NCBI GenBank assembly: GCA_041659405.1
Contig: JBAZYK010000003.1
Location: 90,001-122,000, forward strand
DNA: 32,000 nt
Direction: 5' to 3'
Source: Candidatus Altimarinota bacterium
GTDB taxonomy: Bacteria; Patescibacteriota; Gracilibacteria; UBA1369
Shown here: piece after piece, positions 1-32,000 of the stretch
Layout: each line of letters starts with the position of its first letter
How positions within the stretch are numbered: position 1 is the first letter of the stretch
Position numbers and translations under genes: made by a program
The notes under the pieces: generated by a model
Databases searched by the model: none
What the model was told of the DNA's origin: nothing
What the model saw: the letters and a program-made list of their open reading frames with translations, nothing else

Positions 1-414
1 TCTTTTTTCAACTTCCGTCAAACCATTACCACGATCTATACCACCATTGCCATTCCAATCTGGCCAACCATTTGAATCAATGTAAGATTGATTACCTTTC
101 TGTCTCCTAGCATCGATGCGATGGCCCTGCATTATATCAGTATAAAGTGACCTGATTTTCTCATAGGCAATTGGATTCTTTTTCTGAAACTGTTTATCTT
201 TTAAAGCTAAAACTGCTGCATCAACTATATCCTGTCTTCTTTCTTTTAAATCTTCCACTTTAGGTAAAAAATTTTCATCGGTTCGACCGGCAATTTCCTG
301 TGCTGTTTGTTTATCCGCTTTTGAAACTTCCTGCTGAGGTTTACCAGCTTCAGGTCCCTGCTGATAAGCAAAGCGAGGTGAACGATTGAATGTGAAACAT
401 TTTAATAATTTCAT
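1..414 (-). CDS. hypothetical protein, 3' end cut by window edge (starts MKLLKCFTFNRSPRFAYQQGPEAGKPQQEV)
   Basis: Hand translation of the minus strand from ATG 414..412 stays open for all 138 codons to position 1. It is missing from the ORF track because it runs off the window. It starts 18 nt downstream of the 433..792 gene. No family recognised. Confidence 0.45.
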   Translation of the reverse strand, partial: MKLLKCFTFNRSPRFAYQQGPEAGKPQQEVSKADKQTAQEIAGRTDENFLPKVEDLKERRQDIVDAAVLALKDKQFQKKNPIAYEKIRSLYTDIMQGHRIDARRQKGNQSYIDSNGWPDWNGNGGIDRGNGLTEVEKR

Positions 415-432
415 AAATTTTGTTGTTAATTT

Positions 433-792
433 TTATGTTAATGAATTAAGTAAATTATTGGCTAGCATCTCCTCATTTTTTCTTTCAGAATTTTCTTTTT
501 TTGAAATATTTTCCTTTGTTTCAAATTGATCAAACTCTTTTAGGGCTTTGGAAAGCAGATATAAAGTTTTGAGTTCGTCTTCTGAGTCAGTTGAATTTTG
601 TTCTGAGTCTAAGGCAATATTTTGAACCGGAACACCAATATCAGCTTGCTTGATCGCCTTTATGGCATTTTCAATTTGCGCATCACTGTAATCGCTTATC
701 TTACCCAGCAATTCAAAAATTTGCTCCTTTTTTAGAAGAGAAAGAAGCTTAGACTGAGCAATAGTTTTAAGAAGTAGCCTTGTGGATGACAT
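433..792 (-). CDS. hypothetical protein (119 aa, acidic/Lys-rich, helical-looking)
   Basis: Intact ORF in the track with no competing ORF. Tandem with the downstream partial ORF. No recognisable motif. Confidence 0.5.
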   Translation of the reverse strand: MSSTRLLLKTIAQSKLLSLLKKEQIFELLGKISDYSDAQIENAIKAIKQADIGVPVQNIALDSEQNSTDSEDELKTLYLLSKALKEFDQFETKENISKKENSERKNEEMLANNLLNSLT

Positions 793-840
793 TTTTATTT
801 TTGTTTATTTTAAATGACTTCAGAGAATGATAACATGAAT

Positions 841-849
841 CCCCCCCCC
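841..849. repeat. C9 homopolymer tract (intergenic)
   Basis: Nine consecutive C read directly at 841-849 in an AT-rich divergent intergenic region. Confidence 0.9.
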
Positions 850-941
850 GTCAAGCAAGATTGCCAAAAATCCGCATAAGAACTCAAAGAAAAGAGCTAA
901 AATACGCCCGATAACAAATCTCAAATAAATTATTGATTATC

Positions 942-1024
942 GTGTTCAGGATTTTAGGAATTTTCCTGAATACATCCGCCGTTGCGCCCTGTGTATTCAG
1001 AAAAATTCTCAAAATCCTGAACAC
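942..1024. promoter_or_regulatory. nested inverted repeats / paired operator-like sites upstream of trmD
   Basis: Arm 942-975 and arm 991-1024 are reverse complements (34 bp, 4 mismatches, 15-nt spacer). Each arm also contains TTCAGGA/TTCAGAA-N12-TCCTGAA (945-970 and 996-1021). Confidence 0.5.
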
Positions 1025-1043
1025 CCCTTAATAATTGAATCGC

Positions 1044-1784
1044 ATGCGTTTTGACCTCCTCACCATTTTCCCGGAAATTTTTGATTCTTACCTAAAAGAA
1101 AGCATCATTAAACGCGCTCTTGAAAGCCAGAAAATCAAGATTGTGGTTCATGACATTCGTAAATTCAGCAAAGATCGGCATCATAAAGTGGATAGTACAC
1201 CTTATGGCGGCGGCGCAGGCATGCTGATGGCTCCTCAGCCGATTTATGACTGCATTGAATATGTAAAAAAATTTAATCGGGGCCCTGTAATTTTTATGAG
1301 CCCCCGCGGAAAAATCCTCAACCAGCAAAAAGTTGAGCAATTAGCCAAAATCGGACTCAGCAAAAAAAATTATCCCTGCAAAATTTTGCAAACAGCCAAA
1401 CTGGCCGAAGAAAAATCCTCATCCCTAAAGTCAAAATCAGCCAAAGAAAACGGCCTTATTTTGCTTTGTGGCCGCTATGAAGGCATTGATCAGCGCATCA
1501 TTGATTTAGCCGTTGATGAAGAACTTTCGATTGGAAAATTCGTTCTAACCGGCGGAGAACTCGCAGCAATGATCGTTGTGGATGCGGTTAGTAGATTAGT
1601 TCCGGGCGTTCTGGGAGATGAAGCTTCACACGAAGAAGAAAGCTTTAGCAAAGCCCTAAAACGCAAAAAAGAATATCCCCATTATACCCGACCGGAAGTC
1701 TTTAAAGGCCTGGAAGTGCCGGAAGTTTTGCGTAGTGGCCATCATGCCAAAATCAAAAAATGGCGGGAAGAAAAATTGAGCTGA
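1044..1784 (+). CDS. trmD: tRNA (guanine37-N1)-methyltransferase TrmD
   Basis: Translation has FDLLTIFPEIF at the N-terminus, LLCGRYEGIDQR and LTGGELAAM. ATG at 1044 is preferred over the TTG at 1035 used by the ORF track. Confidence 0.9.
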   Translation: MRFDLLTIFPEIFDSYLKESIIKRALESQKIKIVVHDIRKFSKDRHHKVDSTPYGGGAGMLMAPQPIYDCIEYVKKFNRGPVIFMSPRGKILNQQKVEQLAKIGLSKKNYPCKILQTAKLAEEKSSSLKSKSAKENGLILLCGRYEGIDQRIIDLAVDEELSIGKFVLTGGELAAMIVVDAVSRLVPGVLGDEASHEEESFSKALKRKKEYPHYTRPEVFKGLEVPEVLRSGHHAKIKKWREEKLS

Positions 1785-1866
1785 TTTTAATAGAATCCAT
1801 CCCTGAAAAGCTTTCCTAAATCCCCCATCTGACATACAATTTGCACAATCATCTATCCAAAGAATT

Positions 1867-4620
1867 ATGAATGAGGCGCTCAAGTCGCTTTTGGCCCAAC
1901 ACCAATCTTCATTAGACGGTTTATCAAATGAGGAAGCCCAAAAACGACTAATCACTTTTGGTAAAAACGAACTTATCGCTGGCAAAAAAAAGTCTTATTT
2001 TCTGCAATTTTTGGAAGAATTTAAAGATTTTTTGGTTATTATTCTGATCGTTGCGGTTGGTTTAGCATTCTTTTCCGGGGAATATATTGATGGCGGGATT
2101 ATCCTGTTTATCGTCATCCTGAATGCCACAATTGGCTTTATTCAGAAATTTAAAGCGGAAAAGGCAATAGAAGCCCTAAGAAAAATGATTGCGCCAATAG
2201 CCAAAGTTTTGCGTGATGGCAATGTGCAGGAAATAGCGGCAAGCCAGGTTGTACCGGGTGATATTTTGATTTTGCATGAAGGTGACCAGATTATCGCCGA
2301 TGCCGTTTTGCTTGAATCCAATGAGCTTCAAGCGCAAGAAGCAGCGCTGACCGGCGAATCGACAGCCGTGGATAAAGCCCATTTCGCACTTGAAATAACA
2401 CCGGAGAATTTGATCTACATGGGCACAAATATCGTGCATGGCACAGCCAAAGCTCTGGTTACCAAAACCGGTATGCAGACCGAAATGGGAAAAATCGCCA
2501 CCATGACCACCGAAACCGAAAAAGACAAAACTCCACTCCAAAAAGAAATGCAGGATATTGGCATGTTCATAGGCAAATTTACGTTTGTGATTACTGCGAT
2601 TTTGATAGTTTTAGGAATTTTTGTTCAAAAAAGAGGAATCATTGAAACTATCCTTTTTGCCACTGCCGTAGCCGTTGCAGCCGTTCCGGAAGGATTACCC
2701 GCAACCATCACCATCACGCTCGCACTTGGTGTTCAAAAATTGGCAAAAAATAATGCCATCGTCAAACAATTGGCATCGGTGGAAACACTCGGCTCCACAA
2801 CCGTTATCTGCAGCGATAAAACGGGAACTCTCACCAAAAATGAAATGACGGTTAAAGAACTTTATTATGACCGTTATAGCGCTACGGTTGAAGGAGTTGG
2901 CTACGATCCCAAAGGAGAAATTAAGCACAATGGCAAAAAGCCTTTGGACCTTTTATATTTAACGGCCGCACTTTGTAATAACGCTGATGTAAGCCAAGAT
3001 AACGGCCAATGGAAAATGATTGGAGACCCGACCGAAGGAGCCTTAATAACTTTGGTTAAAAAGAGCGATTTTCCTTTAGATCAATCCAAAGAAAATTTCC
3101 AAAAATTGCATGAGTTTCCGTTTGATTCCGATCGCAAATGCATGACCGTGTTATATGAAGAAAAGACTTCCGGAAAGATTTTTGCCTTCACCAAAGGCGC
3201 GCCAATCAACATTTTCAAAATTTCCGATCACATGATGATGAACGATCATCCTATGAAGATTGATCATGTTACGCAAAAAGAATTTCTGGATAAAAACGAA
3301 AAAATGGCTCAAAAAGCCTTAAGAGTTTTGGCTTTTGCCTACCGTGAACTCTCCTCACACGAAATCAAAACCTGGCAGAAATACAAAGAAACACAGGTGG
3401 AAGGCCAAGTCCAGGCTCCACAAAAATTCCCTTTCACCAAAGATGAAATCGAAAAAAATCTGACATTTTTGGGGCTGATTGGCATGATTGATCCACCACG
3501 TCCGGAAGTAGCCGAAGCTATTGACCTTACCAGACAGGCCGGAATCAAGGTTTACATTATAACCGGCGATCACGGGACCACCGCCGAAGCCATTGCCAGA
3601 CAAATCGGACTTATTGGGAAAAATAAACATCTTATTATTAACGGCGCTGAACTCAACGATTTATCCGATCCGGAAGTCAAAAAATTGCTTGAGGATAAAA
3701 AACTGGACATTATTTTTGCCAGAGTAACCCCGGCACACAAACTCCGCATTGTTTCACTTTTGAAGGAACTTGGTGAAGTTGTGGCTGTTACAGGCGACGG
3801 CGTGAATGACGCACCGGCTCTTAAACGCAGCGATATTGGGGTAGCCATGGGCAGCGGCACGGATGTCAGCAAAGAAGCTGCCAATATGATTTTAACCGAC
3901 AACAGCTTTTCGACCATTATTAAAGCGGTTAAAGAAGGCCGCACCATCTACGAAAATCTTAAAAAATTCATTTATTTTATGTTTTCCTCTAACATGGGGG
4001 AACTTCTAACAATTTTTGGTGCAATTCTTTTGAACTTTCCGGCACCACTTACGGCAGTCTTAATTCTTTTTGTGAATCTGTTTAGTGATGTTTTACCCGC
4101 ACTTGCCTTAGGGCTGGAACCAACCGAAAACACCATTATGTCTAAAAAACCTCGCCGCAAAACGGAAAGAATGCTTCATCGCAATTTTCTTTTCCGTATT
4201 TTTTATGGTGGATTTTTTATGACTTTGATTATTTTAAGTGGATTTGTTTGGACTTTATACCGCTACGGTTGGGAATGGGGCCAATACCTGGACCTTGATC
4301 ATCCGACTTTCTTAAAAGCCAGCACCATCACTTTTGCGCTAATGGTGATCAGCCAAATGGGCATTGCCTTAAGCGCCAAAAGCGAAGATCAATCCATCTT
4401 TAACAGTGGAATTTTTAAAAACAAAAAGTTGATCGGCGCTATCCTGATTTCCATTATTTTAACGATTGTCATAATTCAGGCACCATTTTTACAGTCATTT
4501 TTCCATACAACTTCACTCGATCTTGAAGAATGGTTAATCGTGATGTGTGCGCCATTGTTGATTATCGGCCTGGAAGAAGCCCGCAAAGCTTACGTTAGAA
4601 ACATTAAAGCGACTGTTTAA
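1867..4620 (+). CDS. P-type cation-transporting ATPase, P2A (SERCA-like, probably Ca2+)
   Basis: 917 aa. Has the DKTGTLT phosphorylation site, TGDGVNDAPAL, PEGLPA in TM4, and SSNMGE and VNLFSDVLPA in TM5/6. Confidence 0.9.
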   Translation: MNEALKSLLAQHQSSLDGLSNEEAQKRLITFGKNELIAGKKKSYFLQFLEEFKDFLVIILIVAVGLAFFSGEYIDGGIILFIVILNATIGFIQKFKAEKAIEALRKMIAPIAKVLRDGNVQEIAASQVVPGDILILHEGDQIIADAVLLESNELQAQEAALTGESTAVDKAHFALEITPENLIYMGTNIVHGTAKALVTKTGMQTEMGKIATMTTETEKDKTPLQKEMQDIGMFIGKFTFVITAILIVLGIFVQKRGIIETILFATAVAVAAVPEGLPATITITLALGVQKLAKNNAIVKQLASVETLGSTTVICSDKTGTLTKNEMTVKELYYDRYSATVEGVGYDPKGEIKHNGKKPLDLLYLTAALCNNADVSQDNGQWKMIGDPTEGALITLVKKSDFPLDQSKENFQKLHEFPFDSDRKCMTVLYEEKTSGKIFAFTKGAPINIFKISDHMMMNDHPMKIDHVTQKEFLDKNEKMAQKALRVLAFAYRELSSHEIKTWQKYKETQVEGQVQAPQKFPFTKDEIEKNLTFLGLIGMIDPPRPEVAEAIDLTRQAGIKVYIITGDHGTTAEAIARQIGLIGKNKHLIINGAELNDLSDPEVKKLLEDKKLDIIFARVTPAHKLRIVSLLKELGEVVAVTGDGVNDAPALKRSDIGVAMGSGTDVSKEAANMILTDNSFSTIIKAVKEGRTIYENLKKFIYFMFSSNMGELLTIFGAILLNFPAPLTAVLILFVNLFSDVLPALALGLEPTENTIMSKKPRRKTERMLHRNFLFRIFYGGFFMTLIILSGFVWTLYRYGWEWGQYLDLDHPTFLKASTITFALMVISQMGIALSAKSEDQSIFNSGIFKNKKLIGAILISIILTIVIIQAPFLQSFFHTTSLDLEEWLIVMCAPLLIIGLEEARKAYVRNIKATV

Positions 4621-4650
4621 ATTACGCTCAAATCCTGAATATTTTCATGG

Positions 4651-4968
4651 TTGATCCTTATGCCCCAAAAAGACACAAAATCCTCACTAAAATTGCAGGA
4701 AAGCCTACAAAAAGCCAAATCTAAGCTACAACTTCAACAATCAATTTGCCTTAAAATTAAGGTCACAGCCAAAAGCGGCAAACACGAATTCAGTGATTTA
4801 ATGGCGGACGGAACAATCAAAATAAAGCTGAAAGCCGTGCGGGATAAAGGCAAAGCCAATGCTGAATTGATTGAACTGCTGAGTGATTTTTTTGGAGTTT
4901 CCCGCAAAAATATTAACATCTTAACAGGCGAAAAAGCGGCACAGAAAATAATTGAAATAAATCCATGA
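4651..4968 (+). CDS. DUF167/YggU-family small protein
   Basis: The C-terminal part IKIKLKAVRDKGKANAELIELLSDFFGVSRKNINILTGEKAAQKIIEI matches my memory of the YggU fold family. ATG at 4660 is an alternative start. The stop overlaps the next start (ATGA at 4965-4968). Confidence 0.65.
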   Translation: MILMPQKDTKSSLKLQESLQKAKSKLQLQQSICLKIKVTAKSGKHEFSDLMADGTIKIKLKAVRDKGKANAELIELLSDFFGVSRKNINILTGEKAAQKIIEINP

Positions 4969-5882
4969 TCTACAACGACTCCGACGAACTCGTCAAATTC
5001 CTGCAAAAAAACCACCTTTGGAATAAAAAATCTCTTGGCCAAAATTTTTTGGTAAACTTTGAAGTTCTTAAAAAAATCCTGGAAGCGGCGGAAATTACTG
5101 CTGAAGATTTTATAGTTGAAGTCGGCACCGGCTTGGCCGTTTTAACCGAGAGCCTAGCGGCAAACGCCAAGCGGGTTGAAACAATTGAGTTTGATCCCAA
5201 GTTGATTCCGATTCTTAGGGAATATCTGCAAAAATTCCCAAACGTAAATCTGGAGCATCAGGATGCGCTAACTTATGACCTGCCAACCGTCGATTACAAA
5301 CTCGTGGCCAATATTCCCTACTACATAACTTCCCCGCTGCTGAATCATTTTTTGCAGCCCACGCACGACGCGAAGCAAAGTGCGCTTTATGAAAAAAGTG
5401 GAGTGGCCAACCTTAAAGATCGAGAGCCAAACCAGCAACGCAAAAGGCCAAGCCTAATTGTTCTACTTGTTCAAAAAGAAGTCGCCGAAAAAATCTGCGC
5501 AAAAGCTGACGATCATAGCGTTTTAAGTCTGCAGGTTCAAATTTTTGGCAAACCTACAATCGTGAGCATGGTGAGCAAAAATAGTTTTTTCCCGGCACCA
5601 AAAGTCGACTCGGCAATCCTGAAAATTGAAATGTATCCGGAGCCGCTCATCAAAGATCTGGATACTTTTTTCAAACTGATCAAAAGAGCTTTCCTGCAAC
5701 GTCGCAAAACCCTGTTAAATTCTTTGGGAAACGGCTTTCAGCTTTCACGTGAACAAACCGCAGAAATACTTAAAAAAGCCGGCATAGCCGAAAATCAACG
5801 CCCGCAAGCGCTAAGCATTCAGGAATGGGAAAACTTGGGCAAAATTCTCTCCGAATCTCTAAATCAGGAAAAGACACTTTGA
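4965..5882 (+). CDS. rsmA: 16S rRNA (adenine1518/1519-N6)-dimethyltransferase RsmA/KsgA
   Basis: Has GQNFL, the SAM motif VEVGTGLAVLT, NIPYYITSP and LVQKEVAEK. Contains an extra ~30-aa segment. Confidence 0.9.
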   Translation: MIYNDSDELVKFLQKNHLWNKKSLGQNFLVNFEVLKKILEAAEITAEDFIVEVGTGLAVLTESLAANAKRVETIEFDPKLIPILREYLQKFPNVNLEHQDALTYDLPTVDYKLVANIPYYITSPLLNHFLQPTHDAKQSALYEKSGVANLKDREPNQQRKRPSLIVLLVQKEVAEKICAKADDHSVLSLQVQIFGKPTIVSMVSKNSFFPAPKVDSAILKIEMYPEPLIKDLDTFFKLIKRAFLQRRKTLLNSLGNGFQLSREQTAEILKKAGIAENQRPQALSIQEWENLGKILSESLNQEKTL

Positions 5883-5890
5883 TTCAAAAA

Positions 5891-6934
5891 TCACGTGCCC
5901 AAATTCTTTTTCATCTCTTCCACCGCCGCCCTGGCCGCCGCCGCATAGTCGCGTTCTTTGAATTTATCCGACTCTTTCCAGGCGTACATAATTCCACGGG
6001 ACGAATTTACAATCGCGCCGGTTCCATCATCATTAAAACAAGCTTTAACGTCTGCGGCTGTACCGCCCTGAGCTCCATATCCGGGCACCAAAAATATATT
6101 TTGAGGCATAAGTTGGCGCAATTTTTTTGCCTGAACCGGAAAAGTCGCTCCCACAACAGCTCCAATAAAAGAATACCCGCTCTCCCCTATTTCATCCGAG
6201 CCCCAAGAGTCCAAATAATGAGCCATAACCTCGTAAACAGTGGCACCATCACCAGCTGCAGCATCTTTTTCACTACGCTGCGCGCTGATCTGCAAATCCT
6301 GCAAATCACTGGAAGATGGATTGGAAGTTTTTACCAAAATAAATAAACCTTTACCAAATTTGCGAGCCTGATCAACAAACGGCTTAATGCCATCCCAACC
6401 AAGGTATGGCGCAACCGTCACAGCATCGGCATCAAAAGAAAAAACCTCTTTTCCAAAAAGATCAATTTGACCCAAGAAAGCCTTTGCATAAGCCTCTGCC
6501 GTCGATCCAATATCACCACGCTTAATATCAGCAATCGTCAGCAATTTTTTATCCCGCGCATACCAAAGCGTTTCTTCAAAAGCCCGCATGCCTTCATGGC
6601 CGTATTGCTCAAAAAAAGCGACCTGCGGTTTTACCACAGGCACAAGATCACAAACGGCATCAATAATCCCCTTATTAAATTCCACAATGGCGATTCTGGC
6701 AGCCTCTAAAGGAGTTTTTGCCCGCTCCAAAGCCGCCTTTTTAATAAACTCGGGAATCTGCGAAAGTCGCGGGTCCAGCCCAACACAAATCGCTGATCCT
6801 TTAGCCTTTATTTGCGCATTCAACCGATCAGCAAAATGAAAAGGAACCTGTTTTTTATCATCACGCTTTTGATGTTTTTGGAGCTCTTTTAATGCGAGCT
6901 GTTCTTCCATGGAAAGGTTTTTTGATTCTGACAT
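5891..6934 (-). CDS. pyrF: orotidine 5'-phosphate decarboxylase, long (type 2) form
   Basis: 347 aa. Has CVGLDP and DIKRGDIGST motifs. Adjacent to pyrE. Confidence 0.88.
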   Translation of the reverse strand: MSESKNLSMEEQLALKELQKHQKRDDKKQVPFHFADRLNAQIKAKGSAICVGLDPRLSQIPEFIKKAALERAKTPLEAARIAIVEFNKGIIDAVCDLVPVVKPQVAFFEQYGHEGMRAFEETLWYARDKKLLTIADIKRGDIGSTAEAYAKAFLGQIDLFGKEVFSFDADAVTVAPYLGWDGIKPFVDQARKFGKGLFILVKTSNPSSSDLQDLQISAQRSEKDAAAGDGATVYEVMAHYLDSWGSDEIGESGYSFIGAVVGATFPVQAKKLRQLMPQNIFLVPGYGAQGGTAADVKACFNDDGTGAIVNSSRGIMYAWKESDKFKERDYAAAARAAVEEMKKNLGT

Positions 6935-6962
6935 TGCGTTAATTTAAATTGTGAAACAGAGC

Positions 6963-7637
6963 CTATAAATCCACACCATATAATTTTCGATATTCCTTAA
7001 TTTTCTCAAATTTTTCATTATCGATATACACCGTTCCATCAAGCTCTTTGTCATACAAATAAGAAACGATTTCTTCGATGGAAACAATCGAATAAACCTT
7101 GATACCAAACTCATCTTTCAATTCCTGCACTGCGCTTTTTTCACCCTGGCCCTTTTCCAAACGATCAATCGCAATCAAAACACCGGTAATTTCCGGATTT
7201 CCATGTTGCTTCAAAAGCTCGATACATCCGCGCAAAGCCGTTCCCGCAGTCATCACATCATCCACAATCACCAATTTGGAATCTTTGGTAATTGGCGCAC
7301 CAACAATCAAGCCACCTTCTCCATGATCTTTGGCTTCCTTGCGATTAAAACCATAGGCCACATTAATGCCGAACCGTTCATACAAAGACATGCAAACCGC
7401 CACGCTCAAAGGAATTCCCTTATAGGCAGGCCCAAAAACCACATCGTAATCTTTAAGATAACCGCGCAAAGCCGCTGCATAAAAAGCACCCAGTTGCGTG
7501 ATGAGTTCACCGGTATAAAACTGTCCAAGATTCAAGAAATATGGGCACTTTCGGCCGCTCTTAAGCGTAAAATCCCCAAACTTAAGAGTATTTGATTTGA
7601 CCAAAAATTTTATAAAATCTTCTTTATATTGTTGCAT
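6963..7637 (-). CDS. pyrE: orotate phosphoribosyltransferase
   Basis: 224 aa. Has the PRPP-binding motif LVIVDDVMTAGTA and FGPAYKGIPL. Confidence 0.92.
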   Translation of the reverse strand: MQQYKEDFIKFLVKSNTLKFGDFTLKSGRKCPYFLNLGQFYTGELITQLGAFYAAALRGYLKDYDVVFGPAYKGIPLSVAVCMSLYERFGINVAYGFNRKEAKDHGEGGLIVGAPITKDSKLVIVDDVMTAGTALRGCIELLKQHGNPEITGVLIAIDRLEKGQGEKSAVQELKDEFGIKVYSIVSIEEIVSYLYDKELDGTVYIDNEKFEKIKEYRKLYGVDL

Positions 7638-7704
7638 AGCGAAAACAATATAAGAACTTCAGCAGAAAAACACAATCTTTTTAGCTTCGAACATTATTTT
7701 TTGA

Positions 7705-8022
7705 TTACTTGCCGTGCCCCATACACGCACGCATATCAAAAACCTTAACTTCGATTTTAAAATTTTTATTTATTTTATCACTGGCTGTTTCCAATTCATA
7801 ATCAAGCTGAAGATTAAGCCAAAACTTAGCTGAATTGCCGAAATAACGACTCAAACGCAAAGCGGTATCAGGGGTTATCGATCGCTTTTTAAGAATTATC
7901 TCATTAATACGACGAGGGGGCACACTTATATCTTTAGCCAAACGATATTGGCTAATATTTAGCGGTTTTAAAAATTCCTTTTCTAAAATTTCGCCTGGAT
8001 GAATTGGTTTAAGTTTTTTCAT
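7705..8022 (-). CDS. higA: HigA-type antitoxin (XRE-family HTH)
   Basis: The N-terminus IHPGEILEKEFLKPLNISQYRLAKDISVPPRRINEIILKKRSITPDTALRLSRYFGNSAKFWLNLQ is a classic HigA/VapI pattern. It starts 2 nt after the higB stop. Confidence 0.85.
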   Translation of the reverse strand: MKKLKPIHPGEILEKEFLKPLNISQYRLAKDISVPPRRINEIILKKRSITPDTALRLSRYFGNSAKFWLNLQLDYELETASDKINKNFKIEVKVFDMRACMGHGK

Positions 8023-8024
8023 AT

Positions 8025-8306
8025 TTAATGATAATTTACAATTTCCACTTCATAAGCATTATTTTGTGACCAGTAAAAGCAAATCCTCCATTTTCTATTA
8101 ATTCTTATACTATACTGGCCTTTCCGCTCTGCTACTAACATTTCAAGATGATTTGAAGGCGGAACCCGCAAATCATTAATGTTTTCGGCCCTATGGAGCA
8201 TTCTCAATTTACGAAATGCTACCCTTTGAAGACTGGCAACAAAATTCTTTGCATATTCTCGATTGAAAAGCTTTGCTGCCTCCTTATTTTTAAAACTTTT
8301 GATCAT
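8025..8306 (-). CDS. higB: HigB-type toxin (RelE/ParE superfamily, plasmid maintenance system killer)
   Basis: Has IKSFKNKEAAKLF...LRMLHRAENINDLRVPPSNHLEML...YSIRINRKWRICF. The start is placed at ATG 8306 because the predicted promoter/operator lies inside the longer ORF-track version (8333). Confidence 0.8.
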   Translation of the reverse strand: MIKSFKNKEAAKLFNREYAKNFVASLQRVAFRKLRMLHRAENINDLRVPPSNHLEMLVAERKGQYSIRINRKWRICFYWSQNNAYEVEIVNYH

Positions 8307-8310
8307 AACA

Positions 8311-8339
8311 ATATTAACGATGTACGTTAACATTGTAAA
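8311..8339 (-). promoter_or_regulatory. higBA promoter with embedded inverted-repeat operator
   Basis: On the minus strand: TTTACA (8339..8334), 17 nt, TAATAT (8316..8311). The inverted repeat TTAACG-N5-CGTTAA (8314-8330) sits between and over the hexamers. Confidence 0.5.
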
Positions 8340-8381
8340 GAAAATGTAATTACCAAAACTTAAACCTAAAATGAAATTATT

Positions 8382-9215
8382 CTAAAATTTCTGGATTTTC
8401 CCCACCAAATCGCGGTGATATTTGCCAAATTCGGTAATTTTTCGAGCTTTTGCATTATTCACAACCGGGCCGCTTTTGCACATTCTTTCGCCGGTAGGAT
8501 CCACACAACACTGACCACAAACCCCAAAACCACACTTCATATAACGCTCGATTGAAACCTGCGCCGGTATTTTAGCGGCAAAACACATGTCGGAAATTCG
8601 CTTCATCATCACCTCCGGACCGCAAGTATAAACACAGCTTATGCGCGAACCTTTTTTCGCTTTATGCTCCTTTATCAACCTCTCCAAAATCATCGTGTTG
8701 TAGCCCTTTAAGCCCACAGAACCATCATCCGTCGCAATGAACAATTTCACATTTTTCAGTTTTTTGATTCGATCGATGTAGAGCAAATGTTCTTTACTGC
8801 GCGCCCCAATCACAAAATCGACCTTACAACCGGCCTTCACCGCCGCAACAGTTAAGTTATACAAAGGCGCAGCTCCATATCCGCCACCCATCATCACCAA
8901 GTGTTGACCTTTCTTAAAAGCACCACCACCCGGCCCGGTAAAATGAGTTCCATAAGGCCCGCGAACGCCCACCAAATCCCCTACTTTCAAAGTGTGCATT
9001 TTCTTGGAAAAATTCCCAACCGCAAACATGGTCACCCAAAATTCTTTGCCGTTATCAAACGCGATACTCATCGGCTTCTCATCCACACGCGGAATCCACA
9101 AATTCACAAACTGCCCGGGTTTTGAATTCAAAGCATGCTCAAACACAAAAGTTTTCACAAACGGCGTTTCAGTGATGATTTTTTTAATCGGAATTGCTTT
9201 TGGAATGTCGAACAT
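8382..9215 (-). CDS. pyrK: dihydroorotate dehydrogenase (class 1B) electron-transfer subunit PyrK
   Basis: FAD/NAD-binding-like body plus the C-terminal 2Fe-2S Cys cluster CGFGVCGQCCV...MCKSGP. ATG 9215 is chosen; the track start at 9278 would overlap pyrD by 53 nt. Confidence 0.85.
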   Translation of the reverse strand: MFDIPKAIPIKKIITETPFVKTFVFEHALNSKPGQFVNLWIPRVDEKPMSIAFDNGKEFWVTMFAVGNFSKKMHTLKVGDLVGVRGPYGTHFTGPGGGAFKKGQHLVMMGGGYGAAPLYNLTVAAVKAGCKVDFVIGARSKEHLLYIDRIKKLKNVKLFIATDDGSVGLKGYNTMILERLIKEHKAKKGSRISCVYTCGPEVMMKRISDMCFAAKIPAQVSIERYMKCGFGVCGQCCVDPTGERMCKSGPVVNNAKARKITEFGKYHRDLVGKIQKF

Positions 9216-9225
9216 AAATTGAACA

Positions 9226-10179
9226 TTAATTATAACCCTTAAACTTATCAGAATATCCGCTATCGTGAGCCGTTCCACGGATTTTGCCCAAGTCTTTTAT
9301 TCCATGCGCTTTCCCCCATTTTTTCATTTCTTCCGCAATCAGCTTGAAACAAATAATATCGCGATAATAAACCGCGGTTCCAACGCCCACCAGCGTAGCA
9401 CCGGCCATAATCATTTCCAGCGCATCTTCACCGGTTAAAACCCCGCCGGTACCAATAATCGGAGTTTTTGGGACAGCCTTATGAATATCGTAAACAGCTT
9501 TAATCGCAATCGGTTTGATCGCCGGACCGCTGACACCTCCCACTTTATTCGCCAAAATCGGCTCACGAGTTTCCAGATCAATCAGCATTCCCGGACCAAC
9601 CGTATTGATTGCCGTGATTCCATCCGCGCCCGCATCCACAACCGCTTTCGCGATCTCCGCAATATTCATTACATTTGGAGAAAGTTTGATCGTAATTGGG
9701 ATTTTAGTTCTTCTGCGAACCGCCGCAGTCACCGCCGCAGCATCAACTCTTGAACAAGAAAACGGTTTCCCAAACTCATCTTCCACATTCGGACAAGAAA
9801 TATTCACTTCAATAATATCTGGATGCAAAGCGTCAACCAGTGCAGCCACTTCCGCAAAATCCTCAATTCGGGATTCAACGATATTGGCAATGAGCGGAGC
9901 CGGTTTATTTTTCATATACTCACCAATTTCAATATAAGCTTTTTCGATTCCCGCATCCGGCAAACCGACCGCGTTCAACATAAAATGATCATTCGCGATA
10001 ATAACCGGATTTGGATGCCCCAAATGTCCCTGTCGCCAAATGGACTTGGTTGTAACACCACCCGCGCCGCCCGTCTTCACCACGTTTCTAAGACTCGCGC
10101 CGGTCACACCCAAAACACCCGACGCCAAAACCAACGGATTCTTGAATTTCACGCCGCAAAAAATTGTTTCCAGATTCAT
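9226..10179 (-). CDS. pyrD: dihydroorotate dehydrogenase catalytic subunit, class 1B
   Basis: 317 aa with no N-terminal extension. Has FKNPLVLASG, NISCPN (catalytic Cys), GGVSGPAIKPIA and IIGTGGV. Immediately upstream of pyrK. Confidence 0.9.
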   Translation of the reverse strand: MNLETIFCGVKFKNPLVLASGVLGVTGASLRNVVKTGGAGGVTTKSIWRQGHLGHPNPVIIANDHFMLNAVGLPDAGIEKAYIEIGEYMKNKPAPLIANIVESRIEDFAEVAALVDALHPDIIEVNISCPNVEDEFGKPFSCSRVDAAAVTAAVRRRTKIPITIKLSPNVMNIAEIAKAVVDAGADGITAINTVGPGMLIDLETREPILANKVGGVSGPAIKPIAIKAVYDIHKAVPKTPIIGTGGVLTGEDALEMIMAGATLVGVGTAVYYRDIICFKLIAEEMKKWGKAHGIKDLGKIRGTAHDSGYSDKFKGYN

Positions 10180-10241
10180 GGATGAGGATTAGATCCACTT
10201 TATTTAAACACTTTTAGCAGATCAACTCAATGCGAGATTTT

Positions 10242-10273
10242 TTTTAAACCTATCGAATTCGGTAGGTTTAAAA
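10242..10273. repeat. 32-bp GAATTC-centred palindrome (family member 1), 6 nt downstream of the KilA-N stop
   Basis: TTTTAAACCTATCGAATTCGGTAGGTTTAAAA has one T:G non-complementary pair and is otherwise perfectly self-complementary. Confidence 0.85.
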
Positions 10274-10279
10274 GTTCCT

Positions 10280-11101
10280 TCACTTCAACAACTTAGCCTC
10301 TGTTGACGGCCTCACGATCGATTCCATTTGGTATATCGCAATTTCATTTAATCTGATGAGCCTTTGCGATTGAGACAGTTTTTGCATAATAAATTCGGCA
10401 TTCAAACTTTCCAGATTGGAAAGAACCACAAGTTGTTCCGCACTGGCATAATCGCGAATATTCCCCTCCTGTTTTGGATTTTGCTCACGCCATTCTTTGG
10501 CTGTAGTATTAAACAAAGCCTTATTTAGAACATCAGCTTCATTCGCATAAATATTTTTAATTTCATTTGGATTAATTTTTTGGGGAATTAAGTTTTCTTT
10601 TATTGAATCTGTATGAATTTTATAATTTATTTTGGCAAGATTTCTTTTGAGATCCCAATCAAGGCCATTTAGCTTATTTTCTTGATCCTTGAGCCGCTGA
10701 AACTCTTTGATGAGATATAATTTAAATTCAGGACTTAACCAGGAACCAAACTCAAAAGCGATATCTTTATGCGCAAAAGTGCCACCTCCATAACGACCGG
10801 ATTTGGAAAAAATACCGATAGCATTGGTTTGTGATATCCATTTTCGAGGTGTTAAAGAAAAACTATTTAAACCAGACTGCATTTTAAAGGTATCGAATTC
10901 GATACCTTTAAAATTTGGATTATGTAACTGTTCCCAAATCCCCAAGAACTCTACTGCATTACGCCCGCGCATCCACTGATAAATCAAAATATCGTCACCA
11001 AAAGGTTTAACCATATCAGTCAGCGAAATAAAATCCTGCTCGTTTCTTTGAATTAAATTTATTTCCGTACCTTTCACATTAAGTTTGAATTGCTTGGCCA
11101 T
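10280..11101 (-). CDS. KilA-N domain DNA-binding protein
   Basis: The N-terminal half (ISLTDM...WMRGRNAVEFLGIWEQLHNPNF...GRYGGGTFAHKDIAFEFGSWLSPEFKLYLIKEFQRLK) matches the conserved KilA-N family pattern known from phage and mobile elements. Confidence 0.8.
   Translation of the reverse strand: MAKQFKLNVKGTEINLIQRNEQDFISLTDMVKPFGDDILIYQWMRGRNAVEFLGIWEQLHNPNFKGIEFDTFKMQSGLNSFSLTPRKWISQTNAIGIFSKSGRYGGGTFAHKDIAFEFGSWLSPEFKLYLIKEFQRLKDQENKLNGLDWDLKRNLAKINYKIHTDSIKENLIPQKINPNEIKNIYANEADVLNKALFNTTAKEWREQNPKQEGNIRDYASAEQLVVLSNLESLNAEFIMQKLSQSQRLIRLNEIAIYQMESIVRPSTEAKLLK
10881..10914. repeat. 34-bp perfect palindrome (family member 2) inside the KilA-N coding sequence
   Basis: ATTTTAAAGGTATCGAATTCGATACCTTTAAAAT equals its own reverse complement, checked base by base. 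It encodes FKGIEFDTFKM. Confidence 0.95.
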
Positions 11102-11197
11102 ACAAATTGATTAACTTATATGAGCCAGCATAGAAGAAAAAGATTAAGGATTTCTAAACAGATTCTGAAATAAAGATTAAATTTGGAATTGGTCGAA

Positions 11198-11233
11198 GCG
11201 GCCCGGAAATCTTATAAGGAAGTCCGGAGCCGC
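11198..11233 (-). other. 11-bp-stem hairpin between the GC-island ORF and the KilA-N gene
   Basis: 11198-11208 pairs with 11223-11233. The single non-Watson-Crick pair is U:G on the minus-strand RNA but C:A on the plus strand. Confidence 0.5.
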
Positions 11234-11369
11234 AACGCCTTGTTCAGGCGATTGCACCGCCCTTAGCCAAAGCCAAGGAGATGAAATCAAATAATATGAA
11301 AATGAGAGATTTGTGCCACTACCCAGGCACGCGGGTTAGGAGGTTAACTGCAAATTGTTAGGGGCGCAG

Positions 11370-11411
11370 CCCCGGAGCGACGAATGGAACAAGTCCACCG
11401 TCGCCCCGGGG
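11370..11411 (-). terminator. 13-bp GC-rich hairpin 13 nt downstream of the island ORF stop (no U tract)
   Basis: 11370-11382 pairs with 11399-11411. The one odd pair is G:U on the minus strand and A:C on the plus strand. A second small hairpin, GGGGC-UGC-GCCCC, sits at 11361-11373. Confidence 0.35.
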
Positions 11412-11424
11412 AGCGCGAAGGCCG

Positions 11425-11871
11425 TCAGGCCGCGACGAACATCTGCGCGACGGGATTGCCGTTGTTGTAGCCGAGGAGCGCCGGAAAATCCGCCGCTCCA
11501 ACCAACACGACCTTCCCGTTACCCTTCGCCACCATGCGCTCGATGTTACCACCCCGCGCCCGGGAGACGATGTGCACGCTGCCGGTCGCCTCCACGCCGA
11601 ACTGGTACGACCCCGTCTGTCCGGAGGTCACCAAGGCGTCCAAGAGAAGCCCCGCCTGCTCGTCGTTGAGAAGGCGATTCGAGACGACGGAGACCTTGTC
11701 GGAAGTGACGATGACGCGATCGAAGTCGACGCCGCCGGAAGGCCACCATTCACCGAACGTCTGGCCGACCCTGAGCGTCGAGACGTCGTCTCCAGCGAGC
11801 CTCAGGAACAAGACCTCCTCCATCTCGTTCAGATTGGTAGCCACGAGCGCACAAAATTCCTGGAACGTCAT
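11425..11871 (-). CDS. small hypothetical protein (148 aa, MTFQEFCALVATNLNEMEEV...) encoded in the GC-rich island
   Basis: It is the only frame in the island with a normal amino-acid composition. 23 of the first 30 codons end in G/C. GGAG (11881..11878) lies 6 nt upstream of ATG 11871. The other five frames give Arg/Pro/Cys-rich strings. Confidence 0.6.
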   Translation of the reverse strand: MTFQEFCALVATNLNEMEEVLFLRLAGDDVSTLRVGQTFGEWWPSGGVDFDRVIVTSDKVSVVSNRLLNDEQAGLLLDALVTSGQTGSYQFGVEATGSVHIVSRARGGNIERMVAKGNGKVVLVGAADFPALLGYNNGNPVAQMFVAA

Positions 11872-12242
11872 GAAAAACTCCACCACCCGCGCACCGAAGT
11901 GCCGGGCAAAATGAGCATACCCTCAATCGCGCCAGGCGCAAACCGAGGGCTAAAAACAAACACCTATTCAATGAGTCACGATCGCCTTGGGTAAAACCCG
12001 CAGCAACCGGCAACTCCCAAAGGTTCTTTCACCTCCTTTCGAAGGTTAAAATACTAAACCTGTGAGAGCAGCGAATCACAAAAGCAACGACGACCCTTAC
12101 CGCCCTTGCTTTGGCCATTCACTGCGCCCACCAGCCAGTACACAGAACCAAAAATCTCTCAATTTTCAAAGAACAAAGCAATCTGTAGGCTTACGGCCAT
12201 GCACTCTTTTCAAAAGAAAGCAGGGGCACAAAAAACGCACAG
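11872..12242 (-). promoter_or_regulatory. long (~370 nt) structured 5' leader of the island ORF
   Basis: Has a cUUCGg-capped hairpin (11886-11906), a nested hairpin (11920-11949), and a mutually exclusive pairing choice around an AAAGGAGGUGA motif (12019-12045). No ORF is credible here. Confidence 0.4.
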
Positions 12243-12248
12243 AAGTGT

Positions 12249-12277
12249 ACAGTATCATGCAAGTACGCAAATGTCAA
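12249..12277 (-). promoter_or_regulatory. sigma70-type promoter with consensus -35 and extended -10
   Basis: On the minus strand: TTGACA (12277..12272), 17 nt, then TGaTACTGT (-10 hexamer 12254..12249). Promoters upstream of carA and the 957-aa gene have the same architecture. Confidence 0.5.
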
Positions 12278-12485
12278 CACGGCCAAGCTGCCACCACCAA
12301 AATTAAGCTAATGTTAGCCACAAACCAACACTAAAAGCCCTCATAACCACCTCCCCACAAGTTTTGAACATACTTTGAAACATCCTGTCGGAAAACATTA
12401 CGACAATGTTCATTTTACACAAAACAAAGCCAACCCAGAGGAAACTTAGCAGCAAGTTCTAATTCGTACATAAAAAAAACAAATT

Positions 12486-13922
12486 TTATCCAACAAATTC
12501 CACCTCTTTGCCCGGCCATTTTCCAAATTTATCGCGCCATTCGTACATCAATTCACCGCCGACAAAAGTCATCACCGGAAATCCCTGCAAAACCCAGCCA
12601 TGGAAAGGCGACCAATCAACTTTTGTCCATAAATAATTATGGCAAATGCGCTCTTTTAAAGCCATATCCACAACCGCAAAATCGGCATCATAACCGGCTT
12701 CAATTGCGCCCTTCCCCTTAATTCCAAACAAACGCGCCGGATTAGCCGAACAAAGTTCCACAACTTTTTCCAAACTTAAAACGCCTTCATTCACCGCATT
12801 CAATAATAGCGGCAACATGGTTTGCACGCCCGGAATTCCACTTGGCGCCTGTTCATACGGCAACTTTTTTTCATCCAAAGTATGAGGCGCGTGATCCGTA
12901 GCGATCATATCCACTGTACCGTCTTTTACCGCTTCCCAAAGCGCAACCTGGTCCTGCACGCCGCGCAGTGGCGGATTAACTTTCACCAGATTTCCATATT
13001 TTTCATAATCCTGATCAGACAAAAACAAATGATGCGGAGTAACTTCCACACTCACATTTTGCGCAAGCGCACGCGCCCCACCATCCTTAAACTTGCGGAT
13101 ACTATCAAGTTCCAAAGCCGAAGAAACATGACAAATATGAACTCGAGTATCATATTTTTTAGCCAAATGTAAAACCTCTTTCACGGCATCATGAGCGCAC
13201 TCCGCTGCGCGAATTTTGGAATGTACCGCTGCATCGGCATGCGCAAGCACACCTGCCCCCACCCCACCATGTTCAACCAAATATTTTTGAGTATGTTCCT
13301 GAATGCAACTTTGCAGCTCGGCATGAATGGCCAAAAGATGGGAATTTTCAGACTCACCCGCTGACCCATGAGTTCCCGAATTTTCTTCCATGAATTTTTC
13401 CAGATCCGCCTTTTGATCAAGCAGCAAATTCCCGGTTGAACTCCCCATAAAAATTTTCACACCGGCAATATTTTTCAGTTTTTTGATTTCCTCGAGATTC
13501 GTTTTGCCATCTTTAGACCTAGTCGCACCCACATAAAAACCATAATTGACCAAAGCCTGCTTGGCCACCAATTTGCGCTTTTCCGCCAAAGTTTTTTCAT
13601 CCACAGTTGGCGGATTGGTATTTGGCATATCCAAAACAGTAGTCACACCACCAGCCAGCGCCGCCTTTGAACCGGTAATCCAATCCTCTTTTTCAGGATT
13701 GCCCGGAGTCCTAAAATGCACATGTACATCGATCAATCCCGGCAAAAGAAACTTTCCATCAAGATCAATCGTTTCAATCTTCTGATTTTCTAAAACCGAC
13801 TGAAACTTAGCCGACTTCCCGCGTTTAACTTCTTTAATTTTGCCATTCGAAACCAAAACCGACCCATCAAAAATTTCTTTTGGAGTAACGATTTGCGCGT
13901 TGATAAGGGCAAAAGTCTTCAT
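12486..13922 (-). CDS. pyrC: dihydroorotase
   Basis: 478 aa. Has DVHVHFRTPG (HxH metal site), VCHVSS-like ICHVSS, EVTPHHL and ATDHAPH. Confidence 0.9.
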   Translation of the reverse strand: MKTFALINAQIVTPKEIFDGSVLVSNGKIKEVKRGKSAKFQSVLENQKIETIDLDGKFLLPGLIDVHVHFRTPGNPEKEDWITGSKAALAGGVTTVLDMPNTNPPTVDEKTLAEKRKLVAKQALVNYGFYVGATRSKDGKTNLEEIKKLKNIAGVKIFMGSSTGNLLLDQKADLEKFMEENSGTHGSAGESENSHLLAIHAELQSCIQEHTQKYLVEHGGVGAGVLAHADAAVHSKIRAAECAHDAVKEVLHLAKKYDTRVHICHVSSALELDSIRKFKDGGARALAQNVSVEVTPHHLFLSDQDYEKYGNLVKVNPPLRGVQDQVALWEAVKDGTVDMIATDHAPHTLDEKKLPYEQAPSGIPGVQTMLPLLLNAVNEGVLSLEKVVELCSANPARLFGIKGKGAIEAGYDADFAVVDMALKERICHNYLWTKVDWSPFHGWVLQGFPVMTFVGGELMYEWRDKFGKWPGKEVEFVG

Positions 13923-13946
13923 ACAAATATTCGCAAACAGACAAAA

Positions 13947-14384
13947 CTATTTCTTTGCTGGAGTTCCCGTCTGAGTTTTTGGAGTAGTCGCTTGAGTTGA
14001 TTGAGTAGCCTGAGTTGTCGCCTGGGTGCTAACCGGTTGCAATTGAGTCTCATTCTGCAATTGTTGAAACCTGCGCATCATTGAAGGATATGAATTTTTC
14101 AATTGTTCATCACTCAAATTATAAGCATTTCCACCACGTAGTCCTCTCATCATTCCTCCAAAAGAATTAAGTCCCGAACTCAAAGTGATCAAACTTCCGA
14201 GTAATCCGGCCACCATTAAAATAATAATCCAGGTCAAAAGTTGCTTTGCTTTAAGGTTTTTAACCATCCAGATAATCAATAAAACTATGGCAACACCAAC
14301 CATCGTCATAAAAAACATATGCAAAGCAAAACCTACGACAGAAGTAGCAGAGTCCCCAAAACCGGTATTATATAGATTCATCAT
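13947..14384 (-). CDS. small membrane protein with Thr/Gln-rich C-terminal tail
   Basis: 145 aa. Has two clear hydrophobic segments (HMFFMTMVGVAIVLLIIWMV and LLTWIIILMVAGLLGSLITL) and the tail QATTQATQSTQATTPKTQTGTPAKK. No family recognised. Confidence 0.55.
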   Translation of the reverse strand: MMNLYNTGFGDSATSVVGFALHMFFMTMVGVAIVLLIIWMVKNLKAKQLLTWIIILMVAGLLGSLITLSSGLNSFGGMMRGLRGGNAYNLSDEQLKNSYPSMMRRFQQLQNETQLQPVSTQATTQATQSTQATTPKTQTGTPAKK

Positions 14385-14554
14385 GAATGAAAAAAGTTAG
14401 AAAATATCCAAAACCAATCTTACTCCTAAGGCTAGAATACCAAAAGAAAAAATCAAGATTAACATTTGCAAAATATAGGAATAGAATGCGCAGCGGCTTC
14501 GCAAAGAAACCAAGCCCCAGTGCGCTCCAGGAATAAACCGTAATCCCCACTCCC

Positions 14555-15733
14555 ATGAAAAATCTGCTAATCAAAACCAGAAACGGCTTCATCAAATTCG
14601 GCTATAAAACATTTCTAAAACCGATTTTCTTTAAACTGGACCCCGAAGACGTTCACGATCACATGACCAAAATCGGAAAAGCACTTGGTAGATTTGGAAT
14701 TGGCAGATCCATTACCAAAGCCATGTTTTATTATTCCGATCCTTCGCTTGGCCAATATATTCACGGTATTAATTTTGCAAATCCGGTTGGTTTAGCGGCG
14801 GGATTCGACAAAAACGCCGAACTCACCCGGATTTTGCCGGAAGTTGGATTTGGCTTTGAAGAAGTTGGATCCATCACCGGAGAACATTGCGCCGGCAACC
14901 CAAAACCACGTCTTTGGCGCCTAAAAAAGACTCAGGGTTTAGTGGTTTATTACGGCCTAAAAAACGACGGCTGCGAAAAAATTTCCGCGCGTTTGGCGGA
15001 TCAAATCAAAAAACATCCATTCAAGTTTCCGGTTGGCATCAGTATTGCCAAGACTAACAATGAGCAAACTTGTGAAACCGAAGCCGGAATTAAAGATTAC
15101 GTAAAAGCTTTCAAGCATTTCACTCACATCGGCGACTACATCACAATCAATATCAGCTGCCCAAATGCGTTTGGCGGAGAACCTTTTACCGAACCGCACA
15201 AACTGGAAGCACTTCTTGCCGAAACCGACAAAATCCCATACAACAAACCGATTTTCCTAAAAATTTCGCCTGACCTAAACAAGGAGCAACTCGACCAAAT
15301 TTTACACATTATCAGCAAACACAAAGTAGACGGTCTGCTTTGTGCCAACCTGACCAAAAATCGAGAAAATGCCAAAATCCATAAAGAAGATAAAATGCCG
15401 GCAGTTGGCGGCATAAGCGGCAAAGCCCAGGGAGAACTTTCCAATGAACAAATCCGCTATGTTTATAAAAAGTGGAAAAAGATGATGTCCGATGGCACCA
15501 ATAGCCACAAACGCGACCTTACCATCATCGGCTGCGGGGGAATTTTTACGGCCGAAGACGCTTACAAAAAAATCAAAGCCGGCGCTTCACTTTTGCAAAT
15601 GATCACCGGTATGATTTTTGAGGGACCACAAGCAATCAGCAGTATCAACATGGGCCTGGTTAAACTCCTAAAAAAAGACGGCTACAAAAATATCAGCGAA
15701 GCCGTTGGCAAAGAGCACGACCTCAAAGATTAA
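14555..15733 (+). CDS. pyrD: dihydroorotate dehydrogenase, class-2-like architecture but with Cys at the catalytic-base position
   Basis: 392 aa. Has an N-terminal extension with FFKLDPEDVH, plus NPVGLAAGFDKNAE, GNPKPRLWRL and IIGCGGI, co-linear with E. coli PyrD as I recall it. The active-site loop reads INISCPN (TGC at 15158-15160), not NISSPN. Confidence 0.88.
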   Translation: MKNLLIKTRNGFIKFGYKTFLKPIFFKLDPEDVHDHMTKIGKALGRFGIGRSITKAMFYYSDPSLGQYIHGINFANPVGLAAGFDKNAELTRILPEVGFGFEEVGSITGEHCAGNPKPRLWRLKKTQGLVVYYGLKNDGCEKISARLADQIKKHPFKFPVGISIAKTNNEQTCETEAGIKDYVKAFKHFTHIGDYITINISCPNAFGGEPFTEPHKLEALLAETDKIPYNKPIFLKISPDLNKEQLDQILHIISKHKVDGLLCANLTKNRENAKIHKEDKMPAVGGISGKAQGELSNEQIRYVYKKWKKMMSDGTNSHKRDLTIIGCGGIFTAEDAYKKIKAGASLLQMITGMIFEGPQAISSINMGLVKLLKKDGYKNISEAVGKEHDLKD

Positions 15734-15747
15734 TTAATCAAAAAAAC

Positions 15748-17217
15748 ATGGTCTCAAATTCGACCCTGGCTTCAACCTCCACCATCAAAAACCCAAATAC
15801 TGCAGCCAAACAAAGCGTGGCTTTAAGTTCGGTTTTTGCAAGTTTTGGGCTAACAATCATGAAATTAATTGTGGGAATTTTGAGCATGAGTATGGGAATT
15901 ATTTCCGAAGCCGCCCATTCCGCCCTTGATTTGGGAGCGGCACTTTTGACCTATTTTGCAGTTAAGGCTGGGGACAAACCGGCCGACGACGACCACCATT
16001 ACGGCCATGGCAAAATTGAAAGTGTTTCTGCTTTGATAGAAACCGGCCTGCTTTTTTTGACCAGCGCCTGGATTATTTATGAGTCCGTTCATCGCTTAAT
16101 GTCAGACACTATCGAAGTTGAAACAACCTGGTTCACTTTTGCGGTTATGATTATTTCCATTTTAGTCGATTTTTCACGTTCACGAGCCTTAAAAAAAGTG
16201 GCCAAAGCTACCCACAGTCAGGCGCTGGAAGCTGATGCCTTGCATTTCAGTTCGGACATTTTAAGTTCCGGCGTGGTCATAATTGGTTTGGCACTTGTAG
16301 CCTTTGGATTAAAATCCGCTGATGCCTATGCCGCAATTGGCGTTTCTATTTTTGTTGGATATGCCGGTTATAATTTGGGAAAAAGAACGCTGGAAGTTTT
16401 AACCGACGCCGCACCAATCGGTCTGCGTGAAAGAATTATGGAAATCGCCAAAAAAGTGGATGGCGTAATTACAGTGGAAAAAGTCCGGGTCAGACCAATA
16501 GGAATTGATACTTTTATTGATATGACGGTTTTTGTCAGCCGCATTTTACCGCTTGTTAAAGCCCACGGAATCACCAACCTGATCATTGAAGAAGTCCGCA
16601 AAGAAATCCCCGGCACCGACATTACAATCCACATTAAACCTTTGCCGCTTGATTCCGAAACCATTATCGAACAGGTTAAAGTTGTGGCAGCGCACCACGA
16701 TCTGCAAATTCCCAATATCACCATTTTCACCGAAAATAAAAAGCAGCATTTAAGTTATGAGCTTGAGGTTAATCCGGCGTTAAAGCTGCAAAAAGCTCAC
16801 GATATTGCCACCAATTTAGAGAAAATGATTAGTGCGGAAATCGGCACCGACATTGAAATAAACACGCATATTGAACCGGTTCATTCAGAGGTTGTCCACG
16901 CTCATCACGTTTCCGAAGCGGAAAGAAAAGACGCAAGCGATTGCATCCGGGAATCAGCCAAAAAAATCAAAATAATTCAGGGCGTTCACGAGATCAACAT
17001 CAGCAAATTTGGCCATAAATTTTTTGTTTCTTTCCACGCTTTGTTTCCTGGTGATGCCGTTTTGGAAGAAGTCCATCAGGCAGCCGACGAGCTTGAGTTC
17101 GCCATAAAATCAAAATGCCAACACATCGGCAAAGTTGTGATTCATGCGGAACCAATGGAGGAAGCCAACTCAACAGAAAAAACGGAAAAAGACTCGGACG
17201 GATGCCATCAAAAATAG
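15748..17217 (+). CDS. cation diffusion facilitator (CDF) family transporter with three tandem C-terminal cytoplasmic domains
   Basis: The TM region has HSALD, HHYGHGK and HFSSD metal-site motifs. Three successive ~75-aa units follow, ending ITIHIKP, INTHIEP and VVIHAEP. Confidence 0.85.
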   Translation: MVSNSTLASTSTIKNPNTAAKQSVALSSVFASFGLTIMKLIVGILSMSMGIISEAAHSALDLGAALLTYFAVKAGDKPADDDHHYGHGKIESVSALIETGLLFLTSAWIIYESVHRLMSDTIEVETTWFTFAVMIISILVDFSRSRALKKVAKATHSQALEADALHFSSDILSSGVVIIGLALVAFGLKSADAYAAIGVSIFVGYAGYNLGKRTLEVLTDAAPIGLRERIMEIAKKVDGVITVEKVRVRPIGIDTFIDMTVFVSRILPLVKAHGITNLIIEEVRKEIPGTDITIHIKPLPLDSETIIEQVKVVAAHHDLQIPNITIFTENKKQHLSYELEVNPALKLQKAHDIATNLEKMISAEIGTDIEINTHIEPVHSEVVHAHHVSEAERKDASDCIRESAKKIKIIQGVHEINISKFGHKFFVSFHALFPGDAVLEEVHQAADELEFAIKSKCQHIGKVVIHAEPMEEANSTEKTEKDSDGCHQK

Positions 17218-17271
17218 AGCATTTGCGCAAAAAAACTCGTCCAATCAAAAATCCCAAAAATTATTAATTGA

Positions 17272-18201
17272 TCAAACCTTCCCCAAAACCAGCGCCAAAA
17301 GCGCCATTCTAACCGCCACGCCGTTTCTAACCTGGCGGAAGTAAGCTGCGCCCGGCATATCATCCACATCCATCGAAATTTCGCCAACTCTTGGCAGCGG
17401 ATGCATAATCGTCATTTTTGGATTGTACTTTTCGATCAAAGCGCGCGTCAAAACGTAGTAATGCTTAAAGCGCTCATACTCGGCCAAATCGGCAAAACGC
17501 TCACGCTGAACACGAGTGTCATAAACAACCTGAGCCTGCTTTAAGGCCGGTTCAAGCTCTTCCATTTCCTCAAACGCGACCCCTTTTCCCTTCAAAGTCG
17601 CCTTGACCGTTTCCGGCATTTTTAGCGCTTCCGGAGAGACAAAAATCAACTTTACCTTATAGTGCGATAAAAGTTGCGACAAAGAATGCACCGTCCGGCC
17701 ATATTTCAAATCGCCAACCATCGCAATGGTCAGACCATCAATTTTGCCGCATTCCTTAGCGATTGTAAACATGTCCAAAAGTGCCTGGGTTGGATGTTCC
17801 CCCGCCCCATCACCGGCATTTATCACCGGCACCGAAGCGCTTTCCGCCAATTCAACCGCCGATCCTGTAGTTGGATGACGCATCACAATCACATCCGCAT
17901 AATTTTCCACAACTTTAGCGGTATCATACAAAGTTTCACCTTTAGCCAGGGACGAATTTTCCATTCCCACAGCAGTAATCACGCGCCCACCAAGCCGATT
18001 CATGGCTGTCTCAAAACTCAAACGAGTGCGAGTGCTCGGTTCATAAAAAAGCGCCGCCATAACTTTTCCCGCCAAAAGATCCGAAGTTTTCTCTTTCAAA
18101 GCAATCGGCAAGAACTTCTCGGCAACTTCAAGCACATGGTCAATTTCCGCACGAGAAAAACCTTCAGCCGAAAGAACATCGCTGCCAGTAAAATTTTTCA
18201 T
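17272..18201 (-). CDS. pyrB: aspartate carbamoyltransferase catalytic subunit
   Basis: Has EPSTRTRLSFE, HPTQALLD and HPLPR motifs. ATG 18201 (MKNFTGSDVLS) is preferred over the 47-codon low-complexity extension in the ORF track. Confidence 0.9.
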   Translation of the reverse strand: MKNFTGSDVLSAEGFSRAEIDHVLEVAEKFLPIALKEKTSDLLAGKVMAALFYEPSTRTRLSFETAMNRLGGRVITAVGMENSSLAKGETLYDTAKVVENYADVIVMRHPTTGSAVELAESASVPVINAGDGAGEHPTQALLDMFTIAKECGKIDGLTIAMVGDLKYGRTVHSLSQLLSHYKVKLIFVSPEALKMPETVKATLKGKGVAFEEMEELEPALKQAQVVYDTRVQRERFADLAEYERFKHYYVLTRALIEKYNPKMTIMHPLPRVGEISMDVDDMPGAAYFRQVRNGVAVRMALLALVLGKV

Positions 18202-18349
18202 AAATTTGAAGTAAGATTCTATGAAACTTATACCTTTTTTTAGGAACAAAAAAAAGCTATTCTTGATTTGACTATAAGAAAAACTGTAAGAAAAAGGCAC
18301 TCGAGGGGTTATCCGTAATGGGAAAACCTCCCCAAAACTCACAAAAACG

Positions 18350-18377
18350 TTGACAAAAGACGGAAAAGTGATAAGAT
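18350..18377 (+). promoter_or_regulatory. sigma70-type promoter of the 957-aa gene
   Basis: TTGACA (18350-18355), 16 nt, then TGaTAAGAT (-10 at 18372-18377), 25 nt upstream of ATG 18402. Confidence 0.5.
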
Positions 18378-18401
18378 AAGGCCTTCTTTATGTAAAAACT
18401 T

Positions 18402-21275
18402 ATGGCAGATACATTAAAACCTGACGATTTTGAACCTCAAGGACCGGAAACGGCTCCAGGGCAAAACGTGCCTACGCCTGAGTACTTGGAACAAAACTGG
18501 GACACACTTATTATAAAAGCTGAACTAAGAACTGATCAGATAACACATGAAGCATTAAGAAATGGAGTTGTGCAAACTCTAATTGAGCAGGGTTTCAATT
18601 TTGATCCTAATGATCAACAAAATGCCCAAATAGTGAATGATATTAATCAAAAAATCTGGAAAAGTGTTGAAAAATTAGCCAAAAAAACGATCAGAGGATT
18701 ATTCAATGGTTGGATAAAGGAGAGGAAGTTTAGAAGAAAAACCCCATCCAAAATAGCCAATATCATGGCTACAAGAGAAGCGCAACGCCGTCAAGACGTA
18801 GCCAGGGACATGGCTGAAAAAGGAGTTGCCGGAAGAAATATTTTGGATTATTTTATTGATGGCCAAAATGAGTTTATCGAAAAAGAATTCTGCAGACTGG
18901 CAAATAGTGGCACTGCAGGAATAATGAGTAATGAACCGACAGACCAAGCTAAAGTACCAAGCACAAATCAAGATAGAGGTTTAAATCTAAACCATCTTGT
19001 TAAAGGGTTTAAGCCCGAAGAAGGAACCCGAGTAAGAGCCGTTACTGCCGACCTTTTGCGAAAAAATCTTCCAACGGGGCGTCCCGCAGCCAGAAGAAAA
19101 GAAGATGACGCATATGTAAGTTTAAGTAGCGTTCCTGCAGCGTTAGCTCAAGCTGGAATATTACTAAACCAAGCTGCGCCTACTCAAGCGGAAACGGCTT
19201 CAAAACCAGCATCTATTCCACCAGCGGCTCCTCAAGCGGAAGCCCCTGTTAAACCTACCGCAGAAGAAGCTGCAATTTTAGTTGCCAAAGTTTTGGATAG
19301 ACCTAATTTAGTGACTCAAGCAAGAGTAGCCCCCATCCTTCCACCATCTGCCGCTCCGATCACTAGACCTATCGCCCCCGCCGCCCCTAGGGTTCCTGCC
19401 TTAAGTAGCGCAACTACGCAACGATTACCAATCATTACCTGGGAAAGAAGATTTGTAAGCAAAATGAATAATGCCTGGGAGAAAGTAACCTCAGCCGTTT
19501 CTTCAATGTTTCCTTCTGCTAAAACCATGAAAAGATTAGGAGGTGCCATGCTTGTAGCTGGAGCAGGTCTCGCAGTATATTCCGGATCTCAAACCACACA
19601 GACAAATTCCGAAACAACACCACAAAATTCTGCGGCAAGCACTCCGGGAAAACCGGAAGCCTTAACTGCTACAACCGCAACTACTTCAACAGCAAGCCCA
19701 AATACAACTGCCACAACTTCAGCAGAAGCAAAAGCTGTAGATGCCGGAACTCAAGCTGCACCACAAAATTACGCACCTGCCGCTCAAGCCAAAACGCCAG
19801 AACAGGCTCCAACAGGCTCAACTTTCACAATTGAAACCGATCCGGACAAAAATCCCGGCCTTGAAAAACTCACAAATGCAATCAAAGCTGCTCAAACAAT
19901 CGCAAAAGCAATCGCAAAAGTTGCCGCAAAAACAAGCACAATTTCATCCGATCGTGTTCAAATTTATAAAGCATTTCTGGAAAAAGCTGTCCAGGAATAT
20001 CCACAAGGAACCAATGGCACAGGCCATTATTTCGAAGACCATTTAAATGTTCTTAATAAATTGTTGGCCAAGAATCCAAATGCAACAGCCGCAGATCTGG
20101 AAAAAGCTTTTGAACATTCTTTAAATGATAGATTGCTTTTTGGGGCTATTATGGCTAAGACCGGCCCTTCCGCTCCAACCGATAAATTTCATTTTGATAC
20201 TACAACTGATCAAAATGGCGATATCCAGTTCAATGATCCAAGCAACCTTAAGAGCTTTAATGAAATTCGCAGAGGTAAACTTGCAATCGCCAAAACCCTG
20301 GAAGCAACAATTAAATATTTTGAAGAACACCCCTTCACATCTGATAATTTCAAAGTTTGCGCTCTGGAATTTATAGAACGCGCCAAAGAAATTCAACCGG
20401 GTTTGGATAAAGAGGCTGCCGAAGCCAAAGGTCAAATTTTTGACCCAAAGAAAAAATCTGGAGCAATTTACATACTTAAGAAATGGAAGGAAAATATTGA
20501 AGCAGGCAGCGACGCTAGAACTCCAATTCATGAATTGATGGGGAAAATCATCCAGGTTCAAGGAAAAACCACTCAACTTGAAACTGCGCCGGCGGATGAC
20601 ACAACTGCACCTACGTTTAACAACTTCAACGTCGCTCCTGAAAAACTTGGCATTTTGAAACCTGCCACTTTTGGCCCATGGCAAACAATTGCTGTTGATC
20701 CTGTACAGGTTGGAAAATCGGGACAATCAAAACAAGCTAATTCAAGCCTTAAACAACCTCAAGTTGAAAAACTGGCCCAACTCGAACGCGATTTACAAAT
20801 TATGCAGGATGGTTACCGCACTCCGGTCGACACAGTCCAAACCGCCGCAAGCTTTAAGGCGCTTGATGTGCTGGATAGAATGGTTGAAAAACGAGAAGCC
20901 GCTGGAATCAAACAGGCAACAGCGGAAGAACTCATGCAGGCCAAAATCAACGCAATCACAGAAGATGAATTGAGTAAACCGGCCAAAACCGCGGAACAAC
21001 TCATGCAGGCCAGAATCAATGAAATTACCAAACATGAATTGGGCAAGCCAGCCAAAACAGCGGAACAACTCATGCAGGCCAGAATCGATGCAATCACCAA
21101 AGATGAATTGGGCAAGCCAGCCAAAACAGCGGAACAACTCATGCAAGCCAAAATCGACGCAATCACCAAAGATGAATTAAGCAAACCGGTTGCCGCTGAA
21201 AAAGCCGCAACTCCGGCTACTCAAGAACTTTCTCAAGACGAACAACTCGCTGCGATTGATGCGAATTGGGCATAA
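18402..21275 (+). CDS. large hypothetical envelope/surface protein (957 aa) with a Pro/Ala/Thr-rich linker, one TM segment and C-terminal 23-aa repeats
   Basis: Long intact ORF. Has a hydrophobic segment LGGAMLVAGAGLAVYSG near aa 380, low-complexity PAAP/TTAT stretches, and 4 x TAEQLMQA(R/K)I(D/N)AITKDEL(G/S)KPAK. Confidence 0.75.
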   Translation: MADTLKPDDFEPQGPETAPGQNVPTPEYLEQNWDTLIIKAELRTDQITHEALRNGVVQTLIEQGFNFDPNDQQNAQIVNDINQKIWKSVEKLAKKTIRGLFNGWIKERKFRRKTPSKIANIMATREAQRRQDVARDMAEKGVAGRNILDYFIDGQNEFIEKEFCRLANSGTAGIMSNEPTDQAKVPSTNQDRGLNLNHLVKGFKPEEGTRVRAVTADLLRKNLPTGRPAARRKEDDAYVSLSSVPAALAQAGILLNQAAPTQAETASKPASIPPAAPQAEAPVKPTAEEAAILVAKVLDRPNLVTQARVAPILPPSAAPITRPIAPAAPRVPALSSATTQRLPIITWERRFVSKMNNAWEKVTSAVSSMFPSAKTMKRLGGAMLVAGAGLAVYSGSQTTQTNSETTPQNSAASTPGKPEALTATTATTSTASPNTTATTSAEAKAVDAGTQAAPQNYAPAAQAKTPEQAPTGSTFTIETDPDKNPGLEKLTNAIKAAQTIAKAIAKVAAKTSTISSDRVQIYKAFLEKAVQEYPQGTNGTGHYFEDHLNVLNKLLAKNPNATAADLEKAFEHSLNDRLLFGAIMAKTGPSAPTDKFHFDTTTDQNGDIQFNDPSNLKSFNEIRRGKLAIAKTLEATIKYFEEHPFTSDNFKVCALEFIERAKEIQPGLDKEAAEAKGQIFDPKKKSGAIYILKKWKENIEAGSDARTPIHELMGKIIQVQGKTTQLETAPADDTTAPTFNNFNVAPEKLGILKPATFGPWQTIAVDPVQVGKSGQSKQANSSLKQPQVEKLAQLERDLQIMQDGYRTPVDTVQTAASFKALDVLDRMVEKREAAGIKQATAEELMQAKINAITEDELSKPAKTAEQLMQARINEITKHELGKPAKTAEQLMQARIDAITKDELGKPAKTAEQLMQAKIDAITKDELSKPVAAEKAATPATQELSQDEQLAAIDANWA
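20922..21190 (+). repeat. 4 tandem copies of a 69-bp (23-codon) coding repeat
   Basis: Copies start at 20922, 20991, 21060 and 21129 (period 69). All are in frame within the 957-aa ORF. Confidence 0.9.
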
Positions 21276-21321
21276 ATCTGGAAAATTTCACGTTCGCTAG
21301 CACAAGCCAAAAATAGACCAT

Positions 21322-21346
21322 AAAATCCGGGACATCCCGGATTTTT
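21322..21346. terminator. bidirectional intrinsic terminator between convergent genes
   Basis: AAAATCCGGG-ACAT-CCCGGATTTT forms a 10-bp stem with A/T runs on both sides. It lies between the stop of the 957-aa gene (+) and the stop of the GNAT gene (-). Confidence 0.7.
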
Positions 21347-21391
21347 GAGTTATGCAATGAAGATTAAACTTTGGCAAATGGAATAGAACCA

Positions 21392-21853
21392 CTAACGCAT
21401 AGCAGTCGAATATTCCATCAGCATTATGGGGAGTTTTTGGCCGTTTCGTTCTATCATTTTTTCACCAATTTCAATGAATCCATATTTTTTGTAAAAAGAC
21501 ACGGCATTCAGACTTGCTTCCACTTTAATTGCAGGAGCATTTTCCTTTTTTGCCATTTCAAGGCCATGCTGCAAAAGTGATTTGCCAAGACCTTTTTTGT
21601 GAAATTCGGGATCCACGAATATAGCCACGATTTCCCCAGGCACAGCATGTCCAAATCCCCTAATTTTACCTTCGATTTCTTCAACATACATTTCACCATT
21701 TTTGATACCTTCCAAATACCCTTCCGGCGTCCTGTTTTTCAGCCAGCCATCTATTTGGATTTCGGTATAAAAACCTACACACGCCTCTCTCACGGCGCGC
21801 GTGTGTATGCCATGTATCCCTTTTGCATCTGATTCTATTGCCTTTCTGATCAT
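21392..21853 (-). CDS. GNAT-family N-acetyltransferase
   Basis: 153 aa. Has the acetyl-CoA motif VDPEFHKKGLGKSLLQHGLEMA and a typical GNAT C-terminus, AVSFYKKYGF. Confidence 0.85.
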   Translation of the reverse strand: MIRKAIESDAKGIHGIHTRAVREACVGFYTEIQIDGWLKNRTPEGYLEGIKNGEMYVEEIEGKIRGFGHAVPGEIVAIFVDPEFHKKGLGKSLLQHGLEMAKKENAPAIKVEASLNAVSFYKKYGFIEIGEKMIERNGQKLPIMLMEYSTAMR

Positions 21854-21863
21854 GGAAATTTAG

Positions 21864-21880
21864 TTAACCACCGCCCCCCC
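21864..21880. repeat. TTAACCACC + C-run motif (copy 1)
   Basis: TTAACCACCGCCCCCCC lies between the stop of the SLH/beta-propeller gene and the start of the GNAT gene. The same 9-mer plus a C-run recurs at 25762-25782. Confidence 0.7.
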
Positions 21881-24504
21881 TACAACGGCATCGGCTTTGG
21901 CAAATCACCGCCCAAATCCTGCAAAAGCAGACTTCCAACATCATGCAGATCACTCAAAGCGTTGGCTTTTACCATTGTCCCAGAAACCGTATACAGATTT
22001 TCGCCGATGTACAGCAAACGTCTAACAATATCGTCCGGATGCGCGATTTTACCCTGCAGTTTAAAGCCGTCCGTCAGCCCAACCTTATAAACATAAGCCC
22101 CCTGGAAGGCCAAACTGGAGCTATCGCCGGTGCCTTCATAAACCGAAATGGGGAAAGCCAAAAGCCCCTTCGCCTTATCAAACAACAAAGCCCTGTGATC
22201 ACTCAAAAGCTCGCTATCGGTCCCACGCGCGCCAATCACCTGCGTAAACATTTCTTTTGGCTGATTCACATTCGTCACATCAAAAAGTCCCAGTTTCATG
22301 CCCTGCACAGCGGTATAATAAACCGCACTTGGACTATGAACTTTATCCGCGTCGATACTTTCATCCACCATTTTTCCAAAACCAATCAAATGAGTTGCGT
22401 CATAAGGATGCAAATAATTGCTGTAACCCGGAATCTTCAATTCTCCCAAAATTTTTGGCGCAGTTGGAACCGACAAATCAATCACAAACAGCGGATCAAT
22501 CTGCTTGAAAGTCACAAGATAACCACGATTTCCCACAAATCGCGCCGAAAAAATACTTTCCCCCGGAGCGATATTGGAAACCGCACCAATTTGCTTCATC
22601 GCAGAATTCAAAACAAAAACATTGTTGCTGGTTTTTGGCTCCATTGGAGCAATCGGCGCAATCATCACACCGCCCGAAACACTAACATCAGTCGCCGGTG
22701 CCATCATTGGCAAAGGACCAGCATTATATTCCGTTTGAGTCGTCGCAATTCGCACATTTCCACTCGCCTCTTCATCCATACTAAACTGGTTCAAAACCGT
22801 TCCTTTTACGCTACCCGAAGCCACAAATTTGATCGTGCCATCGCCAAGCGCAAATTTATACAAACCGGTCATTTGCGTTCCACCATTATAATAGCCGCCA
22901 CGCCAGTCTGTTGCCGCCACATACAAATTGCCGGTTGAAGCATAAACATTATCCACACTGCCAACCACTACCTCACGCTGAACGTCTTTTGTCGCACTAT
23001 CAAGCGGAATCGCAGCCGTAATCAAGAAATTATAAGAAGAAGGTTTTGGGAAAATTCTGATCCCCGAACAAGGCACAATCAATTCCTCTTTCCCATTTTT
23101 TGAATCAGTCATTTTTGGCAAGAAACTTTCCGGATTAAGTTCACTTTCCGTACGTTCCTGCTGATAATAATATGGAAAAGAAGGATAGTCGTTCATCACC
23201 ATGTAAACGGTAGAACCAATACGACGAGAAGTATTGTAATTGCCGTCAAATTCCACAGTTCGCCCAATCACCGGTTTAGAATGATCCGTAACATCAACAA
23301 TCACCACTTTTGTACGATTTGAAGAGCGATAATACGGCATCATTGAAGGCGCCATTATGCCCTGATCAACCGGCTCAATGGTCTTCGTCATCGGATACAT
23401 CATCCCACCGGAACTTCCAACAATCACCAGATTATTTCCGGAAAGATACATTTCCTTTGGATAAAAATTGCCGGAACTATCCACAACAATAGAAGCCAAT
23501 TCCTTCATTGGACTTGCCGGATAAGCATCTACAATACGAACTGTTTGACCTTTAACCGTGTAAATATACTTACCATCATTTTTCACGATATCGGCCTCAT
23601 CCACACCTACAACCTGGACATTGGTTGTGGAATGGTCAACAGAACCAACCGTTGAGCCGGAAGAATCCGCAGGCGCCGGAGCCGCAGTTGGAGCCATTTC
23701 CGCACTCTTCACTGCATCTTGTAACATCATCGGAACCCCGTAGCCACCACCATAAATTCCACCACTGCCCTTCATCCCATCCGCATATCTATTTTGAAAA
23801 TCCACGCAAGAAGACGCTGTTACCAACCCATCACCATTAATTTCCGCAAAATTGCGTGAAGCTTTATCGGTAACGTTATCATGAATTCTCCAAACCATTT
23901 CCGCAGTTTCGCCACGTTTCACATTTTGATCAAAATATTCAACAGTTAAAGGAATATCTTTTTTTGCCGCCAAAGCATCCACAAATTGTTTAAACCAAAG
24001 TTTGGCATCTGGCTGACCTTTGCTCAAATTGTAAGCATTTGTAATGATTTTTGAAGCCTCCGAAAATTTAATTTTATCGGCAGGATTAAAAACTTTGCCG
24101 GTACCAACTCCACTAACAATCCCCTTGGCCTTCGCCGCGCAAATATAAGGCGCAAACCATTCGGTATGAACATCATCAAAACAATTTTGCATGGCAGGAT
24201 TTTGAAGAGCCGCAGCCAAATCAGCAGGCGTAGGACCAACAATCGGCGCCATCAAAAGTTTCATAAATTCCGCGCGATTCATTTCCTGATCAGGTTTATA
24301 AGTTCCATCCGCATAACCCTGAATTATCCCATCAGTCTGCAATTTTTGAATAGCTGTTGAGTCAGTTCGATCAACAGTCACATCAGAAAAAATTGAAGGG
24401 GCGGTCTGCGCCTTAACCAAAGCAATTTTCATCGCCGGCTGAATACCAAAAGACGAAATCACCAATGAAAACAACACCAATAACGGAAGAAAAGTTTTTT
24501 TCAT
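21880..24504 (-). CDS. secreted SLH-domain protein with C-terminal beta-propeller domain
   Basis: Signal-peptide-like start MKKTFLPLLVLFSLVISSFG. Has two SLH-like units (FSDVTVDRTDSTAIQKLQTDGIIQGYADGTYKPDQEMNRAEFMKLLM and CFDDVHTEWFAPYICAAKAKGIVSG). The C-terminal two-thirds resembles the secreted beta-propeller family (VGVDEADIVKNDGKYIYTV). ATG 24504 is preferred over 24609. Confidence 0.8.
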   Translation of the reverse strand: MKKTFLPLLVLFSLVISSFGIQPAMKIALVKAQTAPSIFSDVTVDRTDSTAIQKLQTDGIIQGYADGTYKPDQEMNRAEFMKLLMAPIVGPTPADLAAALQNPAMQNCFDDVHTEWFAPYICAAKAKGIVSGVGTGKVFNPADKIKFSEASKIITNAYNLSKGQPDAKLWFKQFVDALAAKKDIPLTVEYFDQNVKRGETAEMVWRIHDNVTDKASRNFAEINGDGLVTASSCVDFQNRYADGMKGSGGIYGGGYGVPMMLQDAVKSAEMAPTAAPAPADSSGSTVGSVDHSTTNVQVVGVDEADIVKNDGKYIYTVKGQTVRIVDAYPASPMKELASIVVDSSGNFYPKEMYLSGNNLVIVGSSGGMMYPMTKTIEPVDQGIMAPSMMPYYRSSNRTKVVIVDVTDHSKPVIGRTVEFDGNYNTSRRIGSTVYMVMNDYPSFPYYYQQERTESELNPESFLPKMTDSKNGKEELIVPCSGIRIFPKPSSYNFLITAAIPLDSATKDVQREVVVGSVDNVYASTGNLYVAATDWRGGYYNGGTQMTGLYKFALGDGTIKFVASGSVKGTVLNQFSMDEEASGNVRIATTQTEYNAGPLPMMAPATDVSVSGGVMIAPIAPMEPKTSNNVFVLNSAMKQIGAVSNIAPGESIFSARFVGNRGYLVTFKQIDPLFVIDLSVPTAPKILGELKIPGYSNYLHPYDATHLIGFGKMVDESIDADKVHSPSAVYYTAVQGMKLGLFDVTNVNQPKEMFTQVIGARGTDSELLSDHRALLFDKAKGLLAFPISVYEGTGDSSSLAFQGAYVYKVGLTDGFKLQGKIAHPDDIVRRLLYIGENLYTVSGTMVKANALSDLHDVGSLLLQDLGGDLPKPMPL

Positions 24505-24617
24505 AAATAAAATTAAGAATGCACTCAGTATAATACGCCAAATGAAAAATATTACACCAAAACTTCTCATTTCCAGAGGCCATCCTTTAGAGCTCACCCC
24601 CAATTTCAAGTTCCCTC

Positions 24618-24646
24618 TTGACTTGGCGCAAATGCATCGCTATAGT
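24618..24646 (+). promoter_or_regulatory. sigma70-type promoter of carA
   Basis: TTGACT (24618-24623), 17 nt, TATAGT (24641-24646), 23 nt upstream of ATG 24670. Confidence 0.5.
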
Positions 24647-24669
24647 AGAAAAAACTTCAGTTACCTCTC

Positions 24670-25737
24670 ATGAAAAAAGGCAAACTTGTCCTAAAAGACG
24701 GCCATATTTTCCAAGGATATGTCTTCGGTGCAGAAAAACCGACGGCAGGAGAAGTCGTTTTTTCAACGGGCATGGTTGGCTATCCGGAGAGCCTTACCGA
24801 TCCTTCTTTTGAAGGGCAGATTTTGACCTTCACTTTCCCGCTTATCGGCAATTATGGTGTCCCTGCGGAAAATTTGGATAAACATCAAATCAGCACCGTT
24901 TTTGAAAGTTCCCGCATCCACGCGCGCGGAATTGTGGTCAGCGAATATTCGGAAAATTACAGCCATTGGAATGCCAAAGAAAGCCTTAGCGATTGGCTTA
25001 AAGCTCAGGGAATTACCGGCATTACAGGAATAGACACCCGCATGCTCACCCAAATTTTGCGTGAAAAAGGCTGCATGCTGGGCAAAATCACTGTAGAAGA
25101 TCAGGAATCACCAGACTACAACCCAAACAATTACAATATTGTTGAGGATGTCAGCCCTAAAAAGCCAACACTGTATAAAGCCGGCCCCAAGAAAATCATC
25201 ATGCTGGATTGTGGCGTAAAAAATAATACCATTCACAATTTTTTGGATCGCAACATTTCGGTTTTGCGTGTGCCTTTTGATTATGATTTTTTTGGAGCGA
25301 ACGAAGCCTTTGACGGCGTGTTTATCAGCAATGGCCCGGGCGATCCGGCTCAGTGCTTACAAACAATCAACCTCATCAAAAAGTCGATGGAAAAGAAAAT
25401 CCCGACCTTTGGAATTTGCCTTGGAAATCAGCTAATGGGCCTTGCCGCCGGTGGAAAAACCTACAAATTAAAATACGGCCACCGCGCCCAAAATCAGCCC
25501 TGCATAGACACAGAAACCGGCCGCTGCTACATGACTTCACAAAATCACGGATTCGCAATTGACGGCAGCTCTCTACCCAAAGACTGGAAAGTCTGGTTTG
25601 AACACGCCAACGACAACAGCGTTGAAGGAATCAAACATACAAAACTCCCCTTCTTCGCCGTACAATTTCATCCGGAAGCCGCACCGGGACCTGTAGACAC
25701 CGAAAGCCTTTTCGACAAATTTGTGAAGCTACTTTAA
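24670..25737 (+). CDS. carA: carbamoyl-phosphate synthase small (glutaminase) subunit
   Basis: 355 aa. Has the CPSase small-subunit N-domain (GYPESLTDPSFEGQILTFTFPLIGNYG), the GATase catalytic GICLGNQL, and QFHPEA. Confidence 0.92.
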   Translation: MKKGKLVLKDGHIFQGYVFGAEKPTAGEVVFSTGMVGYPESLTDPSFEGQILTFTFPLIGNYGVPAENLDKHQISTVFESSRIHARGIVVSEYSENYSHWNAKESLSDWLKAQGITGITGIDTRMLTQILREKGCMLGKITVEDQESPDYNPNNYNIVEDVSPKKPTLYKAGPKKIIMLDCGVKNNTIHNFLDRNISVLRVPFDYDFFGANEAFDGVFISNGPGDPAQCLQTINLIKKSMEKKIPTFGICLGNQLMGLAAGGKTYKLKYGHRAQNQPCIDTETGRCYMTSQNHGFAIDGSSLPKDWKVWFEHANDNSVEGIKHTKLPFFAVQFHPEAAPGPVDTESLFDKFVKLL

Positions 25738-25761
25738 ACTATTTTCTATACATTAAATTTA

Positions 25762-25782
25762 TTAACCACCCCTCCCCCCCCC
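25762..25782 (+). repeat. TTAACCACC + CCCTC9 tract abutting the start codon of the SLH gene (copy 2)
   Basis: TTAACCACCCCTCCCCCCCCC is immediately followed by ATG 25783. The C9 run is at 25774-25782. Confidence 0.9.
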
Positions 25783-27933
25783 ATGAAAAAAACAATCAGC
25801 ATGGTAATTATTTTATTAGGAATATTTACCTCAACCGTAGTTGTTCAAGCCCAAAACACCAGCATTGACGCCACCAGGGCCATCCCTAAAAATGTGGATA
25901 TCTATTTTTCTTTGGACACCACCGTTGCCAATCCACTCAGCAGCTTCATGCCTCAAATTGGTGAAGAAATGACTTTCATGATGACCGAAACCGGCGCATC
26001 AGCTACACAAACGCAAGCCATCAATACTCTCAAACCAAAACTGCTCAACAATCACTACGGAGTCGCTTTAAGAATGAATAAAACCGAGACCGCTCCTGCG
26101 GCGGCGAGTGATGCAGCCACCTCGGAAAGCTTTGTCACTTTGCATCTTTCCAGCACCGACTTTACCACGTTAACTACGGCTCTCGGCAATCCTCAAACAG
26201 AAACTTATAATGGCACAACCATCTATTATAACGATATCGCTTCCGTTGCCCTTTTGGGTAGCGACCTGGTGATCATGAATACCAATAAAGCAGGTTTGCA
26301 CGAAATGATTGACGATTATACTTCCGGCAACAATCTTCAAAACAATGCCAACTTCAGTGCAACCAAAGCCAAATTTTTACCATCCAGTTTTGCTGAATTA
26401 TACTTAAATCCGGCCACCACAGATCAACTCATGACCACCCAGTTTGGCATGGACGACACCGCTACTGTCAAAAACATTCTTCAAACTTTAACCAGTATGG
26501 GAGTTTCGGCGGCTCAAGGAAACAATAATATCCAAATCAGCTACTTCCTTAAAAGCGACAGTGCTAAACTGGCAGCTCTTAATTTGGCGCTAAACAATAA
26601 CTTTATCCCGGCAATTTATAAAAACATCGTTACCAAAAACATCCTTTTATACGTCGAACAAAACAATCTCCAAAAAACGATCCAGGACATTTTAACAATG
26701 GCTGGCGAATCGACCCAATTAGACAGCATTTCCACCGAGTTTCAAACCAACACCGGCTTAAATCTGCAAAATGACGTCTTGGCCGTATTAAACAATAAAT
26801 TTGCAATTTCCATCCACTCACAAGATAGCCAATATCCGGCCATCAGTCTGATTTTTGATGTTAAAAACAACCTCACCAAAGCTAACAACATCGTTACCAA
26901 ATTAAAAGATTACGCCTCCAAACAACCCGAAACTACCGTAACTACAACCACAATCAACGGCGCAACCTTTTACCAAGTTGGGGACACTTCAACTAAAATT
27001 TCCATGGGCGTCAGTGCCGATGGTTACCTTGTTTTAACAAACGGCAACGTCACGGATGTTCTTAACTCCAACGGAGCTTTATCCACAGACTCAACTTTCA
27101 CCGGCACAATGGGCCAACTCAATGATTCTTCCATCAATCAAATCAACTTCATCAATATCGACAATCTCCACTCCATAGCCAGTGGGCTTTTAAACATGAT
27201 GACAAGCGATCAAGATGGCAAAGATGCCATCAACGGCCTGCTTATACCATGGCACAGCATTGGCGTAAAAAGCAATAACAATAGCGACTCTCTTTGGGGC
27301 ACGATCAGTTTGAGTGTTGATCTAAACGGCTTTGCTCAATATCCGGCGCTAATCACCAAATTAATGACCAGCGAACTCGTTAATCCACCAAGACATTTCT
27401 GTGATGTAAAATCTTCGGATTGGTTCACTACACACGTCAACTCTTTAAGCAAAAAAGGCTACATCACAGGTTACTCCGATGGCTGTTTTCATCCGGGAAG
27501 CAACATTTCCCGTGCGGAATTTGTAACTCTACTCATGAAGGCAATGCCTTCTTTAACCTACCACGACGATCGCGCCAAACAATTTAAAGACGTTGCCAAC
27601 GGTGCTTGGTATAAAGATTATGTTGATTTGGCAGTCGAAAACGGGATCATTAAGGGATATGCCGACAATAGTTTCCATCCAAACGCTCCAATCGCCCGCG
27701 CTGAAGCAATTCAAATTTTGATGAACGTGGCAGCACAATTTCACCTGCTTGAGGATGCCAATTTAGCAACAGTATCTTTCCAAGACCTCAAAAAGTCCGA
27801 CTGGTACTTTAATGCAGTCCGGGATGCTCTAACACTCTCAATCATTTCCCCTTCCACCCGCTTCAATCCACGCTCCAGCTTGAATCGAGCCGAAGCAGCC
27901 AAGATTATCGACCTCTTCTTGCAACATCTTTAA
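25783..27933 (+). CDS. secreted protein with three C-terminal SLH domains
   Basis: Signal peptide MKKTISMVIILLGIFTSTVVVQA. Has three SLH-like units near the C-terminus (WFTTHVNSLSKKGYITGYSDGCFHPGSNISRAEFVTLLM, WYKDYVDLAVENGIIKGYADNSFHPNAPIARAEAIQILM and WYFNAVRDALTL...LNRAEAAKIIDLF). Confidence 0.8.
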   Translation: MKKTISMVIILLGIFTSTVVVQAQNTSIDATRAIPKNVDIYFSLDTTVANPLSSFMPQIGEEMTFMMTETGASATQTQAINTLKPKLLNNHYGVALRMNKTETAPAAASDAATSESFVTLHLSSTDFTTLTTALGNPQTETYNGTTIYYNDIASVALLGSDLVIMNTNKAGLHEMIDDYTSGNNLQNNANFSATKAKFLPSSFAELYLNPATTDQLMTTQFGMDDTATVKNILQTLTSMGVSAAQGNNNIQISYFLKSDSAKLAALNLALNNNFIPAIYKNIVTKNILLYVEQNNLQKTIQDILTMAGESTQLDSISTEFQTNTGLNLQNDVLAVLNNKFAISIHSQDSQYPAISLIFDVKNNLTKANNIVTKLKDYASKQPETTVTTTTINGATFYQVGDTSTKISMGVSADGYLVLTNGNVTDVLNSNGALSTDSTFTGTMGQLNDSSINQINFINIDNLHSIASGLLNMMTSDQDGKDAINGLLIPWHSIGVKSNNNSDSLWGTISLSVDLNGFAQYPALITKLMTSELVNPPRHFCDVKSSDWFTTHVNSLSKKGYITGYSDGCFHPGSNISRAEFVTLLMKAMPSLTYHDDRAKQFKDVANGAWYKDYVDLAVENGIIKGYADNSFHPNAPIARAEAIQILMNVAAQFHLLEDANLATVSFQDLKKSDWYFNAVRDALTLSIISPSTRFNPRSSLNRAEAAKIIDLFLQHL

Positions 27934-27949
27934 AATGGTTTATCCACAT

Positions 27950-27979
27950 AACAAAAACCCCACTTTTTTCAAAGTGGGG
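27950..27979 (-). terminator. intrinsic terminator oriented for a minus-strand transcript
   Basis: The minus-strand RNA reads CCCCACUUU-GAAA-AAAGUGGGG followed by UUUUUGUU. On the plus strand the same hairpin has no U tail. Confidence 0.65.
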
Positions 27980-27997
27980 CGGAATTCCGGGACCTTA

Positions 27998-28045
27998 TGG
28001 GTTCTCAAGTTAGAAAAATAAGTGAGAACTCAAGGTTTTTATTTT
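27998..28045 (+). terminator. probable terminator of the SLH gene
   Basis: On the plus strand, UGGGUUCUCA (27998-28007) pairs with UGAGAACUCA (28023-28032) with one G:U pair, followed by UUUUUAUUUU (28036-28045). Confidence 0.45.
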
Positions 28046-28473
28046 GGAATTTGTTTTTGTTTATAGCTGACTAAGCGTTTTTGTCTGCTGAGCTTTGGCT
28101 GAGGTTTTCAGTCCGGCCAGGGACCGTCCGTTGAGTGTGTTCTACAGATCACCGAAGTGATAAGACAGAGAACACCGGACCGCGGGAAGCGGTAAGAGCG
28201 TTAGTCATTCGCTTTACCAGCACTTAGCAAGGACAGAGAGAAGGTGAAAGTTCTAGGCACACTCGAGTATTAATGAGCATTTAGTTTGTGCAATTTTTTA
28301 GTAGCACACTCGCTAACACTCGTGTGTGGTGACGAAAGTTTCTAGGGCCGGCCTCCCAATCCCTTTTTTATAAGCGCACTTTCGTGCGTGGTGGCGGCAA
28401 ATTCATCCATTCACCTTCCTTTCTTTCTTTGCTATAGCTTTTTTACCGAGTTTTTAAAGACCTTTTTGTTTTT

Positions 28474-28500
28474 GAGGCGACCCGCCTTCTTTTTGTTTAT
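28474..28500 (+). terminator. weak plus-strand terminator-like hairpin (conflicts with the minus-strand RNA model)
   Basis: AGGCG-ACC-CGCCU (28475-28487) is followed by UCUUUUUGUUUAUUUUU. The whole local plus strand is T-rich, so the tail may be coincidental. Confidence 0.3.
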
Positions 28501-28522
28501 TTTTACTTTTTGTTTTCAAATC

Positions 28523-28550
28523 ATTGTATCAAATAAAAGATTTAACGCAA
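28523..28550 (-). promoter_or_regulatory. sigma70-type promoter with extended -10, reading into the ORF-free region
   Basis: On the minus strand: TTGCGT (28550..28545), 16 nt, then TGaTACAAT (-10 at 28528..28523). Confidence 0.45.
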
Positions 28551-28687
28551 ATTATTATCATATACATATCTGAAGATATTTTCTAATTCAAAAACGCGGC
28601 CGATTTCATCACTTACAGACTCAGTACACTTTATATTTCATATTTTAGTAAAAATTTAGAAAACGTTAATAAACACAGTGTATTTTC

Positions 28688-28711
28688 AAAGGAGTCGAAT
28701 TCGACCCCTTT
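28688..28711. repeat. 24-bp GAATTC-centred palindrome (family member 3)
   Basis: AAAGGAGTCGAATTCGACCCCTTT has one A/C mismatch pair. It shares the core TCGAATTCGA and AAAGG/CCTTT arms with member 2. Confidence 0.8.
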
Positions 28712-28723
28712 AAGTTTTTCAGA

Positions 28724-28755
28724 TTTTAATTATGGCGAATTTGCCACAATTAAAA
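28724..28755. repeat. 32-bp imperfect palindrome (degenerate family member 4)
   Basis: TTTTAATTATGGCGAATTTGCCACAATTAAAA has 2 non-complementary pairs. It has the same TTTTAA...TTAAAA outer arms and a CGAAT centre. Confidence 0.6.
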
Positions 28756-28804
28756 GGCAGGCAGGTTTGAATAGCTATAAAACCTCCCAACAACAAGAAA
28801 TATC

Positions 28805-28833
28805 TTATTAGTAAACAGGAAAAGTGCTATAAT
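28805..28833 (+). promoter_or_regulatory. promoter of the Mod operon
   Basis: TTATTA (28805-28810), 17 nt, then TGcTATAAT (perfect extended -10, hexamer 28828-28833), 28 nt upstream of ATG 28862. Confidence 0.45.
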
Positions 28834-28861
28834 CCAGCAAGCATTTATGTAAAAAAATAAT

Positions 28862-29278
28862 ATGGCAAGAAAATTTGGAGTCAGATGGAGAGATTGGCTT
28901 CCAGAAATCGCATTATGTTACTTGGAATACGAAGAATTGGACACTCTCTCTATATTAAAATCCGTAGGTGGAATTTTAAGAATAATTGGATCAGCAGAAG
29001 AACAGTTCGCGGAAATAAATTCCGTATTGGATCTCCTAGTCGAAAAAAAACTACTTACTATTGTCAGTTCTAAACCAGGTTTGTATTGGGGCATCAATTT
29101 CAAGAATATTACATACAATCCCTCTAAAGAGTTTGAAGATCTAGTGAAAAATATGCAAAGAACAACACCAAATAGCAATAATGTAAACTACACAATAAAT
29201 CAAAAAGTCTATACCTTTAATTTAACATTTAACCTCGAGAAATTAGTAGAGCTAAAAACCGGATTAATAAATCTATAG
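28862..29278 (+). CDS. hypothetical protein (138 aa), possibly winged-helix
   Basis: Intact ORF 29 nt upstream of mod. The segment FAEINSVLDLLVEKKLLTIVSSKPGLYWGINF looks like a recognition helix plus wing. This is a pattern impression only. Confidence 0.55.
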   Translation: MARKFGVRWRDWLPEIALCYLEYEELDTLSILKSVGGILRIIGSAEEQFAEINSVLDLLVEKKLLTIVSSKPGLYWGINFKNITYNPSKEFEDLVKNMQRTTPNSNNVNYTINQKVYTFNLTFNLEKLVELKTGLINL

Positions 29279-29307
29279 AATTCATAAAAACACTTCATCA
29301 CAATCCT

Positions 29308-31188
29308 ATGATTAAAGGAAAAATAGACGGGAATTCCAGTAACCCTCAAGCAAAACTTTTGGCAAAGCTGATGCAAGAAATGCCTGAGATTTTTTCAGAA
29401 GGAAAAATTGATAGCAAAAAACTCAAGGCAACACTTGGCGAAGACGTTATAACGGATCAAGAGCGTTATGGCCTTACTTGGGCCGGCAAAGCCGAGTGTT
29501 TCAAGAAAATTCAGGAAACTACGACCAATACTTTAAAGCCCTGCAGGGCTGAATCGGTTGATTTTGATAAGACAGAAAATCTGTTTATTGAAGGCGATAA
29601 TTTGCAGGTTTTAAAGGTTTTACAAAAGAGCTATTACAGCAAGGTGAAGATGATTTACATCGATCCGCCATACAATACCGGCAATGATTTTATTTATAAC
29701 GATAAATTCTCGAGAACAAAAAAAGAGGAATTGATTGCCAATGAGTCAATTGATGAGGAAGGTAACGTAATTAATCATGATTTATACCGCCAGAACACTC
29801 GCGATAGTGGGCATTTCCACAGCAATTGGCTAAATATGATGTATCCACGCCTCTTTTTGGCAAGAAACCTTTTAAAACAGGATGGCGTGATTTTTGTGAG
29901 CATTGACGACAACGAAGTGAAGAATTTGAGAGCAATGATGGATGAGATTTTTGGTGAGGAGAATTTTATTGGGCAGTTTGTGTGGAGAAAAAAGGCAGGA
30001 GGAGGCCAAGCAGACGATTATTTCGTTACTGAACATGAATATATCGTTGTGTATTGTCGTTCAGACGTTTTTCAGTGGAAAGATGAGTTAGTTCCTGTTG
30101 ACGAGGCGAAATTTAACAAAGAGGATGAAAAAGGTAGATATACCGCTGTTAAATTAGCTAAATGGGGCAATACTTCTCGAAAGGAGGATAGGCCTTCTAT
30201 GTATTACCCTGTAAAAATGCCTGATGATAAAAATGTTTATCCAATTGCTCCAGATGGTGGGGAAGGGCGTTGGCGAGTTGGCAAAAAACGAATGCAGGAA
30301 CTTCTTGAAAATGATTTAGTATTCTGGGGTGAATCAAAAGGAACAATAATTCCTTATGAAAAAATTTACCGTAATGGGTCTGAAATACAAGCCTTGAAAG
30401 ACAGGAGCGTTTTATATGAACTAGCTTCTACTGGTGATGGCACTAATGTTTTAACTGAAATTTTTGGAAAAAAAGATTTATTTGAAAATCCTAAACCCAT
30501 TCAGCTTGTTCATTTTTTTGCAAGAAATAATACAGGTGATAATGATTTAATTTTAGATTTTTTCGCCGGCTCCGGCACGGCTGCCCACGCCGTCATGCAA
30601 CTAAATGCCGAAGATGGCGGCAACCGGAAATGGATTTGCGTACAATTACCAGAAAAATGCAAAGAAGGAACTGAGGCACTAAAAACCGGTTTTGTAACAA
30701 TTGCCGATATTGCCAAAGAGCGTATTCGTAGAGCTGGCAAGAAAATTAAAGAAGGGGCAAAGGATAAGAAACTTGATCTTGGATTTAAGGCTTTTAAACT
30801 TGATGAAAGCAATTTCAAAATCTGGAATACACAAATAGCAAATGTAGAACAGCTTGAACAGCAATTGATGGATTTCATCGACAATGTCCGTCCTGAATCC
30901 TCAGCTGAAGACATGCTTTATGAACTTATATTAAAGAGTGGCAAGGAACTGAATATCGCGATTGAAGAAAAACAGGCCGATGGATGCAAATATCATCGAA
31001 TTGGTGATGGCTCTTTGATTATTTGTTTAGCGGACAAACTCACAAGACCACTCTTTGAGACTATTTTAAAAGACAAGCCGGAAAAGATCATCACTTTGGA
31101 TCGATCTTTTGCCAATAACGACCAACTCAAAATCAACATAATGCTGGATGCAGAACGCGCAGGGGTGAAGGAATTTAAAGTAATCTAA
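29308..31188 (+). CDS. mod: Type III restriction-modification-like DNA methyltransferase (Mod; beta-class N6A/N4C MTase)
   Basis: 626 aa. Motif IV IYIDPPYNTGNDFIYND comes before motif I LILDFFAGSGTAAHAV (beta permutation). Length and the N- and C-terminal regions are typical of Type III Mod subunits. Confidence 0.88.
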   Translation: MIKGKIDGNSSNPQAKLLAKLMQEMPEIFSEGKIDSKKLKATLGEDVITDQERYGLTWAGKAECFKKIQETTTNTLKPCRAESVDFDKTENLFIEGDNLQVLKVLQKSYYSKVKMIYIDPPYNTGNDFIYNDKFSRTKKEELIANESIDEEGNVINHDLYRQNTRDSGHFHSNWLNMMYPRLFLARNLLKQDGVIFVSIDDNEVKNLRAMMDEIFGEENFIGQFVWRKKAGGGQADDYFVTEHEYIVVYCRSDVFQWKDELVPVDEAKFNKEDEKGRYTAVKLAKWGNTSRKEDRPSMYYPVKMPDDKNVYPIAPDGGEGRWRVGKKRMQELLENDLVFWGESKGTIIPYEKIYRNGSEIQALKDRSVLYELASTGDGTNVLTEIFGKKDLFENPKPIQLVHFFARNNTGDNDLILDFFAGSGTAAHAVMQLNAEDGGNRKWICVQLPEKCKEGTEALKTGFVTIADIAKERIRRAGKKIKEGAKDKKLDLGFKAFKLDESNFKIWNTQIANVEQLEQQLMDFIDNVRPESSAEDMLYELILKSGKELNIAIEEKQADGCKYHRIGDGSLIICLADKLTRPLFETILKDKPEKIITLDRSFANNDQLKINIMLDAERAGVKEFKVI

Positions 31189-31198
31189 AAATCACTTT

Positions 31199-31450
31199 AT
31201 GGAGCCACTAAAATTTTCTGACCACAAGGCAAAAATCATCGAAGCTCTCAATGCCCGAGGCCCACAACTTGGCATTCTTGAACCAATAGCTTTGGTAGAA
31301 GGATTTATTAATCAGCCATTACAAATGGAATTTACGGGGGGACTAGTTATTGGCGGCCCAGCAATTCCTATGGTTGCCGTTGTTGGTAATAACAGTGGAA
31401 GAATTTACTATTTTGCCCTTAAAGCTTTATTACCAGATATTCAATTATAA
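31199..31450 (+). CDS. hypothetical protein (83 aa)
   Basis: Intact ORF 10 nt after the mod stop. The next ORF starts 1 nt after its stop. No family recognised. Confidence 0.55.
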   Translation: MEPLKFSDHKAKIIEALNARGPQLGILEPIALVEGFINQPLQMEFTGGLVIGGPAIPMVAVVGNNSGRIYYFALKALLPDIQL

Positions 31451-31451
31451 A

Positions 31452-32000
31452 ATGGCTGATCCAATAAAAACAGCTACAGATAGGCCTGATACAACCCCTG
31501 CGACATTTGATGCTCCAACAGCTGCAGCACCCGTGGTTGCCCCTGCGTCTGGAGGAACTCCTGTTGGTCAAAATGTCACCACTCAGCAAGGAGAACAAAC
31601 TGTTCTTTCAAAATCAGATGTTGAAAAAATGATAAATGATGCAGTTGGAAAAGTTGATGAAAAAATACTGCCAATCACTGGGAAAATAGATAAATTCGAA
31701 AAAAGATTAGTAACTGATAAGGCCAGTTTAATGACTGTTTTTGGAATTTTTGCTTCTGTTGTTACATTTCTTTCTGTCGAAATTCAGTTTTTAAAAAATG
31801 TATGTGACCCACTACGTTTGGTCGGTTTTAGTCTGATTTTGCTGGCTTCACTGCTCTCATTTGTTTGGATTCTACACCTAATCGCTAATTATTGGATAAA
31901 CGAAAAAGTTAAAGACCATCCGAAACTGTTAGTGTTTTTTATATTTTTATTGTTTGTTTTTGGAGGATGGCTATTGTTTGCGGGTAAGGATGAAATTTCA
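31452..32000 (+). CDS. hypothetical membrane protein, 3' end cut by window edge
   Basis: Hand translation from ATG 31452 is open for 183 codons to the window end. It has a Pro/Ala/Thr-rich N-terminus, a charged helix, then hydrophobic segments (LMTVFGIFASVVTFLSV, LVGFSLILLASLLSFVWILHLI, LLVFFIFLLFVFGGWLLF). Confidence 0.6.
   Translation, partial: MADPIKTATDRPDTTPATFDAPTAAAPVVAPASGGTPVGQNVTTQQGEQTVLSKSDVEKMINDAVGKVDEKILPITGKIDKFEKRLVTDKASLMTVFGIFASVVTFLSVEIQFLKNVCDPLRLVGFSLILLASLLSFVWILHLIANYWINEKVKDHPKLLVFFIFLLFVFGGWLLFAGKDEIS

Follow-up and report, generated by a model that had tools for sequence, protein, structure and literature searches.

How does an abruptly GC-rich island with a small orphan ORF come to lie in the genome of a Peribacteria-type CPR bacterium, and what does such an island encode? 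In the window, by which we mean the whole 32-kb stretch of DNA that was analyzed (from a contig of 159 kb), positions 11190-12010 have a GC content of 59.4%, as compared to 42.1% for the window itself. When composition was followed in segments of 300 nt, the island peaked at 0.66 against a window mean of 0.422 (sd 0.053), and it is the sole stretch above 0.55 GC within the 32 kb. The counts made by hand in the initial annotation were all exact, namely 44/60 G+C for 11401-11460, 13/60 for 10561-10620, and 23 of the first 30 codons ending in G/C. The bounds given there, 11190-12010, mark an island that is real, but the unit defined by composition and homology is wider, reaching from ~12277 to 11180.

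On the minus strand, 12277-11180 forms a single transcription unit, autonomous and accessory, in a Peribacteria-type CPR bacterium. As had been proposed, it is compositionally foreign and self-contained, with, in this order, its own TTGACA/extended -10 promoter, a long structured leader (5' UTR of ~370 nt), an ORF of 148 aa, a structured trailer (3' UTR of 245 nt) and a terminal GC hairpin. Inverted or direct repeats at the island termini were limited to short AT-rich matches, judged to be due to chance. The features of the unit and its neighbor are as follows:

12249..12277, minus strand: promoter, with -35 TTGACA at 12277-12272, a 17-nt spacer and an extended -10 TGaTACTGT at 12257-12249
11872..12242, minus strand: structured 5' UTR of ~371 nt, 49.6% GC and rich in G+U, from folding against shuffles
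12110..12179, minus strand: leader core block, containing AAAATTGAGAG, conserved in both island lineages
12062..12131, minus strand: long leader hairpin of ~30 bp with a variable tip (inverted repeat I1)
11878..11884, minus strand: SD-like GGTGGAG, with GGAG at 11881-11878, 6 nt upstream of the ATG
11425..11871, minus strand: ORF of 148 aa, from ATG at 11871 to TGA at 11427-11425, of an orphan hypervariable family with high-GC codon usage
11180..11424, minus strand: structured 3' UTR (trailer) of 245 nt, 54.7% GC, MFE -103 kcal/mol, z -6.4
11364..11416, minus strand: GC-rich hairpin of 18-19 bp directly after the stop codon, from the trailer fold
11191..11239, minus strand: terminal GC hairpin, from the trailer fold, without a canonical U-tract
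10280..11101, minus strand: KilA-N gene, not part of the unit (Pfam KilA-N, 2e-18; PADLOC PDC-S22, 1.4e-126)

Homologous islands were found in the pyrC-pyrD interval of three other Peribacteria-type contigs, here called L001, L002 and L014. In L002 the island has the opposite orientation, with a 111-aa ORF on one side and pyrD on the other, while the one in L001 is followed by a different ORF, the contig ending 167 nt later. Homology between the window and L001 stops at 11180, and the module similarity between the window and L002 begins at the promoter. Contig L016, with a pyrD that is 80% identical, has no island, and the unit is thus accessory; it occurs in lineages with a pyrC dS >1. Apart from the island, the pyr cluster also contains a HigB/HigA pair and the KilA-N/PDC-S22 gene. 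None of the 80 loci in a pyrD-anchored metagenome scan had the island, and exact look-ups of the pyrC and pyrD sequences returned the same strain only. An exact 27-mer, 100% conserved between the window and L001, had no matches in metagenome, viral and genome collections, from which the source contig itself is absent. Scanning of viral contigs with a degenerate leader-core pattern and a protein alignment also gave 0 matches, as did blastn and tblastn against phages and plasmids, and no description of such an island was found in the literature.

The promoter was originally described as near-consensus. TTGACA and the extended -10 are indeed present, but the -10 hexamer matches at 3/6 positions only, which is why a simple promoter scanner misses it. 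At the homologous place, L002 has TTGACA-16-TGgTACAAT (11/12 with TG in a consensus scan), which the same scanner does call. A consensus scan, in itself weak evidence, found no plus-strand promoter inside the island of either the window or L002. We infer a transcription start site near 12242, and the previously stated leader length of ~370 nt follows from the promoter position. The hairpins of the leader were rightly called strand-specific: on the minus strand its MFE is -150 kcal/mol, with a z of -5.6, as against -87 kcal/mol and a z of -1.6 for the plus strand. The window and L001 leaders are 8.8% different, with 4 compensatory and 5 one-sided changes in the predicted stems, and no stem pairs are broken except where a hairpin tip is missing in L001; the allele set consists of four alleles in two lineages, and the covariation evidence is thin. 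The leader core block is 100% identical between the window and L001 and constitutes the only strong DNA match between the window and L002 in ORF orientation (71% over 70 nt, E 2e-6). The long leader hairpin is kept both in L001, with a tip that is 14 nt shorter, and in L002, where 2 of the changes are compensatory and 4 one-sided. A covariance model of the core and long hairpin (R1) matched the three islands only, and no extra copies of the leader core were found with it in 227 kb.

Just upstream of the start codon the leader fold contains another hairpin. The GGAG taken for a ribosome-binding site is present, and a purine-rich motif precedes the start also in L001 (GGAG) and in L002 and L014 (GAGGA), but a working site is unsupported, since the host lineage appears to use SD rarely if at all. 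In line with what had been noted before, none of ~19 host starts carries an SD motif, while one doubtful TTG start has GAGG. Together with the listing of Ca. Peribacter riflensis among the organisms lacking the CCUCC anti-SD (PMC10783764), this makes an SD function doubtful for the GGAG of the island.

The trailers of the window and L001 are 12.2% different, with 2 compensatory and 8 one-sided changes and 0 broken pairs. Over the UTR folds computed, the z-scores against shuffles were -5.6, -6.4, -5.8 and -5.7. In the hairpin after the stop codon, 5/5 substitutions relative to L001 keep the pairing, 4/5 of them through G-U, which points to an RNA on the minus strand. Both L002 and L014 have an analogous hairpin of other sequence after the stop codon. 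The terminal GC hairpin at 11191..11239 probably represents the 3' end or a terminator, and the L002 unit ends in an analogous hairpin followed by UUUGCU. Leader and trailer may furthermore be joined by a helix, whose predicted arms are:

12149..12168, minus strand: 5' arm of the leader-trailer helix, an inverted repeat with 11297-11315
11297..11315, minus strand: 3' arm (CACAAATCTCTCATTTT), single-stranded in the local trailer fold

The duplex in the window has a computed energy of -19.8 kcal/mol, equalled by 9/500 shuffled trailers, and the equivalent pair in L002, of different sequence, reaches -22.1 (4/500 shuffles). Support for this predicted helix is modest, at ~p 0.01-0.04 per lineage. 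Duplex folding of the whole UTRs was uninformative, as everything pairs.

The ORF itself exists as annotated, with a GC content of.62/.42/.83 at the three codon positions, as compared to a GC3 of.42-.48 in host genes. In codon usage it resembles a typical high-GC genome (C3 > G3 >> T3 > A3); adenine makes up.04 of the third positions (range.03-.05) and is normal at positions 1 and 2. The other frames had been set aside as nonsense, and they do contain stops, but the shadow frame on the opposite strand is stop-free, as expected. The four alleles encode 145-153 aa, start and stop at homologous places, and can be aligned with all gaps in whole codons. Judged from the codon periodicity, the frame and length kept in four alleles and a dN below dS, the ORF is truly protein-coding. 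As a side observation, the NCBI table-25 annotation of the source MAG over-extends genes ending in TGA.

No match to the protein was found in Pfam, NCBIfam, PHROG, PADLOC or PDB, and it is thus an orphan, as first thought. None of the four alleles had a Pfam hit at E<=1 or E<=10, and PDB searches by sequence and by profile returned chance-level matches only. A suggested resemblance to Roadblock/LC7 (PF03259) was accordingly abandoned, as not even E<=10 gave a Pfam hit and PDB gave no match. An exhaustive HMMER scan of 1.84 billion representative proteins identified one full-length homolog (P0002, 45% identical, BLASTP 9e-38) and two repeat proteins, while word-index searches returned the cluster of the query, then P0002 and then P0008. 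The L002/P0008 alleles are collinear with the window ORF but barely detectable, the homology between window-type and L002-type ORFs being weak (hhalign E.066, BLASTP E.013). With phmmer, two Listeria-Bacteroides repeat (Flg_new-like) proteins were matched at E 1e-6 and 6e-4, summed over 6 repeats, and BLASTP aligned one Flg_new-like repeat to residues 11-47 (E 1e-4). The GxTFGxWW motif is missing from P0002, the closest homolog, and Pfam gave no hit; we regard the similarity to these repeat proteins as motif-level. No part of the ORF is repeated elsewhere in the 32-kb window, and no paralogue was found among the 1.84 billion representatives. The protein is soluble and net acidic (16 D+E vs 10 K+R), without a signal peptide. 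AlphaFold2 models were unusable, with a pLDDT of 37 from the single sequence and 35 from an alignment of three sequences.

Across two independent allele pairs, sequence differences amount to 4-12% in the UTRs and to 26-35% in the ORF, the per-site divergence of the ORF being 3-6x that of the UTRs. Transversions per site are 3-15x more frequent, at.15-.22 in the ORF, the flanks and pyrC having.014-.052. When the window is compared with L001, the ORF has a dN of.49 and a dS of.84, the pyrC dS being.35, and both allele pairs have a dN lower than dS. The differences are spread over the whole length of the ORF and are greatest at codon position 3 (.46 and.31). The start and stop codons bound the divergence, which includes synonymous sites, and the UTRs evolve more slowly than the synonymous sites of pyrC. 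GC3 is.75-.92 across alleles, with L001 at.75. Identical ORFs were recovered from independent samples (the window, L012 and L013 share one, L014 and L015 another), which argues against ongoing mutagenesis, and no mosaics were seen among the four alleles.

Our preferred reading, to which we give slightly less than an even chance, is that of a stable, translationally gated mRNA for a fast-evolving conflict protein, with alleles swapped by recombination in the conserved UTRs. The core motif of the 5' UTR would pair with the single-stranded stretch of the 3' UTR, and this pairing, together with the hairpin before the start codon, would yield a long-lived mRNA with gated translation in a host that would initiate on unstructured, SD-less leaders. 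The product may be a soluble, slightly acidic specificity or conflict factor, e.g. a defense, immunity or addiction protein. Ancient and highly diverged alleles would be exchanged among strains through homologous recombination anchored in the conserved UTRs, and the high GC3 may come either from an origin in a high-GC gene pool or from a GC-biased process tied to recombination. A partner gene for the unit, be it a toxin, an antisense RNA or a recombinase, was not found.

The strongest competing explanation, although an unlikely one, is an ordinary ORFan acquired laterally from a high-GC donor into a variable intergenic spot, with UTRs that are simply donor DNA and nothing special being maintained. 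A codon usage typical of high-GC genomes, down to the A3 of.03-.05, speaks in its favor, and high-GC Peribacteria do exist, e.g. Ca. Peribacter riflensis with 58.5% GC (PMC4736985). That the family searches assigned no function, and that L001 has drifted somewhat towards host composition (GC3.75), also fit. Such an ORFan is, however, difficult to reconcile with a GC3 of.83-.92 at a pyrC dS >1 and near-saturated ORF divergence, with UTRs slower than pyrC synonymous sites in which changes keep the pairing, and with a promoter and leader core conserved across lineages; nor is there a donor homolog among the 1.84 billion representative proteins.

Rather improbable is a module resembling type I toxin-antitoxin systems such as hok, for addiction or abortive infection, in which the mRNA is kept inert by fold-back until it is processed or a labile repressor is lost. 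The strong promoter, the exceptionally structured GC-rich mRNA, the hairpin near the start codon and the predicted leader-trailer pairing in both lineages would all suit such a module, as would an accessory distribution beside other addiction and defense genes. The product, on the other hand, is soluble and 148-153 aa long, where a short hydrophobic peptide would be expected, the consensus scan of the window and L002 found no conserved antisense promoter or RNA, and the ORF had 0 PADLOC hits.

Two further readings concern the confinement of divergence between start and stop codon. According to one, which we consider distinctly unlikely, the conserved structured UTRs are RNA or DNA recognition elements directing replacement or GC-biased rewriting of the start-to-stop segment, a previously undescribed CPR device. 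Repair templated by RNA would be one possible route and GC-biased conversion at a very hot recombination site another, and if true, a small cytoplasmic specificity protein would stay hypervariable while its expression signals remain fixed. The other is locally targeted hypermutation, DGR-like or otherwise mediated by RNA or a polymerase, with the UTR structures as recognition sites, and its chances are slim. DGRs are common in CPR bacteria, and a hairpin is required downstream of the DGR variable region. The GC hairpin just 3' of the variable part of the island resembles this required hairpin, and hypermutation would also fit a divergence that includes synonymous sites. Evidence against it comes from the lack of RT or recombinase Pfam matches among the window ORFs scanned (32 kb of the 159-kb contig) and of template-like ORF repeats in the 32-kb window, from third positions varying the most with normal adenines at positions 1 and 2, and from the identical ORFs of independent samples.

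That the island is a structured non-coding RNA, the GC-rich core of which is stop-free by chance and the ORF spurious, has an even slimmer prospect. Long ORFs are found in all six frames here, the flanks are clearly structured RNA, and the RNA of the ORF folds somewhat better than shuffles (z -2.7). The.62/.42/.83 periodicity is nevertheless seen within the ORF only and keeps one frame through four alleles, and similarity at the protein level (9e-38), gaps in whole codons throughout and dN < dS all speak for translation, while conservation would be lowest in the very core supposed to be functional. Rfam, with its models for riboswitches, introns, OLE/GOLLD/ROOL/HEARO, tmRNA, RNase P and others, gave no hit at the gathering threshold in 32 kb, and relaxed searches of the window island (E<=10) and the L002 island (E<=5) returned only chance-level miRNA/sRNA hits far below the threshold.

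Scarcely credible by now is the foreign two-gene cassette of structured RNA, small protein and KilA-N that the initial annotation had proposed. The KilA-N domain of the downstream gene was confirmed (Pfam 2e-18), and in the window the two genes, both of them accessory, are adjacent on the same strand and ~320 nt apart. KilA-N is, however, absent from the contigs of L002 and of L014/L015 and does not follow the L001 island (where the contig ends 167 nt on), the islands of L001 and L002 having other neighbors, and the stretch of the window homologous to L001 extends no further than 11180, which leaves 79 nt to the KilA-N start. A common origin of the two genes is contradicted by their opposite composition, the KilA-N gene having a GC content of 35.5% and a GC3 of.33 vs.83 for the ORF, by its stand-alone match to PDC-S22, and by its phage-like nature, with 54% identity to proteins from satellite phages of Streptococcus and from Staphylococcus phage EW, Firmicute elements without such an island. 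A tblastn search with KilA-N matched the strain of the window only. The KilA-N gene is an unrelated neighbor of the unit.

Finally, despite the abrupt change in composition, an assembly chimera or GC-rich contamination, about which the initial annotation had been concerned, is next to impossible, since the island sequence is the same across three assemblies, the window matches contigs of the independent assemblies ENA ERZ27249449 and Logan SRR6484324 without a difference over 4.2 kb and 3.5 kb, both junctions included, and homologous islands occupy one locus in L001, L002 and L014. Records from JGI and NCBI are also among the cluster members.

Many small CPR genes cannot be assigned, and the gene of this island stands out by its unusually clean evolutionary signals: a conserved regulatory RNA, a coding part near-saturated in divergence, and foreign high-GC codon usage in an SD-less host of 42% GC. 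Should the pattern hold in more genomes, it would point to a new type of conflict or specificity locus in episymbiotic bacteria, to a bacterial example of strong local GC-biased recombination, or to an unknown gene-diversifying route. The island also offers a concrete case in which 5'-3' UTR pairing of a bacterial mRNA can be tested, and it illustrates that a sharp GC island in a low-GC MAG is not necessarily a misassembly.

Among known systems, the KilA-N proteins of PADLOC PDC-S22 and the BstA-like KilA-N proteins of abortive infection resemble only the neighbor gene at 10280-11101, which is unlinked to the island in the other genomes found and differs from it in composition and origin. Integron cassettes are similar as small ORFans with an immediate, imperfect hairpin and presence/absence polymorphism, but the island has its own promoter, a 370-nt leader and a single ORF. 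No integrase, attI site or cassette array was found in the window (0 integrase Pfam hits among the window ORFs scanned), and consistent RYYYAAC/GTTRRRY core sites were not seen, GTTRRRY occurring in the L002 trailer only and not in the window or L001. With DGR targets the island shares a variable coding region directly followed by a GC hairpin. It differs in that no RT, Avd or template repeat was found in the 32-kb window of the 159-kb contig, and in that the whole ORF varies, instead of a C-terminal variable region, with no adenine-specific pattern. Borrelia vlsE and Neisseria pilE are likewise GC-rich hypervariable coding segments with conserved flanks in an AT-rich genome, but these encode surface proteins and have arrays of silent donor cassettes, while the island has no paralogous copies, no signal peptide and identical sequences across samples.

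The likeness to hok/sok lies in an accessory single-gene unit with its own promoter, a very stable structured mRNA and 5'-3' pairing that would close the start region. Hok toxins are membrane peptides of ~50 aa with an antisense RNA gene, while the island product is soluble and 148-153 aa long, and the resemblance is architectural only. The staphylococcal agr specificity region, the comC pherotypes of streptococci and CdiI or polymorphic-toxin immunity genes differ in having partners (kinase, toxin or peptide), none of which was seen for the island, as well as ordinary composition and no long structured UTRs. What they have in common with the island is a deep and sharply bounded divergence in one short coding segment, adjacent DNA with ordinary strain-level divergence, and alleles that are stable within a strain.

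The window holds a pyrimidine-biosynthesis cluster (pyrB, carA, pyrC, two pyrD, pyrK, pyrE and pyrF) of a host that, by its pyrC relatives, is a Peribacteria/Peregrinibacteria-type CPR bacterium (Candidatus Gracilibacteria at NCBI). This cluster is broken up by small accessory genes: a HigB/HigA pair, a KilA-N gene, a GC-rich island and, farther along, a DNA methylase. Overall GC is 42.1% (300-nt windows: mean 0.422, sd 0.053), and 11200-12000 is the sole stretch above 0.55, peaking at 0.66-0.685. The hand counts of the initial annotation (44/60 and 13/60 G+C, and 23 of 30 codons ending in G or C) were reproduced exactly, and the composition jump that it described is genuine and sharp. Within the island, the 148-aa ORF 11425..11871 (-) has a GC1/2/3 of.62/.42/.83; GC3 is.42-.48 in neighbouring host genes and.33 in the KilA-N gene.

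The promoter, long leader and strand-specific hairpins earlier ascribed to the ORF were all recovered:

12277-12249 (-): promoter, with -35 TTGACA at 12277-12272, a 17-nt spacer and TGaTACTGT at 12257-12249
~12242-11872 (-): 5' UTR (leader), -150 kcal/mol, z -5.6
11424-11180 (-): 3' UTR (trailer), z -6.4

The strand opposite the leader folds to -87 kcal/mol (z -1.6). A corresponding GC island (0.60-0.67) lies between pyrC and pyrD on L002, a contig of a GTDB Peribacteria MAG with a 79% identical pyrC. Its 153-aa ORF (GC3.91) is served by an equivalently placed promoter (TTGACA, 16-nt spacer, TGgTACAAT; score 11/12 with TG), a shorter leader (z -5.8) and a trailer with z -5.7. Similarity between the window and L002 runs from the -35 box to the terminal hairpin, so that what the two have in common is exactly one transcription unit.

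Compared with L001, a 2.5-kb Logan contig with a homologous island, the predicted UTR stems show six compensatory double changes and 13 one-sided ones, mostly G-C to G-U, and no broken pairs outside one deleted hairpin tip. All five changes in the hairpin 3' of the stop codon keep pairing, four of them via G-U, which is evidence for an RNA on the minus strand. L002 retains a long leader hairpin of ~30 bp (12131-12062), in which two compensatory changes are seen. Conservation within the leader is highest in the core at 12179-12110 (100% identity between the window and L001, 71% to L002), which includes AAAATTGAGAG, complementary to trailer positions 11315-11297, single-stranded in the local fold. 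The predicted duplex has an energy of -19.8 kcal/mol for the window and -22.1 for L002, where the helix extensions differ in sequence, and 9/500 and 4/500 shuffled trailers, respectively, attained that energy. Such 5'-3' pairing is plausible but no more than moderately supported. The structured UTRs are under purifying selection, and the unit is conserved, autonomous and accessory.

As in the initial annotation, the ORF protein could not be placed in any family: searches of Pfam, NCBIfam, PHROGs, PADLOC and PDB gave no match. When 1.84 billion representatives were scanned exhaustively with HMMER, one genuine homolog emerged, P0002 (145 aa, 45% identity full-length, BLASTP 9e-38). Its gene is at the same locus as the window ORF, since it sits on L001 directly 3' of a pyrC with a 90% identical protein. 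Two ENA contigs, L014 and L015, carry P0008, a relative of the L002 ORF with 62% identity. Window-type and L002-type proteins are hardly alignable (BLASTP E.013, C-terminus; hhalign E.066, 113 collinear columns, 33% identity). Because ORF size, locus, promoter, leader core and overall architecture agree, we infer a single, very fast-evolving family. A speculative likeness to Roadblock/LC7 gained no support from the family searches or from AlphaFold2 models, which were unusable in two runs. Residues ~20-68 resemble Listeria-Bacteroides repeats at motif level; this likeness is not kept in P0002, and nothing here is based on it.

Per-site substitution differences between alleles, by region
Window vs L001, pyrC stop to -35 box: 11.0%
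Window vs L001, promoter and 5' UTR: 8.8%
Window vs L001, ORF: 34.8%
Window vs L001, trailer: 12.2%
Window vs L001, pyrC (all sites): 9.4%
L002 vs L014, 5' UTR: 9.5%
L002 vs L014, ORF: 25.8%
L002 vs L014, trailer: 4.2%
L002 vs L014, adjacent 111-aa gene (90 nt): 0%

The switch in divergence regime coincides with the ORF start and stop codons, and the two ORF pairs show.22 and.15 transversions per site vs.014-.052 in the surroundings. Since dS is higher in the ORF (.84) than in pyrC (.35; window vs L001), neither weakened constraint nor positive selection can account for the pattern if it acts at the protein level only. No silent copies or paralogues were found in the window or among 1.84 billion representative proteins. 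The most economical reading is that the ORF alleles would far predate the genomes around them and be swapped by recombination inside the conserved UTRs, as is typical where selection is diversifying or frequency-dependent. For the GC3 of.75-.92 maintained in a 42% GC host, the candidate causes are a high-GC gene pool (Peribacteria of 58.5% GC do exist; PMC4736985), selection for mRNA structure or stability, and GC-biased conversion at a recombination hot spot.

All ORF alleles carry GGAG or GAGGA 5' of the start codon, making the island ORF the only clear exception in the window, where none of ~19 host genes, bar one doubtful TTG start, has an SD motif within 25 nt of its start. These SD-less starts agree with a publication that lists Ca. 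Peribacter riflensis as lacking the CCUCC anti-SD (PMC10783764). The motif and its absence from host starts were thus correctly noted at the outset, but a working ribosome-binding site is doubtful on the same grounds; the motif may be a relic or serve another pairing.

Taken together, we tentatively propose, with a confidence somewhat short of even, that the mRNA would be long-lived, with its leader structures and leader-trailer helix gating translation of the ORF. The protein would act as a conflict or specificity factor, and its alleles would turn over by recombination anchored in the UTRs.

It is unlikely, though conceivable, that the ORF is a plain ORFan from a high-GC donor. A hok-like addiction module is improbable: the fold-back, known here from predicted pairing, offers an analogy for the possible working only, and as the unit has no short hydrophobic toxin and consensus scans of the window and L002 islands found no antisense promoter, no membership is claimed. 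Targeted hypermutation has still less in its favour, and its ongoing action on the ORF is unlikely because ORFs are identical across independent samples, third codon positions vary most and no adenine-specific signature was found in the ORF (A1 and A2 normal; A3.03-.05, as in any high-GC genome).

That the unit is a non-coding RNA with a spurious ORF is very improbable. Long ORFs do occur in other frames, as an expected by-product of GC richness, the only further stop-free frame being an opposite-strand shadow frame. Codon periodicity is, however, limited to ~11400-11900, dN is below dS in both allele pairs (.49/.84 for window vs L001;.28/.54 for L002 vs the P0008 allele), and protein-level gaps comprise whole codons only. 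By these signatures, 11425..11871 is a real gene of an orphan family and looks translated. Two NCBI records (MFA5829301.1 and MFA6343128.1; protein P0005) give a 175-aa product in which the TGA stop is read through as Gly (11344-11427 (-)), so the annotation of the MAG apparently used genetic code 25. With code 11, all genes of the window stay intact; several of them have TGA as their stop, the homologous stop in L002 is TAG, and code 11 fits better.

The two-gene cassette with KilA-N, proposed in the initial annotation, can scarcely be upheld. Among the island loci, KilA-N was found only in the window's own strain, a different ORF lies 3' of the L001 island (homology ends at window 11180), and L002, in which the entire unit is flipped with respect to pyrC and pyrD, has no KilA-N. 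The gene (10280-11101 (-), GC 35.5%) is a neighbour, not a partner, and as the two adjacent foreign genes show opposite compositional bias, the best interpretation is that each reached an insertion hot spot independently. In PADLOC, the KilA-N protein hits the single-gene candidate PDC-S22 (1.4e-126); it also matches phrog_2657. Across 97% of its length it shares 54% identity with proteins of Streptococcus satellite phage (Javan series), Staphylococcus phage EW and Mannheimia phage, which is remarkably high for a CPR protein compared with those of mobile elements of Firmicutes. A short NFKxxEFxxF motif occurs once in it (residues 63-73) and three times in the partial ORF 3' of the L001 island (2213-2457), with pairwise E of only.008-.075; L001 ends soon after. 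The Logan assembly of SRR6484324 breaks within the KilA-N gene.

An assembly chimera is practically discounted by two independently assembled contigs that agree exactly with the window through the island and its two junctions (ENA ERZ27249449, 50.7 kb, over 4.2 kb; Logan SRR6484324, 10.2 kb, over 3.5 kb), the 90% cluster of the protein having members from JGI, NCBI, ENA and Logan.

Among relatives, L016 (pyrD 80% identical) lacks the island and carries 4 kb of other genes. A 46-nt block 3' of pyrC (window 12346-12391 (-); L002 7950-7995 (+)) is 79% conserved, in pyrC orientation in both; as it adjoins the promoter end of the island in the window and the terminator end in L002, one of the inversion breakpoints lies here. 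In L002, a strongly acidic 111-aa ORF (7480-7815 (+); 27 D+E vs 15 K+R), without a match in Pfam or PADLOC, separates pyrC from the inverted island; its 3' end is 100% identical in L014 (907-996). A short hypervariable insert within the otherwise 90% identical pyrC (13200-13270 (-)) reads GGVGAGVLAHADAA in the window vs ETNLSAAGRNDP in L001, and differs again in L002. Of the window ORFs scanned, none was recognised as a reverse transcriptase, integrase or recombinase. Other features of the window are:

8025-8333 (-): HigB-like toxin, 102 aa (Pfam label from a precomputed table)
7705-8022 (-): HTH_3 antitoxin, 105 aa (Pfam label likewise)
9226-10179 (-), 8382-9278 (-): pyrD/pyrK pair, type 1B-like
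14555-15733 (+): DHO_dh gene, 392 aa
18402-21275 (+): 957-aa ORF, no Pfam or PADLOC match
21880-24609 (-), 25783-27933 (+): large SLH-domain proteins
29308-31188: N6/N4 DNA methylase

The toxin-antitoxin pair (7705-8333), inserted between pyrK and pyrE, is a further small accessory or addiction module, and the DHO_dh gene is a second dihydroorotate dehydrogenase, on the strand opposite to the pyrD/pyrK pair. The SLH-domain proteins adjoining the 957-aa ORF, one with a beta-propeller, are presumably cell-envelope proteins. The methylase lies in a stretch of lower GC (28000-32000; 0.36-0.38) with reversed GC skew and a 138-aa ORF without a Pfam match, which may be another foreign islet.

No comparable system was found in Rfam, protein family libraries, phage, plasmid and viral collections or literature searches. 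The general kind is already known, namely accessory ORFans or hypervariable allelic loci at genomic hot spots. We cannot match to any described system the combination of conserved structured UTRs with predicted 5'-3' pairing, start-to-stop hyperdivergence and persistently foreign codon usage in an SD-less CPR host. That the unit represents a new diversification or exchange mechanism is improbable.

Follow-up and report, generated by a model that had tools for sequence, protein, structure and literature searches.

A probable core RNA of Peribacteria and Gracilibacteria: a large structured noncoding RNA encoded by its own gene

Here, we describe what is almost certainly a stand-alone gene for a structured noncoding RNA of ~565 nt, located on the minus strand (28517→27950) of the window, i.e., the 32,000-nt stretch of DNA that was analyzed. 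This large RNA has very likely not been described before. The best explanation as a whole, to which we assign a probability of about 0.7, is an uncatalogued large structured noncoding RNA that has its own gene and acts in trans in a particle-like manner. Because the RNA is kept by nearly every family genome searched and by most of the order, it is probably an undescribed core RNA of the ultra-small Peribacteria/Gracilibacteria.

Results

A preliminary description of this DNA had proposed a structured RNA of ~0.55 kb in a gap without a credible open reading frame. As a gene, this RNA stands; as a uniformly conserved unit, it does not, in that the 3′ ~310 nt, comprising the core plus a 3′ domain, are widely kept while the 5′ ~255 nt are variable among relatives and in part specific to this genome. 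The features proposed at that stage were located within 1–2 nt of where they had been placed. The gap indeed lacks a minus-strand ORF of at least 30 aa in 27950–28516, its GC content is raised (0.53 at 28075–28224 vs 0.25 to 0.35 in the adjacent spacer), and its pairing potential is dense, with folding z-scores of −6.0 for the minus strand and −5.1 for the plus strand. No family of Rfam 15 (4227 models, including OLE, ROOL, GOLLD, raiA, HEARO, tmRNA, SRP, RNase P, 6S, riboswitches and ribozymes) matched at gathering thresholds anywhere in the window. At E≤10 on 27850–28900, three weak matches lie in the RNA, over its 3′ end and terminator, and all are far under threshold (anti-hemB, 18.3 bits, E 0.17; SAM_alpha, 14.1 bits; Betaproteobacteria_toxic_sRNA, 13.7 bits); the remaining matches fall in the spacer outside the RNA, e.g., STnc40 with 24.2 bits against a threshold of 45. 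In the literature on noncoding RNAs of Peribacteria, Gracilibacteria and the CPR, we found no description of this RNA.

The RNA is widely distributed among relatives. DNA homology was detected in 17 of 24 other sampled genomes (genera) of the same family, and the covariance model R1, with which the window core scores 126 bits, finds one or two copies per family genome in 35 of 36 genomes and all 25 genera (E 1e-19 to 1e-34), and matches in 84 of 151 genomes of the order sample. In the class sample, the broadened model R2 (120 bits for the window core) recovers the RNA from 14 of 15 relatives belonging to the same order, and from five or six additional families. Applied to the phylum sample (Patescibacteria), R2 yielded nothing credible beyond the class, the single match outside it scoring 21.7 bits. 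All named records with the core motif are MAGs of Candidatus Peribacteria, Peregrinibacteria or Gracilibacteria and score 96 to 128 bits. To speak of a core RNA of the class is an extrapolation from scores that fall with distance because about half of the class sample is without a detectable copy.

A second copy in this genome (C1:~190648-191165) is just 69% identical to that in the window. Type-1 copies have a DinG-like and an SLH gene beside them, type-2 copies are flanked by F420-ligase-like and MscS genes, and both arrangements are common to families f1, f9 and f17. On this synteny, the two copies are ancient paralogues that we take to be inherited vertically at fixed chromosomal places. 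We suggest that the RNA as such has been passed on vertically, both across the whole Peribacteria-type order and in some parts of the Gracilibacteria class beyond it; with its fixed places and order-wide occurrence, it would thus behave like a core cellular RNA. The neighbors of the copies (SLH, DinG-like, F420-ligase-like, MscS, ValRS and ABC-F genes) are unrelated housekeeping genes and, therefore, the gene neighborhood indicates no protein partner. The window copy adjoins an inserted Type III-like R-M island, and the same RNA is present in orthologous loci without this island.

The proposed extended −10 promoter at 28550..28523 was confirmed in the sequence as a conserved, sigma-70-type promoter, which on the minus strand consists of the −35 box TTGCGT (28550–28545), a 16-nt spacer and the extended −10 element TGaTACAAT (28531–28523). 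A TTGnnn-N16-18-(TG)nTAYAAT-...TGAA/TGATT layout is found 5′ of most copies across the class, and transcription is predicted to start at ~28517/28516. About 25 nt 5′ of the −35 box lies an upstream element, GAATTAGAAAATAT (28576..28589, minus), which is kept as AAATTAGAAAATAT in seven of eight aligned type-1 loci, is degenerate in the eighth, and may be an UP element or a factor site. The third exact match to the promoter word TACAATGATYTGAA in a genome-wide search (C4:78497) falls within a 531-aa ORF. At the other end, the minus-strand terminator that had been called textbook (27950–27979) has a 9-bp GC-rich stem (27979–27971/27966–27958), a GAAA(A) loop and the tail UUUUUGUU (27957–27950), and a terminator scan reports it as a 10-pair minus-strand terminator. 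A hairpin with a U-run, differing in stem sequence, occupies the equivalent place in 47 of 63 homologues scanned. Like the window copy, most of the 63 distinct homologues are bracketed by a promoter and a terminator.

Two lines of evidence settle the strand, for which the preliminary description had favored minus but left the matter undecided. First, in nearly every homologue, the promoter lies 5′ and the hairpin with U-run 3′ on the minus strand. Second, G-U cells exceed A-C cells by 245 to 70. What had been taken for a weak plus-strand terminator at 28474–28500 is the wrong-strand image of a hairpin that belongs to the variable 5′ part.

All elements of the fold are given on the minus strand. 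The RNA begins with a variable leader (28420..28517) in which A-rich tracts (AAAACAAAAAG and CAAAAACAAAAAG) lie between small hairpins, e.g., GGCG-GGU-CGCC at 28486–28476. The leader varies in length and sequence among relatives, and the entire 5′ part ahead of the core ranges from roughly 40 to 320 nt. It is followed by the SD-like 5′ strand of helix P0, GGAAGGUGAA (28410..28419), which in the MFE fold pairs with UUCACCUUC (28248–28240). P0 covaries, its strands being GGAGAGCUAAGUC/GGCUUGGCUCUCC in L005 and GAUUGAUGAGGGG.../...CCUCUCUCAAU in L013. Its apical part (28258..28409) is enlarged by an insert in this genome, and the extra ~90 nt are confined to L001 in the type-1 alignment. The insert holds two features recognized earlier, the CGCAC-GAAA-GUGCG hairpin (28388–28375) and the duplicate of the CCCUAGAAACUUUCGUCACC box; both copies of this box are seen in the sequence as CCUAGAA(A)CUUUC(GU)CACC at 28346–28328 and 28257–28243. 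A pairing of GAGUGUG with any of three CACACUC copies had also been proposed but is not supported, as these copies lie within the stretch unique to this genome, and in all homologues 28142–28137 pairs with 28175–28170 instead. Between the P0 apex and the core (28240..28257), the conserved unpaired motif CCUAGAAC (28257–28250) precedes the 3′ strand of P0, and (CAACG)CCCUAGAAC is preserved in most aligned copies from the family.

The core domain (28085..28230) is closed by P1, in which UUGCU-AGU (28230–28222) pairs with GCU-AGCAG (28093–28085). Within it lie the P3 hairpin (28218–28191), P4 (28180–28170 with 28142–28126), the cUUCGg hairpin P4b (28161–28148) and the P5 hairpin (28125–28110). 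The nested helix with a UUCG cap that had been noticed earlier is thus present at 28180–28126, and the GGUAAAGCG/CGCUCUUACC hairpin corresponds to P3, whose loop UGACUAA (28207–28201) complements UUAGUCA (28074–28068), as had been observed. The P5 loop UGGC (28119–28116) forms an H-type pseudoknot with GCCA (28099–28096). Although absent from the model, the pseudoknot is paired in 95.5% of cells, and its outer pair is C-G in 39 sequences, U-A in 8 and A-U in 2. A UGG/CCA pairing suggested by RNAalifold is superseded by P3 and the pseudoknot, both of which covary. GAUGG and CCAAAG might form a tetraloop-receptor-like contact.

The P3 loop (28201..28207) is one partner of a loop-loop kissing contact; the other, UUAGUCA, is carried by hairpin D (28065..28076), the stem of which is 80% paired, with compensatory changes in three of four pairs. 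At position 5 of the contact (n = 56 sequences), we find C-G 28 times, U-A 18 times, U-G three times and G-C twice, and the compensated cores include UGAU/AUCA, UAAC/GUUA and AGAC/GUCU. In an anchored per-position test, used in place of the longest contiguous complementarity, which did not discriminate (own mean 5.7 vs cross mean 5.3), the observed pairing was reached by just 3 of 5000 permutations. The P3-loop/hairpin-D pair covaries across the aligned sequences, and this covariation would look alike for an intramolecular and an intermolecular contact.

Downstream, an A-rich linker, UAAACAAAAACAAA and then AAAAUAAAAA (28036..28063), surrounds the 5′ strand of P7, AAUUCC (28051–28046). AAAACAAAAACAAA is almost invariant across the family. 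AAUUCC pairs with GGAAUU (27988–27983), and type-3 copies have AAAUCUC/GAGAUUU at this helix. P7 encloses P8 (the domain spanning 27983..28035), a hairpin of CCUUGAGUUCUCA (28035–28023) with UGAGAACCCAUAAGG (28007–27993) that has a conserved internal loop A / C..AU, is paired in 93% of cells and shows compensatory changes in 10 of 12 pairs.

Altogether, the helices are held by compensatory changes in related genomes, as represented by 63 distinct homologues. In alignment A1 (MAFFT, unbiased), 86% of cells pair compared to 37 to 43% in slid controls. In alignment A2 (63 sequences), the corresponding values are 89% and 34 to 43%, although pair counts are inflated in A2, which was built on the model's own structure; A1 and A3, which are MAFFT-only, and the pseudoknot and kissing pairs, which are not in the model, are free of this bias. 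The covariation score of A2 is 0.50 vs 0.13 or less for slid controls, and compensatory changes are seen at 36 of the 42 pairs in the core. Beyond the core, P0, P7, P8 and hairpin D are supported, and the pseudoknot and the kissing loop covary.

Discussion

We propose that transcription of the RNA would start at a sigma-70-type extended −10 promoter of its own and stop at its own intrinsic terminator, and that the RNA would fold, in order, into a variable A-rich 5′ leader, the long helix P0 and a multi-branched core (P1, P3, P4/P4b and P5) locked by the H-type pseudoknot, followed by a loop-loop kissing contact of 5 to 7 bp between the P3 loop and the downstream hairpin and by the 3′ domain of P7 and P8. 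Conserved A-rich junctions, pseudoknots and kissing loops are hallmarks of RNAs that need an exact three-dimensional shape. We infer that the RNA works in trans as a particle with a precise fold, rather than as an antisense regulator or a cis-element; within an RNP, it could serve as subunit or scaffold, or it could form a homo-oligomer of RNA only, joined by the kissing loops, in the manner of OLE, ROOL or GOLLD. We give this mode of action even odds. In ROOL and GOLLD, covarying kissing loops are the intermolecular bridges of RNA-only cages as seen by cryo-EM (PMC12286853), and it is conceivable that the P3-loop/hairpin-D contact is such a bridge.

By description, not by homology, the RNA fits the group of large ornate bacterial noncoding RNAs (OLE, ROOL, GOLLD, raiA): its gene stands alone and is longer than about 200 nt, and the fold combines many covarying helices with tertiary contacts. 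OLE (RF01071) is likewise a stand-alone, highly structured bacterial RNA, of ~600 nt, with many covarying helices, restricted to a single lineage and long without known function. OLE assembles into a defined particle, in that it dimerizes and forms an RNP together with Oap proteins, and a particle is what we propose for the window RNA. However, OLE has no sequence or structure match with the window RNA, and it occurs in anaerobic extremophilic Firmicutes beside its partner gene oapA, whereas the window RNA is from the CPR and has no conserved protein neighbor. ROOL and GOLLD share the large size, the ornate architecture, the A-rich junctions and kissing loops that covariation revealed, but are often phage- or tRNA-associated and patchy and have no Rfam match to the window RNA, which sits on the chromosome in conserved synteny, is passed on vertically and occurs in nearly all genomes searched in the family. 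The raiA motif RNA, widespread, abundant and of unknown function, is also stand-alone and structured, has pseudoknots and behaves as a core RNA in its phyla; it differs in size (~200 nt), fold and taxa (Firmicutes, Actinobacteria), and there is no Rfam match between the two.

A stronger version of the proposal, which we regard as rather unlikely, is that we have here the first member of a new core-RNA class specific to the Gracilibacteria/Peribacteria branch of the CPR, an RNA that is either catalytic or an RNA-only or RNP particle formed via its covarying kissing loops, and that carries out a housekeeping task that other bacteria do differently. If true, a speculative example of such a task would be membrane-protein or mRNA handling in organisms without an SRP system.

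The A-rich tracts invite a different reading, namely that of a sponge RNA, whose repeated single-stranded tracts, (A)AACAAAAACAAA if taken as (AAN)n, would titrate an RNA-binding protein; an Hfq-like protein, S1 and other binders of A-rich RNA are candidates. In this way, Hfq/Crc is sequestered by CrcZ and CsrA by CsrB, and these sponges have repeated short single-stranded motifs between hairpins, which are (AAN)n-like here as in CrcZ. The window RNA has four to five A-rich tracts and each homologue several between hairpins; moreover, an exact A-rich 12-mer has six occurrences in the genome, two of which are within the two RNA copies and one directly 5′ of the ATG of a secreted protein (C5:78071). 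When this 12-mer was examined as a general 5′-UTR signal, these six genome copies were the only ones. However, neither the number nor the position of the tracts is conserved, save for one in the 3′ domain, and the tract of family f28 is nothing more than the linker of the pseudoknot. In an AT-rich genome, structured RNAs can be expected to have A-rich linkers in any case, and a strongly covarying core with a pseudoknot and kissing loops is not required for a sponge. CrcZ and CsrB have no conserved pseudoknotted tertiary core, whereas in the window RNA the core is conserved and the tracts vary. We, therefore, consider a sponge improbable.

Slightly less probable still is a large ribozyme in which the conserved junction nucleotides would be the active site for some reaction. 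The size, the pseudoknot and the tertiary contacts resemble catalytic RNA cores, as do the near-invariant unpaired nucleotides GAUGG, YUCAAAG, ACUGGAAAC and CCAAAG. Yet there is no similarity to Rfam ribozyme families, no processing site or substrate is evident, and most large ornate bacterial RNAs to date are not proved catalytic.

The near-universal presence in the family and wide occurrence in the order resemble the spread of a housekeeping RNA, and tmRNA and SRP RNA are both undetected in this genome, though SmpB is present. A divergent tmRNA, SRP RNA, RNase P RNA or 6S RNA missed by the Rfam models is nevertheless very improbable. First, the locus is neither RNase P RNA nor 6S RNA, as both were found elsewhere in the genome (C6:80282-80714, 143.7 bits, and C11:55396-55551, 50 bits, respectively). 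Second, tmRNA is also pseudoknot-rich, several hundred nucleotides long and supplied with A-rich single-stranded stretches, a housekeeping-like distribution and its own promoter and terminator; however, the window RNA has no tRNA-like domain or end, and five closed relatives with the RNA also carry a normal tmRNA at other loci (103 to 124 bits), on which grounds this identity, considered because SmpB is present and tmRNA absent from the assembly, was rejected. In this genome, ARAGORN -m reported no tmRNA and RF00023 matched only tRNA-sized pieces elsewhere; its tmRNA probably falls in an assembly gap. Third, the SRP RNA models RF00169 and RF01854 gave no match, and this identity was considered because no SRP RNA is detectable. 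The locus is not SRP RNA, which would have no partner here: the SRP proteins Ffh and FtsY are missing altogether, with no Ffh M domain or SRP54-type GTPase in this genome, the five closed relatives or 151 class genomes, and no SRP_SPB domain in this genome and the five closed relatives. The idea that the RNA is tied to the loss of SRP was also discarded, given that SRP GTPases are missing across the phylum sample and the RNA is confined to one class. Finally, two paralogues per genome are atypical for tmRNA, SRP, RNase P and 6S RNAs.

The two weakest readings are both highly improbable. A cis-regulatory leader, riboswitch or long 3′ UTR of an adjacent gene would agree with a large, structured element beside conserved genes in relatives, but the terminator points at the 3′ end of a gene in convergent orientation, the upstream neighbor is divergent, no gene comes next on the RNA strand in any of three syntenic contexts, and gene contexts differ between paralogues. 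A MITE-like mobile or repeat element, or a transposon or defense guide RNA (omega RNA, bridge RNA or tracrRNA), was suggested by more than one copy per genome and by the border with the inserted R-M island, but we reject it on synteny and neighbors: copies number only one or two, lie in old syntenic slots common across families and have diverged (to 69% identity here), terminal repeats are absent, orthologues without the island have the same RNA, and the copies do not have a transposase, nuclease or RT gene as a neighbor in common.

To our knowledge, very few large bacterial structured RNAs have a housekeeping-like spread, i.e., rRNA, RNase P RNA, tmRNA, SRP RNA and 6S RNA. Orphan ornate RNAs such as OLE, ROOL, GOLLD and raiA are important targets in RNA structural biology, and the Candidate Phyla Radiation is a huge, uncultured and poorly understood branch of bacteria. 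The stand-alone, particle-like RNA that we favor would be a new ornate RNA from this branch, present in almost every genome searched in its family and common in its order, with two paralogues retained since before the divergence of several families. Its distribution, the retention of paralogues and its well-defined, covariation-rich tertiary structure make it suited to in vitro transcription, probing and cryo-EM without culture. For the biology of Peribacteria/Gracilibacteria, the RNA would provide a new marker and also pose a question of function.

Results

On the evidence of its sequence and that of its homologues, window 28517 to 27950 on the minus strand is a real gene for a structured RNA of ~565 nt, whose class is absent from Rfam 15. 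It lies in the gap between a plus-strand gene encoding three SLH domains (25783-27933) and a restriction-modification operon, whose first gene starts at 28862, also on the plus strand. The GC content is 0.53 at 28075-28224 versus 0.25-0.35 in the adjoining spacer, and 27950-28516 contains no minus-strand ORF of at least 30 amino acids. The preliminary description had proposed a structured RNA of unknown class and had called for an Rfam scan; the hairpins that it listed are all found in the minus-strand reading, offset by at most 1-2 bases, and the window has no match to Rfam 15 at gathering thresholds, with only unrelated sub-threshold noise at E ≤ 10. Nor was any description of the RNA found in the searchable literature.

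The gene reads as a unit from promoter to terminator. A −35 box TTGCGT (28550-28545) is followed, after a 16-nt spacer, by an extended −10 element TGaTACAAT (28531-28523), from which transcription is predicted to start at about 28517/28516. This promoter, AATTTGCAAAA...GATACAATGATNTGAAA, is conserved in the closest group when the alignment is extended upstream. About 25 nt 5' of the −35 box, an upstream element (AAATTAGAAAATAT, (G)AATTAGAAAATAT; 28576-28589, minus strand) is kept in seven of eight aligned loci of the same syntenic type (type 1, below), has degenerated in the eighth, and may be an UP element or a regulator site. At the 3' end, a stem (27979-27971 with 27966-27958) precedes the U-tail UUUUUGUU (27957-27950), and a pattern scan returns it as a 10-pair minus-strand terminator. 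The predicted 567-nt transcript has a folding z of −6.0; that of the complement is likewise low (−5.1), which a region rich in helices would be expected to give.

BLAST and nhmmer searches against relatives revealed a conserved stretch of ~310 nt (~27949-28260) in 17 of the 24 other sampled family genomes, each a genus, and every aligned copy ends 3' in a GC-rich hairpin of varying sequence followed by a minus-strand U-run. Two lines of evidence settle on the minus strand what had been left undecided between the strands. First, most copies among 63 distinct homologues scanned have a TTGnnn-N16-18-(TG)nTAYAAT promoter 84-415 nt before the core and an intrinsic terminator ending 73-180 nt past it; thus, the RNAs are predicted to span ~290-600 nt, and their 5' part varies. 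Second, G-U outnumbers A-C in helix cells (245 vs 70), an excess that points to the minus strand.

The fold was scored in three alignments, in which counts are non-independent because the genomes are related. In A1, for which 20 core domains were aligned with MAFFT, a hand-drawn structure (helices P1, P3, P4, P4b, and P5, plus a pseudoknot that pairs UGGC of the P5 loop with GCCA further downstream) gave 86% paired cells versus 37-43% with partners slid and a covariation score of 0.40 versus 0.11-0.15, values reached by none of 500 shuffles. The covariance model R1 was built from A1, and A2, comprising 66 R1-aligned matches (63 distinct) from many families and fitted to that model, gave 89% versus 34-43% paired cells and a score of 0.50 versus at most 0.13, with compensatory changes in 36 of 42 pairs. 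The pseudoknot, which lies outside the model, is 95.5% paired in A2, its outer pair being C-G in 39, U-A in 8, and A-U in 2 sequences. A second tertiary pairing joins the P3 loop UGACUAA (28207-28201) to UUAGUCA (28074-28068) in the loop of the next post-core hairpin. With anchors picked independently for either side in 56 sequences, position 5 of this kissing pair is C-G in 28, U-A in 18, U-G in 3, and G-C in 2. Its otherwise invariant core carries the double changes UGAU/AUCA, UAAC/GUUA, and AGAC/GUCU, and only 3 of 5000 partner permutations pair at least as well as the observed partners. Covariation cannot tell whether this predicted contact is intra- or intermolecular. In A3, a MAFFT alignment of the 3' domain (32 sequences), P8 is paired in 93% of cells and shows compensation at 10 of its 12 pairs, and P7 is 76% paired with AAAUUCC/GGAAUUU replaced by AAAUCUC/GAGAUUU. 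Thus, the conservation and covariation that the preliminary description had wanted sought in related genomes are seen across homologues and in all three alignments.

Directly 5' of P1, the long helix P0 (GGAAGGUGAA, 28419-28410, with UUCACCUUC, 28248-28240, minus strand) covaries across the class and bears the conserved unpaired motif (CG)CCCUAGAAC. Conserved unpaired nucleotides are grouped in junctions (GAUGG, YUCAAAG, ACUGGAAAC, CCAAAG, CCCUAGAA), and the helices are flanked by A-rich linkers. Elsewhere in the genome, at C5:78060-78085 (plus strand), the A-rich word CAAACAAAAACAAAC directly precedes the ATG of a secreted protein and may represent a leader motif that the A-rich tracts of the RNA have in common with it. 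At the apex of P0 in this genome's copy, part of the CCCUAGAA-box region is duplicated in tandem (~90 nt; 28258-28346, minus strand), a feature seen in no other type-1 copy. A duplicated box, three CACACUC copies, and a GAAA-capped hairpin, previously listed as structural features, do exist and are explained by this lineage-specific insert.

R1, whose E-values like those of its broadened version R2 are rough, matches 35 of 36 family genomes and 25 of 25 genera, with one or two copies each (E 1e-19 to 1e-34); in a sample of the order it matches 84 of 151 genomes, scores dropping with distance. In a class sample, R2 matches 14 of 15 relatives of the same order and, in further families, 11/13 (f28), 4/7 (f43), 3/7 (f36), and 3/15 (f25), with single matches in f34 (weak) and f47; about half of this sample is without a copy detectable by R1 or R2. 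Outside the class, a phylum-wide sample gave a single 21.7-bit R2 match, taken as noise. Records retrieved with a 19-base pattern of the pseudoknot hairpin bear the names Candidatus Peribacteria, Peregrinibacteria, Gracilibacteria, or "Patescibacteria group", and every one of them scores 96-128 bits with R2; four matches of the pattern in other phyla are about the chance expectation, and none matches R2.

The genome has a second copy at C1:~190648-191165 (plus strand; 108.6 bits), whose aligned part (C1:190866-191162) is 69% identical to the window copy and which has the same promoter word, TACAATGATCTGAA; both loci are members of a single RNA family. Type 1 copies converge on the SLH gene and are transcribed away from a gene for a DinG-like exonuclease-helicase, type 2 copies, including that on C1, lie between an F420-ligase-like gene and mscS, and type 3 copies lie beside valS or an ABC-F gene; no neighbor is common to all types. 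Because families f1, f9, and f17 share the type 1 and type 2 contexts, the duplication is old and both copies have been kept. The DinG-like gene, the immediate divergent neighbor in relatives, lies 8.4 kb from the RNA here (C3:126963-128054), and thus a restriction-modification island was inserted between it and the RNA promoter. This ~8-kb island (window 28560-32000, on to C3:126963) consists of a Type III-like operon and an AT-rich, palindrome-bearing upstream spacer.

Discussion

Other identities were weighed. A coding function is ruled out by the absence of any conserved ORF, the mini-ORF region being one strand of P0 with nonconserved ATGs; a leader or riboswitch by the terminator and the convergent gene; and a mobile element or guide RNA by copy number, divergence, synteny, and neighbors. 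RNase P RNA and 6S RNA are present elsewhere in the genome. No tmRNA was found in the 21-contig assembly by RF00023 or ARAGORN; however, smpB is present (C10:50272-50748) and five closed relatives carrying the RNA have a normal tmRNA at another locus, and therefore the gene probably falls in a gap of the assembly, perhaps where a contig breaks off beside an integrated element.

SRP RNA is undetectable, as is its protein partner. Searches of this genome, the five closed relatives, and two sets of 151 genomes, one from the class and one from the phylum, gave neither SRP RNA nor an SRP_SPB domain (Ffh M domain). SRP54-type GTPases (Ffh or FtsY) were likewise not found in these genomes or in 41 relatives; there was no DTAGR motif outside L31 and no tblastn match to an E. 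coli Ffh query. SRP components were present in 14 of 14 control genomes. The pathway seems to be missing altogether in this organism and its relatives, and a lack of SRP subunits in many CPR bacteria has been noted before (PMC8080830). Because SRP loss is phylum-wide and the RNA is confined to one class, the data hold no link between the two.

Conserved unpaired junction nucleotides and A-rich linkers are typical of RNAs stabilized by A-minor contacts. Among known RNAs, OLE, ROOL, GOLLD, and raiA come closest; in ROOL and GOLLD, covariation had first revealed kissing loops that proved to be intermolecular bridges in RNA-only cages (PMC12286853). As less likely readings, the A-rich tracts may serve as a sponge, or the RNA may be a ribozyme. 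Altogether, this near-universal RNA of the family, widespread in the order, is shown to be inherited vertically with a multidomain fold in which two tertiary pairings are conserved, and we suggest that it would act in trans as a precisely shaped particle.
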